From Candidatus Kapaibacterium sp. (lineage in GTDB: Bacteria > Bacteroidota > Ignavibacteria > Kapaibacteriales > WFXC01), in NCBI GenBank assembly GCA_015490805.1, contig WFXC01000002.1, forward strand, positions 98,437-162,436: a stretch of DNA of 64,000 nt, written 5' to 3'. Each line of letters opens with the position of its first letter. The stretch's first letter is position 1. Under the pieces are notes generated by a model. That model ran no database searches. It saw only the letters and a list, made by a program, of their open reading frames with translations, and had not been told where the DNA came from. The position numbers and the translations under genes are program-made. Of this stretch, positions 1 through 64,000 are shown in pieces.

Positions 1-228
1 CTCATCTATTCCCAGCCGCTAACGGGAGATTACGAAACTGACCTGGTGCGTAACCGTACCAAACGGATCTTCAACGATCCGACAGGAATCCGGGCTGCGC
101 GCAACACGAATCCCTACCTGCTCCAAACATACCGACGCGATACGGGCGAATTTATGAATGACCTCTCCGTTCCCGTCTATGTTCGTGGCAAACATTGGGG
201 GGCAGTACGAATTGGTTTTGTGTTCTAA
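1..228 (+). CDS. C-terminal fragment of a gene that begins upstream of the window; unknown product. The terminal segment ...DLSVPVYVRGKHWGAVRIGFVF weakly resembles a Cache/PDC-type sensor fold.
   Basis: Open frame runs from base 1 to TAA at 226-228. Its stop overlaps the next start as TAATG. Confidence 0.3.
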   Translation, partial: LIYSQPLTGDYETDLVRNRTKRIFNDPTGIRAARNTNPYLLQTYRRDTGEFMNDLSVPVYVRGKHWGAVRIGFVF

Positions 229-1982
229 TGCCCAACAGCACGGCAGCAACGACGCATCAATCTCAATCTTTAGAAAAAGCACAACAGCGAGCAAAGCTAT
301 CCAGAGAACAGCGACATCTGTGGTTTGTCATCACACTGCTCTGCTTCCTGCTCAGCATCTTTGGATTTGACCACGGGGAAATTCAACCCTGGGATGAAGG
401 GCTGTATGCGCTGCGTGCTCGCGCAATTCTCGATCATCCTGAAGCGTTCTGGGATCAGACGCCGTATGCCATTGGCGGCAGTTATTCTGGCAGTGCTCCC
501 CCTTTAAGCGTCTGGGCAATGGCAGCAGCAATGCATCTGATTGGGGAAACTCCTTTTGCGGTCCGGCTTTTCAGCATCCTTTGTCATCTATTGAGTCTAC
601 TACTGGTCTTCGCCCTCGCTCACCAGATCGTTTCTTTCCCCATTGCAATACTGGCACCGATTCTTCTGACTATTACAACACTCTGGAACACCTATGCCCG
701 ACAGGGAATGACTGATGTTCCTGTTATCACCTTCGTCCTTCTGGCACTCTTTGCGCTACTTCGCCTGCGCAACCGTCCACTTCCTGCCGCCGCAGGCTGG
801 GGCGTGCTTTTTGCCGTTGCAAATGCAGCAGCTCTGCTGACCAAATACGCCATTTCTTTGCTCCCCGCTGCTTTCCTCTTCTATGCCCTGTTCGATCCGA
901 CCTTTCGAGGAAAGCGGGAGCTGGCAATTGCTGCACTGCTCCTCGGTATACTTCCGGCTGCTTTGTGGTATGGAACGATGCTTTCAAACTATCCCCAGCA
1001 TTTTTCTATGGTTCTGAGTCTTCCTCATCTCACGGTGGCAGTAGAAAATAACAGTCGCCAGTGGTGGTATTATGCCAATCAGCTTCTTATTGCCAATCCC
1101 CTGTTCATCCTTGCTGCGCCGCCGATAGCATTGATCGCCCGATCGTGGCGGCGACGTCCTTTGATCCTCCGCCTTCTGTTTCTATGGACAGTCGGGGGTA
1201 GTGTGGTGCTGAGCCTAAGCGCCACGAAAATGCCACACTATGGCGTCTTTCTCATTCCTCCATTGCTCCTGCTGACACTCTATGGACTGGAACTGCTGCG
1301 TCGATCTTTTTTCGATACCCGCTGGCAATGGATGCTGCTTCTGAGTTCTCTTCTGGTGCTGTGGTGGGCATTTTCTCCACCCCTCCGCTCCGCTTTTCGC
1401 TCCGGGGATTGGCATAGCGAAATGCCCCTTTTTGCGGGCTTTGCTCTCTGGATAATACTCAGTGCTGCAAGTTTTCCGAAGGACGTTCTCCGGCAGATCG
1501 GCACACGATTGCAGACCATCGCCACTCCCATCTTGATTATCCTGCTTTTCCTGCGGGTTGCCATAGTCAATGCAACCAGCTTTCAGCATCTGAACAGCGG
1601 TGCCCGGCTCACTGCAAAGGTTCTCACCCGGATTCCGGCAACTCGCATCGGATATGTGTACCATCACCACAATCCAGCAGATCAGTGGAATCCACAACTC
1701 CAGTGGTATTTACAGCGTCCCCCTTCTTTCTGGGATCGATTTTCAAAGTTTCCCATCCACCGCACCGATCCTGTCCAGATGCTTCTTGCTATCCAGCATA
1801 TTCCTGATTCCCTGTTTGTGCTCTACTATGCACTGACTGGTGAAACGCAGCACGCCAGGCTGGTCCTTCGTGCGCTGGGCAAAGACCGTCCACTGTTGCT
1901 TGCTACCCACAACTACTTTTTGTTTGGTCCACGGAAAGTGTCGAAGAATGTCCAGCAGGTGCGATGGCAAACTGGTTTGTAG
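228..1982 (+). CDS. Glycosyltransferase family 39 (ArnT/PMT-like polyprenyl-phosphate-sugar-dependent glycosyltransferase), integral membrane protein.
   Basis: Multiple hydrophobic helices. N-terminal ...GFDHGEIQPWDEGLYALRARAIL... matches the DE-containing first periplasmic loop typical of GT-C/GT39. Start taken at ATG 228 (TAATG overlap with the upstream ORF); the ORF track alternative is 195. Confidence 0.7.
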   Translation: MPNSTAATTHQSQSLEKAQQRAKLSREQRHLWFVITLLCFLLSIFGFDHGEIQPWDEGLYALRARAILDHPEAFWDQTPYAIGGSYSGSAPPLSVWAMAAAMHLIGETPFAVRLFSILCHLLSLLLVFALAHQIVSFPIAILAPILLTITTLWNTYARQGMTDVPVITFVLLALFALLRLRNRPLPAAAGWGVLFAVANAAALLTKYAISLLPAAFLFYALFDPTFRGKRELAIAALLLGILPAALWYGTMLSNYPQHFSMVLSLPHLTVAVENNSRQWWYYANQLLIANPLFILAAPPIALIARSWRRRPLILRLLFLWTVGGSVVLSLSATKMPHYGVFLIPPLLLLTLYGLELLRRSFFDTRWQWMLLLSSLLVLWWAFSPPLRSAFRSGDWHSEMPLFAGFALWIILSAASFPKDVLRQIGTRLQTIATPILIILLFLRVAIVNATSFQHLNSGARLTAKVLTRIPATRIGYVYHHHNPADQWNPQLQWYLQRPPSFWDRFSKFPIHRTDPVQMLLAIQHIPDSLFVLYYALTGETQHARLVLRALGKDRPLLLATHNYFLFGPRKVSKNVQQVRWQTGL

Positions 1983-2533
1983 CATTTCCCATTCCGAACA
2001 CTGATCACTGGATCGAACAGGTCTTACAGACAGCGCCGCCAGAACTTCGGCGGTTCCATCCAGACGATGTGCATCTGACCATCTGCTTCCTGGGACCTTT
2101 GCAGCCGTGGCAACAGGAAGCACTGATCCGGGAATTTGCAACGCTCACAGCGGCGCCATTTGACATCACCCTCGATTCCCTTCGGGCTCTTCCTCGTCCT
2201 TCTTTCGTAACAGCACTTTCTTTTGAGCTGGACGAAGGCAGAGACTATGCCGCCCACCTCATCGCGCAGTGGCGGCAACCCTTAGCTGATGCAGTTGGGA
2301 AACAACCGGATTCTCGCGATCCGCTACCGCACATCACCATTGCTCGTCCCAATCGGCGGTATGGTAAGCGGGCACAGCGAGCAGCCCTCCGCTGGATCGG
2401 CACCGTCCAGCCTCCCTCTGTGCGCCTGCACATCGACCGTGTTGCCGTGTACACCTGGGCAGAAGATCGATCCAAACGGCAATTCCAGATTGTGGAACAG
2501 CATTCTCTTGCCCATCCGCCGATGGCTCGGTGA
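1964..2533 (+). CDS. thpR: RNA 2',3'-cyclic phosphodiesterase (2H phosphoesterase, LigT/ThpR family).
   Basis: Two H-x-T/S motifs, HLTICFLG and HITIARP, at the expected spacing. About 189 aa. Confidence 0.8.
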   Translation: MANWFVAFPIPNTDHWIEQVLQTAPPELRRFHPDDVHLTICFLGPLQPWQQEALIREFATLTAAPFDITLDSLRALPRPSFVTALSFELDEGRDYAAHLIAQWRQPLADAVGKQPDSRDPLPHITIARPNRRYGKRAQRAALRWIGTVQPPSVRLHIDRVAVYTWAEDRSKRQFQIVEQHSLAHPPMAR

Positions 2534-2723
2534 AACCTCCCTTCGTACACTATCCCTACGTTCGTACCTTGATTGCTCCGTTCTCTGTTATACTTTAACT
2601 CCATCTCATCTGTTGTCTCGAAAAGTCGCGGCTTTGCACGCTGCCCGTTGTCTGCTGAAACGAACGTGTTTTTTAAATTGCAGATCGAATTTGGACGTAT
2701 GTGCAACAATTTCGGGAAGGAAT

Positions 2724-3833
2724 ATGAAGCGGCGTGAAGTATTATCCCTTCTGGGAATGACCGCTTTAGGAGCGGTTGCCTGCCAGCAGCAACAATCAGA
2801 GCAGTCCACGGGTCCTGCGATTCGTACAACGTATCGGTGGCGCATGGCAACGTCCTGGCCCTCCGGCTTTCCCATTTTTGAGACCGGTGCCCGGCGATTC
2901 GCTCAATATATTGCCACCCTATCGCACGGCAAATTCATCATTGAAGTAGACTCTGCCAGCAAACACAAGGCAGCTTTCGGTGTCTTTGATATGGTACGAG
3001 ATGGACAATATGAAATGGGACACTCCGCTTCCTACTACTGGAAAGGCAAAGATCCGATTTTCTCCTTCTTTACCACCCTGCCCTTCGGTATGACCGCCAT
3101 TGAGCAAACAGCGTGGTTTCTATACGGCGGAGGCGAGGAGTTGATGCAGCAGGCATACTCGCGCTATGGACTGGTCTCCCTGAACGCTGGCAACACAGGT
3201 GTCCAGATGGGCGGATGGTTTCGGAAAGAAATTCGGGGGCTGCAGGACCTGCAGGGCTTGAAAATGCGGATCCCAGGGCTGGCAGGGGAAGTGATGGCAC
3301 GCCTAGGCGTTCAGGTGATCAATTTGCCGGCTGGAGAATTGTACCAAGCACTGGAGCGCAATGTCATCGATGCACTGGAATGGGTTGGACCGCATCTGGA
3401 TTTGTCAATGGGCTTCCAGCAAATCGCTTCGTATTACTACACCGGCTGGCACGAACCGGCAGCCGAGTTGCAGATCTTGATCAACAAAGCGGCGTATGAT
3501 CGACTGCCAAAGGAATTCCAGCAACTGCTCCACGTAGCTGCGCGAGCAACAGCACTGGAAACCTGGAGTGAATTCACGGCAAAGAACGCTGAAAGCTTTG
3601 CCCAACTCCAGCAGCAATTTCCCAATGTCCAGATCCGCCGTTTCCCGGAAGAAGTGCTCATCGCCCTCAAAAAAGCCACGGTTGAAGTGCTGGACGACAT
3701 TGCCGCAACCCGACAGGACATTAAAACCGTCTGGGATAGCTACCGCCGATTCTATCAGCAGATGGCACCGTGGACAGAGATTTCAATTGAGTCATACTTG
3801 CAGTTGCGGAAGAATCCATCCATTTATCAATAG
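2724..3833 (+). CDS. TRAP-transporter-type periplasmic solute-binding protein (DctP/COG4663-like) with a Tat signal peptide. Orphan: no DctQ/DctM nearby.
   Basis: MKRREVLSLLGMTALGAVA is a twin-arginine leader. SBP-like body (MATSWP..., GGGEELMQ...). RBS-like gggaaggaat precedes ATG 2724. The ORF track frame extends to 2289, but that N-terminus is non-protein-like. Confidence 0.65.
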   Translation: MKRREVLSLLGMTALGAVACQQQQSEQSTGPAIRTTYRWRMATSWPSGFPIFETGARRFAQYIATLSHGKFIIEVDSASKHKAAFGVFDMVRDGQYEMGHSASYYWKGKDPIFSFFTTLPFGMTAIEQTAWFLYGGGEELMQQAYSRYGLVSLNAGNTGVQMGGWFRKEIRGLQDLQGLKMRIPGLAGEVMARLGVQVINLPAGELYQALERNVIDALEWVGPHLDLSMGFQQIASYYYTGWHEPAAELQILINKAAYDRLPKEFQQLLHVAARATALETWSEFTAKNAESFAQLQQQFPNVQIRRFPEEVLIALKKATVEVLDDIAATRQDIKTVWDSYRRFYQQMAPWTEISIESYLQLRKNPSIYQ

Positions 3834-3933
3834 TCTCGTTTGCACCTTCGCAAGAAATCCCAACTTCATTCGTGATATTGACGCTCGTACTCTCGCACGA
3901 TGCTTCAGTATGTCGCTCAAACGGTGAGGAACA

Positions 3934-4749
3934 ATGGTACCACAGTGGTTTATAGAGCTACATCCAGCGTGGCAGGCGCTCATTGCTACATGTTTTACCT
4001 GGGGCGTAACAGCATTGGGAGCAGCAATGGTGTTTTTCTTCAAAGAAGTTAATCGAACGTTGCTGGACGCAATGCTTGGCTTTGCTGCCGGCGTAATGAT
4101 TGCTGCCAGCTATTGGTCGTTGCTGGCACCGGCCATTGAAATGGCAGAAGATAGCGGAATTCCCGCATGGATCCCCGCCGCAACTGGATTCCTGCTCGGA
4201 GCGGCTTTTTTATGGCTTTCAGACAAACTGATTCCACATCTTCATCTGGACTACCCACTGGAAGAAGCGGAAGGACCTTCTACCCACTGGCATCGGAGCA
4301 TTCTGCTTATCTTAGCAGTTACCATTCACAATTTTCCCGAAGGATTAGCGATCGGTGTTGCGTTTGGGGCGGTATATGCAGGGGCGGAAAGTGCCAGCCT
4401 AGGGGGGGCTCTGGCTCTGGCATTGGGTATCGGTTTGCAGAATTTCCCTGAAGGACTGGCTATTGCAGCACCACTACGCCGCGAAGGATTCTCTCGATGG
4501 AAAAGTTTTCACTTCGGCCATCTCTCCGCTATTGTGGAACCAATTGGCGGTCTTTTAGGGGCAGCTGCCGTTACATACATGAAACCTCTCCTGCCCTACG
4601 CAATGGCATTTGCTGCTGGTGCGATGATCTATGTGGTCATTGAAGAACTGATCCCTGAATCGCAGTTGCACAAACACACCGACACCGCAACTGTGGGTGC
4701 TATCCTGGGATTCACCGTGATGATGGTGCTGGATGTTGCCTTAGGTTAA
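3934..4749 (+). CDS. zupT: ZIP family metal (zinc) transporter ZupT.
   Basis: Signature HNFPEGLA is present twice ([13 protein letters not shown] and [12 protein letters not shown]). Eight TM helices. Confidence 0.85.
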
Positions 4750-6881
4750 CGACGCAGACGTCGGGACTCGACAACGATGTGCACCGTTCGATGATAAAAC
4801 CGCTGCTCTGGGTATCGATATTCGCCTATCGCTTCTCCCTGCCCGATAATGCGCACATTGGGCAAACGGAGGTACTCGGCAACTGTCTGGGCTCGGCGAC
4901 GCGATAAATCACGGTTGTACTGCTCATTTCCCAACGTATCTGTCGTACCAATAACCGTCACCGATGCTCCCTCGGGTATTTGCTGGCGAATCCAGTCCAG
5001 ATACTGCTTGTGTTCTGGCCTCAGCTCTGCCTTATCGAAATCAAACAGGATCAACGTATACCGCTCGATGATCCGGTCACCAATCTGCCGCCGCTGCTTG
5101 CGCTGGTGATGCTGCTGGACAAAAACGAAGTGCGCTACTGGCGTTTGAAATCGCTGCCCAGCACTATCGACCACCTCGAACTGATAGGAAACGGGCTGGT
5201 TCGCCAGTAGCATTCCGGCTTGTGGATTCATTTCCCAGTCCAGTACCGACGGAGGAGATGCCGTTCCCTCCTGCTGAAAAAGCGTACGATCCTGCTGCCA
5301 CACCCGCAATCGCCACCGTGCAATGCCTGCCTCACTGACAACACGCGGACGGAAACGAATGGTGGGAGGATCAACAACCCGGAGGGTGTCCACCAAGGTC
5401 ACAGGGGCAAAGACTTCTGGATCCGTTGCTGCTAATTCGACCCGTGCATTTTCCTCAATAGATTGCGGCTGACTCAGCGGCGACGGATTCGCCGGCAATC
5501 CCCGGCTCTGTACCTGCAACCGCGAAGGCTCAATATGCCACACCGACCGCAAATAGCGCCGCACAAATGCTGCCCGCCGCTGAGAGAGGCTCCGATCATT
5601 CCTTTCTACTGCGCCAGCATTGCATCCTGTGATGGTCAACCGTGCCGACGGTGACCGGCGAAGCCGCAATCCTACGATGTTCAACACGTGGTAGTACACT
5701 GCCAGTGGCGTATCAAAGAATTCCGACCGGATCGCAAAGCGCTCCGCAGCCGATGGCGAAAGCCGCTGATACCGGGCAGGCAGTGTATCCTGTCCCAGGT
5801 CAAAAAACAGGTAGCGCAGCAACGGGACATAATTGTACGACAACAACTCTTCAATCCGCAATTGCGCCTTTTCCGTTTCAATGCCGTTTTTCAGCACAAA
5901 GGCGGTGCGAATCGATGCTGCTAAAAACGGGCGGATGTCCGGTTGCAGCCGCACATAGCGTTCAAATATCTCCGTACGCTCTCGAATAGCATCAGACGTT
6001 TCCGTGCGGATTACGGTCACACGGGTGGTATCCAGTCGAAGCTGGGGCTGTTGAACCGCTGCGGTGATCTTCACCACCGTGTCCCGACGAAAAACCGTAT
6101 CTCGATACACGGGCCTGGGAGACGGGAAATGCCAGCGCAGCGCTACACTTCCTCCCACTTGTTGCTCCCGGACGTCTCCGGCTGTCCACCACGGCTGTAA
6201 GCCCATCGCACCACTCACACCGGAAACAAGTTGCAGTGGCGGCGTCAGGTTGAAACGAAACTGGAGTCCTGCTGTCAATCCCCACCACGGCGTTTCAACA
6301 GCAACATTTCCAGTGGCTAACTGTTGCGTCGCCGTGCCACTGCCCACAAAAGTTGCTCCCGGCGGCTGGCGAATAACTTCCTGCTGACGAAAAACGCTGC
6401 GAAGTGGATACACTGCGAATCCGCCGGCAGTGATGGCGAACCACGGTACGGGCGACCATTCTACTGCCAGTTTCCCGATCAATCGGTGATGCTCTCCATT
6501 TAACTGATGCTCGATCACCACCGTCTGGGGATTGCCAAAAACAATGCCGATGGTTTGTTGCAGCTTCGTCCACTGCGACCGCTGATATTGATAGCCAGCC
6601 GCTAATGCAACAGCGAACTTTGCATTTGCCGGATAGCGCATTTGAGCGAGGGCTGTACCATACCAGCCACTGGCCTTCTGGAAAATTCCGGGGCGATATG
6701 GAAAATCTGGTAATTGCTCAAAGCTGCCACGCAATTGCACCACTCCTCCCTGCAATGCTACGCCCCATCCTATTGGCTGTGCCGGAAGTGAGGACAGCAG
6801 CACAAAGAAACTCACCAGAGCAACGCCCGTATACCAGCCCCGGTGCTTCAGGACGGTAGATGCTGTTTCGCCTGTTCCCAT
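4746..6881 (-). CDS. Large outer-membrane protein with a signal peptide, an N-terminal beta-barrel-like region and C-terminal OmpA-like peptidoglycan-binding domain(s). Paralog of the 36228-38225 protein.
   Basis: C-terminus ...[17 protein letters not shown]...[25 protein letters not shown] is a classic OmpA_C motif. A second, degenerate OmpA-like segment is [24 protein letters not shown]. Shares conserved blocks with the 36228-38225 product. Confidence 0.65.
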
Positions 6882-7687
6882 AGCTGATCCATCTCTTCCA
6901 GCGACATTGCCTGCAATGACTGTCCCTGCTCGGCTGCCTGCTGCTCGATGTACTGAAACCGTTCAATAAATCGATCGTTCGTCTGTTGCAACGCATCCTC
7001 TGCTACAATACCCAGCAGACGGAGGACATTGACCAGCGCAAAGAGCAAATCCCCGAACTCCTGCTGTAATCCCTCGGTATCCTGATCCTTCAACCTGGCT
7101 TTGACTTCCTGCAATTCTTCTTCCACTTTCTCAAACGCCCGCTGCGCATCTTTCCAGTCGAAGCCAACGCGTGAAACTTTTTCCTGAATTCGCTGCGCCC
7201 GCAGCAGCGCCGGAAGGTGCTTCGGAACTCCTTCCAGCAACGACTTGCGTCCCTGTTCTTTCAACTTCAACCGCTCCCAGTTCTGCTTGACCTCTTCCTC
7301 GCCTGACACTTCGACCTCACCGAACACGTGTGGATGGCGATCGATCAACTTCCGCATTGCCCGGGCAATGACATCCTGAAGGGTAAAAGCACCCCGATCC
7401 TCAGCAATCACGCTGTGCATCACAACGTGCAGCAATAAATCCCCTAATTCCTTGGACAACTCTGCGTCGTCGCCGTCCCGGATCGCCTCCAGCGTTTCGT
7501 ATGCCTCTTCGATCAGCAGGTGAGCAATCGTCTCGTGCGTCTGCTTTCGATCCCAGGGACATTCCCGGCGTAAAATGCGCACCAATTCGATGAAAGCACG
7601 ACAATATTCCACCGGATCATCCGGATTCCGCACTTCTGGAACGGGAACATTGGGCATTGGAAACTCCTCGTTTTGTTTGTCCAGCAT
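6848..7687 (-). CDS. mazG: Nucleoside triphosphate pyrophosphohydrolase MazG.
   Basis: Tandem MazG domains (ECPWDRKQTHETIAHLLIEEAYE...ELGDLL; LPALLRAQRIQEKVSRVGFDW...EFGDLLFALVN). Start chosen at Met46 of the track ORF (7687); 7657 is an alternative. Confidence 0.85.
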   Translation of the reverse strand: MLDKQNEEFPMPNVPVPEVRNPDDPVEYCRAFIELVRILRRECPWDRKQTHETIAHLLIEEAYETLEAIRDGDDAELSKELGDLLLHVVMHSVIAEDRGAFTLQDVIARAMRKLIDRHPHVFGEVEVSGEEEVKQNWERLKLKEQGRKSLLEGVPKHLPALLRAQRIQEKVSRVGFDWKDAQRAFEKVEEELQEVKARLKDQDTEGLQQEFGDLLFALVNVLRLLGIVAEDALQQTNDRFIERFQYIEQQAAEQGQSLQAMSLEEMDQLWEQAKQHLPS

Positions 7688-7778
7688 CGAATCGGCTATA
7701 ACGATTTGCTGCTTCCCCTTGGTATAATTTTGGCGGGGAGCTTGCGTCTGGATAGCCAAAAGAGAAGATACGCGATCA

Positions 7779-8276
7779 ATGAAAAGCCAGCAGCAACACG
7801 GACGAACAAAAGCGTTGAACACTGAAGAGATTCAGCAGCGTTTTATTGCGTTCCTCCGGCAGCGGGGACACCGGGTCACACAGGAGCGCCTGCACGTGCT
7901 TTCAGCCGCACTCCAACGAACCGACCATTTCACTGCTGATGAGTTATATCAATCGATGCTGCAGCACGGCTGGCACGTAGCGAGAGCGACCGTGTATTCC
8001 ACGCTGGAGTTGCTGACCGAATGTGGCATTCTGGTACAACATCATTTTGGCAGAGGTGCCCGATACGAACTGGCGGATAAACTACCGGAACACGATCATC
8101 TCATCTGCACCCAGTGCGGTCACATCGTGGAATTTCAGGAAAAAGTTCTTCGGGATATTCAGCAGAAAATCAGTGAATCCCTGGGATTTGTTCCGCTCAA
8201 GCATTCTTTCCAGATCTTCGCTGTCTGTAGCGATCCTCAGCATTGCTCTCACAAAGAGCACTCACCCCAGAAGTAG
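7779..8276 (+). CDS. Fur-family metalloregulator (Fur/Zur/PerR class undetermined).
   Basis: Winged-helix N-terminal half. C-terminal metal sites HDHLICTQCGHIVEF (CxxC) and CSDPQHCSH. Divergent from mazG. Confidence 0.75.
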   Translation: MKSQQQHGRTKALNTEEIQQRFIAFLRQRGHRVTQERLHVLSAALQRTDHFTADELYQSMLQHGWHVARATVYSTLELLTECGILVQHHFGRGARYELADKLPEHDHLICTQCGHIVEFQEKVLRDIQQKISESLGFVPLKHSFQIFAVCSDPQHCSHKEHSPQK

Positions 8277-8306
8277 TCTGCCCCGCCATCCTGCGCTGCC
8301 GCCTAT

Positions 8307-10781
8307 TTACACACTATATCCTGCACGAACTGCTGCGTAAGCAACGCACAATGGCGGGAAGGGAACGGAAAGCACCTGTGCCACCTCTTCAACCGTCACC
8401 TGGGGCGCTGTCTGTAAGTACGCATCGACCTGGCGGATCAAGGTTGCCGCAACACAGCGAGCCGGATCGAGGGGATAACCTGCCAGCAGTAATGTTGCAA
8501 GATGGCGGGCGATTGTCGCTTCTGTTAATCGACGCCGCCGGGCAATTGCAGTCAACGAATACCCGGACACCGCTGCCGCCGCCGTATGTCGCAAGGAATA
8601 TGGCAACTTCTGCCGCCACAGTCGCTCCAGGGTCTGAAGAAAGGAGGAAGCACAGGTCTGGAGAAAAAATTCTGACACGACACCACTTTTCCGCCAGGTC
8701 CCTATTATTGCAGGACGTAAGGGCAACAAAGCTGCCAGTTGGTCATCAGTGACAATGGCAAAGGGTTCCCGTTGCAACTGCTCTGCCCACCGCTGGCGCA
8801 AACGCCGCCACTCCTGCATCACGATCGCAGTCTCTGGCTCAGGAATGGCGCCATTCAAACGGCCGCCACACTCTCTGTGCTTGACCTTCTGCCCTATCTT
8901 CGGAGAGCTCTTTTTCAGCATCCGACCCTGCTTCGACCGCTCCACAGTTGTTGGTTCTCCGGAGCTCGCTTCCTGCAATAGCGGCACCCGCGCTATCGAC
9001 TGCTGGAGTGGAGCTGGTATGGAATGTTCTGCCTTTGCTTGTACAGAAGAAATCGGATGCTTTACACACGACACGCAATGACCACAGGATTGCGGGAAGG
9101 GTTCACCAAAGTACTGGAGCAAGAGCTGGAATTTACACGATGCGCTTTCCAGAAACGCCCACAGTTGCTGCAATTTCCGCAAGGCGACCATCCGACGCTG
9201 TTCCAGGTGCTTCCAGTCGATCGGCAACTGTTCAAATGGCGGGAGTGTCGAGGAGCGAATCAGATCGCCGGACAGCGCCAGGCGGCGCACGATGCGACGC
9301 TGTTCAAGCGATTGGAGGAAAAGTGCAAATTGATGTGCCTCCAGCCCATATTTTCGGCTCACCTGACGAAGATCTATCTCCACCGGTTCAGCAAAAGCAG
9401 CAGAACCAACCGTTCGCAGTAACGCTTCCAGATACCAACGCTGTTGCTCTGGAAAATCCCCATAGAGTTGCTCAAGCCGCCCTCTGGACGTGGTAATCTG
9501 GACTTTCAACGCTGGTGCAACCTCCCACCACTGGAAAATGCGGTGCTTCTGCAAAAAACGCAGCACCTGTTGCACCTGCCTTACGGTCACCCCACTCTGT
9601 TCGGCAAGCTGCTGCACGTTCAACGACTGCCATTGAGTATCAGAGGAGTGTCGCATCACTGCTTCGATGCTTTCATAGACCCGCTGCACCAGCGACTCAG
9701 GCGGATAAGCATAGGCAATCAGTTGCTTCAACAGCGTAAAATCCTGTCGGTGGTACAGGCACAATGCCCGTGCCGGTGCTCCATCCCGTCCCGCTCGCCC
9801 CACCTGCTGGTAGTACCCCTCTAAGGTCAATGGCGGTGTGTAATGAATGACGGTGCGAATGTTGGGTTTATCAATGCCCATTCCAAAAGCCGATGTTGCA
9901 ACGATAACCGGTCGGCTTTGACGCAGGAATTCTTCGTGTACGAAGTTCCGCTGCTCCTCTTTCATCCCTGCGTGATACTGCAACGCTGCAATACCATTGC
10001 GGTGCAGAAAATGGGTCAGGCGTTCCACCTGCTGGCGGGTTGCACCGTAGCAAATCGCAGCGCCATCGCACTGCTCTAATTCCTGTAACACTTTTGCCTC
10101 TTTGTGCTCCGTCTGGACAACATCCAGAAACAAACTTTTTCGGTAAAAGCCCTGAACAATCACCACTGGCTGTTGCAATTGCAGCGTATCGATTATATCC
10201 TGTCGAACCTCTGGTGTTGCCGTAGCCGTCAGCGCAATGACCGGCGGACGATAAGCCAGTCGCTGGAAAAAAGCGGGGATCAGCCGATAGGCAGGGCGGA
10301 AATCGTGTCCCCACTCAGAAATGCAGTGCGCTTCATCCACTGCAATGAAGCGCAGCGGAAGCACACGCAGGAAACGCTGGAACTGCTCATCTTGCAAGCG
10401 TTCCGGCGCTACATACAGCAATCCACGTGGCTCTTGCTGGAGGAGATGCATTCGGCGCTGCACCTCACCACGGCTCAGATTGCTATGCAATGCAACACTG
10501 GGAATTCCCTTCTGCCGCAACCCATACACCTGATCTTCCATCAGGGCAATCAGCGGAGAGAGCACCAAAACGATGCCCGGCACCATCACCGCCGGCAGTT
10601 GATAACACAGCGATTTTCCACCACCGGTAGGAAAAATCGCCAGCACATCCCTGCCCCGAAACACTGCCTCGATCACCTGCTGCTGTCCGGGGCGAAAAGT
10701 AGCAAAGCCAAAATACCGGCGCAAAGCCTGGCGCAGGGCATCCTCTGACAGCAATTCACCTGCTTCTTCCTGCTCCATCAT
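8307..10781 (-). CDS. recQ: ATP-dependent DNA helicase RecQ with a C-terminal extension of about 130 aa.
   Basis: FRPGQQQVIEAV...FPTGGGKSLCYQLPA (motif I), DEAH box (VDEAHCISEWGHDFR), RQC zinc cluster CGHCVSC, HRDC-like region, then extra helical tail. Confidence 0.9.
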   Translation of the reverse strand: MMEQEEAGELLSEDALRQALRRYFGFATFRPGQQQVIEAVFRGRDVLAIFPTGGGKSLCYQLPAVMVPGIVLVLSPLIALMEDQVYGLRQKGIPSVALHSNLSRGEVQRRMHLLQQEPRGLLYVAPERLQDEQFQRFLRVLPLRFIAVDEAHCISEWGHDFRPAYRLIPAFFQRLAYRPPVIALTATATPEVRQDIIDTLQLQQPVVIVQGFYRKSLFLDVVQTEHKEAKVLQELEQCDGAAICYGATRQQVERLTHFLHRNGIAALQYHAGMKEEQRNFVHEEFLRQSRPVIVATSAFGMGIDKPNIRTVIHYTPPLTLEGYYQQVGRAGRDGAPARALCLYHRQDFTLLKQLIAYAYPPESLVQRVYESIEAVMRHSSDTQWQSLNVQQLAEQSGVTVRQVQQVLRFLQKHRIFQWWEVAPALKVQITTSRGRLEQLYGDFPEQQRWYLEALLRTVGSAAFAEPVEIDLRQVSRKYGLEAHQFALFLQSLEQRRIVRRLALSGDLIRSSTLPPFEQLPIDWKHLEQRRMVALRKLQQLWAFLESASCKFQLLLQYFGEPFPQSCGHCVSCVKHPISSVQAKAEHSIPAPLQQSIARVPLLQEASSGEPTTVERSKQGRMLKKSSPKIGQKVKHRECGGRLNGAIPEPETAIVMQEWRRLRQRWAEQLQREPFAIVTDDQLAALLPLRPAIIGTWRKSGVVSEFFLQTCASSFLQTLERLWRQKLPYSLRHTAAAAVSGYSLTAIARRRRLTEATIARHLATLLLAGYPLDPARCVAATLIRQVDAYLQTAPQVTVEEVAQVLSVPFPPLCVAYAAVRAGYSV

Positions 10782-10978
10782 TCTCTGTTTCTTTCCAACA
10801 ACCCTCTTTGCACAAGCAAGCGGCTATGATGACAGGAATCTTAAGCACATCTGCCCCATTTGTCCGACATCATTGCCATTTCACCATATTGTCCAGCCCG
10901 GATGCCCTCCACCCCGACGGACACCCAGCACCCTCCATACTTGATATCCCCAATGGTGCATAGCATTTCCCATTGAGA

Positions 10979-12001
10979 CTATGGGGAACTGCCTTCGTCT
11001 TTGGTTGGTGGGAAAGAACGCTGTGCGACAATCAGGGATACTGCCAATTTTTGTTCGCGTGGTTCAGGGGACTGATCCAGCCGACATTCGACACACGCTT
11101 CCTGCTGAGCATACGCTGCCGATTCAATCTGGAAAGTAGCATGCTGAATCTGGAACTGCTCCCGTACTAACTGCTGCAGTCGGCGCAGAATCGTATCGCG
11201 ATCTGCCGTATTGTCTACAACCACATGGGCACTCATCGCACACGTCCGATCGCTCAACTGCCAGATGTGCACATCGTGCACGTTCCGCACTCCTTCAACA
11301 GTTTGCATCAGGCGAGTAACGGTAGCAACATCCAGATTCGGCGGTGCTGCATCCAGCAGGATGTTCATTGACCGCCGAAGGATAGGAAGAGCGGAGCGAA
11401 TGATGAAAATGACAATAAGCACAGACAACACTGGATCAATCCAATAGGCTCTTGTCAACCATATTATTCCTCCTCCGATGAGGACTGCCACCGATGACAG
11501 CAAGTCCATTAACACGTGCAGATAGGCACTGCGTACATTCAAACTATGGGAATGGCGAAGGAATTGCGCGCTAATAATGTTGCCAACTAACCCAACCGCT
11601 GCAACTCCCATCATCAGTGGCAATTGAATAGGCACCGGCTCGGACAGCAATCGCTCAATAGCTTCGTACACGATATACACACACATCAACAAAAGGGTCA
11701 CAGCGTTAAACAGTGCCGTAATCGTTTCCAGACGGCGATAGCCATAGGTGTACCGCGGCGGCACCTGATCGCGAGGTCGCATCGCAAAGCTGAGCCCCAG
11801 CAACGCCACCAGCAGCGATAGCAGATCGGTCAGCATATGCCCGGCGTCAGACAGCAGCGCTAAGCTACGACTGAGCAAACCTCCTACAACCTCTGCGATG
11901 AAAATCGTTCCGGTTACTGTGGTAGCAATGAGCAGTGACCGTCTATCAGAATGCCCGTGCTGGTGAGTATGTGTATGCATACGTTCCTCGCTGATATTCA
12001 T
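10979..12001 (-). CDS. Cation diffusion facilitator (CDF) family divalent-metal exporter, CzcD/ZitB-like.
   Basis: His-rich N-terminus MHTHTHQHGH. TM core SLALLSDAGHMLTD (HxxxD metal site). Cytoplasmic C-terminal domain. Start moved to ATG 12001 (MNISEERMHT...); the longer track ORF would overlap rmlA. Confidence 0.8.
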   Translation of the reverse strand: MNISEERMHTHTHQHGHSDRRSLLIATTVTGTIFIAEVVGGLLSRSLALLSDAGHMLTDLLSLLVALLGLSFAMRPRDQVPPRYTYGYRRLETITALFNAVTLLLMCVYIVYEAIERLLSEPVPIQLPLMMGVAAVGLVGNIISAQFLRHSHSLNVRSAYLHVLMDLLSSVAVLIGGGIIWLTRAYWIDPVLSVLIVIFIIRSALPILRRSMNILLDAAPPNLDVATVTRLMQTVEGVRNVHDVHIWQLSDRTCAMSAHVVVDNTADRDTILRRLQQLVREQFQIQHATFQIESAAYAQQEACVECRLDQSPEPREQKLAVSLIVAQRSFPPTKDEGSSP

Positions 12002-12863
12002 ACCAAACTTGTTGACAGTATGTTTTATATTCGCTATCCGGAAAAGTAGAGACGTATTGGTAATAGTTTTCAGGGGAAATGAAGCCTCGGATGAGCGCAA
12101 TTTCTTCCAGACAGGCAATTTTGTATCCCTGCCGTTGCTCAATGGTATGAATAAACAAGCTGGCTTCCAGTAACGCCTGAGGAGTACCGGTATCCAGCCA
12201 GGCAATGCCGCGTCCCATCAGTTCCACGCGCAACCGCCCCTGCGCCAGATAGGCGTTATTGACATCAGTAATTTCCAGCTCTCCCCGTGCACTGGGCTTC
12301 AGTGATCGCGCAATGTCCACTACATCTGCCGTATACACATAGAGTCCGGGAATGGCATAGTTTGACGGCGGGTCTTTCGGCTTCTCCACAATCCGTCGCA
12401 CGCTGCCATCGGGGGCAAATTCAATGACGCCGTAGCGGTGTGGATCCTTAACTGGATAGCCAAAGACTGTACCACCGGGATTGTTGCGCAATGCCCGTCG
12501 AAGAAAATCCAGCTTACCATAAAAGAGGTTGTCGCCCAGGATCAGACACACCTGATCCGACCCAATAAAGTTGGCGCCATAGATAAACGCTTCAGCAATC
12601 CCGCCGGGCTGCGGCTGCACAGCATACGACAACTGAATGCCCCATTGGCGACCGTCCCCTAACAATTGCTGAAATCGCGGGGTGTCTTCGGGCGTTGAAA
12701 TAATGAGAATCTCCCGAATATCTGCCAGCATCAAGGTCGACAGTGGGTAGTAGATCATCGGCTTATCATACACCGGCTGCAACTGCTTACTGGCAACCTG
12801 ACTGATCGGAAATAGCCGCGTGCCCCGTCCCCCTGCTAAAATAATCCCCTTTGTTTGCCCCAT
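11946..12863 (-). CDS. rfbA: Glucose-1-phosphate thymidylyltransferase.
   Basis: GIILAGGRGTRLFPISQVASKQLQPVYDKPMIYYPLS. Typical RmlA N-terminus and length. Confidence 0.9.
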   Translation of the reverse strand: MGQTKGIILAGGRGTRLFPISQVASKQLQPVYDKPMIYYPLSTLMLADIREILIISTPEDTPRFQQLLGDGRQWGIQLSYAVQPQPGGIAEAFIYGANFIGSDQVCLILGDNLFYGKLDFLRRALRNNPGGTVFGYPVKDPHRYGVIEFAPDGSVRRIVEKPKDPPSNYAIPGLYVYTADVVDIARSLKPSARGELEITDVNNAYLAQGRLRVELMGRGIAWLDTGTPQALLEASLFIHTIEQRQGYKIACLEEIALIRGFISPENYYQYVSTFPDSEYKTYCQQVWYEYQRGTYAYTYSPARAF

Positions 12864-12946
12864 CCAATTGCCGTTACCGTTTTACGTTAGCATTGAAACT
12901 CAAATTTAACAAAGTTCGTGGAATCAAGCGGTGGAGGGGACAGCCA

Positions 12947-14320
12947 ATGGCACAACATCTGATTTCAATCAATCCTGCAACTGGTGAGCAAATCCAGGAA
13001 TACCGCATTCATACGCCCGGCGAAGTTGAGGAACGAATAGAGAAGGCAGAATTGGCATTTCAGGAGTGGCGCCGCTCCGTGTTTGCAGAGCGACAATTCC
13101 TGCTGCGACGTATTGCTGAATTGCTGCGAGTCCAGAAAAACGATTTTGCTAGGCTGATGGCGGAAGAAATGGGTAAACCACTGGCCCAGGGTGTGGCAGA
13201 AGTTGAAAAATGCGCGTGGGTATGCCAGTACTACGCCGAAAAGGGAGAAGAATTTTTGCAGGATATTCCCGTTGAAACGGACGCTTCGCGCAGCTACGTC
13301 CACTTTGAACCTCTGGGCGTTCTTCTGGCGATTATGCCGTGGAACTTCCCGTTCTGGCAGGTGTTTCGCTTCTTAGCTCCCGCCCTAATGGCAGGCAATG
13401 CGGTAGTGCTCAAACACGCTTCCAACGTTACTGGCTGCGCCTTAGCAATTGAGCACCTGCTGTACGAAGCTGGCGCTCCCAAAGGACTGTTTGCCACGCT
13501 CATTCTGCCATCGTCCGCTGTGGAACCCGTTATCCGCCATCCCCTTATTCGGGGTGTTACGCTGACTGGCAGTACTGCCGCGGGCAAGGCAGTAGCAGCT
13601 ATCGCTGGATCGGAATTGAAGAAAACCGTGATGGAACTGGGGGGTAGCGATCCCTATGTGGTGCTGGAAGATGCGGATCTGGATCCGACCGTTGAAACCT
13701 GCGTCACTTCGCGATTGATCAACAGCGGGCAAAGCTGCATTGCAGCCAAGCGGTTCATTGTCGTTCACCCTATCTATGAGCGATTCGTCGGGAAATTCGT
13801 AGAGGCTATGCGCTCCAAAGTAATGGGGAATCCTCTGGACGATGGCATTGATCTTGGTCCACAGGCGCGCACAGATCTGCGTGACAGCCTGCACCAACAG
13901 GTAGTCCAGAGTGTGCAACAGGGCGCTCGCCTCCTGCTCGGTGGCACAATCCCCGATCGCCCTGGAGCATTCTATCCACCAACGGTGCTGGCAGATGTGC
14001 AGAAAGGGATGCCGGTATTTGATGAGGAAACCTTTGGACCCGTGGCAGCGATCATTCCTGCTGCTGATGAGTACGAAGCGGTGCAACTGGCAAACAGCTC
14101 GTCCTACGGACTGGGTGCTGCCGTCTTTACGCAGGATCTGGAGAAAGCGGAACGGATTGCTCGCGAACACCTGGAAGCGGGCAACTGCTTTGTTAACGCC
14201 TTTGTCCGCTCTGATCCCCGATTGCCGTTTGGTGGCATCAAAGCGTCGGGATATGGGCGGGAGTTGTCAGTTTTCGGTATTCGGGAGTTTGTGAACATTA
14301 AAACCGTGTGGATCCGGTAG
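12947..14320 (+). CDS. NAD(P)+-dependent aldehyde dehydrogenase, succinate-semialdehyde dehydrogenase-like.
   Basis: ALDH motifs FTGSTAAGK, ELGGSDP, catalytic Cys region SGQSCIAAKR. GGAGG RBS 11 nt upstream of ATG 12947. Confidence 0.85.
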   Translation: MAQHLISINPATGEQIQEYRIHTPGEVEERIEKAELAFQEWRRSVFAERQFLLRRIAELLRVQKNDFARLMAEEMGKPLAQGVAEVEKCAWVCQYYAEKGEEFLQDIPVETDASRSYVHFEPLGVLLAIMPWNFPFWQVFRFLAPALMAGNAVVLKHASNVTGCALAIEHLLYEAGAPKGLFATLILPSSAVEPVIRHPLIRGVTLTGSTAAGKAVAAIAGSELKKTVMELGGSDPYVVLEDADLDPTVETCVTSRLINSGQSCIAAKRFIVVHPIYERFVGKFVEAMRSKVMGNPLDDGIDLGPQARTDLRDSLHQQVVQSVQQGARLLLGGTIPDRPGAFYPPTVLADVQKGMPVFDEETFGPVAAIIPAADEYEAVQLANSSSYGLGAAVFTQDLEKAERIAREHLEAGNCFVNAFVRSDPRLPFGGIKASGYGRELSVFGIREFVNIKTVWIR

Positions 14321-14326
14321 AATCGG

Positions 14327-14986
14327 ATGATCACTGTTGCGCGCTTCTTTGAAGATCCCTGGTGGCTGGACCTTGCTAAACGGATCATTCGGCTACCGCT
14401 GAAGGCGATTTACTACTCATGGCTTCGTCTCCATCCAGACTATCCGTGGCTTGCCTACGGCGCTATTCGCTGGCTCAAACGCCACCTGCATCCCTCGATG
14501 GTCGGTTTTGAATGGGGAAGTGGACGAAGCACGCTCTTTTTTGCCCAACGCGTGCACAGGTTATACACTGTTGAACACGATCGGCAATGGTACGAAACCG
14601 TTCGCCAGATGATTCAGCAGGCGCAATTGCAGGACAAAGTCGAGTTGATCCTTATTCCTCCTCACAAACCTGCATTCAATCCTGCAAAACCGCGGACACA
14701 GTGGTGGGCGCAAAGTGGTTATGTGCCAGGCAAACCACAATACGAGCAGTATGCCGATGCAATCCTGCAATTTCCCGATGCATTTTTTGACTTCATCGTT
14801 GTCGACGGGCGCGAGCGAGTAAGTTGCCTACTCAACGCCGAACCCAAACTTAAGTCCGGCGGCTTTCTGCTGTTAGACAATGCCGAACGGCGGGAGTACC
14901 AGCCGGGAATCCTGCCCTACCGCACCTGGCGCCGGCTGGATTTCAGCAATGGGCTGACGGTCAGTTCTATTTTTCTGAAGCCTTAA
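14327..14986 (+). CDS. Class I SAM-dependent methyltransferase-like protein (Methyltransf_24/TylF-like fold).
   Basis: FEWGSGRSTLFFA (GxGxxST-like motif I), DFIVVDG and GGFLLLDN acidic/hydrophobic post-motifs. Confidence 0.45.
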   Translation: MITVARFFEDPWWLDLAKRIIRLPLKAIYYSWLRLHPDYPWLAYGAIRWLKRHLHPSMVGFEWGSGRSTLFFAQRVHRLYTVEHDRQWYETVRQMIQQAQLQDKVELILIPPHKPAFNPAKPRTQWWAQSGYVPGKPQYEQYADAILQFPDAFFDFIVVDGRERVSCLLNAEPKLKSGGFLLLDNAERREYQPGILPYRTWRRLDFSNGLTVSSIFLKP

Positions 14987-15029
14987 CAAGATACAGGCGC
15001 AAAAGCTCTGTTGTAATAACGCTTCCTCG

Positions 15030-16583
15030 CTACCGGGCGTAGGCAATGCTCCGCTTCTCCCGAATCACCGTGACCCGGATTTGTCCCGGGTATTCCATCG
15101 TTTCCTCGATCCGTTTGGCGATTTCGTGCGCGATGGTATCCGCCGTCAGATCATCGATCCGTTCGGGTTCGACGATCACCCGAATTTCTCGACCCGCTTG
15201 AATGGCGTAGCTTTGTACCACCCCCTCGAAACTGGAAGCAATTTCCTCCAGCGAAGTCAGCCGTTTAATGTAATGTTCCAGCGACTCCCGCCGGGCACCG
15301 GGCCGGGCACCACTAATCGCATCGGCTGCCTGGACCAGCGCTGCGATGGGGCTAATCATCTCCATCTCATCGTGATGGGAACCAATGGCATTGGCAACGA
15401 TCGGATGCTCCCGATATCGCTTCGCAATTTCATAGCCGATCAAGGCGTGCGGACCTTCTTCCTCCACACATTTGCCAATGTCGTGGAGCAACCCTGCTCG
15501 CTTTGCCAGTCGAACATCCAGCCCCAATTCTGCTGCCATAATGGCTGCCAGGCGAGCAACTTCGATGGAGTGCGCTAACAGGTTTTGCCCGTAACTGTAG
15601 CGATATTTCATCCGGCCAATGAGGCGCACAATTTCCCGATGGACGTTGTGAATACCCAATTCGAGCAACGCCTGTTTTCCAACCTCCCGAATCTCATCCT
15701 CCATCTCTTTCTTCGTTTTGTTCACCACCTCTTCAATCCGGGACGGATGAATACGCCCGTCGCTGACCAGGCGCTCCAGTGCGCGGCGCGCCACCTCACG
15801 ACGGAGAGGATCAAAGCAGGAAATCAGCACCGCTTCAGGGGTATCGTCAATGATAAGATCCACGCCAGTAGCTGCTTCAAAGGCGCGAATATTCCGCCCT
15901 TCCCGTCCGATGATCCGTCCCTTCATCTCATCGCTGGGCAGATTGACCACCGAAACAGTGTTTTCAATCGCATAATCCGTAGCAGTGCGTTGAATCGCTT
16001 CCACCACGATCTTTTGCGCTTGCTTCTTTGCTTCTTCCCGCGCCTGATCCCGAATCTCCTTAATCATCAAAGCTGCCTCTGTTTTCGCTTCTTCCACCAT
16101 CGAATCCAGCAAATACTTTTTCGCATCTTCCCGCGACATTCCGGTAATGCGCTCCAGGCGGATAAGTTGCTCTTCCCGCAACTGCTCTACCTCTTCCATC
16201 CGCTGCTGCACCTGTTGTTGCTGCTGTTGGAGCGACTGTTCCAGACTCTGCAACTGTTTTTCCTTATTGCTGAGTAGCTCCAGCTTTCGGGTGATTCGAT
16301 CTTCTCGCTCTTTGATCTCCTTCTCATACGCTCGCAGCTTTTCGTGCCGATCCTGCATAATCTGATCAAATTCCCGCTTTTTCCGATCCCACTCCGCTTT
16401 GACTTCCAGCAGCTTTTCCTTTTTGAGAATTTCTCCTTCTTTTTCAGCATCCCGCAGGATCACTTTGGCGCGTTCTTCAGCATCCTTGATCTTCATTTTC
16501 AAGGAACGCTGCACCAGCCAATAGCCAACTCCTCCTCCCAGCAGGAAGCCAAGAATTGTTAACCCAACAATCCACCATTCCAT
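15030..16583 (-). CDS. rny: Ribonuclease Y.
   Basis: N-terminal TM helix, coiled coil, KH domain ([26 protein letters not shown]) and HD domain (LLHDIGK). Start set at ATG 16583 (MEWWIVGL...), preceded by aaggag RBS. The track start at 16625 lies inside the terminator hairpin. Confidence 0.9.
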
Positions 16584-16623
16584 TTGTTTTCTCCTTTCCG
16601 ACTTGCTGTTTGACATCATCAAC

Positions 16624-16664
16624 AAAAAAGCCGCACCATTCTGTCTGCGCTTAGAATGAAGCGG
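16624..16664 (-). terminator. Rho-independent terminator-like hairpin plus U-run, 45 nt upstream of the rny start.
   Basis: Minus strand CCGCUUCAUUCU-AAGCGCAGAC-AGAAUGGUGCGG followed by CUUUUUU. The 3' strand is also the partner of the long-range pairing above. Confidence 0.5.
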
Positions 16665-16904
16665 ATAGCTGGTAAGAACCCTTACCGGACACAGTGGGTG
16701 CTTGCCTGATTACCTTTTGCTTCCCCCGAACCCTGGGAACACCGCTACCGGTGTTCACGGTGGATGACAGCGGGCCATCCACACGCAGGGTTACTGCTAT
16801 CATCAGCAGTTGGGGCCTGCAATCAGCAACCAGAGCCAAGCTCCCTTTTCGTTGAAACTGTCGGTTCTTACCTTCGCTATAACGATCCGACAGAATGATG
16901 CGGC
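16624..16904 (-). ncRNA. Candidate structured RNA of about 280 nt between zapA and rny: a 6S-like RNA or an rny leader/attenuator.
   Basis: 5' segment GCCGCAUCAUUCUGUC (plus 16889-16904) can pair over 16 nt (one G-U) with 3' GACAGAAUGGUGCGGC (16630-16645). An inner 10-bp pairing is GGUAAGAACC with GGUUCUUACC (16863-16872 with 16671-16680). The 3' end forms an intrinsic terminator. The 89-aa ORF over this region is not protein-like. Confidence 0.35.
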
Positions 16905-16953
16905 AAAGAAGCTTTGGCACTGTTGCTGCCTGTTCAAGCTTCTATGGAAAAGA

Positions 16954-17250
16954 TCACCCATCCTCAGCAGCGGCGTCCGCAAGCCGCTGCCGAAGAAACT
17001 CAGTCATTTTCTCGATTTCCTGTTCATAAAGTTTTATCTGCAATGCCATTTGCTCGCAGCGAACATCGTATTCTTCCAACAGATTCAAAGCTGCCAAAAC
17101 GGTGACAACCAAGGTTGAAACTCGATCCTGCCGCTGCTTCATTTGCCGCATCATCTCGTCAAATCGGTGAGCCAGTCGCTGCACCCGCTGCGGGTCTTCA
17201 CACCGCAACGTATACATCTGCTCACCGATTTGCACCTGGACTGTTTCCAT
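16954..17250 (-). CDS. zapA: Cell division protein ZapA (Z-ring-associated protein).
   Basis: 98 aa. N-terminal beta region VQVQIGEQMYTLRCE followed by a long coiled coil. Size and architecture match the ZapA family. Confidence 0.6.
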   Translation of the reverse strand: METVQVQIGEQMYTLRCEDPQRVQRLAHRFDEMMRQMKQRQDRVSTLVVTVLAALNLLEEYDVRCEQMALQIKLYEQEIEKMTEFLRQRLADAAAEDG

Positions 17251-17314
17251 TCGAACCCAAACTGTTCTGGTCCTGCCAGCAAAGTCTGTTTTTAAGAACG
17301 TATGCCCATTGCGG

Positions 17315-18217
17315 TTATTGATCTGCCGGATAGCTCGCTAAGATCTGATCTAAGCGCTGAAGCATCGCAGTAATATGTCGTTCCAGCTGCTGCTTCGCTT
17401 GCCGCTGTTCCTCCGATAATCCCCGCTGCGATGACTGCTTTATTGCAGCCAATTCACTCTGCAATGCATCAATGCGGAAGCGATAGACCTCCAGTTGCTC
17501 TTTGTACGCCTGCGCTTCCCGGTACTGTGCTTCCAGTTGCTCCAACTGGAGCTGGAGTCGGGCATTTTCTTCCGCTAAAAGTTCCACCTCTTTCCGTAAT
17601 TGCTTCGCTTCCGACTGAAGCTGCTGTTCTGCTAAGGCATCTTCCAGTTGTTGAAGCTGCTTGTGCAGTTTATGCAGCTCCTCATTTTTGCGCACGATCT
17701 CCTTTTGCGCTAAGCGATACTCATACTGCACCTGCTGCAATTGCTCCTCCCGTTGCTGGAGCGTCTGCTGCAGCTGCTTGTACTCCACACGATAATGTTC
17801 GAGCTGCCGTTCGGACTCCTCCTGCTGGTACTGCCACTGCTGGCGATCCTGTTCCCACTGCTGACGTTGCTGGCGAAGCTGCTCCAATTCCTCTCGCAGG
17901 TTCTGTTCCTGTGCACGCCGTGCCCGCTCCTGTTCCAACTGCTCCTGCAACACTCTATGGTGATGTTGCTCTAAGGCTGCCCGCGTTTTCCACTGGTACA
18001 ACTCCTGCTCCAATTGCCGAATCCGTTCCTCCTTTTCCTCCACAGCCGCTGCCAGTAGGCGATACGTTTCCAGCTCTTCAACCTGGCGCCGTAGTTGGGC
18101 GTTCTCCTCTCTCAACGCTGCGTACGCATCTGCCAGCCGCGGCAACTGCTCTCCAACTTGCTGAATAACGGTCCACAACGCTTGAAGCCGATCCTCCATT
18201 CGTCCGATTACTCCCAC
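17315..18217 (-). CDS. 300-aa Q/E/R/L-rich coiled-coil protein, possibly a ZapB/DivIVA-like division protein.
   Basis: Heptad-rich throughout. N-terminus MEDRLQALWTVIQQVGEQLPRLADAYAALREENAQLRRQVEELE resembles the ZapB (DUF904) start. Immediately upstream of and co-directional with zapA. Confidence 0.45.
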   Translation of the reverse strand: MGVIGRMEDRLQALWTVIQQVGEQLPRLADAYAALREENAQLRRQVEELETYRLLAAAVEEKEERIRQLEQELYQWKTRAALEQHHHRVLQEQLEQERARRAQEQNLREELEQLRQQRQQWEQDRQQWQYQQEESERQLEHYRVEYKQLQQTLQQREEQLQQVQYEYRLAQKEIVRKNEELHKLHKQLQQLEDALAEQQLQSEAKQLRKEVELLAEENARLQLQLEQLEAQYREAQAYKEQLEVYRFRIDALQSELAAIKQSSQRGLSEEQRQAKQQLERHITAMLQRLDQILASYPADQ

Positions 18218-18297
18218 CTTATTTTCAATCCCAGAAGTGTAAAGTTACGAAAAATCAGGTAGACACGTACATCGATCTTCTTGGGTCTCTGCCTTCC

Positions 18298-18858
18298 TCA
18301 GAGTGGTTGCATCGCTGCTTCCGGACTGTGCGGGAACTGATGACGAAGACGTTCCAGCAGCGCCTGAAACGCCGGAAGATTATGATGCTGCAAATAATGT
18401 GCAATACCCTGCCAGTACAGCAAGGTGGCGCTCCGGGGATTGTCGGGATACTGTTCGACGGTTGCCGCTAACAACTGCTCGGCTTCCTGAAATTTGCCTC
18501 GCGTCAACAGCAAGCGCGCACGCGCAAGGCGCAGCACCAGCCGCAGGTCCTCTGCTGAAAGCACACCGTGCACCGCTTCAACCAGCGCTCCCCGGCGATC
18601 CAGAAAAAACATCGACGGAGTCCATATTGCCTGATACTGCCGCCGCAGTGCGGCTTCCTGATAAATATCCGCTTTGAGCAGTACAAACCATTGCTCCAAC
18701 TCTTCCATCACCTCCGTCACCGTATAGGTCTGGCTATAGAGTTTCTGACATCCCAGACATCCCTGTTTCTCAAATTGCAGAAAAATGCCCCGGCGTGTTC
18801 TGGTCGCCAACTGCTGTGCCTGTGCAAAATCCGTCTGCCAACGGCTCCAATCAACCAT
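18298..18858 (-). CDS. Thioredoxin-fold protein with a CxxC motif and a helical (TPR-like) C-terminal half.
   Basis: FLQFEKQGCLGCQKL (CLGC). About 186 aa. Overlaps the end of the upstream AI-2E gene by 8 nt. Confidence 0.5.
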   Translation of the reverse strand: MVDWSRWQTDFAQAQQLATRTRRGIFLQFEKQGCLGCQKLYSQTYTVTEVMEELEQWFVLLKADIYQEAALRRQYQAIWTPSMFFLDRRGALVEAVHGVLSAEDLRLVLRLARARLLLTRGKFQEAEQLLAATVEQYPDNPRSATLLYWQGIAHYLQHHNLPAFQALLERLRHQFPHSPEAAMQPL

Positions 18859-19963
18859 TTCCCGGAGATCCTGTTGTTACACTTGCTGGCTTTGATGCTG
18901 ACGGCGAAGCTGGAATCCCTCCCATCAGGACTGCCAGCGGTTTGAGCGGTGGAACATTTTCGCAAATAATTTTCAGGGTTGCAATCATCGGAACAGACAA
19001 CACCATACCGATTAATCCCCACAGCCATCCCCAAAAGATCAAAGCAACCAGCACCAGTAAGGGACTGAGGTCTAAACTCTCCCCCATAATTTTGGGCTCA
19101 ATGACATTCCCAATCACCATTTGCATTCCCGTCAGAATACCACCCAGCAATAATGCCAGCCCCAGATCTCCGAACTGAATCAAAGAGAACAGGGACGGCA
19201 ACAGGGTGGCAACGATAGATCCAAAGTTGGGAATGTAATTGAGCAGAAAAGTCAGCACACCCCACAGGAGGGCAAAATCAACGCCAAAGAATGCCAGAAT
19301 CAGGGTAGCAACACTGCCGGTTGCCAGACTGATCAGCGTCTTCGTGAAAATGTACTGTCGCACCTGATGGTCAATATTCCGAACAATGTGTTCCAGCCGC
19401 TCCGCATACTGCGGATAAAAGGCTTTCCGCAGCTTTTTTCCCACATCGCCGGTGCCAGCAAGGATAAACATCATAAAAAACAGCACCAGGAAAAAATTTG
19501 TCAGGAAGGCGAAAATGGAGCCCAGGCTGGATGTTAAAACGGTGGAGAGAGCAGAAATATCGATCAGTTCCTGCCAGGAGATGTCGGCAACCAGATCCCG
19601 AAGCTGTGACCGCTGGATGGTTTCCCAGAAGGACTGAATGAGAAAATCAATCCGCTGCTGGTAGCGAGGCAGCGCAGCGACAAAAGCATCAACGGTGGAA
19701 TACACACCCAATGCAAACAGCGTCACAATAGCAGCAACCGCAATAAGCACAATTGCAATGGTAATAGGCATTGGAATGCCTCGCCGCTGCGACAGCGACG
19801 CTACCAGCGGTTTAAAGAGGTAAGAAAGAAAGATAGCAATCACAAATGGAATCAGGATCGAGCGCAACTGGTAAAACACAAATCCAACGGCGACAGTTGC
19901 CAGAATGATCAGCGGAATGCCCAGAAGCCGAATTTCTCGAATGAGAGGATCGCGCCCATCCAT
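18851..19963 (-). CDS. AI-2E family transporter (UPF0118/PerM/YhhT-like permease).
   Basis: Eight TM helices. C-terminal signature MGESLDLSPLLVLVALIFWGWLWGLIGMVLSVPM. Start chosen at MDGRDPLIRE... (19963). Confidence 0.8.
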   Translation of the reverse strand: MDGRDPLIREIRLLGIPLIILATVAVGFVFYQLRSILIPFVIAIFLSYLFKPLVASLSQRRGIPMPITIAIVLIAVAAIVTLFALGVYSTVDAFVAALPRYQQRIDFLIQSFWETIQRSQLRDLVADISWQELIDISALSTVLTSSLGSIFAFLTNFFLVLFFMMFILAGTGDVGKKLRKAFYPQYAERLEHIVRNIDHQVRQYIFTKTLISLATGSVATLILAFFGVDFALLWGVLTFLLNYIPNFGSIVATLLPSLFSLIQFGDLGLALLLGGILTGMQMVIGNVIEPKIMGESLDLSPLLVLVALIFWGWLWGLIGMVLSVPMIATLKIICENVPPLKPLAVLMGGIPASPSASKPASVTTGSPGNG

Positions 19964-19970
19964 AAAAACA

Positions 19971-22900
19971 TCACCAACTGTATCGATACAACACTTTGAT
20001 TTCGTATTCACGTTGCTGGCTGAGTAAAGATTGTGTCTGAACTACACTCCGGCGAATCTGGACCACCAAACCACGGAGCGCTTCAACACTGGTCAAACTG
20101 CCCAGAGGAAAATTAATTTCAAACGTCGCACGACTGATGTCTCCCACCTCTCCTCCATACTGCCACAACACTCCCAAGGGTGCAATTTCGCCACGCAGCC
20201 GAATTTCCGCCTGTGTCAGGTCCCAATCTCCAAAGGTTTCTGATTGTCGGAGCACAATGTCAGCACTGCGAATAATGCCGGTACTTTGCAGCACCTCTGT
20301 GATAAACTTTGATAACCCAGAGGAAATGCCCGACGAAAAGATACTTGCCAATTGTGGATCGCTGCTTCCCTGCTGAAATTCTGCTTTCGTTTTACCGAAC
20401 AGAATCAAAAAAATACTATTTGCCTGCACTTCCTGTGGATCCCCTGTCTGTTCTTCCCCGTTAATGTAGTAAGCAAATCGCAACTTCGGCGCCTTTTTCG
20501 TGCCCTGAATGTAAATGACCACCCGGTATGTTTGCACATCTTGTTCTATAAAACGACGTCCGCGCAATTCTGCCACCAGGTCCAGCTCAGGGTTATCAAT
20601 GCCTGTTCGAAAAGAAATCCGCCCTTCGGCAGAAAAAATCCGATAAAACTTGTACGTTGATCCCTTGCGAACAATTAACTCACCATAGAACTCCGGTTTG
20701 CCCGTGAGCGGGTTGGTCATATAATACAAGGGCTCTGGAGCTTCTAATTCCGCCACCAATTGCTCGAAAGGACTGAAGTCCATTGTCACCAGAACGGATG
20801 TTCGAAAGTGAATGGTCAGGAAATAGTGCAGTCGATCTAAAAATGAAGGCTGCAAATTCGGTAGCTCCGCTACCGGTTTCGCCGTTGTATCTCCCACTGT
20901 CTGGTACAGTGCATCGGGGCAGTTGCGATCCAATCGCAGCCGCTTACCATTCCGGTACACAATCCGCTCGTAGCAATATGGCTGTTGAAAGTTTTCCATA
21001 TCCTGCTGTTCGGGGAAAAACAGCACCGCTTTCAGTACATCAATTTCTCCGCTCAACGATGGCAACTCCAAGGAACCGGATAATCGCAGTGGAGTGCGAG
21101 TTCGGAGGACAAGAGTACCATAGAGTGCCGGGTTGACTGCCTGCGTTGCCCGGCTCATTACCAGTAATTTTGCCGTGTGCAACTGGAGATCGAACTGCTT
21201 GAGGGAAAAGCTGGGGAGAAAAACAAAACCCCGAAGCTCTGCCCTGCCATCGGGAAGATCTTCAGGCATATTGTGCACATTCAACGCACTGATAAAAAGG
21301 GTATCTTTGCGAAACGTGATCCTTCCGTCGACACGGTACCGAATATTCGTAGCCGGGACGACGAACTGCCCCCGATCAATGTCTGCTTCTCCCCGATACA
21401 CCAATCGATCCGGCAGATATCCACTAAGCTGAAGCTGGAGTTGCCAGCTCCCTGTGAGATCCACCACAAAGGGAAGAACAGGCTGGAGCATTGCCAGCGG
21501 CATACGCTCAGCAACGACGCTTGCATACAGCGGGCGCGTTGTATCAATGGCAAACCGCCAGTCCTGAAAATTGATCTGGAGAGGCAATTGCTGCAACACC
21601 AATTGCAGCCGTGGCTTTGCGCGATCCGTCAACACTGCCTCTCCTTGCCAGATCTGGTATTGGTATCGCAGTGTACCGGCGAAAACCCCCAGCTTCTGAC
21701 GCTGGAAAAAGAGGGTATCCGTCGCCCATTGAATCTGAATTGTGGGTTCTGCCAGCGCACCCTGCACAACCATCTCACACCAGCGCACTGTGCCCTGCAA
21801 TGCACTGAGTAAAGCGGTACTATCCAGCTCAAAGATTTGCTGGAACAGAGGACGAAGCGCCTCATTGGTCAATGTTAGCGTCAGATCAGCCCAATCAGCA
21901 AACCGCCAGATTCCCCGAACACGAATGCTGTCCCCATAAATACCGGCAAATTCCACTTGTTCAAATGTTATGGCAGCCGGTGTTAGATAAGCCCAGACGG
22001 GGCGCGTCGCTCCCCACTGAAGCTGGCGATACCGAATGTTCGCAGTATCCAATTGCACCTGAAGTCGGGCGTTATCCGTAACCACTGTTCCTGCCAGTGC
22101 TAGCCGCATAGAATCAGAGGCAAAAGCCACCGTACCGCCAATGCGAACACTGTCTCCCCGACGGTGAAAAACCGCACTTCCCTTCCAGATATCCAGCCGA
22201 TCTACTCGCAGCCCGTAGGGTAAACGTGCAACGATGTGAACCTGATCCCGCTCAGGCTCCGGGAACAACCGCTGCTGAACGCTTCCCGCTATGGAAAAAA
22301 TCTGGATGGTATCGGTAGCTGTGTGGAGATCAAAATTCACAAGCTGGAGTGAATCAATGCGCAGCATGCTTGCTTGCCCAGGATATTGAATCACCCGTCC
22401 CGTCAAGGTTCCCTGAAACCAGAGGGAAAAATCTGGCAACAACGGCTGCAAGTAGGCAGCATTGAGCAAATGGAGGGAAAAGCGGCAATCCACAGAATCC
22501 TGAAACATCCGCTCTGGTTTTGCAGTGGTATCCGCAAAAAGCTGCACCGAACGAACAAAGTATCCTGCAAGCTCCGTGGAATGTTGCACCAGATTGTGCA
22601 CCAATGCTGCCCACCGAAAAGTTCCATCCAGACGAACGGCTGCAAAATCAGAACGCAGCTCTACTGACCGTCCTTCCGAACTTTGATTTGCCAGCAGTTG
22701 CACAGTGAAAGGCAGGAAGCTTCGATCTTTCCAATCGATGCGGTCCACCTGCGCCGTTAATTGCCCGACAAAATCATCCACCGTTGCTCCCTGTCCTGCT
22801 AAATGTACCTGTGCAGTCACCCGAAAGGGAAGCGAAGGAAAGAGCTGCTGCAATGCCAGTCGATCCATTTGGAGCGCAATATCATACCGGGGCGCTGTGG

Positions 22901-24473
22901 TATCCACAGAGACCCATCCCTGCATCTGTAGATTGCGTTGCAGCGTAGCATCGTGATAAAAGATCAAGGAATCCAGAGATAACCGCTGATCTCGATACTG
23001 GACAGCGAGCTGGAGCTTGCCAATGTGTCCGGACTCCACGGCGGAACGCCGAAGTGTCAACGCCAGTGTTCCCTGGCTGTTTTCCAGAGTCGTTCCCTGC
23101 AGACACCCCTCAATGGTACCGGTGAGCTGGGTGGACGGAAACAGTCGCCGACTGAATTGCTGCAAATTAAGCTGCTGGAACTGGAGTTGCACACAGTATT
23201 GATGTTTCGCAAGGTCATACTGCACCTGCCCTTGCAACCGAGCTGCATCAGCGAGCGCCTGCACTTCGAACGTTGCCCTAGCAGGCGTGCCATCGAATTG
23301 CAATTGCCGAATGCGCAGCGAATCCAGATCCTGAAGCATCGGAGGCAGCGTTACAGGGAAGAATCGTAGAAGATCCGGGCGAAAGATGACCGCCGATGCT
23401 GCTGCCGTAGTAAAGCGGGATTGTGACAGTGGGGTTTCCAGTACCCCAGTACCTCGAAGCTGGAGGAAACTGCTGCCAGCGGCAAGCCTAAACCGCCGAA
23501 TTGCTATGTGCCGTTTTTGCAGATCTCCAACTGCCTGAAGATACACCACGCCCTTGCCGGGCGGCAGTTGCGGCAGAAACAATCGCAACTCTTCCATACG
23601 GAGAGAATCCGCTTCTACCGACCACTGCACAGTAAGCGCATCCCGATCGCCAGCCATAAAAGCCCGAAGGCTGTCGGCCTGGACATTCAAACGGATCGAA
23701 GAGCCGGCACTGTGCACAATCGTATTGAAAACTTCTACCGCATCTCTAACTTTGCGAATGGTTCCCGTCGCATTGCGCAGCCGGAAAGTAGAGAATCGAT
23801 CAACGAAAGCAAGCTGTTTGAGAAACACTGTGATCGTCGTACCATCGGTGCTGCCAGCCAGTTGCGCTTTCAATGCCAGACTATCCAGTTGCAACCGATC
23901 CACTAAGAATCGACCAGCAGGAGCGCGTAACCAGCGTTCGTCAACGTGCACCAATTGACCGCTGCGGATTTCCAGTTGGTCGATCCGGTAAGACCACTGA
24001 GTGGTTGTCGATGCAATCGTATCCGGTCGTACAATGCGCTGATAATTCCACCACTGCTTGCCCCGACGACGATAGAGATAAACTTTCGGCCGATCGATCA
24101 GCAGTTCCGAGATCTCGAGGTGACGCCGAAGTACCGCTTCGATATTGTAGTCGATACGGATTCGAGGAATAAAGGCAAGCGTATCCCCATCGACTACCAG
24201 CAAGACGTTCTCCAGGCTCAATGTATTCCACAAGGTACCGCCAACATCTCCGATGTGGAAAGTGGCACCGGGCAAGAGCATCCGGTTAATCGAGGCTTCG
24301 ATTGTGCGCAGCACCAAGGAGCGGACCGGGGGAAGCTGAAACAATCCGATCACGCCTACCGGGAAGAGCAGCAGAAGCAATACGATAACTCCAACTATTC
24401 GTCGGAATGACCATCGAGATCGCCGGCTGTCCGACGATGGTTGTGTTGCTGCTGAGGATTGCTGTTCCGACAT
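19971..24473 (-). CDS. tamB: Translocation and assembly module protein TamB (AsmA-like, DUF490 C-terminal domain), 1500 aa.
   Basis: Single N-terminal TM anchor (IVGVIVLLLLLFPVGVIGLF), very long beta-rich body, C-terminal DUF490-like region ending ...YEIKVLYRYSW. Confidence 0.7.
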   Translation of the reverse strand: MSEQQSSAATQPSSDSRRSRWSFRRIVGVIVLLLLLFPVGVIGLFQLPPVRSLVLRTIEASINRMLLPGATFHIGDVGGTLWNTLSLENVLLVVDGDTLAFIPRIRIDYNIEAVLRRHLEISELLIDRPKVYLYRRRGKQWWNYQRIVRPDTIASTTTQWSYRIDQLEIRSGQLVHVDERWLRAPAGRFLVDRLQLDSLALKAQLAGSTDGTTITVFLKQLAFVDRFSTFRLRNATGTIRKVRDAVEVFNTIVHSAGSSIRLNVQADSLRAFMAGDRDALTVQWSVEADSLRMEELRLFLPQLPPGKGVVYLQAVGDLQKRHIAIRRFRLAAGSSFLQLRGTGVLETPLSQSRFTTAAASAVIFRPDLLRFFPVTLPPMLQDLDSLRIRQLQFDGTPARATFEVQALADAARLQGQVQYDLAKHQYCVQLQFQQLNLQQFSRRLFPSTQLTGTIEGCLQGTTLENSQGTLALTLRRSAVESGHIGKLQLAVQYRDQRLSLDSLIFYHDATLQRNLQMQGWVSVDTTAPRYDIALQMDRLALQQLFPSLPFRVTAQVHLAGQGATVDDFVGQLTAQVDRIDWKDRSFLPFTVQLLANQSSEGRSVELRSDFAAVRLDGTFRWAALVHNLVQHSTELAGYFVRSVQLFADTTAKPERMFQDSVDCRFSLHLLNAAYLQPLLPDFSLWFQGTLTGRVIQYPGQASMLRIDSLQLVNFDLHTATDTIQIFSIAGSVQQRLFPEPERDQVHIVARLPYGLRVDRLDIWKGSAVFHRRGDSVRIGGTVAFASDSMRLALAGTVVTDNARLQVQLDTANIRYRQLQWGATRPVWAYLTPAAITFEQVEFAGIYGDSIRVRGIWRFADWADLTLTLTNEALRPLFQQIFELDSTALLSALQGTVRWCEMVVQGALAEPTIQIQWATDTLFFQRQKLGVFAGTLRYQYQIWQGEAVLTDRAKPRLQLVLQQLPLQINFQDWRFAIDTTRPLYASVVAERMPLAMLQPVLPFVVDLTGSWQLQLQLSGYLPDRLVYRGEADIDRGQFVVPATNIRYRVDGRITFRKDTLFISALNVHNMPEDLPDGRAELRGFVFLPSFSLKQFDLQLHTAKLLVMSRATQAVNPALYGTLVLRTRTPLRLSGSLELPSLSGEIDVLKAVLFFPEQQDMENFQQPYCYERIVYRNGKRLRLDRNCPDALYQTVGDTTAKPVAELPNLQPSFLDRLHYFLTIHFRTSVLVTMDFSPFEQLVAELEAPEPLYYMTNPLTGKPEFYGELIVRKGSTYKFYRIFSAEGRISFRTGIDNPELDLVAELRGRRFIEQDVQTYRVVIYIQGTKKAPKLRFAYYINGEEQTGDPQEVQANSIFLILFGKTKAEFQQGSSDPQLASIFSSGISSGLSKFITEVLQSTGIIRSADIVLRQSETFGDWDLTQAEIRLRGEIAPLGVLWQYGGEVGDISRATFEINFPLGSLTSVEALRGLVVQIRRSVVQTQSLLSQQREYEIKVLYRYSW

Positions 24474-24536
24474 CCAGACTGTTACCCTGCTACTTTCTGC
24501 CCATCAGGGCTCAGTGACGCACACTTGCCGCCTGTG

Positions 24537-25571
24537 TTACAACTGCAACGCTGAAGAATTCTCCAGAAACAGGGTCATCAAAGCAATGGCTGCTTCAATA
24601 TCTTCTTGATGCGCTGTTTCCACCGCACTGTGGGTGTAGCGAGTTGGGATCGAAATAGTACAGACTGGAATCCCTTCCCGACTGCGCTGCATACCACCGG
24701 CATCCGTTCCACCACGGGGCAGCACTTCCATCTGGTAAGGAATGTTGTTTTCCTCCGCCAGTTGGCGGAAGAAATGCACCAGCCGCTGATCAGAGATCGA
24801 ATAGGAATCCAGCACTTTAATAGCAACGCCTTCTCCCAGCCGCGTGCAGTAATCTTTTTCTTCTATTCCGGGGATATCCGCCGCAATGGTAATATCGATC
24901 GCGATGCCGATGTCAGGTTCCAATCCAAAAGCTGCGGTTTGCGCACCCCGTAAACCCACTTCTTCCTGAACGGTCGCTACAGCATAAATATCATCCGCTG
25001 ACGCTTGAAAACGCCGGAATGCTTCGATCATCACATACAACCCGACGCGATCATCTAAGGTTTTGGAAGTCACACACTGCCCTAAGGGAATAAATTCCCG
25101 CTCCAGCGTAATCATATCCCCTACCTGCACCAACTGCCGTACGTCTTCACCAGGCAAGCCAACATCGATAAACAAATCAGACAGGGGCACTACCTTACTC
25201 CGTTCTTCCGGTGTTGTGAAATGGGTAGGCTTAATGCCAATCACGCCATCCAGCACTTCCCGTCCATAAACTTTAACCCGCTGAGCAACTAAGGTACGTG
25301 GATCGAATCCACCAACAGGATGGAAGTAGATAAATCCCTCTTTGGAGATGTGGCGTACCACAAATCCAATCTCGTCCATATGGGCAGCAATCATAATGGT
25401 GCGAGGACTGGGACCGCTGCCTTTCCGAACAGCGAACAGGTTTCCCATCTGGTCTTCGAAAAAGTCCTCTGCATACGCACTCAGCTCCTGGCGAATCAAC
25501 TGCCGCATCTGTTCTTCTCGTCCCGGAATACCGGGAGTACGGCACAATTTGGCTAACAATTCCAGGGACAT
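24537..25571 (-). CDS. M42 family aminopeptidase (FrvX/glutamyl aminopeptidase-like).
   Basis: IMIAAHMDEIGFVV metal-binding motif. Start at MSLELLAKL... (25571). Confidence 0.8.
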   Translation of the reverse strand: MSLELLAKLCRTPGIPGREEQMRQLIRQELSAYAEDFFEDQMGNLFAVRKGSGPSPRTIMIAAHMDEIGFVVRHISKEGFIYFHPVGGFDPRTLVAQRVKVYGREVLDGVIGIKPTHFTTPEERSKVVPLSDLFIDVGLPGEDVRQLVQVGDMITLEREFIPLGQCVTSKTLDDRVGLYVMIEAFRRFQASADDIYAVATVQEEVGLRGAQTAAFGLEPDIGIAIDITIAADIPGIEEKDYCTRLGEGVAIKVLDSYSISDQRLVHFFRQLAEENNIPYQMEVLPRGGTDAGGMQRSREGIPVCTISIPTRYTHSAVETAHQEDIEAAIALMTLFLENSSALQL

Positions 25572-25587
25572 TGCTCTCAATCCAGAT

Positions 25588-26151
25588 TTATGATACAGCG
25601 AATTTTTCCAGTTCAGCAGTGGTAAAGAGCGCTCGCAGGCGCAAATGCACTTTTTCAAGATGTTCAATTGCCACCGCCCCACCCCGGTTGATAACGCACA
25701 GTACCTCTTCTACCGATGCGCCTGCTTCTCGAAGCGCCGAAACACTTTCTACTACCTGCCCCCCGGTGGTCACAACATCTTCCAGCACCACAACGTTTTT
25801 GCCTGTCACTGCCGCCCCTTCGGCGATGCGCTGTGTTCCATACGGTTTTGGCTGCTTTCGCACAAACGCAGCCGGGATGCCGGTATACAGCGACAGCGCC
25901 GTCGCCAAAGGGATTCCTCCCATTTCCAATCCAGCGATAACCTCTGTTTTGGCGGGCAGGAATGCTGCCAGATGTTCTGCAATCGCTGCTAACAGCACGG
26001 GCTGACTTTCAAACTGATACTTGTCAAAATACTCCCGGCTGATTTGCCCCGAACGCAGCTTGAATTGACCGGTCAAATGCGAAATACGATAGATGGCGCG
26101 TGCTAAATCCGTTCGGTGCATCGAATCCTCAGCAGCTCCCGTTGTTTCCAA
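25588..26151 (-). CDS. pyrE: Orotate phosphoribosyltransferase.
   Basis: PRPP-binding motif VVVLEDVVTTGGQ. About 187 aa. Confidence 0.85.
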   Translation of the reverse strand: METTGAAEDSMHRTDLARAIYRISHLTGQFKLRSGQISREYFDKYQFESQPVLLAAIAEHLAAFLPAKTEVIAGLEMGGIPLATALSLYTGIPAAFVRKQPKPYGTQRIAEGAAVTGKNVVVLEDVVTTGGQVVESVSALREAGASVEEVLCVINRGGAVAIEHLEKVHLRLRALFTTAELEKFAVS

Positions 26152-26225
26152 AACTGCAAATATACAGTTTTCCTCTTCGATCTACGTTTGCGTGCTTTGG
26201 TGAGATGAAGGGAACAAAGCGCAAA

Positions 26226-27032
26226 ATGAAAGTTTGTACGTACAACGTCAACTCTATTCGCGCACGCTCCGAGCTGGTGACGCGATGGTTAGAAAAACGC
26301 ACCGCCGATCTGGACGTCCTCTGTTTGCAGGAACTGAAAGTGGTCGATGAGCTCTTTCCCCACCACCTGTTCCAGCCTGCTGGATACCAGTGTTATCCAT
26401 TCGGCCAAAAAACGTACAACGGCGTTGCTATCTGTACCCGACATCCTTTAACGACCGTTCACTATGGGTTTGGCGATCCTCAGTGGGATGAGCAAAAACG
26501 GCTAATATGGGGTGCAACCGAAATGCTCACCATTGTCAATGTGTACGCACCACATGGCGACGTTCGAGGGACGGAAAAATACTTCTACAAACTTCGATGG
26601 TATGAGCGATTCCGGGACTTTTTAAACACCACCTTTCATCCAGATCAACCACTGATTGTCGTCGGCGACTTCAACGTTGCTCTGGAGGACAAAGATGTGT
26701 ATGATCCGGATGCGCTTCGAGACACTATTGGTACAATGCCAGAAGAGCGAGAAGCGCTGCGCTCCATTCTGGAGTGGGGCTTGATCGACTCTTTCCGTTT
26801 TCTTTATCCCGATCAACAGCAATTTACCTGGTGGGATTACATTGGCGGTGCGATCTGGAAGAATGCAGGAATGCGAATTGACTACATCCTCTGCACCCGC
26901 CCTTTGCTACCCGCCCTCCAGGACGTCGAGGTAGATCTATGGGCACGCCGGCGCCGCAAGCCAACGCCGTCAGACCACGCCCCGGTGATCGCAACTTTTG
27001 ACTTATCACAGATAAAAACGGAGAAGCCATAA
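26226..27032 (+). CDS. xthA: Exodeoxyribonuclease III (AP endonuclease family 1).
   Basis: MKVCTYNVNSIRAR start. LCLQELK, WDYIGG and DHAPV motifs. Start moved to ATG 26226. Confidence 0.85.
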   Translation: MKVCTYNVNSIRARSELVTRWLEKRTADLDVLCLQELKVVDELFPHHLFQPAGYQCYPFGQKTYNGVAICTRHPLTTVHYGFGDPQWDEQKRLIWGATEMLTIVNVYAPHGDVRGTEKYFYKLRWYERFRDFLNTTFHPDQPLIVVGDFNVALEDKDVYDPDALRDTIGTMPEEREALRSILEWGLIDSFRFLYPDQQQFTWWDYIGGAIWKNAGMRIDYILCTRPLLPALQDVEVDLWARRRRKPTPSDHAPVIATFDLSQIKTEKP

Positions 27033-28471
27033 TGCGACAGTTCCACTTTTGGGTGATCGCAGCATTCTTTGTCGCGGTTGCGCTCCCGGCAACCGGATGG
27101 TCTCAACCGCCGTCCGCAGCGTACCGGTGGGAAACAGCGCATATCTTCCAACCTGCAGCGCCATTGAGCGTCTATCAGCAACGGCGGCAGCGCTTGCTGG
27201 AACAACTGCCCGATTCTGCTTTTGCCCTTGTGTTTTCCGCCGACATCCGCAATCGTCAGAACGATGTCGATTATGAATACCGACAGAACAGCAATATGCT
27301 CTATCTGACCGGTATTCCGCAGCCCAACGTCACGCTCCTGCTGGTGCCGGGCGGTGTTGTTATTGACACGGCGAGCAACTTGCGGGTCTCTGCCGTTGTC
27401 TTTGTACCACCCCGTAAGCCGTACGCAGAGTTATGGACAGGCGTCAGGCTGGGTCCGGAGGAAATCTCAGAGATCTATGGCATTCCAGCTCTGCCGGACT
27501 CTCTGTACAGTCCCATAATCCGGCGACTACTGCAAGAACGCGCTGCGGTATACCTCGACAAATCGCCAACACCGTTTCTGAATGATCCTCTGTTTCAGCG
27601 CCGCATTTATCTGCGACGAGAGTGGCGGAAAATTCTGAAAAAGCGGTATCCCCATATCCGCCTCCGCTCCCTCCATCCGCTGCTGGCGGCAATGCGACAA
27701 ATCAAGGATTCCGCCGAAATTGCGCTGCTCCGACGTGCTGTGGCGATCACGATCGAAGGACATCGGGCAGCAATGCGGGTTGCTGCTCCCGGCATTTACG
27801 AATACCAACTGGAAAACGTAATGGAATGTACGTTCCGCGATCTGGGTGCAGAAGCGGTGGGATATCCTTCGATCGTGGGCTCTGGCCCCAATACCTGCAT
27901 TCTGCACTACAACACCAACCGCCGCAAAACGCAGGATGGCGATCTGGTTTTAATGGACTGTGGCGCAGAGTATCAGGGCTATACAGCAGACATCACCCGC
28001 ACCTTTCCGGTGAATGGCACGTTCTCGCCAGCGCAGCGAGCTCTTTATCAGTTGGTCGTCCGGGCCCAGGATTCTGCTTTTGCCCAATGCCAGCCGGGCA
28101 ATCCCTTTTCCGCTCCGCACGAAGCCGCACGGCGGGTTATCACGCAGGGACTTTTAGACCTGGGCATTATCACCGATCCAGAGCAGGTTCAGTGGTATTT
28201 CCCCCACTACACCTCGCACTTCCTGGGACTGGACGTCCACGATGTGAGCGTTTCACGAACGTTACAACCCGGAATGGTTATCACGGTAGAGCCCGGTATC
28301 TATATTCCCGAAGGTAGCCCGTGTGATCCGAAGTGGTGGAACATTGGCATCCGTATTGAAGATGACGTCCTGATTACTGACGATGGCTACGAAATTCTTT
28401 CTGCCGGCTTAGAACGGACCGTTGAAGAAATCGAAACATTGATGAGCAAAAATGCAAAAAACACCAATTAA
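27032..28471 (+). CDS. Xaa-Pro aminopeptidase (M24B, PepP-like) with a signal peptide.
   Basis: AMP_N-like region. M24 metal ligands in HYNTNRRKTQDGDLVLMDCGAEYQGYTADITRTF...HFLGLDVHD...EPG. Confidence 0.85.
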   Translation: MRQFHFWVIAAFFVAVALPATGWSQPPSAAYRWETAHIFQPAAPLSVYQQRRQRLLEQLPDSAFALVFSADIRNRQNDVDYEYRQNSNMLYLTGIPQPNVTLLLVPGGVVIDTASNLRVSAVVFVPPRKPYAELWTGVRLGPEEISEIYGIPALPDSLYSPIIRRLLQERAAVYLDKSPTPFLNDPLFQRRIYLRREWRKILKKRYPHIRLRSLHPLLAAMRQIKDSAEIALLRRAVAITIEGHRAAMRVAAPGIYEYQLENVMECTFRDLGAEAVGYPSIVGSGPNTCILHYNTNRRKTQDGDLVLMDCGAEYQGYTADITRTFPVNGTFSPAQRALYQLVVRAQDSAFAQCQPGNPFSAPHEAARRVITQGLLDLGIITDPEQVQWYFPHYTSHFLGLDVHDVSVSRTLQPGMVITVEPGIYIPEGSPCDPKWWNIGIRIEDDVLITDDGYEILSAGLERTVEEIETLMSKNAKNTN

Positions 28472-28516
28472 TCCTGCAAATTGCTGTAATTTTGTACTTC
28501 TCTGTTCACAAAAGCA

Positions 28517-29398
28517 ATGGAACAAATGACACAGAAATGGTGGTTTTCCATAAGTCTCTGGCTGCTCACCACACCGTTTGTAGCAGCACAGATCTATAGC
28601 GCATCGGTTTGCATCGAAAATCCCCGCATTGAAGCAGGAAATTTGACGTTTGAGATTACGGTGCAAAACACCGGGATTCAACCTCTATATCTGGCAGAAT
28701 GTGATTTCGTATGGAAATTCAACCAGCAACATTTTCAACCGGTTGGCGGACTAACGCTGCGCGTGCAACCAGCAGAACGATATGCAGAATACGTCTTGGA
28801 ATTGAAGAATCCACAGCATGGAATCCTAGCTCTGGCAGTTTCAGCACCGCCGCTATCTGACCCACAAGACCTGGGAAATTTGATCCCATCGATTCCTCCC
28901 GACAGAACTTCCATCATCGGAACAGTCGCAATTGGTCCCATTTCGGATGTTACGGGCAAAGCAGAACTACAGTGGAATACCGCTGAACCATTTCAGACAC
29001 TGCTCTCCACTTTTCGCGAAGATCAGCCTGATCAAATCGAATTCATTCAGGATGACGCCTTAGAACCCTGCCCCATCCCGGACATTCGATTAGAAGGTGG
29101 AGGTGGTAGAGGAAACGAGGCAACTCGACCGACCATCAAAGTTTCTCCTAATCCGATCACCGGTCGCTTCAAAATTGAAACACCCAAAGAAATGGAACTG
29201 ACTTTTACGGGTCCCTTTACCGTGTACCTGTACTCCCTCAAAGGCGGTGAAGTACACCGGTGGGAAAACCAGGAGACCAACGGCTTAGGAGAAATCCACT
29301 TAAACCTGCCCCCAACGGTCGCAACGGGAACATATTTACTGGAGCTGTGGAAAGACAACAAGCTCATCGGATCGATCCCGATAGTGGTCAAACGCTGA
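28517..29398 (+). CDS. Secreted protein of unknown function with a T9SS type-A C-terminal sorting domain.
   Basis: Signal peptide. C-terminal ~80 aa (SPNPITGRFKIE...TVYLYSLKGGEVH...TGTYLLELWKDNKLIGSIPIVVKR) fits the Por_Secre_tail pattern. Confidence 0.55.
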   Translation: MEQMTQKWWFSISLWLLTTPFVAAQIYSASVCIENPRIEAGNLTFEITVQNTGIQPLYLAECDFVWKFNQQHFQPVGGLTLRVQPAERYAEYVLELKNPQHGILALAVSAPPLSDPQDLGNLIPSIPPDRTSIIGTVAIGPISDVTGKAELQWNTAEPFQTLLSTFREDQPDQIEFIQDDALEPCPIPDIRLEGGGGRGNEATRPTIKVSPNPITGRFKIETPKEMELTFTGPFTVYLYSLKGGEVHRWENQETNGLGEIHLNLPPTVATGTYLLELWKDNKLIGSIPIVVKR

Positions 29399-29399
29399 T

Positions 29400-29684
29400 A
29401 TGGAATCGCTGAAGGCAGTTACTATTCGGGTTTACGGTCGAGTCCAGGGAGTTGGATTCCGCTATTTCATTCTGCGTAATGCTCGAGCGCTGGGTTTACG
29501 TGGTTATGTTCGCAATGAGCCCTCTGGCAACGAAGTGTTTATCTACGCCGAAGGTGAACCAGAAGCGATCGATCGGCTGATCGCCCTCGCCCGCAAAGGA
29601 CCGCTGGCAGCAAGAGTTGATCGAGTGGAAATTAACGAAGTTCCTCCATCTCACCAGTGGCAGGATTTCCAGGTGGTGTTCTGA
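29400..29684 (+). CDS. acyP: Acylphosphatase.
   Basis: VYGRVQGVGFRYF motif. 94 aa. Confidence 0.85.
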   Translation: MESLKAVTIRVYGRVQGVGFRYFILRNARALGLRGYVRNEPSGNEVFIYAEGEPEAIDRLIALARKGPLAARVDRVEINEVPPSHQWQDFQVVF

Positions 29685-29798
29685 GAATCTGTGCAGGACG
29701 CTAAACTCTGACTTCAGCCACTGGCAACCGTAAACGAAGTAGCGAATCTCCCATTCGTTGATCGATGAGATTTGAAAAGCGGAACGTTGTCGCCGATT

Positions 29799-30194
29799 CT
29801 ATCGGTCAATGTCTCTTTCGAACTGGCAAGGGGACAAAGGCGGTGGGATCCACAAATGTCGCTCCAGATCGACCCGATTTTCCTCGATAAACCGCACACC
29901 TTCCCGACGTAGCATTGTTTCCATCCACGTTGGCGTTGGAAAATACCGCCGTCCAGACAACTCTCCCCGTCGGTTTACTACCCGGTGACACGGCAAATCC
30001 CATTGTTGCTGTCGGGCTAAAGCGTTGAGCGCACACCCGACCATCCGTGCAGCAGAACCGATGCCGAGCGCGCGAGCAATATGTCCGTACGTTGTGACTC
30101 TGCCCCGTGGAATCTGTGCAACAATTGCGTAAACGCGATGAAAAAAATCAGCCTTTTCACCCGACCTTTCTTGTTCCGTCGGCTCTAACTCCAT
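29799..30194 (-). CDS. MGMT-family protein (methylated-DNA-protein-cysteine methyltransferase DNA-binding domain only, active-site Cys retained).
   Basis: TYGHIARALG...PCHRVV motif. 131 aa with no N-terminal domain. Confidence 0.7.
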   Translation of the reverse strand: MELEPTEQERSGEKADFFHRVYAIVAQIPRGRVTTYGHIARALGIGSAARMVGCALNALARQQQWDLPCHRVVNRRGELSGRRYFPTPTWMETMLRREGVRFIEENRVDLERHLWIPPPLSPCQFERDIDR

Positions 30195-30221
30195 TATTCC
30201 TCTCGGTTAGTGTTCTCTTTC

Positions 30222-32516
30222 TCAAGGCACATTTTCTTCTGACGAAGTTGCGGTCTTATCTGTTACTTGCCGTGCAGGCAAAGTTACGGTAAAGCAACTT
30301 CCCTTGCCTTCTTCACTTTCAACTGTGATTTGCCCACCGCACAGGGTAACCAGCTTATGGGCAATTGCCAATCCCAGTCCTGTTCCCTCAATGAGCTGCG
30401 CATTACGGGCACGATGGAACGGTTGAAAGATGTAGGGTAATTCTGACTTCGGAATACCAATCCCCTGATCACAGACCGTCAGGGTCAAAACATCGTCGGC
30501 ATATTGCAGGGTTATCCTCACCTCCGTACCTGGAGGTGAATACTTCAGAGCATTGGAAATAAGATTTTGCGTAACGTGGCGGAGTACTATTTTGTCTAAC
30601 TCAAGGATGGGAAACGGATCGGGCTGCAACTGGATGTGGATGATATGATCTGCATGACTGGCAGAAAAGTTTCGAACAATATCTTTCACTACCTGAGCGG
30701 CTTCTATTGGCTCCAGCAGCGGTTGGTATTTACCAGTTTCAACTTTCCCCAAGTGGATAATCTCCTCCAGCAACTCATTGAGATTTCTGCTTAAGTTCAA
30801 AATATTTTCCAGATGTTTCTGCCGATCTGCTGGCGAGAGTCGATCAAAGTAGCGTAAAAGCAGCTCTGTACTGGAAATAATCCCCGTTAGCGGCGTCCGG
30901 AACTCGTGGGAGACCAGGGAAATAAATCGAGATTTCATCATGTTGAGCTCTTGCTCTTTGAGCAGCGCTGTTTTCAAACGATCCAGTGCTGTTTCCAACT
31001 CCGCTGTTCGCTCTTCCACCTTCTCTTCCAGTGCCTGATTCAAACGCCGAAGCTCATCTTCCAATGCTTTCTGCTGGCTAATATCGTAAAACACCACTTG
31101 CGACGCTGGCTTCCCTTTCCATCGAACCGGGGTTGCCATAACAATGACTTCGAAAGCAGAACCGTCAGCGCGCAGGAATTTTTCCTCTATTGCAGGAGCA
31201 ACCTGATACCTGTGATAGACATCTTTGATCCGTTCGTGAGCTATCTGCCGGGAGTCAGGGTGGATAAATTCATACGGTGATCGCCCAATCATCGCTTCAG
31301 GACTGGGAAGAGCGAATGCCTTCGCTGCTGCCGGATTACAATACACAATTCGTCCTTCGCTATGAATGACAATGGGCACAGGCGAATGCTCTACCAAATT
31401 CCGAAATCGTTCTTCACTCTCCTGTAACTCTTGCATTCGCCGCTGTTCTTCAGTAACATCTCGCAACACTAAGACTGTTCCAATCTGATGTTCAGGTTCC
31501 AACTCTATGGCAGTACTGTAGAGCGTATAAAAGCGCTCTCCTTCCGGAGAAGAAAGCGTCAGTATCTTCTCACAGTTATACACCTTCTCCGTTGTTGCTC
31601 GTTCCAGCGCTTGTTGCAACGGCTGCAATTGCTCCTCTTGCCAGTGGAGCTTCCGCAATACACCGAAAAGCCGCTGTCCACGCAACTTATCCAGTGATTG
31701 TCCCAACAATTGTGCAGCAGCATGGTTAACCAGTTCGATTTTCTCTCCCTCAAAGAGGACCAATACTGGATCCTGAATAGCCTGCAATATAGCTTCCAGC
31801 TCCCGGTTGATACGCTCCAATTCCCGCTGATAACCAATTTGATCAGTGAGCTCTACAGCGTATCCTACCACCCAAGAGACGTTTCTATGATCATCCAGGA
31901 TAGGAAAGAAGGAACGCAGGAAGTATCGGATCTGCCCATCCGATGTCGGGAACTCCTCTATCCACGATACGACCTCCTTACTGCGCAGTGCCCTCTGAAA
32001 ATACTGCCGTCGTTGCTCAGCGATATAGAGTGGTCGCTGTCGCTCCCGCGCCCAATCGAAATCTGTTTTCCCCAAAATCCATCGCCGCACCTCCGGAGTC
32101 GGTACAGCCGTAGGACTGACATACCGATACCGATGCTGGGGATCAAATATCACGATATCCAAAGGAACCATATCAAAAATACGTCGAAAAAGCGTTAGCT
32201 CCGGCTCCGGGTAAACCTGTACCTGATGCTGCGGGAATATCATCCAATGGTAATAACGCTCACCTTTGGCAATGATCGCATAACACTGCATTCCAAAGGA
32301 AAGAGTAAAAGTACTCATCACCGGGGATCTCTGGTCAAGCTCTGCTAGTATCTGGTCAATGCGATCTCGGTCAGTTGGTAAAAGGAATTCTCGCAAATTT
32401 TGCGTCTCGGACAGCTCCCACCACCGATGATCTCCATAGTATTGGACTCGGCTCACAACACCATCTGCATCGGTCAGCACCGCTACAGCTTGCAAATTGC
32501 TGAGAATAATTTCCAT
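30222..32516 (-). CDS. Multi-PAS sensor histidine kinase (HisKA + HATPase_c). No response regulator is adjacent.
   Basis: H-box SHEFRTPL, N/G1/G2 boxes (LISNALKYS, DQGIGI, GTGLGLAI), and at least three PAS-like repeats upstream. Confidence 0.85.
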   Translation of the reverse strand: MEIILSNLQAVAVLTDADGVVSRVQYYGDHRWWELSETQNLREFLLPTDRDRIDQILAELDQRSPVMSTFTLSFGMQCYAIIAKGERYYHWMIFPQHQVQVYPEPELTLFRRIFDMVPLDIVIFDPQHRYRYVSPTAVPTPEVRRWILGKTDFDWARERQRPLYIAEQRRQYFQRALRSKEVVSWIEEFPTSDGQIRYFLRSFFPILDDHRNVSWVVGYAVELTDQIGYQRELERINRELEAILQAIQDPVLVLFEGEKIELVNHAAAQLLGQSLDKLRGQRLFGVLRKLHWQEEQLQPLQQALERATTEKVYNCEKILTLSSPEGERFYTLYSTAIELEPEHQIGTVLVLRDVTEEQRRMQELQESEERFRNLVEHSPVPIVIHSEGRIVYCNPAAAKAFALPSPEAMIGRSPYEFIHPDSRQIAHERIKDVYHRYQVAPAIEEKFLRADGSAFEVIVMATPVRWKGKPASQVVFYDISQQKALEDELRRLNQALEEKVEERTAELETALDRLKTALLKEQELNMMKSRFISLVSHEFRTPLTGIISSTELLLRYFDRLSPADRQKHLENILNLSRNLNELLEEIIHLGKVETGKYQPLLEPIEAAQVVKDIVRNFSASHADHIIHIQLQPDPFPILELDKIVLRHVTQNLISNALKYSPPGTEVRITLQYADDVLTLTVCDQGIGIPKSELPYIFQPFHRARNAQLIEGTGLGLAIAHKLVTLCGGQITVESEEGKGSCFTVTLPARQVTDKTATSSEENVP

Positions 32517-32696
32517 ACGAAAACGCCCAGCTTGAAGATACCGCTTAGCACCTCGTCTACAGGAACAGTTAGGAACGAACTAAAAGCACCCGCATTTCGT
32601 GTGTCCTACACCCCAGCAACCCGCTCTGCAACAAATCACCTGAATAACCGTATTTGTGCCCTGTTTTTCGTTTCACAAAAATAGAGAGGACCAATT

Positions 32697-34052
32697 ATGA
32701 GAAAGGGCTGGTTGTCCCGACTGCAATGGTATTTGCTTGTCAGTCTGTGTGTCATTTTGCAACTTTCTGCGCAAGATTTCCATCCCATTCAGTTTACCAC
32801 TTATACGCTTCCTAACGGTTTAGATGTGATTCTCCATCGCGACACCTCCGCACCGGTAGTGGCGACCGTGGTATACTACAAAGTTGGCTCTCGCGACGAA
32901 GATTCACGCCGAACAGGCTTTGCCCACTTTTTTGAACATCTGATGTTCTCCGGTACCAAACATATTCCTCGGGGTAAACTGGATCAGTATATCCAAGAAG
33001 CTGGTGGCGAGCTGAATGCCTTCACCTCCCAGGACGAAACGGTGTACCACCTGCGCTTGCCGGCAAACGAGTTAGCCTTAGCACTCTGGATTGAAGCAGA
33101 GCGGATGCGACAGTTGATCATCGATTCTGTCTCCGTTGAAACCCAGCGGAAGGTGGTCAAAGAAGAACGGAAAATGCGATATGAGAACTCCCCGTATGGC
33201 GGATGGTTCGAAACGATGTATGCCCACCTTTTTGCCGGCTCATCATACCAATGGACTCCTATCGGCAAATCGCAGCACATTGACAGCGCAAAGATTGAGG
33301 AATTCCAGGCATTTTATAACCGTTACTACCAGCCCGGCAATGCTATTCTGGTCGTTTCTGGCGATTTTGATCCCCAACAGGTGCGCAACCTGATTGATGC
33401 TTACTTTGGACAGTACTCCAAAGCAACGCTTCCTCCTCGAAAACCAGTGACAATCCCACCATTACGGAACGGCTATCGGGACACCATTTATGATCCAAAA
33501 GCGCAGTTGCCTGCCATTTTCATCGGATTTCGGGGACCTAGATCTGGCGATCCCGATGCCTATGCCTTAGAAATGCTGACAACCATTTTAGCCGATGGAG
33601 AAAGCTCTCGCTTTTACCGTAATCTGGTCGATAAGCAATTGGCAGTGCAGGCGACCAGCTTCCTCAGCGATCGACAATATGCCGGACTTTTGGTGATGCT
33701 GGGCATTGCTGGACCGGGACAATCGCTGGATACCATCGAGCATGCCTTGTGGCGAGAAATTCGCCGAATTCAGCGCGATGGAATCACCGAAGAAGAATTC
33801 CGCAAAGCCCGCAACATTGCGGAAGCTCGCTTTGTTTCGGGCAAGAAACAGGTATTGAGTAAAGCGCTGAGCCTCGCAACCTACAAAGCCTACTATGATG
33901 ATCCCGGCAGGATCAACACCGAATTGCAGTATTATCTCAAAGTGACGCCGGCAGACATTCAGCGCGTAGCGCAACAGTACTTTGTTCCTGAGAAAGCAGT
34001 TGTCCTCCAATACCTGCCAGCAGCAATGCAACAAACCAAACACTCAAAATAA
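32697..34052 (+). CDS. M16 family zinc peptidase, catalytic subunit (pitrilysin/insulinase-like), secreted.
   Basis: Inverted zinc motif HFFEHLMF (HxxEH) plus downstream E. Signal peptide. Confidence 0.85.
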   Translation: MRKGWLSRLQWYLLVSLCVILQLSAQDFHPIQFTTYTLPNGLDVILHRDTSAPVVATVVYYKVGSRDEDSRRTGFAHFFEHLMFSGTKHIPRGKLDQYIQEAGGELNAFTSQDETVYHLRLPANELALALWIEAERMRQLIIDSVSVETQRKVVKEERKMRYENSPYGGWFETMYAHLFAGSSYQWTPIGKSQHIDSAKIEEFQAFYNRYYQPGNAILVVSGDFDPQQVRNLIDAYFGQYSKATLPPRKPVTIPPLRNGYRDTIYDPKAQLPAIFIGFRGPRSGDPDAYALEMLTTILADGESSRFYRNLVDKQLAVQATSFLSDRQYAGLLVMLGIAGPGQSLDTIEHALWREIRRIQRDGITEEEFRKARNIAEARFVSGKKQVLSKALSLATYKAYYDDPGRINTELQYYLKVTPADIQRVAQQYFVPEKAVVLQYLPAAMQQTKHSK

Positions 34053-34071
34053 ACAAAGGGAGCAGTGAGCA

Positions 34072-36168
34072 ATGCGATGGAACTCTGGATGGAACGCGTT
34101 AGGTATACTGCTGATCACGTGTGGACTCTACGCCCAGCAGACTATTGATGTCACGAAAAGACCAGAACCTGGACCACTAACAGCAGTCCGATTCCCCGCT
34201 TTCCAGACATTGACCCTATCTAACGGCTTGAAGGTATTTGTAGTCGAAGACCACGAGCAGCCGACGATTGCATTTCGGGTGCAAATTGGTGTTGGTTCCA
34301 TTGCCGATCCACCGGGCAAAGCCGGAGCAATGGAGATGCTGGTTGATATGCTCACAAAAGGAACCAAAACTCGATCGGCGCTGGATATTGCGCAAGCGCT
34401 GGATTCTATCGGTGCTTCGCTGACAACGAGCGCTGGCGGTGATGCTATGTACGTGGTGGCATCAGGACTCAAAAAATATAGCGGGCAGATTCTTTCAGTC
34501 CTTGCCGATATTTTGCAACATCCCACTTTCCCGGAATCGGAACTTCAGAAATATAAACAACAGGTGATTGCTGGGTTGCAACACGAAAAAACTCAGCCTT
34601 TCACTATTGGGAACAAACTGGCACGCAAAATTATTTACGGCAATAATCATCCGTACGCACAAAGCCCGACAGAGGAAAGCGTCAACGCAATTACGGCTGA
34701 GGATCTACGCGCTTTGCATCAGCAATACCTTGTTCCCAATCTCATTTCGATCGCTGTCGTTGGCGATGTAACGGCACAGGAAGCGCTGCAGTGGATAGAG
34801 CAATTTTTCGGAAACTGGAACCAACACGCCGCACAGATACCGGAGGTGCCAGAACCCCACGTCGCCCCTTCGGGTGTTTATTTCATTGAGCGACCCGGTT
34901 CCGTTCAATCCACCCTCATTGCAACCGCTCCGGCTGTTCCTTATGCACATCCAGACTACGAAAAACTCCGGTTGGCTTCGGAAATGTTAGGCAGCGGCTT
35001 TGGTGGGTGGTTCTTTAAGACGCTACGGGAAACGTACGGCTATACCTATACCCCTTTTGCTTTTCTGACCCGTGCGAAGTATGCCAACCGGTTTGTTGGC
35101 GCAGCGGATGTGCGGAATCCCGTGACTGATTCCGCTCTGACGGTGATGATCGATCAAATCGTCAAATTAGGCAGTCAGGGACCAACAGCCAAAGAGCTGT
35201 ACCGCATCCAGCGCCACACGGTCGGTTCCTATCTGATGTCCTTTGAGTCCTCCTCGTTTGTTGCCTCACTTATCCAGCGGGCAGACCTGTTCGGTGAATC
35301 CTTTGAGCACCTGAAACAATTCCCGCAGCGATATATGAGCTACACTCCAGCGGACGTCCAATCGGTCGCCGCTCGCTATCTGGCGCCGGGCAACCTGCGC
35401 TTTGTCATTGTGGGCGATCCTTCGGTGCAAGCAAAGCTGGCAAATTTCGGCAACGTTTACCGCTACGATCTGGACCTGCAGCCGATCACTGACACGGCAA
35501 CGTCGGGTGAAACGATCAGCTTTTCTGTCAACGAAATTTTAGATCGTTACGAAAAAGCAGTGGGTGGGAAAGAGAACATCCAGAAGATTCATACGGTGCG
35601 AGCCACCGGTTCTATCACGATGGCAAGCGGTCCGCAACAGTTTTCCGGCACGCTGCTCAAGGAAATCAAGCGTCCCGACCAGGGACACTACAAACTCAGC
35701 CTGCCAACGTTCACGCACGAAGTATGGGTTTCCAAAGGGAAAGTGTGGGAACAGGCAATGGGACGACCGGTTCAGCAAAAAACCGGAACCGATGCCGAAG
35801 AGCTTTCCCGGAATGTCCTGTCTCTGTTCCCGCTCCTGGATCTTGCCGATGCCGGATACACGCTCCAGGTCGATGGACTGCGTGGTGGGAAAATTGCTGT
35901 GAAAGCCACATCGCCCGGCGGCAAAGTTATTCGCTACTTTGTCGATCCGGAAACATACCTGATCAGTAAAATTCAGCGAACGATTGAGAATCCGCAGGGT
36001 GGCACAACGCCAATCACGGAGGAAATTCTGGAGTACACAAACGTCAACGGCGTCCAGTTACCGAAAAAGACCCAAACCCGGGTTGGACCAATTACCATCA
36101 CTGAAGAGATTCAGCAGTACGAGATCAACATTCCACTGGAAGATCAGATCTTTCAACCCTCAGAATAA
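34072..36168 (+). CDS. M16 family peptidase-like protein, non-catalytic partner subunit with a C-terminal extension of about 250 aa.
   Basis: M16 fold-like N-terminal half (GAMEMLVDMLTKGT) with the HxxEH replaced, i.e. an inactive M16B-type partner. Follows the catalytic subunit by 20 nt. Confidence 0.7.
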   Translation: MRWNSGWNALGILLITCGLYAQQTIDVTKRPEPGPLTAVRFPAFQTLTLSNGLKVFVVEDHEQPTIAFRVQIGVGSIADPPGKAGAMEMLVDMLTKGTKTRSALDIAQALDSIGASLTTSAGGDAMYVVASGLKKYSGQILSVLADILQHPTFPESELQKYKQQVIAGLQHEKTQPFTIGNKLARKIIYGNNHPYAQSPTEESVNAITAEDLRALHQQYLVPNLISIAVVGDVTAQEALQWIEQFFGNWNQHAAQIPEVPEPHVAPSGVYFIERPGSVQSTLIATAPAVPYAHPDYEKLRLASEMLGSGFGGWFFKTLRETYGYTYTPFAFLTRAKYANRFVGAADVRNPVTDSALTVMIDQIVKLGSQGPTAKELYRIQRHTVGSYLMSFESSSFVASLIQRADLFGESFEHLKQFPQRYMSYTPADVQSVAARYLAPGNLRFVIVGDPSVQAKLANFGNVYRYDLDLQPITDTATSGETISFSVNEILDRYEKAVGGKENIQKIHTVRATGSITMASGPQQFSGTLLKEIKRPDQGHYKLSLPTFTHEVWVSKGKVWEQAMGRPVQQKTGTDAEELSRNVLSLFPLLDLADAGYTLQVDGLRGGKIAVKATSPGGKVIRYFVDPETYLISKIQRTIENPQGGTTPITEEILEYTNVNGVQLPKKTQTRVGPITITEEIQQYEINIPLEDQIFQPSE

Positions 36169-36227
36169 GAAACCTTTGCGGGACTGGCGCGCCGATTCCT
36201 CATTGGCGCCAGTCCTTTATACGAATT

Positions 36228-38225
36228 TCATCGTTCAACAAAAACCCAGATGGGATTTGCTATCCACCGTTCAAACAGCATTTGTCCAGCGGGAACGGGA
36301 TAGTACCCTTCCAGTGGAACCGGCAATCCTTCGAAAGCAGCAACAGTCGTCGACGGGATCTGCCACCCCGGTGCCACCACATAGGCTTCCTGCAACCCGC
36401 CCAACGCCTCCAGCTTTGCTGACATTGTGGAGCGGAGTTGTTGCCACAGTGTGGAATGAAAGCGAACGGGATAAAAAGCGAAGCGGTATCGATGCTGCTG
36501 AAGTGCACCTACAGAATCGGATGGAAGTACCCGTACCGTTATGCTTCCCGTTGGCGTCTGAAACACCTGACCATCAAAATCCTCCACCTGAAAGAAAAAG
36601 TGCACCGGCGCAGCAGTAGTTTTCCACCACACAGGAAAACTTGCTAAGTTCCAATCGACGAACGATGGAGGATCGGAAAATCCCTGGAAGATCCATTTTT
36701 GCTCGCCAGCCGTTATGACAATACTCCACCGCTTCACCCCCGCTTCGGCAACCGTCCGCAGATAGAATCGCACTTTCTGAATGTTAGAGATCAACACTGT
36801 ATCCTGTTCGGAGCGCAGCAGCAAGGAATCCCGGTGGGGCATAAGCAGAAAGATATTGCTGGAAGAATGCGGAAAGGCAACGGAAAGTTGCGAAGGAGCA
36901 CCGGCTGCTTCGATCTCCGGAATCACAACGCAGGGGAGGCAGCGGGACAAAAACGATGCGAACCACTGCAATTGTTGGGCAAAGTTCGAAGAGCGAGATG
37001 CGGCTGCTATCCCAAACAACGTGAGAGTATCTGATGGCCGCAATCGTTGCAGTAACCACCGAACTGACGCTGTTCGGCGCGTGGCGCGGAAAAACCATTG
37101 CCACTGCTGCTGACACGGCTGTGCTACTGGTGGCGGGACTGCCGTATCGGCAATGATAATAGCGGACAGTGGAAAATCGAATCGGCGTTCAATCCCAAGG
37201 GTTCCTGCAATGCTCAATACGGTATCCTCTCGCCCACCGCGCGTAACAAGTTTCGGAACAACGGTTGCGGTCAGCAGCGAGCGGGGCATTGGAACTTTTC
37301 GGACGTAGGTCTGATGCACGATCGTTAACGCGATGGTCAAATCTCCAATGGCGTAATGCTCGGTCCGTGCCGTTTCTACCTGAAGCAAGACGGTATCAGT
37401 TGCAATCATCACATCGTAGGTCGTGGTCGTATCCCGCTGATACACTGTGTCACGAAGCAGTTTATGCTGAGGAGGGACTCCCAGTAAATCACCAGAAAGT
37501 TGCACTCCAAGACTGAAGGTCTGGATGCGCCAGTTAGAGTCCGGGAGCACTGCACCGATACTTCGCTGGTAGCGCAGAAAAGCAGAGGCTCGAAGGGTGG
37601 AGGTAATCTTGCCGAAGGTAGCAGCAAACTGGACCCACGGGGTCAGCAAAGGCTGCTGGATCGGCGATAGAATCCCCTCGGCACGCAACTGCTGCCTTGT
37701 ACCGTCGAGGAACGTAGCTTCTGCTGGTGATTGGATTTCTTCCCAATACTGAAAACTGCGACGGGGAAACCAGTACAAAAAACATCCGCCGGTAAAAGCC
37801 ACATTGTCGATGTGCCACGTTACCATTGGCGATATGCCCAGCGGGGCAATTGCCATCTGCACGCGGTGAGCAATGACACCGGAGACGATGGAATCTCCAG
37901 AGCGAATGGCTGGAATACGCTCGGAAGCCTCAAGTTGCGCTGACCAGTTGCTGTATTCTATGATACCTCCAACGGTCAATGTTCTACCGAGTCTATATCC
38001 TAAACCTATGCCGCCAAACCACGTGGCTTGAATCTGGTCGAACCGGAACGGCTCTGCAGCAGGCGGCTTCGAGAACATCGGGAACTGAGCCAATTCCAGG
38101 CGATGTTGATACCACGCCACGCCGGTATAAATCTGCACCTGCAACGGCTGTGCCCAGATGCTACTGGCAAGAATTGTAAAACCCAATAGTCCGATCTGCC
38201 ACCAGTTCCGGTCTGCTTCGATCAT
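36228..38225 (-). CDS. Large secreted/outer-membrane protein of unknown function. Paralog of the OmpA-family protein at 4746-6881, but lacking the OmpA domain.
   Basis: Signal-peptide-like start MIEADRNWWQIGLLGFTILASSIWAQ. Shared blocks with the paralog: LRDTVYQRDTT versus [11 protein letters not shown], and RWSIVITAGEQKWIFQGFSDPPSFVDW...FFFQVEDFDGQVFQTP versus [28 protein letters not shown]...[16 protein letters not shown]. Start overlaps the upstream stop as ATGA (38222-38225). Confidence 0.5.
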   Translation of the reverse strand: MIEADRNWWQIGLLGFTILASSIWAQPLQVQIYTGVAWYQHRLELAQFPMFSKPPAAEPFRFDQIQATWFGGIGLGYRLGRTLTVGGIIEYSNWSAQLEASERIPAIRSGDSIVSGVIAHRVQMAIAPLGISPMVTWHIDNVAFTGGCFLYWFPRRSFQYWEEIQSPAEATFLDGTRQQLRAEGILSPIQQPLLTPWVQFAATFGKITSTLRASAFLRYQRSIGAVLPDSNWRIQTFSLGVQLSGDLLGVPPQHKLLRDTVYQRDTTTTYDVMIATDTVLLQVETARTEHYAIGDLTIALTIVHQTYVRKVPMPRSLLTATVVPKLVTRGGREDTVLSIAGTLGIERRFDFPLSAIIIADTAVPPPVAQPCQQQWQWFFRATRRTASVRWLLQRLRPSDTLTLFGIAAASRSSNFAQQLQWFASFLSRCLPCVVIPEIEAAGAPSQLSVAFPHSSSNIFLLMPHRDSLLLRSEQDTVLISNIQKVRFYLRTVAEAGVKRWSIVITAGEQKWIFQGFSDPPSFVDWNLASFPVWWKTTAAPVHFFFQVEDFDGQVFQTPTGSITVRVLPSDSVGALQQHRYRFAFYPVRFHSTLWQQLRSTMSAKLEALGGLQEAYVVAPGWQIPSTTVAAFEGLPVPLEGYYPVPAGQMLFERWIANPIWVFVER

Positions 38226-40021
38226 TCCACAATCAGCAATCGTGAGCGCGAAAACCGACCGTACTGGCACACCAGCAGGTAGGCACCAGCATTGGGAAAC
38301 CAAGATCTGTCTAAGACAAAATTGAGAGGGAGACGCTGTACAGGAAGAGACAAATCCATTAGCAGCTCACCCGTGAGAAAGTACAGAGCAATATACACTG
38401 AATCAACCCGAACATTGCCTTCAATAGTCACAACGCTGCGATCCCGTAGCGGATTCGGATCAATCCGAACGGAAAAAGGGGCAGCAAATGGATCAATCAA
38501 TCGAGGCAGGTTGTTACGATACCATACACCCCGCAATTCCACGTACCCCGGTTCCATATACTCTGCCACCAATACTCGGTCGTGCTGCTGATTTTCAATC
38601 CACGCACTATCAATCTCTATCCAGGTTCCCAAAGCAGCACCGAGACATACCACAAAGGGAATCGCCGCCACAGTATCCAGCATCTGAAGCTGCGGCTGTT
38701 TCGGTACCAACGGGATCGTGAATCTCCCATATTCCCATCGACCACGTCGTTGAATCTCTACAGCGGTATCAGTCGCCCACAACAGGGTTGCATCCCAGCG
38801 AAGGTAGAGTATTAAGCGGGGGCTCTCAAGAGACTGCAGAATTTTTTGCGCCCCCGGATCCATCAACATCCAGATAGGGACAGCAATCGTATCGCCGCTA
38901 TAAGCCCCAATATCACTACTGCCAATGGTAAAAGTTGCCTGTGACGCCAACCCTTCACCCACCAGCCGAATTCTGTATTGACGCTGGCCATTCAGGAGAA
39001 AAATAAAATTACCTTCAACGACTCCGGGCGTTGTTGGCGTAAAGCGCAACTGGATCCATAAAGTATCGTGTGGCGGTAGCCACACTGTATCCGGTAGCGG
39101 TTGCAGCATTCGGAACACTGGTCGGTCGATGGTAATTGACATGAGAAATTGTTTAGAGTCGGTTCGGTTCACCAATACCAATGTGGTATCTTTTCTCTGC
39201 CGAAGGAAAGTTGCTCCAAAATCCACTATGGGAGTATAAACCAACGGTAGCGGTGGTGGTGTCTCGGGCACCGTCGCTTCTCCAAACACGACAATCCGTC
39301 CCCAATCCGGGGAACGAGCAACCCGGAAATAGAGATAGGTTTTGTGATATCCCGCAGTAGCAGGAGAAAAGGTGATCGTGAAAGTCCGCTGTTCTAAAGC
39401 CCGCAGTGTTGAATCCTGAAAAGACAGGGAAAAAGCAGAGGCAGCAGTATCCAGAAACAGGTAGAAATACCGATCAACTGGAAGATTGTTGGCAATCGTA
39501 AAGCTCGACTGAACCGTCGTTCCCACCGGCGTTGTTCCTACGAACACCACTTGCGGATAGCTTATGTGCTCTAATGCTGTATACTGCTCGCGTCCTTCTC
39601 CTACCAGATAAATGGAAAACATCCACTGTGCAGTGTCCGAGATCACCTTCACGCGCACAGCGCCCAGGTAATGCCGCTCTTGCCGCGGTGTAAATCCTAC
39701 CAGGACAACATATTGGTGTCCGGGCTGAAGTACCAGAACCGAATCCTGCGGATTCGCCAGATAAAACGCACCTTTGAATCCTGTTCGATTGGCCACCATT
39801 AAACGAAAAATCTGGACCTGTCGGGAGGTATTTTTCAGAATAACCAGATCCAGCTCAGAGCGATCGACTGCCACGGAGCCAAAATCAACGGTATCCTGTG
39901 CCAGAGGAACGCTGGATACTGGCAGCGTGTGTTCCTGTGCCCAGAGCACTACTGGGAGCATCAAAATCAGGCATGCCAGAAGGCGTTGAAGCCATTGACT
40001 GCTGCTCTGTTCGATCATCGT
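38222..40021 (-). CDS. T9SS-secreted protein made of repeated DUF1573/ASH-like Ig-fold domains with a type-A T9SS C-terminal domain.
   Basis: Signal peptide (LLACLILMLPVVLWAQ). Repeats such as VDFGSVAVDRSELDLVILKNTSRQ, VVFVGTTPVGTTVQSSFTIANN and IVDFGATFLRQRKDTTLVLVNRTDSKQ. CTD ...SVRIDPNPLRDRSVVTIEG...GAYLLVCQYGRFSRSRLLIVE. Start chosen at MIEQSSSQW (40021). Confidence 0.55.
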   Translation of the reverse strand, partial: TMIEQSSSQWLQRLLACLILMLPVVLWAQEHTLPVSSVPLAQDTVDFGSVAVDRSELDLVILKNTSRQVQIFRLMVANRTGFKGAFYLANPQDSVLVLQPGHQYVVLVGFTPRQERHYLGAVRVKVISDTAQWMFSIYLVGEGREQYTALEHISYPQVVFVGTTPVGTTVQSSFTIANNLPVDRYFYLFLDTAASAFSLSFQDSTLRALEQRTFTITFSPATAGYHKTYLYFRVARSPDWGRIVVFGEATVPETPPPLPLVYTPIVDFGATFLRQRKDTTLVLVNRTDSKQFLMSITIDRPVFRMLQPLPDTVWLPPHDTLWIQLRFTPTTPGVVEGNFIFLLNGQRQYRIRLVGEGLASQATFTIGSSDIGAYSGDTIAVPIWMLMDPGAQKILQSLESPRLILYLRWDATLLWATDTAVEIQRRGRWEYGRFTIPLVPKQPQLQMLDTVAAIPFVVCLGAALGTWIEIDSAWIENQQHDRVLVAEYMEPGYVELRGVWYRNNLPRLIDPFAAPFSVRIDPNPLRDRSVVTIEGNVRVDSVYIALYFLTGELLMDLSLPVQRLPLNFVLDRSWFPNAGAYLLVCQYGRFSRSRLLIVE

Positions 40022-40044
40022 GCTTTCCGGTGCAATGGCATCTT

Positions 40045-42168
40045 CTAATTCTGTTTTTGATACTGCTGCCGTAGCACCCGCCGCATAATTTTGTTCGAAG
40101 CAGTCCGGGGCAATTGCGACAGCAACCGGACATCGGCAATGTGGAATAACGGATTGAGCTGCTGGCGAATTGCGTTTTGAAATTGCTGCTGCCAATACGC
40201 TGGATCATCTGAATGCGATTCGACGACGGCAAAGATCACCAGTTGCTGCGGTCCCCCCTGCGGCGGCGTAATGCCCACCGCTGCTGTCTCCCACACACCT
40301 TCCAGTGCGTTAAGCACTCGCTCTATTTCAACGGAACTCACTTTGATCCCTCCCAGATTCATCGTATCATCCGCTCGCCCGTGGGCACGATAATACCAGC
40401 CGGGCAGCCGCTCCATTTCATCACCGTGCCGACGTAAGACGGGCGGAGCATCCCATTGCGCAAACTGATCCAATACCGGCGTGCCAAGGGCACCTACCAT
40501 TGCCCCCGATACTGGCGGTGTTCCGGCAAAATATTCCTGATGGTGATCGCGATTCAATAGTTGCACCGACAGCCCAATCGTGGGAGGTACAATAAAAATT
40601 TCTCCTCGATCTGACGGGTTGCCCGAATCATCCAGAATGACAAAATCCATTGCGATCGAGGGAGTGGTAAACGTGGAAGGAACGGCTGGATGGACTACTG
40701 TCCCCGTGATATAGCCCCCCCCAATCTCCGTTCCGCCACAGTATTCGATGACCGGTTTATAGTGCGCCTGGACCATCAGCCAGAAGTAGTCTTCTGCATT
40801 GGAGGCTTCACCAGTCGAGCTAAACAGTCGCAATTGCCGCCAGTCAGTATTCGCAGTGGCATTTTTTTCCCGCCACCGCTTCACCAGGCTGGGCACGACC
40901 CCCAGCATTGTTACCTGCGTTCGCTCGACAAACTGGCAGAATGCTGCCGTCGCAGGATTGCCATCGTAAAGTGCCATTGCTGCCTTGTTCAGCAGGCTGG
41001 CAAAAATCAGCCACGGACCCATCATCCAGCCGAGATTGGTGGGCCAGGCTAACCGATCATCGGGATGGATATCGTGATGAAAGAAAGCATCCGCAGCACA
41101 TCGAAGCGGCGTGGTATGATTCCAGGGAATGGCTTTCGGATCCCCGGTTGTTCCGGAAGAAAACAGGATGTTGATCATCGTCATTGGGTCCGTAATAGCC
41201 GGTTCAGGATCTGCTTCTGCGGTGAGAAATTCGTCCCACTGAATATCGCGAGGGCGGAGTTGTACGCTGAGTGTATCGTACGGCAGCACAATGGCAGTTT
41301 CTGCTGCTGCCTCCACAACCTTGTCGTATAGTGGTAGCGGTTTTCCACCTCGCACCTGCACATCCTGCGTTACAATCGTACGGGCACCGGCAATTGCCAT
41401 CCGCCGCTGGACTTCAGCCGGTGCCAGGCTATCAGCAATCGAAACTACCACACCCCCTGCAAGAATGATTCCCAGATACCAGGCAACTGCCCAGTGATTC
41501 ATCGGCATATAAATCGCAATGCGCTCGCCCGGCTGCATCCCCCGCTGCTGCAAAGCAGCAGCAATACGGTGGGTCCAGTACCACAGCTCTTCATAGCTCC
41601 ACTGCACTGATTGCCCATCTTCCCGCTCACCGATCAGCGCCAGAGTATCGGGATGCGCCTGGAAACAGCTCTCCACAATATTCATTTGCGCATCTGGCAA
41701 CCATACCGGCGTTTCCAGTTGCCCTGGTATCGTCACCACCGCTTCTGCTGGTTGCCGGAGACGCACGCCGATTTTTTCCAGAAACCACTGCCAGAAAGCT
41801 CGCCTGTCCGTCACACTCCAGCGGTGCAACGCCTCATAATGCTCAAACCCCAGCTCCGCACAGACCTGCGTAATGTTTGCCCGCTCGATCACCGCTGGTG
41901 ACGGAATCCACACTGGCGCCGGACGCTGCTGCGCATTCCAAGAGCGAAAGATCCACCGGTGCAGGAGCTGGTGGAGGGCAAAAGGGTAAGTGGGGGAAAG
42001 CTGCTGGGTTAAATGCAACCACTGTTTTTCAGGATCAGCAGATACTGCCTCCGCTGCTTGCAATGACGCTTCAATCGATGCCACTGCTTGTGAATCCCCC
42101 GACAGTAACGATGCAATGTGCGCTTGCAATTGTTCTCGTTCCATTTTCGCCATCAGTTGTTTTTCCAA
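40045..42168 (-). CDS. AMP-forming acyl-CoA synthetase (acetyl/acetoacetyl/propionyl-CoA synthetase-like) with an ACAS_N-type N-terminal domain.
   Basis: ERIAIYMPM, SSGTTGDPK-like P-loop (FSSGTTGDPKAI), conserved core through ...GGIKVSSVEIE. Confidence 0.8.
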   Translation of the reverse strand: MEKQLMAKMEREQLQAHIASLLSGDSQAVASIEASLQAAEAVSADPEKQWLHLTQQLSPTYPFALHQLLHRWIFRSWNAQQRPAPVWIPSPAVIERANITQVCAELGFEHYEALHRWSVTDRRAFWQWFLEKIGVRLRQPAEAVVTIPGQLETPVWLPDAQMNIVESCFQAHPDTLALIGEREDGQSVQWSYEELWYWTHRIAAALQQRGMQPGERIAIYMPMNHWAVAWYLGIILAGGVVVSIADSLAPAEVQRRMAIAGARTIVTQDVQVRGGKPLPLYDKVVEAAAETAIVLPYDTLSVQLRPRDIQWDEFLTAEADPEPAITDPMTMINILFSSGTTGDPKAIPWNHTTPLRCAADAFFHHDIHPDDRLAWPTNLGWMMGPWLIFASLLNKAAMALYDGNPATAAFCQFVERTQVTMLGVVPSLVKRWREKNATANTDWRQLRLFSSTGEASNAEDYFWLMVQAHYKPVIEYCGGTEIGGGYITGTVVHPAVPSTFTTPSIAMDFVILDDSGNPSDRGEIFIVPPTIGLSVQLLNRDHHQEYFAGTPPVSGAMVGALGTPVLDQFAQWDAPPVLRRHGDEMERLPGWYYRAHGRADDTMNLGGIKVSSVEIERVLNALEGVWETAAVGITPPQGGPQQLVIFAVVESHSDDPAYWQQQFQNAIRQQLNPLFHIADVRLLSQLPRTASNKIMRRVLRQQYQKQN

Positions 42169-42357
42169 ACGGTAAATTTAACAAGTTTGGCGGAATAAGG
42201 CGGCGGATGCTCTGAAAGCTGGATGTTCCCTCAGGCATAGACTTGACTCTACTTGCAACCTCTCATCACAATGCAACGCTGGCACCTCAGACACCGCTCG
42301 CACTGGTTATCGTGAAGGAGTTTCGATAGCCACAAAGAGGCTACTATCGGTGGAGTG

Positions 42358-43173
42358 CTATAAAGTCTTCAACAACGGATACCGATCCAGCAACGATGGA
42401 TTCCACACGCAGACAAAGCCATTGGTATGCTTCAAATCCGGGGTGTTATACCGCAGTGGCTGCCCACGGGACAGCACCATTCCACCAATGGCATTGAGGA
42501 TCGCATGTCCGGCCGCCGTATCCCACTCCCACACAGGCGAAGAGCGATAGTAGAGATCCGCCTGCTTTTCTGCCACCAGACAGAATTTCAGTGCGCTACC
42601 GATGCGGCGAATCTCGGTGACGCCTAACTGCTGCAGAACCTGCTCCTCTTCTGGTTTTGCGTGCGACCGACTGCCCACAGCAATGAGCCCATCGTGATGC
42701 TCTTCGGATGTTTGCCGCAGCAAATGAACGATCTGTCCGCCCTGTTGCTTCCACGCCCCATATCCCTGAGCACCCCAGTACATCGTTTGCAAAGCCGGGG
42801 CATAGACCACTCCAGCGACCGGTATGTCGCGATGGAGCAAGGCAATGTTTACTGTGAATTCTCCGTTCCGACTGATGAATTCTTTGGTACCATCCAGCGG
42901 ATCGACCAGCCAGAAAAAAGACCACTGTTGCCGCTGCTCATAGGGAACGGCTGGTGCTTCTTCCGAAACGATGGGAATATCGGGGAAATGGAGCTGCAAT
43001 TGGCGAAGAATAAGTTGGTGGGAACGTCGATCTGCTACTGTAATAGGTGAATCATCGGATTTTCTCTCCACCTTGACAGTTGATCCCCGATACACCTCCA
43101 GAATCTCTTTCCCCGCTGAATGTGCAATGGTGGTTATAACTTCCAGAACAGCCTGCATCGATACGTCCTGCAT
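42358..43173 (-). CDS. cysQ: 3'(2'),5'-bisphosphate nucleotidase (CysQ, inositol monophosphatase superfamily).
   Basis: WLVDPLDGTKEFI and WEWDTAAGHAIL motifs. Confidence 0.8.
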   Translation of the reverse strand: MQDVSMQAVLEVITTIAHSAGKEILEVYRGSTVKVERKSDDSPITVADRRSHQLILRQLQLHFPDIPIVSEEAPAVPYEQRQQWSFFWLVDPLDGTKEFISRNGEFTVNIALLHRDIPVAGVVYAPALQTMYWGAQGYGAWKQQGGQIVHLLRQTSEEHHDGLIAVGSRSHAKPEEEQVLQQLGVTEIRRIGSALKFCLVAEKQADLYYRSSPVWEWDTAAGHAILNAIGGMVLSRGQPLRYNTPDLKHTNGFVCVWNPSLLDRYPLLKTL

Positions 43174-43225
43174 CTTTCAGCACCATTGGTAAACTTCCAA
43201 GGTTGGCAGCAACCAGGAGCGGGAG

Positions 43226-43311
43226 CACCTGACCGTGCCCGGGGCGGGACTCGAACCCGCACGGGGAAAACTCCCCACAGGATTTTAAGTCCTGTGCGTC
43301 TACCAATTTCG
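43226..43311 (-). tRNA. tRNA-Leu (anticodon UAA).
   Basis: Minus-strand cloverleaf: GCCCGGG acceptor stem, anticodon loop CUUAAAA, long variable arm (GGGGAGUUUUCCCCG), T-loop GUUCGAGUC, discriminator A. CCA is not encoded. Confidence 0.9.
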
Positions 43312-43497
43312 CCACCCGGGCACTCTCTATGGCATTGCGAAGGTGGTAACGGATAGCCCCCGCCAGAAATTGTGCCGGCTGCCTGCCCATCCTCCGGATG
43401 AAATGGGTTCCCTGAACGGACACAGCGCTGAACTTTGTCCCTTTATCACTTCGGCCTCGCAACTAATACTTTCCATAGACGGGAAGGGGACAACATT

Positions 43498-44508
43498 TTA
43501 TGCTTGCTGTCGGTTGCGCACCAACTGTTCTGCTAACCGCAGGGCTGCCGCACAACTGGCAGGATTCGCTATCCCCTTGCCAGCTATGTCATAAGCAGTG
43601 CCGTGGTCTGGCGAGGTTCGAACAAACGGCAGTCCAGCAGTAGTGTTCACTGCCTCGCCGTGTGCCAGCAGTTTTAAAGGAATGAGTCCCTGATCGTGAT
43701 ACAGTGCCAAGGTAGCAGTAAACTGTCGATACCGCTGCTGTCCAAAAAACGCATCGGCCGCAAATGGTCCTTCAACAGCTATGCCATCCTGCTGCGCCAT
43801 ACGAATAGCGGGAACAATAATCTCCTGCTCTTCCGTTCCCAGCAGTCCGCTCTCACCAGCGTGTGGGTTCAGCCCCAGGACGGCAATGGCAGGCTGCGCA
43901 CAGGCAAAATCCCGGCGCAATGTTGCTGCCAGCAATTGCAACTGGCGGTGCAAAAGAGAAGATGAAATCGCCGTCGCCACTTCCCGCAGTGGAATATGGA
44001 TGGTTGCTAAGGCAATGATCAACTGGGGAGACCAAAAAATCATCAGGTACGAAGAAACCTGAAAACGATGAGCAAACCAGTCTGTCTGTCCCGCCGCTGA
44101 AAACCCCACCTGCGCCAGCGAATGTTTCGATACCGGCAGGGTAACCAGCGCATCCAACTGCCCACGCTCCATCCAGCCAGCTGCTGCTTGTAATGCATTG
44201 TATGCTAACCGTGCTGCCTGCGGCGTGGGAACACCAAACTGGACGGGAGCAGCCGGTTCCACGGGCACGATCGCTATTTTGTGCTGTGCAACGATCAAAT
44301 GCGATGCTGTCTGATGTATAGCAATGTCTAATGGCAGCAATTGAAGGGCCTGCCCAAGCGTTTCCGGGTGGACAAACAAGTACCATTCAACATCCTGCTG
44401 TTCATCGTGTTCAGCTATGGCTTTCAAAAAGACTTCCAGGCCAATGCCATTGCAATCGCCGCACGTAATTCCGACACGCAGTTTGCTGCTTCCTACTATC
44501 GTCCACAC
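43498..44508 (-). CDS. pdxA: 4-hydroxythreonine-4-phosphate dehydrogenase.
   Basis: GDCNGIGLEV, GLNPHAGE and HGTAYDIAGKG motifs. Confidence 0.85.
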   Translation of the reverse strand: MWTIVGSSKLRVGITCGDCNGIGLEVFLKAIAEHDEQQDVEWYLFVHPETLGQALQLLPLDIAIHQTASHLIVAQHKIAIVPVEPAAPVQFGVPTPQAARLAYNALQAAAGWMERGQLDALVTLPVSKHSLAQVGFSAAGQTDWFAHRFQVSSYLMIFWSPQLIIALATIHIPLREVATAISSSLLHRQLQLLAATLRRDFACAQPAIAVLGLNPHAGESGLLGTEEQEIIVPAIRMAQQDGIAVEGPFAADAFFGQQRYRQFTATLALYHDQGLIPLKLLAHGEAVNTTAGLPFVRTSPDHGTAYDIAGKGIANPASCAAALRLAEQLVRNRQQA

Positions 44509-44634
44509 TACTTACGGATCTCTCTGCGAAGATCACCTTCTCCTCGCAGCTGTTTTCGAAGCTGTCTTACGTTCTCCACACCCCACCATTTTGCCAGACA
44601 CCGACCTCGCTCTCCCGTCCTTCTTCTCCTTTTC

Positions 44635-46713
44635 TTAAGGTTGTACGACAAAAGGAATCAAGACACGACCACCCTGCCATTGAATCTCACAGCCATACCA
44701 TCCAGGTTGGAGCCGGAATGGTAAAGCAACCATTGCATTACCTGATGAAAAACGCTGTTGTCGCTCCCAAAGCTTTTGGCCTCTGATATCATACAAGCGC
44801 ACCTGAGCACTACCTAAGTTCACAGCCTTGTGGCTAATAAGCAAACGCTGGAGATGCGGAAAATATTGAACCATAGGATGGCGAGATATTTCCTCCAACT
44901 CTCTAACAGATGTCACCACCTGCTTCTCACTGAGCACTTTGTCCTGCGGATCCAGTTCCACATCATTGACGGCAAAAGGAAGGGTAAAAGTAAACACTTG
45001 TACTTTCTGATCGTTAAGCACCTTCTTGATGATTTTATCCCCCGCTGCACTCTGAAATTGAATTTCCAGCGGCATCACAAAAACTTCGGGGACACGCAGT
45101 CCCACCTGAACCTGCCGGATTGTCACCTCGGCTCTTGTTCGATCTTCGCTCAAACTGACGGTCACAGCATACTGCGGATGTCCTGCCTGATACACCCACT
45201 GATCAAAGAAGGTTGTGAAGTCGACAGGAGGATCGGCAATCACATCCTCAAACGCCTGGCGAAAGTCTTCGGTCGCAGCATTGCCATAAGCGTGTTTAGT
45301 TAAATACCAGCGGATAGCACGATAAAAAGCAGAGTCGCCAACTAATTGTCGAAGCATATGATAAATCCATCCCGCTTTGGCATAGGTAGTAGCATAGTTA
45401 AACAACTGTTGGGGTGGCGGATTGTATACGGGAATAGTATTGTTGCCCTGCAGATACGCAGAACGATGGCGCATCAACCGTCGTCGGTATCCTTCCCATC
45501 CACTTTGAGCTTCTTCCCACAGCGCTTCGCCATATGTTGCTCCCCCTTCGTTAAGCCACAGATCTGCCCATGTCTTGCACGTTACTTTATCCCCAAACCA
45601 CTGGTGCGCCAACTCATGAGCAATTCCCGGATCTTGACCGCGCAACCATACCCGATTAATCGTCGTCATTGTTTGGTGTTCCATACCACCATAGAAGTAC
45701 GGTTGCACCGCTACCATTCCATACTTTTCAAAGGGATAGTCTCCCAGCCGTTCCTCAAACGCTCGCATCATTTTCAACATATTGCGAAAGGCGAACGGAG
45801 CATTGTAATCTCCTGCTGCCGTTCCTTCGTAATCTGGGCGCCATACATAGTACTGAATCTCCAGAGAATCATCAGGATTACTTACTCGATAATACCATTC
45901 AGACCAGAAGAAAAATTTTGATGCATTGGCTACCATCAAGTATGGCGGGATTGGATACTGGTGCTGCCACACAAACGTGCGACTTCCATCAGGGTGAGAA
46001 ATAGTATCGACCACAATACCATTGGACGCTGTGATAAATCCTTCTGGAACTCGAATAGCAATTTCCGCCAGTGCTTTATCATCCGGCACATCGTTGCACG
46101 GGAACCAGAAGTGGGCATCCTCTGGCTCGCTCATAGTGTATGCTAATTGCTCCTCAACCCGTACCGTATCGCCATTTCGGATCCCAACAAACATCCCTTT
46201 AGGAAAGAGAAAAAAACCCCGATCCGCTGTGCCCATTGTACTGTAAAAGATCTGTACTTCCACCGTATCCCCGCGATGAAGTATCTTATCAACCGCTGAC
46301 AAATCCAGCGTAAACTGCTCATCGATGATTTCCACCAAATCAGGGTAGCGAACGCCATCGATGAACACCGAGTCAATCGTCATCCCGCCAGCATCAACTA
46401 CGATGGTTTCAACTGTGTCCGCTGTTGCAACAATGAGCATTCTGTTGATACCATTATAGCGACGATCTTCGGGCAGCAGAGCCGTACCGCTTAGGGGATT
46501 GCGCCAATCCAGAAAGAGTGCATATCGCAGCACATCGTAATTTTTGGGTTCAATCCACGCTGAACGCACAGGAGGTTGCTGCAAAGCTCGCTGACACGGT
46601 TTTTCCACTGATGGCTCTGTAAAAATCCAATCATTCGGAAGCTGCGCGGTAGCAATGGTTACAGCAATACCCAGCAGCCCTATCAAAAATAGCCTTCGCA
46701 TTGCGCTTTGCAT
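44635..46713 (-). CDS. M1 family aminopeptidase (aminopeptidase N-like) with a T9SS type-A C-terminal sorting domain.
   Basis: HELAHQWFGD...WLNEGGATY (HExxH-18-E). Signal peptide. CTD VRLYDIRGQKLWERQQRFSSGNAMVALPFRLQPGWYGCEIQWQGGRVLIPFVVQP. GAGGAG RBS before ATG 46713. Confidence 0.85.
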   Translation of the reverse strand: MQSAMRRLFLIGLLGIAVTIATAQLPNDWIFTEPSVEKPCQRALQQPPVRSAWIEPKNYDVLRYALFLDWRNPLSGTALLPEDRRYNGINRMLIVATADTVETIVVDAGGMTIDSVFIDGVRYPDLVEIIDEQFTLDLSAVDKILHRGDTVEVQIFYSTMGTADRGFFLFPKGMFVGIRNGDTVRVEEQLAYTMSEPEDAHFWFPCNDVPDDKALAEIAIRVPEGFITASNGIVVDTISHPDGSRTFVWQHQYPIPPYLMVANASKFFFWSEWYYRVSNPDDSLEIQYYVWRPDYEGTAAGDYNAPFAFRNMLKMMRAFEERLGDYPFEKYGMVAVQPYFYGGMEHQTMTTINRVWLRGQDPGIAHELAHQWFGDKVTCKTWADLWLNEGGATYGEALWEEAQSGWEGYRRRLMRHRSAYLQGNNTIPVYNPPPQQLFNYATTYAKAGWIYHMLRQLVGDSAFYRAIRWYLTKHAYGNAATEDFRQAFEDVIADPPVDFTTFFDQWVYQAGHPQYAVTVSLSEDRTRAEVTIRQVQVGLRVPEVFVMPLEIQFQSAAGDKIIKKVLNDQKVQVFTFTLPFAVNDVELDPQDKVLSEKQVVTSVRELEEISRHPMVQYFPHLQRLLISHKAVNLGSAQVRLYDIRGQKLWERQQRFSSGNAMVALPFRLQPGWYGCEIQWQGGRVLIPFVVQP

Positions 46714-46741
46714 TGTTTGCTCCTCACTTGTTGTTAATCTT

Positions 46742-47314
46742 TCAAATATTGATACGCTCCAGTTTCCGCAACTGCCATCCGTCACATTCAACCGACAGCG
46801 CAGCGCCAATAGCATCAATGCGGATCACGAAGCGATTTTTGCCGCGCACCTGCACGACTTCTCCTTGAATACCTCGAAAGGGTCCTTCTTCAATTTCGAC
46901 CCAATCTCCCGGTTGAATCGCCCGACTGCCAGTCACCTCCATCGGTACATTTCCCTCGATGAAGCGACGAATAGCTTCAATCTGAGATGCTGGGATAAAA
47001 GCGGGACGCCCGTTGAACCACACACACCGGACAATGCCATAGGTCCGAACGGCCGCTTCATAGGATTTTCGATCAACCCGGACAAAAACATAGCTACTGA
47101 ACAGTGGCACCTCTACCCATTTTTTTCGATCACTCCACTGCCGCAACTGTCGAATAAGCGGCAAATATGCTTCCAATCCCTTCTGAACCAACCGCTGATA
47201 TACTTGTTTCTCTGCCCGTGGCTTTGTATAAAGGGCAATCCACTCAGGTTGTGTCCACAAAAACTGCTCTGCACCGTGCATCACACTACTAACTGCTATC
47301 TTTTCAGTAGCCAC
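46742..47314 (-). CDS. NusG-like transcription antiterminator (NGN + KOW domains). UpxY-like NusG paralog.
   Basis: NGN region WIALYTKPRAEKQVYQRLVQKGLEAYLPL...VPLFSSYVFVRVD. KOW region IQPGDWVEIEEGPFRGIQGEVVQV. Confidence 0.7.
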   Translation of the reverse strand: MATEKIAVSSVMHGAEQFLWTQPEWIALYTKPRAEKQVYQRLVQKGLEAYLPLIRQLRQWSDRKKWVEVPLFSSYVFVRVDRKSYEAAVRTYGIVRCVWFNGRPAFIPASQIEAIRRFIEGNVPMEVTGSRAIQPGDWVEIEEGPFRGIQGEVVQVRGKNRFVIRIDAIGAALSVECDGWQLRKLERINI

Positions 47315-47802
47315 TGTAAAATAATCGCCTCCAGCTTCTCTCCGTTACTGGGCAATTCCGATATCTGACCTACCACCGTACCTTGACGAGTACAGAAAAT
47401 GGTTGGCAACTTTTTAAGCTGGAATATATCTGGGCGGGGATACTTATCTTCTGGAGAACGCATTGAGTAAATCGTCATAGCGGTATCTGATACAGATGCC
47501 TCAAACAGAATTCGAACGATACGTGGAAACAGTTTTGTAGTACCTTTGCATTGACATTCCGGCTTAATGAAGAAGGTGAAATGATGCACTCCAGGCTGAT
47601 ATGCATCCGCAATTGCTGCAACCAGTTGCGTATCCGGTTCGTAGAGGCTCATCTCCAGATCGAACCAAGAATATCCGGGCGTTGACCGCAACTGCTCCAG
47701 TGTCATTTGCTTTGCTTCGTATTCTGGAGCAACCGTTTCCGTACATCGTATCAGGCTGAAGCTCAGAATAAACCCCAATACGAAGAAGCGCCCTTTTGTC
47801 AT
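47296..47802 (-). CDS. Hypothetical lipoprotein.
   Basis: Lipobox-like LGFILSFSLIRC. CQCKG motif. No recognisable family. Confidence 0.4.
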   Translation of the reverse strand: MTKGRFFVLGFILSFSLIRCTETVAPEYEAKQMTLEQLRSTPGYSWFDLEMSLYEPDTQLVAAIADAYQPGVHHFTFFIKPECQCKGTTKLFPRIVRILFEASVSDTAMTIYSMRSPEDKYPRPDIFQLKKLPTIFCTRQGTVVGQISELPSNGEKLEAIILQWLLKR

Positions 47803-47816
47803 TTTTCTCGCTCCAT

Positions 47817-48971
47817 CTATCCTTGAAACTCTTTGTACAGCTCCCGGGCAATTGTAATATGCTGAATTTCAGACGTTCCTTCGTAGATTTCAGTGATTTT
47901 GGCGTCTCGCAGATAGCGTTCAACCAGATACTCCCGCACGTAGCCATAGCCACCGTGGATCTGGATTGCTTCCAGGGCGGATTCTACTGCCACACGGGAA
48001 GCAAAAAGTTTTGCCATAGCTGCTTCCTTGATATAACTTTTGCCCGTGTCCTTATGATACGCCGCTTTGTACGTCAACAACCGCGCAGCTTCAATGTTCG
48101 TTGCCATATCGGACAGCTTAAACTGAATTGCCTGGAAATTGGCAATAGGCTGTCCAAACGCTTCCCGTTCCTGCGCATATTTCAAAGCAGCCTCAAAAGA
48201 CGCCTGGGCGATTCCCAGCGCTTGCGCAGCAATGCCAATCCGTCCACCATTGAGTGTCTGCATCGCTATTTTAAATCCCTGTCCCACCTCGCCTAACCGG
48301 TTGGCATCCGGAACCTGCACATTGGTAAAGTGGAGGGAACAAGTATCGCTGGAACGAATGCCTAACTTGTCCTCCTTTTTGCCAATTTCAAATCCTTCCA
48401 TCCCTTTTTCCAGAATGAAAGCGGTAATACCTCGGTGGCGCTTAGCAGGATCGGTCTGGGCAAAGACCACATAGACATCCGCGCTGGATCCATTGGTAAT
48501 CCAGTTTTTTGTTCCGTTAATAATCCAGTCATCCCCATCTCGCACAGCCGTTGTCCGCTGATGGGTCGCGTCCGACCCTGCCTGCGGTTCACTCAGGCAA
48601 AAAGCACCCAATTTCTCACCTGTTGCCAGCGGACGCAAATAACGCTCTTTTTGTTCCTCCGTGCCATATTCCTCGATTTCCCAACACACCAACGAGTTAT
48701 TTACCGACATAATCACTCCCACGCTGGCATCAACTTTGGAAATTTCCTCCATCGCAATGACATAACTGATAGTATCCAGCCCACTACCACCCCACTCTGG
48801 CGACACCATCATTCCCATAAATCCCAATTCGCCCAGTTTTTTGACGATCTCCGCAGGAAATTCGCCAGTAATATCACGTTCAACGGCGGATGGAGCAATC
48901 TCGTTCTGTGCAAATTCCCGCGCTGTGTCTTGAATCATCCGATGGGTCTCTGTCAGAGCAAAACTCAACAT
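47817..48971 (-). CDS. Acyl-CoA dehydrogenase (short/branched-chain type).
   Basis: Canonical ACAD N-terminus MLSFALTETHRMIQDTAREFA... C-terminal catalytic region IYEGTSEIQ. Confidence 0.85.
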   Translation of the reverse strand: MLSFALTETHRMIQDTAREFAQNEIAPSAVERDITGEFPAEIVKKLGELGFMGMMVSPEWGGSGLDTISYVIAMEEISKVDASVGVIMSVNNSLVCWEIEEYGTEEQKERYLRPLATGEKLGAFCLSEPQAGSDATHQRTTAVRDGDDWIINGTKNWITNGSSADVYVVFAQTDPAKRHRGITAFILEKGMEGFEIGKKEDKLGIRSSDTCSLHFTNVQVPDANRLGEVGQGFKIAMQTLNGGRIGIAAQALGIAQASFEAALKYAQEREAFGQPIANFQAIQFKLSDMATNIEAARLLTYKAAYHKDTGKSYIKEAAMAKLFASRVAVESALEAIQIHGGYGYVREYLVERYLRDAKITEIYEGTSEIQHITIARELYKEFQG

Positions 48972-49176
48972 TGCTTCGTCCAACCTTGCCTGTTCAACAA
49001 TACCATCACATTCCTGAAAACTTTCAAATATACGAATCCGGAATAGAACGGGAAGCAGCACGTTGATCACTGATAGTTCAGGGCAACGGGAACCTTTCCT
49101 GTTAGAAGCTCGAAGCAATCAGCAAAGCTGATTCGGCAAACGCTACGATCGGCTGACGTCTGCGCACCGGCGGCAA

Positions 49177-50844
49177 CTACCGCAGCATTGGTATTTTGAG
49201 ACCGAATTTTTTCGCATTATCAATCGCCCGCTGGTAGCCAGCATCGGCGTGGCGAAAGATCCCTGTCATTGGGTCGTACGTCAGCACCCGTTCCAGGCGC
49301 CGCTCTGCTTCGGGCGTTCCATCGGCAACGATCACCATCCCGGCGTGCAAAGCGTAGCCCATTCCAACGCCGCCGCCGTGGTGGAAGGAGACCCAGGTGG
49401 CACCACCGATTGTATTCAACGCAAAGTTGAAATACACCCAATCAGCAATAGCATCGGAACCGTCCAGCATCGCTTCCGTTTCCCGATACGGCGAGGCAAC
49501 AGAGCCGGAATCCAGATGATCTCGACCGATGACTATCGGCGCTTTGACCTTGCCGTCGCGCACTAACTGATTGAACATCTTCCCCGCTTTCGCTCGCTCT
49601 CCATAACCCAGCCAGCAAATCCGGGCGGGCAATCCCTGCCAGTGTACCTTTTCTTCCGCCTGCTTCAGCCAGCGATGGAGTGCGTGATCCTCTGGGAACA
49701 GTTCCATCAATGCCCGATCGGTAACGTAAATATCTTCGGGATCGCCGGATAAAGCCACCCACCGGAATGGTCCTTTGCCATCACAGAACAGCGGGCGAAT
49801 AAAGGCTGGCACAAACCCCGGAAAATCAAAGGCATTTTCCACGCCCCCGTGTTCCTTCGCTACTGCCCGGATATTGTTCCCATAATCGAACACCACCGTC
49901 CCTTTTTTCTGGAATTCGAGCATTGTGCGAACGTGGATGGCAATGGAACGATACGCTTCCTGCAAGTACTTTTCGGGATTTTCTTCCCGCAACCGATCTG
50001 CTTCCTCTTTGGTATAACCAGCCGGGTAGTACCCATTCAGGGGATCGTGCGCTGCTGTCTGATCGGTCATCACATCCGGAATAATGCCCCGACGCAGGAT
50101 TTCAGGGTGTACTTCAGCCGCATTGCCAACCAGCCCCACCGAAATAGGCTGCTTCTTCGCTTTGTGCTCCTGAATAATCTCCAATGCTTCGTCGAGCGAA
50201 TGCGTTTTCAAATCGCAATACCCATCGCGCAGCCGGCGGTCGATCCGTGCTTCATCAATTTCAACGCACAGGCAGGCTGCCCCATTGAAGGTTGCCGCCA
50301 GCGGCTGGGCACCGCCCATTCCTCCCATCCCCGCGGTCAGCAGAAACCGTCCATATAAATCACCGCCGAAGTACTGGCGAGCGCATTCAGCAAACGTTTC
50401 GTACGTTCCCTGTAAAATCCCTTGCGTGCCAATGTAGATCCAGCTTCCTGCCGTCATCTGCCCATACATAATCAAACCTTTACGATCCAATTCCCAGAAC
50501 ACTTCCCACGTTGCCCATTTGGGCACCAGATTGGAATTGGCAATGATGACCCGGGGAGCATCAGTGTGTGTCCGTACGATACCCACTGGCTTGCCGGATT
50601 GGACCAGCAGCGTTTCATCCTCGTCCATTGAGCGAAGTGCATCCAGAATGGCGTAGAACGATTCCCAGTTCCGGGCTGCCTTGCCATACCCACCATACAC
50701 GATAAGCTGATCCGGTTTTTCTGCTACTTCTGGATCCAGATTGTTCTGGATCATCCGATACGCAGCTTCAATTTGCCAGTTTTTGCACGTCAGTTCTGTT
50801 CCGCGTGGCGCTCTTACGGTTGGCACGGTGTGCTTTTCGTCCAT
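49177..50844 (-). CDS. hutU: Urocanate hydratase.
   Basis: Near-colinear match to urocanase hallmarks ([14 protein letters not shown]..., [36 protein letters not shown]). Confidence 0.9.
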
Positions 50845-50901
50845 TCTCAAGCCCTTTCCTGTTGTTCCCACGATGACGGTTGTATCCGCAAATGCTCACA
50901 T

Positions 50902-51270
50902 TCACTGCTCTTCCCCGGCATCCAGCGCTGCTGTCGCATCAGCAGCACCGTCCCCACTACGACCATACGTCTGGCACAATTGCCGCAGCATCTCCCAATC
51001 ATAGATGCCGCTATCGTGCCCATCCTGCCAGTAGAGGCGGATTGCATAATTGCCAACCAATTCTATTTTGACCAGCTCATACATTCCGGGCGTATAGGTC
51101 TGCATCTCCGGAATCCGGTATACCGTGCCCATCACATTTTCGCCGCGACAGACCGCGCAGGGACAAAACGTGCGCAGCGTCTTCAACTCCAGTATGCACC
51201 GCTGCTGATCCTCCCACTCTATTGACAAGAATCGGGCATTCAGCCGCTGGATTTTTCGTGGTTTTGCCAT
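50902..51270 (-). CDS. DUF971 domain protein (gamma-butyrobetaine hydroxylase-like N-terminal domain).
   Basis: LSIEWEDQQRCILELKTLRTFCPCAVCRGE...YAIRLYWQDGHDSGIYDWEML. Start moved to ATG 51270; the longer track ORF runs antisense into trxA. Confidence 0.55.
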   Translation of the reverse strand: MAKPRKIQRLNARFLSIEWEDQQRCILELKTLRTFCPCAVCRGENVMGTVYRIPEMQTYTPGMYELVKIELVGNYAIRLYWQDGHDSGIYDWEMLRQLCQTYGRSGDGAADATAALDAGEEQ

Positions 51271-51409
51271 TGGAATTGTTCCGCTCTTTAAGCCTGCTTT
51301 TTTGAAACTGCCAAAATACGAAAATTTCGCAATGTGCGAAAAATTGTGCATTTTTGTAATTTGGAAAAGTGTTTCAGAGGCAACAAGGACGAAGAAAGGG
51401 GCAAACACT

Positions 51410-51795
51410 ATGGCGGAACTTGCGAAATTAACAGACGAAAACTTCGAAGAGGAGGTATTGAAATCGCCAATTCCCGTATTGGTCGACTTCTGGGCAATCT
51501 GGTGCGGTCCGTGCCGATTGATCGAACCAGTGGTCGCAGAAATGGCAGAAAAATACGCCGGAAAGCTGAAAGTGGGGAAATTGGATGTCGATACCAATCC
51601 GAAAACTGCAATCGAATACGGAGTGCGTTCTATTCCCACCCTGCTGTTTTATGCACAGGGCAAAATGGTGGATCGTCTGGTAGGCGCCGTTCCAAAAGCA
51701 ATGCTGGAAGAGAAAATTGAGCAGGTGTTAGCTCAATTTGGTTCTTCAGATCAAACCGAAACATCATCGTCATCGGAGCAAACGCAGTTGGGAGA

Positions 51796-51799
<4 letters not shown>
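51410..51799 (+). CDS. trxA: Thioredoxin.
   Basis: WCGPC active site in VLVDFWAIWCGPCR. Ser/Thr-rich C-terminal tail. Confidence 0.9.
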
Positions 51800-53470
<1,671 letters not shown>

Positions 53471-53471
<1 letters not shown>

Positions 53472-54880
53472 TGATCAAATTTGGAACGGATGGCTGGCGT
53501 GCTATTATCGCTGATGATTTTACCTTTCAGAATCTCCGATATGTGGCTTTAGCAACTGCCCGATACGCCAAGAAACAGGCATCCCGCCATCGCCCCAGTG
53601 TCGTCATTGGCTACGATACTCGCTTTCTCTCCAGAGAATTCGCCCGAGAGGTAGCACGGGTGATGGTACAGGAAGGGATCAACGTCCACATTACTTTCCA
53701 TATGACCTCCACCCCGCAGGTTTCATTTGCAACCAAGCAGAAGCGGGCGACGGTCGGCGTTATTATCACTGCCAGTCACAATCCTCCCATTTACAACGGG
53801 TTCAAAGTGAAAGCAACGTTCGGCGGACCAGCAGCACCGGAACAAATTGCCGCGATTGAAGAGGAACTGGCAAAAATCTTAAAGAACCCGCCCAAAAAAT
53901 GGGACCTCACAGACTTTGAGACCTTAGTCACAAAGCGAAAAATTTCGCTATTCAGTGCTCGGGAATCGTACTGGCGGCATATTCGACGTAAAATTGATCT
54001 GGAACTGATCAATTCCCGGCGATTCAAAATTGCCTACGATCCAATGTACGGCGCTGGCATCCATCTGCTGGAGCCCCTGGTTCCAAAAGCAATCACGATT
54101 CACAACGAATGGAATCCGGGATTTGGCGAACTCCACGCGCCAGAGCCCATCGAAGCGAATTTGCGGGAATTGATCCAACTGGTACAGGAAGAAGAATGTG
54201 ACATCGGCATCGCGACGGATGGCGATGCAGATCGATTGGGTGTTGTTGACAGCGATGGGCACTACGTTACGCCGCATCAGGTGTTTATGCTCCTGCTGAA
54301 ATACCTGTACGAAAGCCGGAAAAAGCGGGGCATTGTGGTCAAAACCGTCTCGCTCACCTCGATGGTCGATCTCTATTGCCAGAAACGGGGAATCCGGCTG
54401 GTGGAAACTCCCGTTGGCTTCAAACACATTGCCAAATTGATGGCTGAAGAACGGGTCCTGATCGGTGGCGAAGAGTCGGGCGGTTTTGCAACAGCATTGC
54501 ACATTCCCGAACGAGATGGACTATTTGCTGGCTTACTTCTTCTGGAAATGCTGGCACGCAGAAAGACATCCCTGAAACAACTCTGCCGGGACTTAGATGA
54601 AGAGTTCGGTCCTCACCGATTTCTCCGTCGTGATGTCCGGGTGACGACAGAGGAAAAAGAGGCTATTATGAAAGCATTTGCAAAGAAGCCCAAAAAGATC
54701 GGGAAATTCCGGGTCGATCACGTGTCAACCCTTGATGGTTACAAGTTCTTCTTCGAAGGTGGCGGATGGCTCTTAGTCCGTCCTTCTGGCACAGAACCTC
54801 TGATCCGATTCTATGCTGAAGCGGATTCGCTGGGGAAAGCCCACGAAATGATTGAGGCTGCGGTGCAAATTGCAAAGTAA
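53471..54880 (+). CDS. Alpha-D-phosphohexomutase (phosphoglucomutase/phosphomannomutase family).
   Basis: FGTDGWRA, catalytic-Ser loop TASHNPP, metal loop DGDADR. Start overlaps the eno stop (GTGATG). Confidence 0.85.
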
Positions 54881-54930
54881 GTGCTGAATCGGAAATTGCG
54901 GCGGACATCTCCTATCCCTGCAAAATTCCG

Positions 54931-54938
54931 TATTTTTG
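54931..54938 (+). promoter_or_regulatory. Possible Bacteroidota-type -7 promoter element (TAnnTTTG) for glgA.
   Basis: TATTTTTG lies 44 nt upstream of the glgA ATG. Confidence 0.25.
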
Positions 54939-54981
54939 TTTTTGTAGACAACGGGTGCTAAGCGAAACGGCGGTGCTGCAA

Positions 54982-56457
54982 ATGAAGAAACTCAAGATTC
55001 TGTTTGTTACAAGTGAAGCCTTCCCCTATGCAAAAACGGGCGGAATTGCGGATTTTACCACCGGACTGGCGCTGGCACTTCGAGCTCGAGGTCACGAAGT
55101 GCGAATGTTGCTTCCCCGCTATGGGTTTATCAGCGAGCGGAAAAACCGCATCCACGAAGTTCGTCGACTCAAAGAGTTACCAATCCCGATCGGCGATCGG
55201 ATCGAATATGCAAGCATCAAATCCTCCTCCATCCAGAATCCGAAAGCGAAAGTGCAGGTTTACCTCACCACCCACCCGGAATACTTCGATCACCGCTGGG
55301 GCATTTATACCGATCCGGATACTGGCGAGCCCTACAAGGACAATCACGAACGCTTCATCTTCTTTATGCTGTCTGCCTTAGAACTGTGCCGAACGCTCGA
55401 CTGGTATCCCGATATCATCCACTGCAACGACTGGGCAACTGCGCTGCTGCCAGTGTATCTGCGAACTCTCTTTCGAGACCAATTTCCCCGAACACATACC
55501 GTGCTGACAATTCACAACATTCGTTCCCAGGGAATTTTTCCTCTTTCTCCAACCTTTGCGCTGACGGGACTTCCTCAATCCGCTAAGGAACTGCTGACGC
55601 ACCGCCGCAAATGCAACTTTCTGAAAGCAGGCATTCTCACTGCACACGCAATCACCACCGTAAGCCCTACGTATGGCAAACAGATTCTGGAAGACAACAA
55701 GCTCAGTGGCGGATTGAGCCAGTTTCTGCAACAACGCAAAGATCACTTCTATCCCATTCTCAATGGCATCGACACCACCATCTGGAATCCCCGGAAAGAC
55801 AAGTGGATCGCCAAGAACTACGACATTCACTCCCTGGACCGAAAAGAAGTAAACAAGAAGGCATTGCTGGAAAAAGCACGACTGGAATATTATCCGGAAC
55901 GTCCGGTTGTTGGAATGATTTCCCGCCTCACGCCGGAAAAAGGGCTGGACCTCCTGCAAAAAGCAGCGCCGGAATTACTCCAGCTCAACTGCCAGTACGT
56001 TATCCTGGGCTCGGGGGAAAAACCGTACGAGGAATTTCTCAAAGCCTTTGCAACGGAACATCCGGAGCAGGTAGGAGTACGAATTGGTTTCGACGAAGTA
56101 TTAGCGCACCTGATCACCGCGGGAGCGGATATGTATCTGATGCCGTCGCGGTCGGAACCCTGTGGCTTGAACCAGATGTATTCAATGGCATACGGCACGG
56201 TTCCGGTTGTCCGGGCAACCGGCGGATTGATTGATACGGTCCAGGATTTCGATCCGGAAAAGAAAACCGGAACTGGCATTGTCTTCAAACCCTATACGGT
56301 CAAAGCCCTCATCGAAGCACTCCAGCGAGCTATAGAGCTATACCATAACAAATCCCTGTGGTATACGTTAATCCGCAACGGCATGAAGCAGGACAATTCG
56401 TGGGAGACCCGCGTCAAAGAATATGAAAAAGTGTATGCTGCTGCACTCACCGCTTAG
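54982..56457 (+). CDS. glgA: Glycogen synthase (GT5).
   Basis: KILFVTSEAFPYAKTGGIADF... N-terminal ADP-glucose-binding signature (KTGGL-type). About 490 aa. Confidence 0.9.
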   Translation: MKKLKILFVTSEAFPYAKTGGIADFTTGLALALRARGHEVRMLLPRYGFISERKNRIHEVRRLKELPIPIGDRIEYASIKSSSIQNPKAKVQVYLTTHPEYFDHRWGIYTDPDTGEPYKDNHERFIFFMLSALELCRTLDWYPDIIHCNDWATALLPVYLRTLFRDQFPRTHTVLTIHNIRSQGIFPLSPTFALTGLPQSAKELLTHRRKCNFLKAGILTAHAITTVSPTYGKQILEDNKLSGGLSQFLQQRKDHFYPILNGIDTTIWNPRKDKWIAKNYDIHSLDRKEVNKKALLEKARLEYYPERPVVGMISRLTPEKGLDLLQKAAPELLQLNCQYVILGSGEKPYEEFLKAFATEHPEQVGVRIGFDEVLAHLITAGADMYLMPSRSEPCGLNQMYSMAYGTVPVVRATGGLIDTVQDFDPEKKTGTGIVFKPYTVKALIEALQRAIELYHNKSLWYTLIRNGMKQDNSWETRVKEYEKVYAAALTA

Positions 56458-57667
56458 CTGGTGGAGCTGGTTCGTGCTCTTGGCACTCCTACTCGGCTGC
56501 AACGACCGTCCGACCGCTATTGGTACTGACTTATTACCGGACACGGTACACATCGGCGTTATGAGCTCGAAAGACACAACGTTATTCCGATCAGTGGAAA
56601 CGGTGCAATTCCCTTTGGCGCTGTTCAATAGCGGCTATCTCTATGTTGGCGCCAGCCGATCCGCTATTGCGTGGACTCTTCTGCGTCCTACTTTGTTTCC
56701 ACAAGATGTGGATTCTATCGCTGAGGATCAAATCCTATCAGCTCACTTGGTCCTTTTCCCCCGCCGACTGGCGCTGGGCGACACTGTCAGCAATGTGCTG
56801 CGATTTTCCCTTGCTGAAATTCAGCAACTCTGGCGACCGGGTACGACGATCGACACGCTGCGACAGTTCCTCCAATCCGGGAATTTCCTCGGATCAGTCA
56901 TTGCCCAGTTCGACCAACCAATCCCCTTGCAGGATTCGACAGAACCAATTCGAATTCCCATTCCCAAGTCGATGATTGCTCGATGGCTGGCGATTGCAGC
57001 AGATACTACAATGAAGGATTCTGCTCGAATTTTTGGCGTCGCTTTAATTCCAGATACAACCGAATCAACGGTTATTCGCGGCTTTTACACCCAGAGTCCC
57101 GGTTACACTACATTACCATTGTCGTACTACGAAGTTGTAGTGCAGCGCGCTGATTCACTGGATACGCTCCGAATCGAAAACGGATACGATTTATCCGTTC
57201 TCTTCGCCCGAGAAGCTCCTCCAGCACATCGACTTTTTATACAGGGTGGGATTGCTCAGCGCCTATACATTGCGTTCGATCCCTCTCCGCTCCCTCCACT
57301 TTCGATTGTCCACAAAGCAACGCTAGTGCTCCCATACGACTCTACGCTATTTGAGCGGAGCAATCGTAGCCAATTACCAACTCTCACTGCCTATATTGCT
57401 GCCGACACTGCCATAGGGGCAATCGGCGAGCGATTTCCACTGAGTAACGGCGAATTTCGTTCGGACTCTGGCGTCGTTGTTCTTCCCAACATTGGCGCCG
57501 CCTTTGAACTGTGGCGTTCGAAGCGACAAAGCAGCGCGATTGTCATTACAATGGGAGACGAGTTTGGACGGATCGATCGACTGGCATTTTACAGCCTGAC
57601 CGACCCACAGCGGCAGCCGTATTTGGAGCTGATTTATTCTGCAATGCCGCAGGAGAAGCGAAAATGA
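56423..57667 (+). CDS. Hypothetical lipoprotein, possibly a DUF4270-type protein often found beside glgA in Bacteroidota.
   Basis: Lipobox LLGC. Beta-rich. No motif I can assign. Confidence 0.4.
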   Translation: MKKCMLLHSPLSWWSWFVLLALLLGCNDRPTAIGTDLLPDTVHIGVMSSKDTTLFRSVETVQFPLALFNSGYLYVGASRSAIAWTLLRPTLFPQDVDSIAEDQILSAHLVLFPRRLALGDTVSNVLRFSLAEIQQLWRPGTTIDTLRQFLQSGNFLGSVIAQFDQPIPLQDSTEPIRIPIPKSMIARWLAIAADTTMKDSARIFGVALIPDTTESTVIRGFYTQSPGYTTLPLSYYEVVVQRADSLDTLRIENGYDLSVLFAREAPPAHRLFIQGGIAQRLYIAFDPSPLPPLSIVHKATLVLPYDSTLFERSNRSQLPTLTAYIAADTAIGAIGERFPLSNGEFRSDSGVVVLPNIGAAFELWRSKRQSSAIVITMGDEFGRIDRLAFYSLTDPQRQPYLELIYSAMPQEKRK

Positions 57668-58872
57668 AACATCAGATGTGGCTTCTCGTACTGTTGGTTC
57701 TGTTTTTCCCCCGGATGGGGATAGCTCAAGGCGGTTCGATTTATTCCAGCTTTGGCTTTGGAGACCGCTTTTTTGAGCACTCTGCTGCGGCAGTAGCTAT
57801 GGGTAGTGTGAGCATTGCGCTCCCCTCAGCAACGCGCATTGCGTCGCAAAATCCTGCTTTGTGGTCTTCCGTCCCATCGACCCGGCTGGAAGCGGGCTAC
57901 GTATTTCGCCAGTTCGTCAAGCAACAAGCAGATCGCTCCATAGCGCATAACAATGGCAAAGTTCAGGGTATTGGGCTCCTCGTTCCCACCCGCAACGATC
58001 TCCACACCGCCGTTGCTTTAGGAATCCGTCCCTATACAACGGTGAATTTCTACACTTCGCTGCGGCAGTCCGATGGATCGGATGAAGCCATTGCCACAAT
58101 CGAATCTCTGGGCACTGGCGGACTCTCCCAGCTTTTCATTGGCTCCAGCTTTGTGCCATTGCCGAACCTCGCTGTTGGAGCTGCTCTGGTCTATACCTTC
58201 GGCAAAATTGAGCGTTCCATCACCATCACCTTTCCCTCCGGCAATTATCGAAATAGCTTCTGGCGTCGCACCGATTGGTTCAGTAGCCCCGGAGCAAAAA
58301 TCGGAATACACTACGGCGGTCTCGCATCGTGGCATTTCGGTGCCTTTGTCGAACTCCTGGGGACAGCCACCATCTCGCAACAGCAGCAGTACGGTACCGG
58401 ACGGTTATCGGATACCACCTTTGATGTTCAGCTCACAACTCCAATGCCCCTAACTGCCGGCATTGGCATAGCATATCGATGGGGACACTGGCTGCTTGGC
58501 ATCGACGCTGTGTGGCAAGATTATCGATCCGTACGGTACAATTTGCATCCTGAAGCTGCTTACCAGACCGGCTATAGTATTCGGCTGGGCGGACGCTGGC
58601 ATATGTCGCGTCGTCATCCGAAGTTGAGCGATCTGGGTTCTTGGTACTACTTTGTCGGTTTGCGATGGGATCAACTACCAATCCAAATCCGGCAGACTTC
58701 CATTGCTTCTATCGCTGCTTCTCTGGGCTTTCAAATTCCTGTCAATGCACAAACGTTCCTGAGCATCGCTATGGTTGCCGGGCGACGTGGGACACTCAAT
58801 AATCAGTTAGTGCAGGATTGGTTTTTCAACCTTGCTTTTACTGTCTCAGTCGGTGAACGATGGTTCCAGTAA
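57664..58872 (+). CDS. FadL/PorV-like outer-membrane beta-barrel protein.
   Basis: Signal peptide. N-terminal block GFGDRFFEHSAAAVAMGSVSIA...QNPALW resembles the FadL/TodX/PorV start. Terminal aromatic residues (ERWFQ). ATGA coupling with the upstream lipoprotein. Confidence 0.45.
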   Translation: MKHQMWLLVLLVLFFPRMGIAQGGSIYSSFGFGDRFFEHSAAAVAMGSVSIALPSATRIASQNPALWSSVPSTRLEAGYVFRQFVKQQADRSIAHNNGKVQGIGLLVPTRNDLHTAVALGIRPYTTVNFYTSLRQSDGSDEAIATIESLGTGGLSQLFIGSSFVPLPNLAVGAALVYTFGKIERSITITFPSGNYRNSFWRRTDWFSSPGAKIGIHYGGLASWHFGAFVELLGTATISQQQQYGTGRLSDTTFDVQLTTPMPLTAGIGIAYRWGHWLLGIDAVWQDYRSVRYNLHPEAAYQTGYSIRLGGRWHMSRRHPKLSDLGSWYYFVGLRWDQLPIQIRQTSIASIAASLGFQIPVNAQTFLSIAMVAGRRGTLNNQLVQDWFFNLAFTVSVGERWFQ

Positions 58873-58955
58873 AGGCACAACGCAACACCGGCGGTGGAAC
58901 AATCGTCACCAACTCATTGGTTTAAGTTTGTCCATACAGACATCAACTGGTCACG

Positions 58956-59321
58956 ATGAACTCATTTGAAATCACAGGAAAAATTTACGCAATTTTCGAC
59001 ACCCAGCAACCCACCGAGACTTTTCAGAAACGGGAATTCGTGCTGGAAATCGACGACAATGGCTACATCCAGCACGTGAAATTTCAAACAGTGCAGCAGC
59101 GATGCGAGTTGCTGGATCAATTCCAGCCTGGGGACACCGTCAAAGTTCGATTCAGTTTATCAGGGCGCCCCTATACCCGCCCGGACGGCGAAGTCATCTT
59201 CTTTACCAATCTCAAGGTGTGGGATATTCAGCCAGTCGACGCAGCAGCATCCGAACCCAATCTGGAACCGCCAGACTTCGGAGATATCCCGGCACCGGAC
59301 GAAGACGATTTGCCATTCTAA
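58956..59321 (+). CDS. DUF3127 family small protein (OB-fold-like) with an acidic tail.
   Basis: ITGKIYAIFDTQQ...KREFVLEIDD...VKFQ pattern typical of DUF3127. C-terminal PDFGDIPAPDEDDLPF. Confidence 0.5.
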   Translation: MNSFEITGKIYAIFDTQQPTETFQKREFVLEIDDNGYIQHVKFQTVQQRCELLDQFQPGDTVKVRFSLSGRPYTRPDGEVIFFTNLKVWDIQPVDAAASEPNLEPPDFGDIPAPDEDDLPF

Positions 59322-59333
59322 GAAATCGCTGCA

Positions 59334-60254
59334 ATGGCAGCGCCTGGCTCAGCATCCCGAACGGTCATTATCGCTGGTGGCAGGGGAGCTATCGGACGGG
59401 CATTGAGTCGTTGGCTCTGCGACCGCGGCTATACGGTCGTTGTCCTGACCCGACGCCCGGTGCACAGCAACCGTTCCCAGATACGCTATGAGCAATGGGA
59501 TGGCCAGACACCCGGGCAGTGGATATCCCTGCTGCCAGCCGCCTGCGCCCTGGTCAATTTAACAGGAAAATCGCTGTTTACACTCTGGACGAAGCGTACA
59601 AAACAGCAAATCTGGGACAGCCGGGTTCGCACAACGCAATTGTTAGCCACCGCTGTTCGGCAATATGCACCCAGCCCCTTTGCCTTCATTTCCGCTTCCG
59701 CAATTGGTTACTACGGCAATCTGGGTGAGCGCAAATGCGATGAACAGTGTCCCCCCGGCGACGATTTCCTTGCCCGCCTCTGCATCGCCTGGGAAGATGC
59801 GGCGATGCAGGCAGCCGAACGGAAGGACATTCGGGTGGTAATCCCTCGAATCGGGATTGTGCTCCAGCCTGATGCTGGATTTCTCCATCTGCTGCGCCGT
59901 AGCTACCGGTATGGTCTGTGCGCCTATCCCGGCGATGGTCGCCAGTGGATAAGCTGGATCCACATCCAGGATCTCATCCGCTCCATCGACGCAGCGATTA
60001 CGCAGCCGTGGAATGGTGTCTACAATGCCGTTGCACCACAGCCCATCCGACTCCACCAGCTCATTGCGACACTGGCTCAACACCTCCACCGCTGTCCCGG
60101 CATCCCCATTCCTCCAGCTCTGCTCCGCCTTCTGGGCGAAACGGCAACGCTGGCACTGAGCAGCCAGCAGATCCATCCAACCCGGCTTCAGCAATGGGAA
60201 TTTTCCTTCCAGTTCCCCGACCTTGCCACCGCCCTGCAATCCCTTCTGTCCTGA
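59334..60254 (+). CDS. TIGR01777/YfcH-like NAD-dependent epimerase family protein (SDR fold + DUF1731).
   Basis: Rossmann motif IIAGGRGAIGRAL. C-terminal DUF1731-like region. Confidence 0.75.
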   Translation: MAAPGSASRTVIIAGGRGAIGRALSRWLCDRGYTVVVLTRRPVHSNRSQIRYEQWDGQTPGQWISLLPAACALVNLTGKSLFTLWTKRTKQQIWDSRVRTTQLLATAVRQYAPSPFAFISASAIGYYGNLGERKCDEQCPPGDDFLARLCIAWEDAAMQAAERKDIRVVIPRIGIVLQPDAGFLHLLRRSYRYGLCAYPGDGRQWISWIHIQDLIRSIDAAITQPWNGVYNAVAPQPIRLHQLIATLAQHLHRCPGIPIPPALLRLLGETATLALSSQQIHPTRLQQWEFSFQFPDLATALQSLLS

Positions 60255-60361
60255 AGGATCCGCTTTCTCGATTTTGCCAACATAGCCCGGTAAAGGCACA
60301 CGGCATCCCCTTGATCCTTGCGTAAAAAGGATCTACCGAGCCTTGCGCCTGATCTCCCGCT

Positions 60362-60655
60362 TTGCGCTGGTTGTTTCCCCCACTTTGTGTAAACTTGCAT
60401 TTTGGTTGGACGGATGCAAAAAGAACGATGCAGTGGTGGGAATCCCCGGTTCAGCTCAATAAGCGGCAATCTGCTATCTTCGTCGGTGCTTACGTGTTTT
60501 TTACCCTTCTCCTCCGCTGGTACTACATCGAACCGCTCCTGAAAGGCAATTTCTGGCTCTCGGTTGCCATCGGTGCCGCTTTCCTGGCGGTCATCTGGGT
60601 ACTGATCAAAGTAAAATTTCTGAATTTTCGGGAACAAAGTGAAGAGGAGCAATGA
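60362..60655 (+). CDS. Small hypothetical membrane protein.
   Basis: Two predicted TM helices. Stop overlaps the next ATG (ATGA). Real start may be ATG 60428. Confidence 0.3.
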   Translation: MRWLFPPLCVNLHFGWTDAKRTMQWWESPVQLNKRQSAIFVGAYVFFTLLLRWYYIEPLLKGNFWLSVAIGAAFLAVIWVLIKVKFLNFREQSEEEQ

Positions 60656-61197
60656 GAATTACGGCAGACAAAACGCTGGCGGTTATTGTGGACGTCCAGG
60701 AACGACTTTTTCCTCACATTGCAGAACACGAAAAGCTGGAGCGCACTATCCCGATTCTGATCGAGGGACTCAAAGCGCTGGACGTGCCGCTCATCGTCAC
60801 CGAACAGTATCCAAAAGGGCTGGGCACGACAATCGAATCAGTCCGTAAAGCACTGGGTGAATGGTACAAACCGCTGGAGAAAATTTCTTTTAGCTGCTGC
60901 GGAGACGATCAGTTCAATTTGCAAGTAGCTCGCTATGCACCGCAGTATGTTTTGCTGGCAGGAATTGAAACCCACGTGTGCGTGCTGCAAACAGCAATTG
61001 ACCTGCTCAACGAAGGTTACACGCCTGTTTTAGTTGCAAACTGCGTTTCGTCGCGGTTTCTGGAGGACAAAGAATTTGCTCTTCGGCGGATGGAACAGGC
61101 CGGCGTCGTCCTCACAACGTACGAATCGATCCTCTTCGAGCTGGCGCAGGTCGCCGGTACGGACACTTTCAAACGCATTTCGAAGCTGGTCAAGTAA
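60652..61197 (+). CDS. Isochorismatase-family cysteine hydrolase (YcaC-like).
   Basis: LAVIVDVQE...LLAGIETHVCVLQTAIDL, with the catalytic Cys in the HVCV context. Confidence 0.8.
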   Translation: MRITADKTLAVIVDVQERLFPHIAEHEKLERTIPILIEGLKALDVPLIVTEQYPKGLGTTIESVRKALGEWYKPLEKISFSCCGDDQFNLQVARYAPQYVLLAGIETHVCVLQTAIDLLNEGYTPVLVANCVSSRFLEDKEFALRRMEQAGVVLTTYESILFELAQVAGTDTFKRISKLVK

Positions 61198-61199
61198 AG

Positions 61200-62855
61200 C
61201 TACACAGCGCAGCAACTGAGCTGCCGAACATCCTGCTCAAAACTCAACGCTGCCAGCTTCATACCTTCGGCAAAGGTAAGATACGGACACCAGTTCTGCG
61301 CGAGCTCTGTGACCGGGATACGATACCGCATCGCCCACTGCAACGGAACGATCAGCTCACCTGCTGCTGGAGCAACGATCCGAGCGCCAAGCAATAGATC
61401 GGTTGCTGGATCTCGAACGAGGCGGATAAAGCCATCCGTTTGCTGACTCACAATCGCCCGTGGCACTTCTGCCAGCGGCAACTCTGTTACCTCATAATCC
61501 CGCCCCTGCTGTTCCAGCTGGACGGTATCTTTGCCGACGCCTGCTACCTGCGGATCGGTAAAAATCACCCAGGGCAGGGTTGTATAATCCAGTGGCTGCG
61601 GCTGTCCGGTGAAATTCTGCACTGCCTGCCGTCCCTCGGCTGCCGCGGTATAGACAAACGCCGGAAACTGATTGCAATCACCAGCCGCATAGATATGCGG
61701 AACGCTGCTCTGCAGGTATTCATTCACCACAACTTTTCCCTGCGCATCAGTCTCCACACCAATTTGCTCCAATCCCAGCCGCTGCGTCCGCCCCCGTCGC
61801 CCCGTCGCAATCAAAAGATGGGTCGCTGCAATGGAGATCTGCTCGCCACCACGATCCACCGTTACTGCAATAGTGCCGTTGCCCTGAGCGGATACGCTTT
61901 CTACTCGCGCGGCTGTGTAAATCTGCACCCCTTCGGCTTCCAGTTGCTGCTGAATAATGCGCCCAATATCCGGCGACTCTGGCGGCAACAACGACGGTTG
62001 CATTTCGATCAACACCACCTGCGATCCAAAGCGTGCAAACGCTTGAGCAAGCTCAACGCCCACCGCACCGCCACCGATGATTGCCAGAACCGAGGGAAGT
62101 TCGGTCACATCGAACAGGGTCTCATTGGTAAGATATGGGACTGCTTCTATGCCGGGAATTGGCGGCACTGCCGGTTCTGAACCCGTGGCGATGAGGAAGG
62201 CATCAGCCGTATAAAGCGTTTCACCTACCCGAATGGTATGCGGATCAACGAAGGTTGCCCATCCCTCAACCCACGTCACAGTTGCCAGCGTTTCCAGAAT
62301 ATCCGCGTATTTCGCCTTCCGAAGCTGCTGCACTGTTTGCTGCAACTGCTGCTGCAACGCAGCATAATCCAGATCGGGAGGATCAGCGGTAATACCAGCA
62401 TACCGCTGCTTCCGGCAGGCTGCCATCTGATGCGCCGCCTCCACGAGAAATTTGGAAGGAATACAACCGACGTTCACACAGGTTCCGCCCATTGGTAACC
62501 CGGCATTTACCACCAGCGTTTGCAATCCCTGCCGATGGGCTTCAATAGCCGCAGCAAAGGCGGCGGAACCTCCGCCGATGATGATCAAATCGAAATGTCG
62601 TTCTTTCCCGTTCGAGTTACCAGTAGCTCGCCCTTCTTCAGCCACTGCCCGATACTGCTTTGTACTGTTGATCTGGTCAATAATTGCCTGAATAGAAAGC
62701 TGCGCCGGATCATAGCGCACAACTGCCGTTCCTTCAGGATAAGCGACTTCGACTGCTGCCACGCCCGGTAGTTGGTGCACGATACGCTCCACTGTACGGG
62801 CACATCCCGGACAGGTCATCCCCGAAATGCGCAGATGAACTTCCCGAACGTTCAT
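61200..62855 (-). CDS. merA: Mercuric reductase MerA with an N-terminal HMA (NmerA) domain.
   Basis: GMTCPGCA HMA motif. Redox-active GGTCVNVGCIPSK. C-terminal Cys pair ...LSCCAV. Confidence 0.85.
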   Translation of the reverse strand: MNVREVHLRISGMTCPGCARTVERIVHQLPGVAAVEVAYPEGTAVVRYDPAQLSIQAIIDQINSTKQYRAVAEEGRATGNSNGKERHFDLIIIGGGSAAFAAAIEAHRQGLQTLVVNAGLPMGGTCVNVGCIPSKFLVEAAHQMAACRKQRYAGITADPPDLDYAALQQQLQQTVQQLRKAKYADILETLATVTWVEGWATFVDPHTIRVGETLYTADAFLIATGSEPAVPPIPGIEAVPYLTNETLFDVTELPSVLAIIGGGAVGVELAQAFARFGSQVVLIEMQPSLLPPESPDIGRIIQQQLEAEGVQIYTAARVESVSAQGNGTIAVTVDRGGEQISIAATHLLIATGRRGRTQRLGLEQIGVETDAQGKVVVNEYLQSSVPHIYAAGDCNQFPAFVYTAAAEGRQAVQNFTGQPQPLDYTTLPWVIFTDPQVAGVGKDTVQLEQQGRDYEVTELPLAEVPRAIVSQQTDGFIRLVRDPATDLLLGARIVAPAAGELIVPLQWAMRYRIPVTELAQNWCPYLTFAEGMKLAALSFEQDVRQLSCCAV

Positions 62856-63454
62856 TGCTGCTGCCCTCCTGTCAGCAATTGATACGCGACCGGATGATAC
62901 CCCGTCTGCTCAATCGCTGCCTCGATCTGCTCCACTGTTACCTGCTGTGGTGCGAATGCCACTTTGACCGTCCCTGCATCTGCATCGGCTTTCACCATCG
63001 CAATACCCGGCATTTTGCTAAGCTCATATTCGATGTGCTCTTCACATCCAGCACAGGTCATTCCTTCCACCTGCACCATCACTTCCTGCACTGTGCCGGC
63101 AACCTGCGCCGGCGCTGCCTTCGGATAGAGATACTCCACGTAGGAAGGAAAGAGCAGCATAGCAGTGGCAAACACCGTGATGGCGATGAGAAATCCCCGC
63201 GATCGGAACCAGGATGGTTTTTGATCCTCTTCGCACTCACAGGCAATCCGCTGACTTCGCAAATGCTGATACCACGCCAGTCCTAAGGCTCCGATCGTTA
63301 CAACCGCTAAGTATGGACGCAATGGTTCAAGCCAGCTGACAGAGCTGGCAACACCGCTGACGCCGGCAACAAACGCTAAAAAAGGAGTAATACAGCAAAG
63401 GGAAGCGGCAAATGCGGCAAATACGCTGGTGAAGAGAACCTTTGCCTGTTTCAT
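62852..63454 (-). CDS. merT: Mercuric ion transporter MerT fused to a MerP-like HMA domain (MerTP).
   Basis: First TM helix with Cys pair SLCCITP. Second Cys pair CEC. C-terminal GMTCAGCEEH heavy-metal-associated domain. ATGA coupling to merA. Confidence 0.7.
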   Translation of the reverse strand: MKQAKVLFTSVFAAFAASLCCITPFLAFVAGVSGVASSVSWLEPLRPYLAVVTIGALGLAWYQHLRSQRIACECEEDQKPSWFRSRGFLIAITVFATAMLLFPSYVEYLYPKAAPAQVAGTVQEVMVQVEGMTCAGCEEHIEYELSKMPGIAMVKADADAGTVKVAFAPQQVTVEQIEAAIEQTGYHPVAYQLLTGGQQQ

Positions 63455-63771
63455 TGCTGGACCCTTTCTTTGACTAACATTGATGAATCAAACAGCGACT
63501 CAAGCCACATTCGTGCCGTCGGAGTCAATGTGTAAAAGATGGTTTGCCCCTCCCGGCGTGTCTGGACGATACCGGCATCCCGCAGCTTCCGCAAATGCTG
63601 GGAAACGGCTGACACGCTGAGCCGGAGAATATCTGCCAGATCACACGGGCACAGCTCTCCTTCACGGAGCAACACCATTACCGTCTGCAATCGCGGCGCT
63701 GCCCCCAGCAGTGCAAAATTTCGCGCTAGGAGTTCCAGCTCCTCCTTCGCTCCGCAAGAAATTGCCGACAT
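63451..63771 (-). CDS. ArsR/SmtB-family metalloregulatory repressor, likely the mer operon regulator.
   Basis: HTH with metal-sensing motif ELCPCDLADILRLSVSAVSQHLRKL. First gene of the arsR-merTP-merA string, coupled by ATGA overlaps. Confidence 0.8.
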   Translation of the reverse strand: MSAISCGAKEELELLARNFALLGAAPRLQTVMVLLREGELCPCDLADILRLSVSAVSQHLRKLRDAGIVQTRREGQTIFYTLTPTARMWLESLFDSSMLVKERVQQ

Positions 63772-63882
63772 CGCAGAATCTGCGCCTCATCTGCCTGCGA
63801 TCGGATACAAACGGGTTTTGTCATTACTGTCTTCCTTCATTGAAGCTCATCCTTTCGCTGTGAGGAACGTTCAATCAGTTTT

Positions 63883-63908
63883 AATATTTTAGCAAATGCT
63901 AAAATATT
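63883..63908. promoter_or_regulatory. Perfect 12-2-12 inverted repeat: candidate ArsR/SmtB operator for the mer operon.
   Basis: AATATTTTAGCA-AA-TGCTAAAATATT, 112 nt upstream of the arsR start, in an AT-rich promoter-like region. Confidence 0.5.
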
Positions 63909-64000
63909 GTACATAGGCAATAACTTTATACTTTCAAAAGGCTCTCCAGATTGGCTTGAGACTCTTACGAAGGCACCTCAGCGAATTTTTCAAACGTCAG

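Follow-up and report, generated by a model that had tools for sequence, protein, structure and literature searches.

6S RNA is a small RNA found in most bacteria, where it holds RNA polymerase in check. In Escherichia coli and Bacillus subtilis, it mimics an open promoter, and release of the polymerase driven by synthesis of a product RNA is established. In the E. coli genome, ssrS, the 6S RNA gene, is encoded on the same strand as zapA, with 41 nt between zapA and ssrS and 20 nt between ssrS and the next gene. Synthesis of the product RNA on 6S RNAs of the E. coli type unwinds the helix adjacent to the central bubble, and release is driven by a hairpin in which the freed 3' strand pairs with the 3' side of the bubble (PMC8876501). 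The refolding element, as defined in that paper, is either such a hairpin or a bubble-collapse helix.

The 6S RNAs predicted for Bacteroidetes come from the same broad phylogenetic neighborhood as the DNA described here (Bacteroidota in the wide sense). They, too, have diverged and were missed by earlier models (PMC2864571 supplement; PMC7366714). They include 6S-Flavo, the diverged 6S RNA of Flavobacteria, which constitutes the Rfam family RF01685 (PMC2864571 supplement), and the 6S RNA of Bacteroides thetaiotaomicron, which has been validated and for which product RNAs have been detected (PMC7366714). None of the papers searched connects 6S RNA with Melioribacter, Kapabacteria, or Ignavibacteria; Wehner et al. 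2014, the main survey, lay outside that search.

The window, i.e., the whole 64,000-nt stretch of DNA from a Candidatus Kapaibacterium genome that was analyzed here, contains a 370-nt gap between zapA and rny (positions 16584..16953). With a probability of about 0.85, the structured RNA in this gap is the Kapabacterium 6S RNA (ssrS), a divergent and enlarged homologue of the known ones. Taken as such, it is an otherwise ordinary housekeeping RNA, whose unusual length and branching cause standard annotation to miss it. The RNA gene is located downstream of zapA and has the same orientation, and the order zapA, ssrS, next gene is that of E. coli; the downstream neighbor is rny in the window and fau/ygfA in E. 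coli. The abundant G-U pairs in the predicted helices establish that the RNA strand is the one that encodes zapA and rny. The start codon of rny, an ATG at position 16583, is preceded by AAAGGAG. The features of the locus, all on the minus strand, are as follows.

16954..17250, minus strand: zapA, the upstream neighbor (Pfam ID PF05164, ZapA; 47.4 bits)
16630..16904, minus strand: the whole RNA, a probable divergent 6S RNA (ssrS-like) of 275 nt, from the first base of P1 to its last
16889..16904, minus strand: closing stem P1, 5' strand GCCGCAUCAUUCUGUC, which forms a duplex with 16630-16645
16863..16872, minus strand: helix P2, 5' strand GGUAAGAACC, part of a 10-bp inner helix and the predicted template for the product RNA
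16846..16862, minus strand: central bubble, 5' strand GACAGUUUCAACGAAAA, 17 nt, unpaired in the minimum-free-energy (MFE) fold and in the consensus
16812..16845, minus strand: internal stem (P3-P4), 5' strand, from GGG to CAGGCCCC (helices 3 to 6 of the covariation alignment)
16728..16811, minus strand: apical domain, hairpin A and the forked hairpin B (fold)
16696..16727, minus strand: internal stem (P3-P4), 3' strand, from GGGGGAAGC to CACCC (MFE fold, covariation)
16681..16695, minus strand: central bubble, 3' strand ACUGUGUCCGGUAAG, 15 nt (MFE fold, consensus)
16671..16680, minus strand: helix P2, 3' strand GGUUCUUACC (MFE fold, covariation)
16671..16686, minus strand: predicted release hairpin GGUAAG-GGUU-CUUACC, formed by the 3' bubble strand with the 3' strand of P2
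16653..16664, minus strand: near-copy of the P1 5' strand, CCGCUUCAUUCU, the 5' arm of an alternative local terminator hairpin
16648..16663, minus strand: side hairpin CGCUU-CAUUCU-AAGCG in the 3' strand of the closing stem (MFE fold)
16630..16645, minus strand: closing stem P1, 3' strand GACAGAAUGGUGCGGC (sequence, MFE fold, covariation)
16624..16629, minus strand: U6 tract directly after P1, the probable site of intrinsic termination
15030..16583, minus strand: rny (RNase Y), the downstream neighbor (Pfam IDs PF12072, PF00013, and PF01966, matches taken from identical or near-identical proteins)

Several other features surround this RNA. The stop codon of zapA is separated from the 5' end of the RNA by another hairpin, GAAGCUU...AAGCUUC (16907-16943, minus strand), which may serve as a weak terminator of zapA or belong to a precursor. 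Directly upstream of zapA lies an open reading frame of 300 residues (17315-18217, minus strand) with a very high content of Q, E, L, and R, which is coiled-coil-like and has no Pfam match. Apart from the zapA-rny RNA, a single RNA gene was detected in the 64 kb, that of tRNA-Leu (anticodon taa; 43235-43321, minus strand). In three Kapabacteria loci, rny is followed by a gene of the metallo-beta-lactamase fold labeled PF23023 (Anti-Pycsar Apyc1), at positions 3530-4444 of L128, 3087-4040 of L135, and 3057-4010 of L136. In the window, its place is taken by a methyltransferase-like open reading frame, whose counterpart in L127 has a weak match to Methyltransf_24 (PF13578). A promoter for the zapA-rny RNA cannot be assigned: the TTTG found just 5' of P1 in some Kapabacteria is incompatible with a start site that leaves P1 intact.

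The first-pass annotation described end-to-end complementarity in this gap, with 16889-16904 pairing with 16630-16645 and an inner helix of 10 bp, and these pairings are exact in the sequence. P1 comprises 16 bp, including one G-U pair, with a duplex energy of -28.7 kcal/mol, and both P1 and P2 are present in the minimum-energy structure predicted by RNAfold. The 334-nt segment has an MFE of -147.2 kcal/mol, and 100 shuffled sequences were all less stable (z = -7.36). The overall shape is that of a long imperfect rod, which consists of P1, a short middle helix, P2, the bubble, the internal stem, and the apex, with the central bubble open between P2 and the GGG/CCC-bounded internal stem. The structural hallmarks of 6S RNA, namely, a closing stem, a large single-stranded bubble, and an internal/apical stem, are found both in the MFE fold of the window and in the consensus of 41 sequences. 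The same rod, closing stem, large central bubble, and internal stem characterize the Rfam 6S family (RF00013).

Relatives of this RNA come from three sources. A scan of genomes for rny provided loci from Ignavibacteria and Melioribacter, whose zapA-rny gaps share with the window the motifs AAGAAC, GGG..UUGaCUC, AUUrCAGGCCyC, GGAAGyAAAA, GGCA..CCCrC, and GGUUCUU. A DNA pattern derived from the most conserved stretch retrieved 46 metagenome loci, 43 of which contain true homologues, each preceded by the end of zapA and followed by the start of rny. Ten more Kapabacteria loci were obtained through RNase Y homologues with 62 to 79% identity, and all ten consist of zapA, an RNA-containing gap of ~290 to 560 nt, and then rny. 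Thus, a homologous RNA is found in the zapA-rny gap of every fetched Kapabacteria or Ignavibacteria locus whose gap was examined. The nearly identical relative, L001, is a Candidatus Kapaibacterium metagenome-assembled genome with 99% identity in RNase Y.

The case for 6S RNA is made through these relatives rather than by the window sequence alone. Rfam searches at the gathering threshold over the whole 64 kb report only a tRNA, and a search of 16500-17050 at E ≤ 10 yields no 6S RNA, only chance matches (ylbH and freshwater-2, over the start of rny). The shorter Melioribacter copy (L004) matches RF00013 along the whole length of the model (positions 1-187) with 39 bits and an E-value of 8.5e-7, and this is its sole match among 4227 Rfam families. 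Two further relatives, L097 and L114, also give full-length matches, of ~28 bits. Neither the window nor these relatives (39, 28.3, and 28 bits) reach the curated gathering cut-off for RF00013 of 46.4 bits, which is an operational criterion and not a biological feature, and annotation at that threshold therefore misses them. All three alignments treat the extra apex as an insertion in the terminal loop. This unscored insertion probably accounts for much of the shortfall, and compared with those of the three matching relatives the insertion in the window is the largest. The 6S-Flavo (RF01685), SRP RNA, RNase P, and tmRNA models have no match, even at E ≤ 10, in the window region or in L004, and the same non-6S Rfam families have no match at E ≤ 0.1 in the 19 loci scanned whole. 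A resemblance of CAGGCC...GGAAGCA to helix 8 of SRP RNA was considered and dropped, as no SRP model matches.

MAFFT alignments, either full length or with the apex deleted, put the outer stems in the wrong place. A covariance model, R1, was therefore built from 14 Ignavibacteria sequences that aligned well once the variable apex had been removed, and all sequences were re-aligned to it. R1 matches the window at 16635-16899 (minus strand) with 57 bits (E = 2.7e-9), its sole match in the 64 kb. It also matches nine of the ten fetched Kapabacteria zapA-rny loci and all other zapA-rny loci searched. The exception, L128, falls below R1 detection at E ≤ 0.01, yet its RNA is recognizable by eye. It has no match in the 73 rny loci searched that come from other phyla, Chloroflexota and Clostridia among them. 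In L097, L100, L103, L105, L109, L118, and L124, R1 also matches the opposite strand with ~27 to 31 bits, as expected for a rod-shaped RNA; the true-strand scores in these seven loci are 140 to 186 bits.

Against E. coli ssrS, R1 gives a weak match (8.8 bits, E = 0.26). A second model, R2, covers the central domain (P2, bubble, P3, and P4) and was built from 16 sequences including the window, which it matches at 16670-16872 with 98 bits. R2 aligns with E. coli ssrS over its full length and in register, a modest match (20.1 bits, E = 0.0038, a rough E-value), and the next best match in the E. coli ssrS locus has only 8.1 bits. Statistically significant similarity to known 6S RNAs is found in both directions, from the Rfam model to the relatives and from the family model to E. 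coli, with in-register alignments each way and with shared conserved nucleotides flanking the bubble and the apex. The 5' strand of P2 in the window is the counterpart of the "downstream duplex" of E. coli 6S RNA and aligns with its CUGAGCC.

Covariation across 41 sequences supports the same architecture. The alignment was fitted to the R1 model, and such fitting favors pairing. Standard pairs occupy 92.0% of its cells; shuffled alignments reach 81.4%, and none of 500 attains the observed value. When the partners are slid by 1 to 3 columns, pairing drops to 39 to 48%. Changes on both sides are seen in 30 of the 47 pairs, and the covariation score is 0.399, compared with at most 0.085 for the slid partners. 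In P1, all 15 modeled pairs show both-side changes; in the rows of the window and the other Kapabacteria, an inner part of P1 and not its ends was fitted to the model, and the long P1 of Kapabacteria is only partly in register. P2 shows both-side changes in 5 of 8 pairs, and 99% of its cells pair. These compensatory changes, for which the first-pass annotation had proposed to test an alignment of the zapA-rny region, support both helices. The slid controls and the existence of very different stem sequences, such as the 23-bp P1 of L129 (ACGUACCGUAC.GGUUCACCGUA), indicate that the signal is real despite the model fitting. The GGG/CCC and CAGGCC/GGAAG elements of the internal stem are invariant in the family and align with the 6S consensus. 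Thus, the structure is kept by compensatory changes across Kapabacteria and Ignavibacteria. A cross-bubble pairing, ACAGU/ACUGU, seemed covariation-like at first and was rejected; it would cross the release hairpin.

A further property shared with 6S RNA of the E. coli type is the potential of the 3' bubble strand, where the 5' strand of the closing stem is nearly repeated, to form a release hairpin with the 3' strand of P2 or of the closing stem. The 3' bubble and the following 3' strand were folded alone for the 41 sequences. Release hairpins of 9 to 14 bp with z of -3 to -6 are found in most Ignavibacteria; z is below -1.5 in 30 of the 41 sequences, with a mean of -3.0, and the hairpin sequences vary between groups. 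The hairpin of the window comprises 6 bp and is by itself indistinguishable from shuffled sequences (z = -0.37), and several other Kapabacteria likewise have a weak one. When nt 28-45, on the template strand, are blocked, the predicted fold of the window includes the hairpin. A refolding element of the kind known from 6S RNA is present in most sequences of the family, and the window hairpin alone is not significant. The start of the E. coli product RNA, which we take to be U44, aligns with C16860 of the window in the R2 alignment (the position of U44 in the locus was computed). By analogy, a product RNA is predicted to start near C16860 with the sequence 5'-GUCGGUUCUUACC...

The apex is where the RNA of the window departs from canonical 6S RNA. 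It comprises ~85 nt (-43.8 kcal/mol, z = -5.3) and consists of two adjacent hairpins, the second of which is forked, in contrast to the single terminal loop of canonical 6S RNA. Two adjacent hairpins, 28 to 90 nt in total and with a mean z of -3.9, are found at this place in all 45 sequences compared, without any sequence conservation; the fork in the second hairpin is found in the clade of the window and in L128. Compensatory changes are seen in a comparison with L001, where two double changes occur among the 14 columns that differ, and in a comparison with L127. Relative to E. coli 6S RNA, some Kapabacteria, including the window, L128, and L135, have an additional side hairpin or segment on the 3' side of the closing stem. 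The substitutions in L001 and L106 sit in the loop of the 16648-16663 hairpin, and L128 has a side hairpin of a different sequence at the equivalent place. The two-hairpin apex and the side hairpin of the closing stem are lineage-specific additions. To our knowledge, these two elements and the length of 275 nt, compared with ~184 nt in E. coli, are atypical for 6S RNA.

The 3' end differs between the two groups. A U-rich run follows P1 in nine of the ten other Kapabacteria loci, including L127 to L131, L133, L135, and L136; the tenth, L132, is ambiguous. In Kapabacteria, transcription most likely ends at P1 and the U-tract, which would make the RNA a separate gene, and in the window P1 and U6 suggest a defined 3' end for the predicted small transcript. 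Most Ignavibacteria copies have no U-tract, and their RNA is probably cut from a longer transcript, by analogy with the ssrS-fau transcript of E. coli. In L102, L115, L119, and L123, AAGCUUCUUUUAAACGA at the 3' end of the zapA coding region can pair over 13 to 14 bp with UCGUUUAGUGGAGG in the ribosome-binding region of rny, which encloses the whole RNA. This pairing could be a processing stem or a mask over the rny ribosome-binding site.

The location of the RNA directly upstream of rny and on the same strand, in every locus examined, has a different potential explanation, also raised in the first-pass annotation. The RNA might be a cis-acting leader or attenuator of rny, in which the 3' strand picks the local terminator, the closing helix, or another partner and thereby sets read-through. 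Like an attenuator, the window has a 3' strand that can pair with either of two upstream partners beside a U-tract. The near-copy that provides the second partner, noted in the first-pass annotation as the 5' arm of a terminator, is real: CCGCUUCAUUCU shares 11 of 12 bases with the 5' strand of P1, and at ≤ 1 mismatch this 12-mer has three sites in the 64 kb, all within the RNA, against an expectation of 0.53 per window. The local hairpin that it forms with the 3' strand of P1 has an energy of about -12 kcal/mol in the window and -8.9 kcal/mol in L001 and L106. The rny ribosome-binding site that lies ~20 to 35 nt downstream of the RNA in most Ignavibacteria, with no U-tract in between, and the complementarity of the zapA end to it in four loci could also suit a regulatory leader. 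In attenuators, though, the alternative is an antiterminator, whereas here both partners give terminator-like hairpins that abut one U-tract, so that neither is an anti-terminator and the choice between them would not switch termination on or off. Moreover, the alternative pairing is kept only in the closest relatives: the local hairpin is shorter or partial in L128 and absent from L127 (the nearest outgroup), L129, L130, L131, L133, and L135. When it is enforced, the RNA folds at -117.6 kcal/mol, compared with -133.3 kcal/mol for the closing-stem fold, i.e., it is 15.7 kcal/mol less stable. A consensus terminator scan reported no candidates because its loop limit excludes both hairpins. The distance from the RNA to rny varies from ~45 to 170 nt in Kapabacteria, the U-tract is mostly missing in Ignavibacteria, and conservation and covariation are found in the 6S-like core, which has its homologues in a family of trans-acting RNAs, and not in the 3' end. 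Control of rny by attenuation is therefore improbable. Of the mutually exclusive pairings proposed in the first-pass annotation, the near-copy and the local hairpin exist in the window, but a conserved choice between terminator and anti-terminator is not seen among the relatives. As a matter of speculation, the local hairpin might aid termination in this sub-lineage while transcription is under way and the long-range stem has yet to form.

That every Rfam score lies below the curated cut-off, together with the unusual branched apex and size, would also fit an undescribed class of structured RNA, whose similarity to 6S RNA merely reflects the score that any long rod with an internal loop would obtain. 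Such a chance resemblance is hard to reconcile with matches that are full length and in register, with an E-value of 8.5e-7 in a comparison with all 4227 families in which 6S RNA is the sole match, and with a reciprocal search that singles out ssrS within the E. coli locus. The GGG/CCC, GCA.GCC/GGAAGC, and GGUUC elements that flank the bubble and the apex are shared with 6S RNA, as are the synteny with zapA and the release hairpin of the E. coli type, which makes a separate class quite improbable. Still further from the data is the idea that the gap encodes an 89-residue protein (positions 16651-16920) or is a functionless 3' untranslated region of zapA. The 89-codon frame does exist, and in L130 a comparable public gene call of 92 residues (1134-1412), also lacking a Pfam match, lies over the RNA. 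As stated in the first-pass annotation, though, the frame is not a credible gene: it has no Pfam match, a 1-nt indel shifts it in L001 and L106 (95% identical), stop codons interrupt it in L127, and the substitutions track base pairing and not codons. This explanation is extremely unlikely, and both the L130 call and the window frame seem to be spurious genes that overlap a structured RNA.

The preferred reading, a 6S RNA next to zapA, was one of two offered in the first-pass annotation, and it is upheld by the RF00013 matches in relatives, the match of R2 to ssrS, the covariation, and the gene order. By analogy with the known systems, the rod with its open bubble would mimic an open promoter and occupy the active site of the housekeeping sigma-RNA polymerase holoenzyme as growth slows. 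On outgrowth, the polymerase would start in the 5' strand of the bubble and copy on into P2, producing a short product RNA. Copying would free the 3' strand of P2, which would refold with the near-copy of the 5' strand located in the 3' bubble (GGUAAG/CUUACC), and this refolding would let the polymerase go. The two-hairpin apex and the side hairpin are predicted to lie outside the polymerase footprint. An added role is doubtful: a 6S RNA with a second job, in which the 3' end sets transcription or translation into rny (through the choice between P1 and the near-copy hairpin or, in Ignavibacteria, through base pairing between the end of zapA and the ribosome-binding site of rny) or the apex recruits an extra partner. 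If this were true, the supply of RNase Y would be tied to the state of the polymerase-sequestering RNA.

The element is best regarded as a previously unannotated 6S RNA with a clade-specific branched apex and not a new kind of element, and the accepted view of 6S RNA function is unchanged. It fills an annotation gap, as searches at the Rfam thresholds report no 6S RNA at this locus in Kapabacteria and Ignavibacteria. The zapA-ssrS gene order, known from Proteobacteria, is also found in this distant group and may serve as a guide to other diverged 6S RNAs. The clade-wide apex in the form of a three-way junction, 28 to 90 nt in size and placed on a 6S scaffold, informs which parts of 6S RNA can grow.

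Follow-up and report, generated by a model that had tools for sequence, protein, structure and literature searches.

The minus strand of the 64,000-nucleotide stretch analysed here (the window), from the Bacteroidota-related Candidatus Kapaibacterium, carries two genes coupled through an ATGA sequence, which raises the question of what the two encoded proteins are and whether they work together. Gene A (38222..40018) encodes a secreted protein of 598 aa in which ASH repeats are followed by a cohesin-like region and a T9SS-type C-terminal domain (CTD), and gene B (36228..38225) a 665-aa degenerate OmpA/OprF-like outer-membrane protein. The stop/start overlap described in an earlier reading made from the sequence alone (the sequence-only reading) was evident in the minus-strand junction sequence (...ATTGTGGAATGATCGAAGCA...), where the TGA of A and the ATG of B share ATGA at 38225..38222. 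This overlap (38222..38225) is conserved in the loci L001, L003 and L005, and the junction GTGGAATGA is identical in L003 and L005, loci in which B retains no more than 37 % and 29 % identity to the window protein. Several measurements in the earlier reading had to be revised: the ATG of A lies at 40018 and not at 40021, so that A is 598 aa long and the spacer from the stop of the upstream synthetase gene is 26 nt (40019..40044, minus strand) instead of 23 nt, and B comprises 665 and not 667 aa. No promoter-like or terminator-like sites were found within this spacer on the minus strand, and such sites were not in excess over shuffles across the whole region.

The N-terminus of A, read by eye from the translation, resembles a signal peptide (MIEQSSSQWLQRLLACLILMLPVVLWA followed by QE; 39938..40018). 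Its ASH-repeat character was confirmed by matches over curated HMM cut-offs, namely Pfam Cep192_D4 (E 2e-23, 83 bits, cut-off 35.5), ASH (4e-14, 53 bits, cut-off 27) and HYDIN_VesB_CFA65-like_Ig (8e-12, 45.7 bits, cut-off 25.5), and NCBIfam NF012200 choice_anch_D (50.1 bits, over its 45-bit cut-off); Pfam also returned TMEM131_like_N (1e-9). At least five DUF1573/ASH repeats had been claimed, but three ASH-type Ig domains (HYDIN/VesB/Cep192-like, 'choice-of-anchor D'; 38948..39892) were found, at about 42-143, 150-238 and 264-341 by Pfam and at 44-144, 158-250 and 260-358 in the AlphaFold model, where they form beta-sandwiches with pLDDT of about 70-90 (domain ranges in A follow a 599-residue numbering from 40021; the protein position is one less). 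Foldseek matched A to the ASH arrays of ciliary proteins and to the CEP192 SPD-2 domain. Overall, A has about five beta-rich domains, consisting of the three ASH domains, a cohesin-like region (~150 aa) and the C-terminal domain. The cohesin-like region (38477..38947, about 157 aa) was modelled with pLDDT below 50. A profile of the A family searched against PDB sequences reached the cohesin chains 2vn5 and 1g1k (E 0.0065, range 0.0065-0.05) over only ~55 residues, and Pfam Cohesin (PF00963) matched three of nine members of the family that shares this region and the CTD (the module), all under the cut-off (best E 3.7e-4), but not the window copy of A.

The last ~84 aa of A (38225..38476, ending ...RLLIVE) had been read as a type-A T9SS CTD, and this assignment found support in profile comparison and none in the library HMMs. 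Neither PF18962 (Por_Secre_tail, Pfam) nor TIGR04183 (NCBIfam) matched full-length A, and a search with the last 90 aa alone at E<=10 also found nothing. When the window-clade C-termini were aligned by hhalign to a set of seven tails (three of them over the PF18962 cut-off) taken from the C-termini of proteins at neighbouring loci, the match was 96.5 % (E 7e-10, 86 columns), and the A family profile matched the CTD chain 8glk_D (E 0.0027) and the PorU C-terminus (6za2, E 0.046) among PDB sequences. AlphaFold placed seven strands at 516-598, from a shallow alignment and with block-mean pLDDT of 52-80; PMC11285876 describes the type-A CTD as a compact 7-strand (3+4) Ig-like beta-sandwich. Module-bearing relatives also fell under the PF18962 cut-off (L007, 23 bits vs 27; L014, 14.9 bits), while some unrelated CTD proteins at the sampled loci exceeded it (L015, 40.6 and 28.1 bits; L011, 28.8 bits). 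Type-B (CHU_C) signals were weak (0.17 in one of nine module members; 0.014 in the non-module protein L011up2). No T9SS components were present among the window ORFs scanned with Pfam, which were part of the total. Profile comparison indirectly supports a divergent T9SS-type CTD on A.

The partner had been described as a signal-peptide-bearing secreted or outer-membrane protein with no recognisable catalytic motif, in a module that was not recognised. Its envelope location was upheld: the N-terminus, again read by eye, is signal-peptide-like (MIEADRNWWQIGLLGFTILASSIWA followed by QP; 38151..38225), without a lipobox cysteine, and B proved to fall, as a divergent sequence, within a large OmpA/OprF-like family, which supplies the identity of the supposedly unrecognised module. 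Its relatives form 147 representative clusters at E<1e-3, are collinear and measure ~650-730 aa; Pfam recognised OmpA in 26 and OMP_b-brl_2 in seven of 40 members. B itself had no match in Pfam, NCBIfam or PDB sequences, the OmpA_C-like model PF00691 matched neither B nor its C-terminal half at E<=10, nor the clade members P0008 and P0010, and no NCBIfam model covers the family (eight members scanned). The AlphaFold model of B (mean pLDDT 81.9) begins with the 8-stranded, OmpA-like transmembrane beta-barrel expected of OmpA/OprF-type proteins (37488..38144, aa ~28-246). Among the folds suggested earlier for the partner, the model returned a beta-barrel and not a beta-propeller, and sequence comparison showed that B is not a PorP/SprF-like protein. 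A joint function was said to be refuted if B belonged to a well-known family with an unrelated role; the family is indeed well known, but the role of a tether is compatible with that of an anchor.

The ~400 aa of B that follow the barrel should be periplasmic, by analogy with OmpA. They begin with a beta-rich segment (37149..37463, aa ~255-359) that has long strands in the model and starts with RDTVYQRDT, the most conserved motif of the B family, in which D259, T260, R264, D265 and T266 show little or no variation (alignments A3 and A4). A degenerate OmpA_C-like domain (36837..37115, aa ~371-463), alpha/beta in the model, aligns to the first OmpA-like stretch of typical members and lacks their motifs ...LSxxRA...ENRRVE. 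An Ig-like beta-sandwich (36525..36815, aa ~471-567) with conserved VRFY..AEAG..W...PP.VDW motifs comes next; its W500 is invariant (40/40), G496, G515, P520, W525 and D549 are nearly so, and the model consists of beta-strands throughout, most of the segment at pLDDT near 90. A second degenerate OmpA_C-like domain (36231..36503, aa ~575-665) lacks the peptidoglycan-binding Asp/Asn/Arg triad, as defined from D576/N584/R591 of PorE (PMC7192894). The triad columns read '-EE' in window B vs DNR in 27 of 40 relatives, and all five window-clade members have lost the strand that carries the TD motif. In typical members of the B family these OmpA_C-like domains retain the triad and would tether the complex to the cell wall. 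Since the triad is lost in the window clade, canonical peptidoglycan binding by window B is probably gone, and its periplasmic domains may make protein contacts instead. We conclude with high confidence that B is an OmpA/OprF-type outer-membrane protein and that A is exported by Sec and combines three ASH-type Ig domains with a cohesin-like domain and a divergent type-A CTD.

Pfam confirmed that the gene directly upstream of A on the same strand encodes an AMP-forming acyl-CoA synthetase-like protein (40045..42168; AMP-binding E 1e-52, with AMP-binding_C and ACAS_N), a 707-aa ORF counted from TTG, with a provisional start; its top NCBIfam match was acetoacetate-CoA ligase, at 271 bits far under the 639-bit cut-off. 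This gene is the first of a conserved three-gene block, and the order synthetase-A-B is the sole block common to three lineages with otherwise different flanks, which fits the three-gene operon that the sequence-only reading had considered possible. The order and the tight spacing, both kept in these three lineages, also speak for a reading in which the three genes act as one unit and the enzyme provides activated acyl groups to modify A or B. We regard such a modification as highly improbable: the enzyme is cytoplasmic (no signal peptide is visible), it evolves in a housekeeping-like manner (74 % and 66 % identical to its L003 and L005 orthologues), the block encodes no acyltransferase, and the synthetase is absent from all seven out-of-clade A-B pairs found by a model built from the window clade only (L007, L010, L014, L029, L031, L032 and L035).

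That model, an HMM of the last 245 aa of A (the cohesin-like region plus CTD), was searched against 1665 ORFs in 36 sequences (489 kb), from loci that had been sampled through B. It matched 17 ORFs, spread over 10 distinct lineages, and each of the 17 was the next ORF upstream of a B-family gene; a broader module model added two further adjacent cases. Generic ASH-repeat proteins matched the ASH part of A only and never the module. The co-conservation of the pair in related genomes was borne out in at least 10 lineages, with identities down to 18-24 % for the C-terminal module of A and about 20 % for B, and at least two pairs occur in the IP29b_bin.46 genome (L010 and L029). Very divergent pairs keep stop/start overlaps or gaps of 8-20 nt. 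In L003 and L005, the identities of A (43 and 32 %) and B (37 and 29 %) to the window proteins fall in parallel, while the synthetase stays at 74 and 66 %. As the pairing recurs in at least ten lineages, A and B probably have a joint function, in which B perhaps anchors the surface protein A, a suggestion that gene order provides.

These data also bear on the view that A and B are co-regulated but independent envelope proteins. B would then be a general OmpA/OprF-like structural protein (for envelope integrity or as a small pore) whose genes tend to join envelope or secretome operons, A would be a T9SS adhesin of the ordinary kind, attached in the usual way, and their adjacency would reflect shared regulation and not binding. 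An A-type gene is missing upstream of B in about half of the informative loci of the family (the window paralogue described below, L012/13, L017/24, L025 and L020-23/26), so that B-family proteins have a role for which A is not needed. In L030, L015 and L011 the B gene comes after genes for unrelated secreted proteins, a WD40 propeller in the first and generic CTD proteins in the other two, and an ECF sigma factor gene adjoins many B loci, which suggests a shared envelope regulon. However, independence sits poorly with the strikingly specific position of the module, directly upstream of B in every one of its matches, with the close spacing kept in very divergent pairs, and with the fast, parallel divergence of A and B; we consider it somewhat unlikely. 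The window paralogue (4746..6881, minus strand) is a 711-aa protein with an intact OmpA domain (family HMM 653 bits; Pfam OmpA E 3e-18). The same-strand ORF upstream of this paralogue has a MazG-like appearance, judged by eye from its C-terminal sequence.

Our best reading, which in our judgement is about evenly balanced between right and wrong, is that A is a T9SS cargo and B its dedicated outer-membrane partner, the partnership being read from gene order only. The synthetase gene, A and B would be transcribed as one message, and the ATGA overlap would couple translation of B to that of A, so that both proteins would be produced together. A would pass the outer membrane through the type IX secretion system by means of its CTD, and the barrel of B, on one polypeptide with the OmpA_C-like parts, would insert into the outer membrane and hold or position A at the cell surface. 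The module of A may contact the long extracellular hairpins of the B barrel. Several observations count against this scheme. About half of the informative B loci lack an A-type neighbour, and the window copy of the CTD fails the curated HMMs. If B has the OmpA topology, it is mostly periplasmic, and as mature A would be extracellular, the barrel loops alone are left for contact; and in studied species type-A CTD cargo is anchored through A-LPS and does not need a dedicated barrel partner.

The predicted periplasmic location of the best-conserved parts of B (RDTxYxRDT and the VRFY..AEAG..W Ig-like domain) suits another possibility, that B is a secretion or assembly helper and not an anchor. Through its Ig-like and degenerate OmpA-like domains, B would bind A in the periplasm and pass it to the T9SS translocon, or link cargo to PorK/N-type machinery as proposed for PorP-PorE. 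Loss of the triad in the window clade would free these domains to bind protein, and PorP-PorE complexes are part of the T9SS (PMC9143113). However, there are several paralogues per genome, some of them without nearby cargo genes, and beyond the generic OmpA domain B does not resemble PorV, PorP or any other T9SS component known, so that we think a helper function improbable.

A broader proposal, which we put forward tentatively and consider rather unlikely, is that the B family forms a class of T9SS partners, each specific to its cargo, that has not been described before. It would do in a single chain what PorP and PorE do together, with an OmpA-like barrel fused to wall-binding OmpA_C-like domains, and it would recognise a dedicated cargo family defined by the cohesin-like+CTD module, anchoring this cargo in the outer membrane and, for most members, on peptidoglycan as well. 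Cargo attachment in the T9SS would then have a third mode in addition to A-LPS linkage and PorP/SprF binding. Kapaibacteria and related FCB lineages would carry several copies of the class per genome, often next to an ECF sigma factor gene, and the window clade would be a wall-detached variant.

Comparison with known systems places the pair near several of them. Relative to the OmpA/OprF family, B is about twice the length of OmpA and adds the RDTxYxRDT beta-rich segment, the Ig-like domain and a second OmpA_C-like domain, and window B fails the OmpA HMM and lacks the triad. A shares its signal peptide, ASH-type Ig repeats and C-terminal sorting domain with the ASH/'choice-of-anchor D' T9SS proteins of the FCB group, but differs in its specific module, which occurred only beside B-family genes among the sequences examined. 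With PorE (PG1058), the T9SS peptidoglycan-binding lipoprotein, B shares a T9SS-associated OmpA_C-like domain; however, PorE lacks a barrel and, as a lipoprotein, carries TPR, beta-propeller and CRD domains. We rejected membership of B in the PorE family, since the signal peptide of B is cleavable with no lipobox cysteine and a barrel stands where PorE has its TPR and propeller domains. The PorE model NF052230 matched B paralogues weakly, over the OmpA domain only (21-40 bits vs a 600-bit cut-off), and gave no match in B's own clade. A PorP/SprF identity (PF11751 / TIGR03519) was likewise rejected, with no match in B or 40 relatives in Pfam at E<=0.01 or in eight members in NCBIfam, and with a type-A-like tail, not a type-B CTD, on the neighbouring cargo A.

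The closest functional parallel is the type-B system, in which CTD cargo forms complexes with PorP-like barrels and PorE-like proteins encoded by adjacent genes, as in PG1035-PorP-PorE and SprB-SprF (PMC9143113). As there, a T9SS cargo gene adjoins a gene for an outer-membrane beta-barrel, several pairs occur per genome, a peptidoglycan-binding OmpA_C-like element goes with the barrel, and the role proposed is to anchor a specific cargo at the surface. In contrast, the barrel of B has an 8-stranded OmpA/NspA-like fold, B fuses barrel and OmpA_C-like domains in one protein, the CTD of A resembles type A (PF18962) and not type B, and the peptidoglycan triad is lost in the window clade. Under our best reading, the A-B pair would be a functional analogue of type-B cargo that PorP/SprF-like barrels hold, with PorE-like OmpA_C proteins linking those barrels to the wall.

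The minus strand of the window carries both genes of the pair. Gene A starts at an ATG at 40018, one codon downstream of the end coordinate (40021) that the sequence-only reading had given it, and runs to a TGA stop at 38224..38222, for a product of 598 amino acids. The ATG of gene B (38225..38223) overlaps this stop as ATGA within the junction sequence GTGGAATGATCGAA, and B, which ends at 36228, encodes 665 amino acids. A spacer of 26 nt separates A from the end of an upstream gene for an AMP-binding, acyl-CoA-synthetase-like protein (40045..42168), and this gene is probably co-transcribed with A and B; promoter-like and terminator-like sites were no more numerous in this three-gene block than in shuffled sequence, so that scanning for them was uninformative. 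The GC content of the block (0.51-0.55) is the same as that of the remaining window and thus gives no sign of recent import. In close relatives, the A orthologue was called as a protein of 606 aa that starts MPLHRNSTMI..., 3 nt past the synthetase stop (8180..8210 in L001, one of the related loci collected through B). The matching ATG CCA TTG CAC CGG occurs at 40019..40047 of the window, out of frame, and reads MPLHRKAR followed by a stop; since this frame is closed, A of the window must start at the internal ATG at 40018, and the difference comes from a 1-nt indel that separates the strains or from an error in the sequencing.

Signal peptides read by eye at the N-termini of A and B point to Sec export of both proteins. 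A Gln directly follows the predicted signal-peptidase site in A, B and many B-family relatives (WA before and Q after the cut, or ...AQ...), at 38145..38150 and 39932..39937 of the window and in the N-termini of A1, our alignment of B-family proteins. This matches the Bacteroidetes SPI-substrate "Q-rule" (PMC5837995).

Residue numbers from the domain scans and structural model of A refer to a 599-residue translation from 40021, so that protein numbering is obtained by subtracting 1. Strong ASH-clan Pfam matches were found at approximately 42-143, 150-238 and 264-341, and an NCBIfam choice-of-anchor D match exceeded its model cut-off. The AlphaFold model of A (mean pLDDT 64, from a shallow 8-sequence alignment) contains three confident Ig domains at 44-144, 158-250 and 260-358, and Foldseek retrieved the ASH-domain arrays of ciliary central-pair proteins and the SPD-2 domain of CEP192. 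Taken together, these Pfam, NCBIfam, model and Foldseek results give A three ASH repeats, and not the "at least five" counted previously. Residues 516-598 were modeled as a seven-strand C-terminal sandwich with block-mean pLDDT values of 52-80. Residues 359-515, which make up the cohesin-like region, have pLDDT below 50, a consequence of the shallow alignment.

The C-terminal region of A was assigned on indirect evidence. The T9SS sorting-domain models of Pfam and NCBIfam did not match full-length A, and the last 90 aa gave no match to them even at E<=10. In L007, a distant relative, the orthologous tail gave a full-length, sub-threshold match to Por_Secre_tail (E 8e-5), and several other C-terminal tails in the related loci passed the Pfam cut-off for the T9SS C-terminal domain (CTD). 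In a profile-profile comparison, the tails of the window clade (the window protein and its nearest relatives) matched a set of seven tails, three of them above the Pfam cut-off, with a probability of 96.5 % and E 7e-10 over 86 columns. A nine-sequence profile of the A module (the last 245 aa of A) matched PDB sequence 8glk_D, a T9SS CTD chain of 75 residues (E 0.0027), and the PorU C-terminus in 6za2 (E 0.046), and its N-terminal part matched the cellulosomal cohesins 2vn5 and 1g1k (E 0.0065); Pfam recognized Cohesin in three and Por_Secre_tail in three of these nine members. A is therefore described here as carrying, after its signal peptide, three Ig domains of the ASH type, a cohesin-like domain and a CTD; from these sequence comparisons our confidence is moderate for the cohesin-like domain and good for the CTD, a divergent one of type A. 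In a word-indexed homologue search, A matched only generic ASH proteins and relatives at 43 % identity or above.

The sequence-only reading had seen no recognisable catalytic motif in B. Neither B nor its halves matched any entry in Pfam, NCBIfam or PDB sequences, and a word-indexed search with B found only three close relatives. An exhaustive search of 1.84 billion representatives identified relatives of B in 147 clusters at E<1e-3, mostly of 650-730 aa and collinear with B. In an alignment of 40 members, an N-terminal barrel precedes a nearly invariant RDTxYxRDT motif, which is followed by an OmpA-like stretch (...LSxxRA...ENRRVE), an Ig-like domain (VRFYP..SEAGV..W...PP..DW) and a classical OmpA_C motif (GxTDxxGxxxxNxxLSxxRA). 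The Pfam OmpA model matched 26 of these 40 proteins and OMP_b-brl_2 matched seven, with B itself matched by neither; NCBIfam holds no model for the family and gave only generic OmpA-domain matches far under the cut-offs. Behind the barrel, the structural model of B has a beta-rich segment at 255-359, followed by two alpha/beta domains (371-463 and 575-664) on either side of a beta-sandwich (471-567).

PorE and other proteins of the OmpA family bind peptidoglycan through the side chains of Asp576, Asn584 and Arg591 (PMC7192894). This triad is kept in 27 of the 40 B relatives and is missing in all five window-clade members, in which a deletion has removed the strand that bears the TD motif. Given these OmpA-like family features and the missing triad, B is a divergent member of the OmpA/OprF-like outer-membrane proteins, with a wall-binding site that has degenerated, and hence a known kind of protein. 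That B is a PorP/SprF or PorE protein or a beta-propeller was rejected on the basis of Pfam and NCBIfam scans of the family and of fold comparison. A genome scan with the B alignment located B-like loci, 85-88 % identical, in Candidatus Kapaibacterium sp. MAGs. The window also contains a paralogue of B (4746..6881, minus strand; 711 aa) whose OmpA domain is intact (Pfam E 3e-18) and whose orthologue in L016 is 94 % identical; the ORF upstream of it on the same strand (6848..7822), judged by eye from its C-terminal sequence, appears to be MazG-like rather than a cargo gene.

We then compared the surroundings of A and B across the related loci. Five of these (L001, L002, L008, L009 and L027) are close relatives with plain synteny. 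In L003/L004 and in L005, the synthetase-A-B order and the ATGA overlap are kept and all other neighbours have changed; identities to the window are 74 % and 66 % for the synthetase, 43 % and 32 % for A, and 37 % and 29 % for B, respectively. A and B thus evolve rapidly and in parallel. Outside the clade formed by these loci and the window, the synthetase gene is gone and the A-B pair persists, and for this reason we give low weight to a functional involvement of the synthetase in the pair. Facing the 3' end of B is a convergent pair of M16 peptidase genes (32697..36168, plus strand; 451 and 698 aa), kept in L001 and L002 and not in L003 or L005.

An HMM of the A module, built from four window-clade sequences only, was searched against 1665 ORFs of at least 90 aa from the 35 loci and the window (489 kb). 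Each of the 17 matches was the ORF that directly precedes a B-family gene, and they represent 10 lineages (the window group, L003/4, L005, L007, L010, L014, L029, L031, L032/33 and L035). Because the loci were collected through B, this specificity of A for B is seen only within that sample. A broader A-module model added L018 and L034 (both adjacent) and L011 (one gene away) and elsewhere matched only generic CTD tails, and generic ASH-repeat proteins retrieved with A matched the ASH part of the model only and never the module. Across the pairs, the two genes overlap as ATGA or TAATG or lie about 8-20 nt apart. No A-type gene stands upstream in roughly half of the informative B-family loci, among them that of the paralogue at 4746..6881. 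We saw no correlation between triad loss and pairing with A: paired B genes have the triad in L007 and L029, and lack it in the window clade and L031.

The analysis shows the gene order and coupling, the domain composition, the co-conservation of the pair and the triad loss, and the sequence-only observation largely holds once corrected as above. We hypothesize that B is a dedicated outer-membrane partner of A. A would be exported by the T9SS, and B, by analogy with OmpA/OprF, would insert into the outer membrane as a barrel, leaving its other ~400 residues periplasmic, and would retain or position A at the surface. The earlier suggestion of an adhesin plus an anchor or partner is compatible with all of the evidence and is strengthened by the comparative data, and remains a hypothesis. 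A and B could alternatively be envelope proteins that share regulation but act independently, or B could act as a periplasmic helper.

Several related loci have further features of their own. In at least seven (L010, L014, L029, L031, L032/L033, L035 and L012/L013), a gene of ~183-212 aa for an ECF-type sigma-70 factor and its neighbour of ~290-360 aa lie just downstream of the B-family gene on the opposite strand and converge on its 3' end, which suggests that ECF factors control these envelope operons. The gene adjoining the ECF gene contains TPRs in L032 and has no recorded Pfam match in L029, L031 and L035; the arrangement is not present beside gene B in the window. In L030 (978..5152), a 680-aa WD40 beta-propeller gene precedes the B-family gene with an ATGA overlap, in place of an ASH/cohesin-like cargo, and the upstream partner in L034 combines a faint BNR/propeller signal with a weak A-module match. 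L011 and L014, labelled uncultured Hyphomicrobiales bacterium, have GC contents of 0.38 and 0.48 and weak to passing Por_Secre_tail-type tails together with B-family proteins, which is unexpected for an alphaproteobacterium; their bins or labels are probably wrong.

Elsewhere in the window, 19971..24473 (minus strand) encodes a 1500-aa TamB-like protein, a translocation-and-assembly-module component (Pfam TamB E 9e-16; sub-threshold DUF748 match, 30 bits against a 50-bit cut-off), and adjoins an AI-2E family transporter gene (18851..20011). Two competing candidate ORFs in overlapping frames (56423..57667 and 57511..58872, plus strand; 414 and 453 aa) lie downstream of a starch/glycogen synthase gene and had no Pfam match at E<=1e-4. 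The pyridine nucleotide-disulphide oxidoreductase encoded at 61200..62855 (minus strand) carries a heavy-metal-associated domain at its N-terminus, which is the architecture of mercuric reductase (MerA).

If the pairing is a dedicated partnership, it would point to a further cargo-specific anchoring solution in Kapaibacteria and their relatives, and the sizeable B family, with its 147 or more clusters at 50 % identity and no curated family-level model, would gain a role. If A and B are merely co-regulated, the result is a routine annotation of an ASH-repeat T9SS substrate beside a degenerate OmpA-family protein. Having lost the triad repeatedly, the B family lends itself to a natural comparison between versions tethered to the wall and versions that are not. 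The specific, recurrent pairing with a cohesin-like and CTD-bearing cargo family may be new, within a partner superfamily that is well known; the literature searched held nothing specific on a cohesin-T9SS-OmpA module or on T9SS in Kapabacteria, and as its coverage was incomplete, this absence is weak evidence of novelty.

Kapaibacterium is an uncultured lineage related to Bacteroidota. Surface retention of T9SS cargo is understood for two routes only, A-LPS for type-A and PorP/SprF-like partners for type-B cargo, both studied in a handful of cultured Bacteroidota. Reviews place the T9SS throughout the Fibrobacteres-Bacteroidetes-Chlorobi superphylum (PMC11205867, PMC12421860). The type-B CTD cargo proteins PG1035 and SprB bind adjacent PorP/SprF-like barrels, and a wall tie through PorE-like OmpA_C proteins encoded next door has been proposed for non-motile type-B cargo (PMC9143113). 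In contrast to this type-B CTD system, which is the nearest precedent, the barrel and OmpA_C-like parts of the pair described here are joined in one chain, the barrel of B is OmpA-type, and the tail of A is of type A.

Follow-up and report, generated by a model that had tools for sequence, protein, structure and literature searches.

The DNA analysed here, called the window below, is a stretch of 64,000 nucleotides from Candidatus Kapaibacterium sp. Close to its end, on the minus strand, lies a mercury resistance (mer) operon. It consists of an ArsR/SmtB-type regulator, a MerT-MerP fusion (merTP) and a mercuric reductase (merA). A first-pass annotation had described the operon in these terms, and the family scores, which are above curated cutoffs, agree. 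The minus-strand open reading frames run from 63771 to 63451 (106 aa), from 63454 to 62852 (200 aa) and from 62855 to 61200 (551 aa). They are joined by ATGA stop/start overlaps at 63454-63451 (regulator/merTP) and at 62855-62852 (merTP/merA). Three such overlaps had been reported. The two at gene junctions hold; the third does not, and is a TAATGA at 63826-63821, where an 8-codon reading frame abuts the regulator start. That small frame (63850-63824) is unconserved in the homologous loci L001 or L002, and was dropped.

As described earlier, a convergent isochorismatase gene (60652..61197) stops 2 bp from the end of merA. On the other side, 92 bp separate the palindrome discussed below from the end of the window, close to the 90 bp first estimated. 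A weak hairpin (61213-61199) that resembles a terminator covers the merA stop; it is within chance expectation, so no terminator is claimed.

The product of merTP (62852..63454, minus strand) has a MerT membrane core and a C-terminal MerP-like HMA domain. This fusion had been proposed before, and it is borne out by Pfam matches to MerT and HMA and by the NF033556 MerTP_fusion model, against which the protein scores 218.8 bits (cutoff 180), with residues 10-187 aligned to model positions 2-184 of 186. Its cysteines come in pairs: C20/C21 in TM1, C72/C74 in the cytoplasmic loop and C134/C137 in the HMA domain. Two segments only rise above a simple hydropathy threshold, where three transmembrane segments are expected from MerT homology. 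The charge distribution, together with this three-segment homology, would imply that the HMA domain is periplasmic.

The merA gene (61200..62855, minus strand) encodes a protein with an N-terminal NmerA HMA domain (GMTCPGC), which scores 495.9 bits against the equivalog model TIGR02053 (cutoff 454.45). The criteria of Boyd & Barkay (PMC3466566) for MerA are a redox CxxxxC pair, vicinal C-terminal cysteines and two tyrosines. Here these are found as the redox-active pair GGTCVNVGC, the C-terminal pair LSCCAV, and the tyrosines of VPYLT and CPYLT. In an end-to-end alignment, the catalytic residues all match those of the solved MerA structures 5x1y and 1zk7. Judged by its sequence, the product is a mercuric reductase, and NADPH-dependent Hg(II)-reducing activity is predicted.

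The regulator needs a longer description. Its ArsR/SmtB-type assignment stands: the ELCPCDL motif is present, and the protein scores 82.7 bits against NF033788 (cutoff 55) and 61.1 bits against PF01022 (HTH_5, cutoff 22). The NCBIfam class is that of a generic metalloregulator subfamily only. The 106-aa reading frame had been taken for the whole gene, but it is actually the tail of a 124-aa gene, and a frameshift had been overlooked. The native start is the ATG at 63824, and family members are about 124-126 aa long. With L001, L002 and L005 as reference, one nucleotide is deleted at 63748/63747, and the frame that starts at ATG 63824 stops at the TAG at 63728-63726. The 5' segment (63726..63824, minus strand) encodes the N-terminal arm MTKPVCIRSQADEAQILRCRQFLAE with the conserved C6 and C19, and the frame is lost after codon 25-26. 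The 3' open reading frame (63451..63771, minus strand) encodes the DNA-binding body, a winged helix that includes the invariant CPC of ELCPCDL. The first 8 codons of this 106-aa frame (MSAISCGA) are out-of-frame sequence; from residue 9 to residue 106, its product matches the intact L005 protein (residues 27-124) without a single difference.

This means that both parts of the regulator are encoded, but that the sensing arm is cut off from the DNA-binding body. The arm pattern CxR...Q-I-x-x-C and the body pattern L-CxC-D occur in one polypeptide in the L005 allele, and in the window the deletion splits them over two frames. By analogy with intact relatives, the regulator of the window strain is probably null or uninducible. 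The internal ATG at 63771 could be the source of some 106-aa protein.

The frameshift might also be an assembly or sequencing artefact, in which case the true genome has an intact 124-aa regulator and a standard Hg-inducible operon. We think this unlikely. L003, L004 and L006, three contigs that differ in length and were assembled separately, all have the deletion, which sits at a GG dinucleotide with no long homopolymer. The deletion was not found in L005, L001, L002 or any more distant homologue examined. Indel errors are possible in MAG contigs, and the contig names of the sister MAGs indicate low coverage. Over 11,441 positions, L005, where the gene is intact, shows only 9 differences from L003, but the linked differences near the regulator in L005 fit a distinct allele and not random error. 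The three deletion-bearing assemblies possibly come from related samples; a systematic error shared by them is unlikely.

Upstream of the native start lies a perfect 12-2-12 palindrome (63883..63908), which on the plus strand reads AATATTTTAGCA-AA-TGCTAAAATATT. Its arms, at 63883-63894 and 63897-63908, are as first described. Its distance to the native ATG is 58 nt, and not the 112 nt given before. The 64-kb window was scanned for perfect inverted repeats (arms 9 nt or longer, spacer no longer than 6 nt), and this is the sole repeat within those limits. The chance expectation for 12-nt arms is about 0.026 per window, and 25 simulations produced 0.

The palindrome is not particular to this genome. 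The family core is ATTTTAG-N6-CTAAAAT, and the window has ATTTTAG-CATTTG-CTAAAAT. The pattern TTTWAG-N6-CTWAAA is present upstream of 56 of the 72 homologous regulators, against 0 matches in 286 kb of flanking DNA. The L007 operator carries a symmetric double substitution which keeps the palindrome. The core was not found upstream of L010, an orphan, non-mer homologue of the regulator. L096, a more distant Kapaibacterium, has another palindrome and another regulator subtype, and is uninformative on the window operator. That the palindrome serves as the regulator's operator had already been suggested, and this is supported by its conservation across many genomes, by the change in L007 and by its overlap with the promoter. 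On this comparative evidence, it is a real, family-wide operator. The regulator family thereby gains a well supported operator consensus, TATTTAAG-yATTTG-CTTAAATA, which should be usable for regulon annotation and for the design of Hg biosensors in Bacteroidota hosts.

A consensus scan places a candidate sigma-70-like promoter at 63886..63913 on the minus strand, with the caveat that the sigma-70 consensus may not be that of Kapabacteria. It is composed of TGTACA (63913-63908), a 16-nt spacer and an extended -10, TGcTAAAAT (63894-63886), which sits within the promoter-proximal arm of the operator. L001, L002 and L015 share the -10 but not the -35. Bacteroidota loci look different. There, the central TTTG of the operator is followed at 19-21 nt by TAnnTTTG in 37 of 51 distinct sites (the upstream control yields 1). 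Bacteroidota operators are centred on the -33 promoter element (TTTG). This Bacteroidota-type -7 element, TAnnTTTG, was not found in the Kapaibacterium lineage loci, where the proximal arm reads as an extended -10 instead. The Kapaibacterium leader is also longer, at about 58 nt versus a median of about 25 nt.

The first-pass annotation called the architecture unusual in an FCB genome, and possibly laterally acquired. Neither description is supported. Boyd & Barkay (2012) report ArsR-like regulators in the mer operons of Bacteroidetes (PMC3466566), a 2023 paper on Gelidibacter salicanalis describes ArsR, MerT/P and MerA as co-directional (PMC10587081), and NCBIfam includes a curated equivalog model for MerTP_fusion. 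The layout of ArsR, MerTP and MerA is that of the standard FCB/Bacteroidota mercury operon, and as such is neither an oddity nor a sign of lateral transfer.

A recent acquisition by the window genome is in our view quite improbable. Mer operons are often mobile, and some features of the surroundings would fit a transfer: the upstream neighbour varies by lineage (L003, L001, L007), the window and L001 cease to be homologous exactly at the distal edge of the operator, and L096 has the operon in another neighbourhood. On the downstream side, however, L007 keeps the block of isochorismatase, 75-aa gene and epimerase, even though its Mer proteins are only 58-61% identical, and the mer genes have diverged in step with the flanking isochorismatase gene. 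The GC content of the operon is 0.553, compared to 0.522 for the window and 0.51 to 0.59 for neighbouring genes, and GC3 is neighbour-like as well. Mobile elements had been proposed as something to look for in the flanks. No integrase or transposase genes were found within about 4 kb upstream and 10 kb downstream on the source contig, and no tRNA gene in the operon flanks; with the ordinary composition, this leaves the operon without the marks of a mobile mer element (transposase or integrase, tRNA target, atypical composition). The named top homologues of MerA are all from FCB organisms, and operator and regulator are Bacteroidota-type. The suggestion of lateral acquisition had come with the remark that a MerA within FCB lineages and a conserved neighbourhood would speak against it, and this is largely what the named homologues and the synteny in L007 look like.

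What the intact regulator senses can be approached through its conserved residues. Among 54 homologues, C6, R8, Q15, I16 and C19 are each at least 90% conserved, and the CPC is invariant. Of 80 metagenomic relatives, 69 have the signature of CxR, second cysteine and CxC. Among proteins of solved structure, those nearest to the regulator are HlyU, a CadC-like protein and SmtB, and the N-terminal arm aligns with the arm of Lmo1102, a CadC-like solved protein. In 69 of 75 loci of the mer-linked regulator family, merTP is the next gene after the regulator, and across homologous loci the two overlap or are tightly spaced. This linkage, together with published relatives, points to Hg(II) as the effector. 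A regulator that senses another metal or metalloid (As, Cd, Zn, Pb) or a thiol/redox signal, and is next to mer genes by coincidence, is very hard to believe in: ELCxCDL is common to As(III)- and Cd-responsive ArsR/CadC proteins, and the solved relatives and the generic NCBIfam subfamily would fit such a sensor, but merTP follows this regulator family with great regularity, the operator overlaps the promoter of the very operon that the regulator gene opens, and Allen et al. (2013) reportedly found a Tenacibaculum homologue to be mercury-responsive.

The best reading of the locus, to which we assign a probability of roughly 85%, is that of a chromosomal, narrow-spectrum mer operon of the FCB type, which is ArsR-repressed in intact strains and of which the regulator is frameshifted here. 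In the intact form, in sister strains, a 124-aa repressor dimer would sit on the operator and block its own gene, merTP and merA. Hg(II) would then be bound by C6 and C19 of the arm and by the CPC thiolates of alpha-3, in a CadC-like alpha-3N site, after which the repressor would leave the DNA. The tethered, predicted periplasmic MerP-like domain of MerTP would capture Hg(II), which would then move via the MerT cysteine pairs into the cytoplasm. NmerA and the C-terminal cysteines would deliver it there to the active site of MerA, to be reduced to volatile Hg(0). The gene identities, the operator with its conservation, and the frameshift are direct findings; the chemistry of Hg sensing, the route of transport and the effect of the frameshift are drawn from analogy.

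In the window strain, the regulator is most likely absent or strongly reduced, because the 1-nt deletion puts the sensing arm and the DNA-binding body into different frames, and expression would be constitutive. The alternative there would be an N-truncated repressor without a normal Hg response. The frameshift allele, if real, offers a natural test of the need for the N-terminal cysteines in Hg sensing.

Frameshift and promoter also allow a more speculative account, in two separate parts. A real allele, segregating in a natural Kapaibacterium population, would abolish or cripple the repressor and hard-wire merTP and merA on. Separately, the proximal operator arm would have been re-used as the extended -10 of a sigma-70-like promoter, in place of an operator centred on a -33 TTTG element. 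We regard this account as possible but doubtful. If true, chronic exposure to mercury would have selected a regulatory knockout in nature. The lineage would also offer a small case in which the Bacteroidota operator was kept and the promoter around it was re-wired.

Among known systems, the closest are the Bacteroidota-type mer operons, as in Tenacibaculum discolor 9A5 and Gelidibacter salicanalis PAMC21136. These have the same co-directional regulator, MerTP and MerA, are likewise tightly packed behind a single upstream promoter, and share the operator core TTTWAG-N6-CTWAAA. The same arrangement exists in Elizabethkingia anophelis, in Prolixibacter sp. NT017 and in many MAGs. The host of the window operon belongs to the Kapabacteria and not to the Bacteroidia or Flavobacteriia, and the frameshift in the regulator is a further difference. 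The Tenacibaculum operon has an extra merP gene, which the window operon lacks. The Bacteroidota mer regulator is said by Allen et al. to have evolved independently.

CadC of Staphylococcus aureus pI258, like other alpha-3N ArsR/SmtB sensors, also is a winged-helix protein with an alpha-3 CxC and cysteines in its N-terminal arm, and its 12-2-12-type palindrome likewise overlaps a promoter. Sequence similarity to the window regulator is low (E about 1e-8 to 1e-11). The half-sites differ (ATTTTAG in the window, the TGAACA type for CadC), and CadC governs the CadA efflux pump where the window regulator governs mer genes. The second arm cysteine also differs in position, being C19 in the window regulator and C11 in CadC.

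Further away, the ArsR-family MerR of Streptomyces lividans and the ArsR-type mer regulators of Sulfolobus (cited in PMC3466566) are likewise repressors of mer genes that Hg(II) relieves. These too belong to the ArsR/SmtB and not the MerR family. Actinobacterial mer operons, unlike the one in the window, have other transporters and no MerTP fusion. The proteobacterial Tn21/Tn501 systems share the MerA chemistry and the MerT/MerP cysteine relay, and the full MerA core aligns with 1zk7. In contrast to the window, they have a divergent MerR-family activator/repressor, keep merT and merP as two separate genes and typically reside on transposons.

A minor observation concerns the positions at which L005 and L003 differ. 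Seven of the 9 cluster in the region of operator, arsR and 5' merTP (binomial P about 1e-7). Selection was considered as the cause and rejected: 4 of the 5 merTP SNPs are synonymous and within 25 nt. The clustering more probably reflects a short tract of recombination, or strains mixed in the assembly. One of the differences, a C to T change in the distal operator arm of L005, was tried as an operator-down mutation that compensates for the intact regulator, in which case the operon would be derepressed with either allele. This was rejected because the same T is natural in Prolixibacter, and is the family majority at that position (31 T versus 18 C).

The mer operon of the window is a Kapabacteria member of the already known Bacteroidota-type mer operon. 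It lies on the minus strand, with a regulator ORF listed at 106 aa (63771..63451), a merTP ORF of 200 aa (63454..62852) and a merA ORF of 551 aa (62855..61200). ATGA overlaps join these at 63454-63451 and 62855-62852. The first-pass annotation counted three such overlaps, but only these two are real gene junctions; the third is in the TAATGA at 63826-63821, the point at which a short ORF of 8 codons, not conserved, meets the regulator's true start codon.

The reductase scores 495.9 bits against the NCBIfam equivalog TIGR02053 (cutoff 454.45) and can be aligned from end to end with MerA proteins of known structure (5x1y and 1zk7). It has an HMA domain at its N-terminus, and keeps the redox pair GGTCVNVGC, the tyrosines of VPYLT and CPYLT, and the C-terminal SCCA pair. 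The 200-aa protein is the MerT-MerP fusion it was taken for: it scores 218.8 bits against the curated equivalog NF033556, 'MerTP_fusion' (cutoff 180), and has all three cysteine pairs, namely C20/C21 (the Cys-Cys of MerT TM1), C72/C74 (loop) and C134/C137 (the CxxC of the HMA domain). Tenacibaculum discolor 9A5 reportedly also has such a fusion, with an ArsR-type Hg-responsive regulator.

As annotated, the regulator is of the ArsR/SmtB type (NF033788, 82.7 bits against a cutoff of 55; also PF01022). Its homologues are however some 124-126 aa long, as opposed to 106 aa, and start with an arm, CxR..AD..QI..C, that is absent from the listed ORF. An alignment of 54 homologues shows C59-P60-C61 to be invariant, and conservation of 90% or more at C6, R8, Q15, I16 and C19. 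Of 80 metagenomic relatives, 69 have the signature of CxR, second Cys and CxC; CVC occurs in 48 and CPC in 27.

Among solved structures, the nearest relatives are HlyU, SmtB, CadC and a CadC-like Listeria protein, whose arm can be aligned with that of the window's regulator. By analogy with the alpha-3N site of CadC, Hg(II) would be bound by the arm cysteines together with the CxC pair of helix alpha-3. Such binding would then release the regulator dimer from its operator.

The coding sequence for the arm is present in the window. It starts at ATG 63824 and reads MTKPVCIRSQADEAQILRCRQFLAE. One G is missing at 63748/63747 (L003:~3923), where the window has GAGC-GAAGG and sister contigs have GAGCGGAAGG or GAACGGAAGG, so the frame from this ATG ends at TAG 63728-63726, after 32 codons. 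This splits the conserved, Cys-bearing arm from the DNA-binding domain. The first eight residues of the listed ORF are read out of frame; the rest, 9-106, match 27-124 of the intact allele at 100% identity.

This frameshift, which the first-pass annotation did not have, is polymorphic among near-identical strains. Over 12.8 kb the window is 100% identical to JALTYB010000029.1 of GCA_027046495.1 (L003), and the deletion is common to three separately assembled contigs (L003, L004 and L006). A fourth, L005, has an intact 124-aa regulator (L005:1879) and just 9 differences from L003 in 11,441 positions. All more distant relatives have an intact regulator too, which makes the deletion derived. With three assemblies in agreement and no more than a GG dinucleotide at the site, an assembly artefact is unlikely. 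The deletion is thus probably a real polymorphism.

Translation from 63824 would terminate at 63726, and the internal ATG at 63771 is within the short ORF, with only a distant GAGG upstream. This favours a null or strongly reduced repressor, and constitutive merTP-merA expression is the most likely state of this allele as read from its sequence. The second possibility is that an N-truncated repressor is made, which would be poorly inducible.

Seven of the nine L005-L003 differences (the contigs are 99.92% identical) fall within some 730 nt that run from the operator through arsR into the 5' part of merTP (L005:1729-2455; window ~63898 to 63170). Four are inside a 25-nt stretch of merTP, most of them synonymous and one giving A91G. 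Such clustering suggests a short tract of recombination, or strains mixed in the assembly.

The perfect 12-2-12 palindrome upstream was well called. Its arms occupy 63883-63894 and 63897-63908. A search of the 64 kb for perfect inverted repeats (arms of 9 nt or more, spacer of 6 nt or less) finds this one alone. Analytically, about 0.026 palindromes with 12-nt arms are expected, and 25 first-order Markov simulations gave none. No second copy of the 9-2-9 core exists in the window, even with up to 3 mismatches.

Similar sites lie upstream of other mer-linked homologues. The related loci L001, L002 and L015 have ATTTTAGCA-TT-TGCTAAAAT, and L007 has ATTTTAGAA-TT-TTCTAAAAT, with a double change placed symmetrically so that the palindrome is kept. 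Further forms are ATATTTAAGCA-TT-TGCTTAAATAT in Elizabethkingia (L011), CATTATTTAAGC-GTTT-GCTTAAATAATG in the related locus L008, AACATTATTTAAG-CAAATA-CTTAAATAATGTT in Dyadobacter (L012) and TATTTAAG-TATTTG-CTTAAATA in Prolixibacter (L013). An orphan homologue away from mer genes (L010) has no such palindrome upstream. Of 80 metagenomic loci, 72 could be used to survey up to 200 nt upstream of the regulator. The strict core TTTWAG-N6-CTWAAA was present in 56 of these and a relaxed form in 66, against 0 strict cores in the remaining 286 kb of locus sequence. The palindrome is thus the predicted family-wide operator of mer-linked regulators, with consensus TATTTAAG-yATTTG-CTTAAATA.

This well-supported consensus, a second addition to the first-pass annotation, is embedded in the predicted promoter. 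The operator centre is asymmetric, and the orientation of its 'ATTTG' relative to the gene is fixed in more than 90% of sites. Downstream, TAnnTTTG follows in 39 of 51 distinct sites, in 37 of them 19-21 nt from the central TTTG; the upstream control has one occurrence. A -33/-7 promoter geometry is described for Bacteroides and Flavobacterium. The spacing found here matches it, which would centre the repressor site on the -33 element in the Bacteroidota loci (L016-L095, L011 and L013). TAnnTTTG was not found in the Kapaibacterium lineage (window, L001, L007, L015). There the promoter-proximal arm is TGcTAAAAT, a putative extended -10, with TGTACA 16 nt further upstream in the window. Leaders of the Kapaibacterium loci are also some 30 nt longer: the family median is about 25 nt, and the window has 58 nt. 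In both lineages the operator appears to overlap the candidate core promoter, in keeping with repression.

The observation in the first-pass annotation was largely correct, but FCB homologues, typical GC, clean flanks, downstream synteny and literature speak against its suggestion that the operon is unusual in the FCB group and may be laterally acquired. The genomes closest to the window are Candidatus Kapaibacterium MAGs. Every named MerA homologue among the top 120 belongs to the FCB group, at 41-49% identity (Saprospiraceae, Chlorobi, Rhodothermus, Flavilitoribacter, Echinicola, Thermoflavifilum, Mucilaginibacter, Cytophagales and Kapaibacterium). The gene after the mer-linked ArsR-type regulator is merTP in 69 of 75 loci, with Elizabethkingia, Prolixibacter and Dyadobacter as named examples. 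Roughly one locus in three has a reductase downstream of the regulator, and ~8 of 52 have a close MerA there. Bacteroidetes mer operons are known to encode ArsR-like regulators (Boyd & Barkay 2012, PMC3466566), and in Gelidibacter ArsR, MerT/P and MerA are co-directional under a single promoter (PMC10587081). The mer operon of Tenacibaculum discolor 9A5 has a co-oriented regulator (Allen et al. 2013).

Operon GC (0.553) and GC3 are inside the range of the neighbours. The flanks had been left for inspection for mobile elements; on the source contig there is no integrase, transposase or tRNA gene within ~4 kb upstream and 10 kb downstream. The stop of merA is, as noted earlier, 2 bp from the end of a convergent isochorismatase-family gene (60652..61197, PF00857). 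L007, with Mer proteins only 58-61% identical to the window's, retains this gene, a 75-aa gene and the epimerase/DUF1731 block. MerA and isochorismatase diverge by 5.6% versus 1.7% in L001 and 42% versus 17% in L007, a similar ratio at both distances.

The 75-aa gene is a small membrane-like ORF, MQWWESPVQLNKRQSAIFVGAYVFF... as called (window 60362-60655, plus strand; L003:7016-7243, minus strand), overlapping the start of the isochorismatase gene. Its conservation in L007 is ~85%, and a Pfam search gave no match.

Upstream, homology among Kapaibacterium lineages stops precisely where the operator ends on its distal side (window 63908-64000; L001:2640-2800; L007:640-760). L003, L001 and L007 each have a different upstream neighbourhood but keep the downstream block, and the region before the operon is a putative rearrangement hotspot. 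A more distant Kapaibacterium, L096 (BPHJ01000001.1), has an overlapping arsR-merTP-merA operon at 3893-6674 in an unrelated neighbourhood, with a CVC-type regulator and an upstream palindrome, ATAACA-GGTT-TGTTAT, both unlike the window's. Given these variable neighbours and the different location in L096, older transfers of the operon within FCB may have occurred.

The upstream neighbours of the three lineages are a 113-aa and a 332-aa gene, both function-unknown, an 814-aa Ig-like repeat protein, and a 211-aa gene on the opposite strand. Modules of regulator and merTP without an adjacent close merA occur in Dyadobacter (L012), in the related locus L014 and in many marine loci among L020-L095. 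Some of these carry, in addition, a small HMA (MerP-like) gene or a pyridine-nucleotide disulfide reductase that is distantly similar (25-29% identity).
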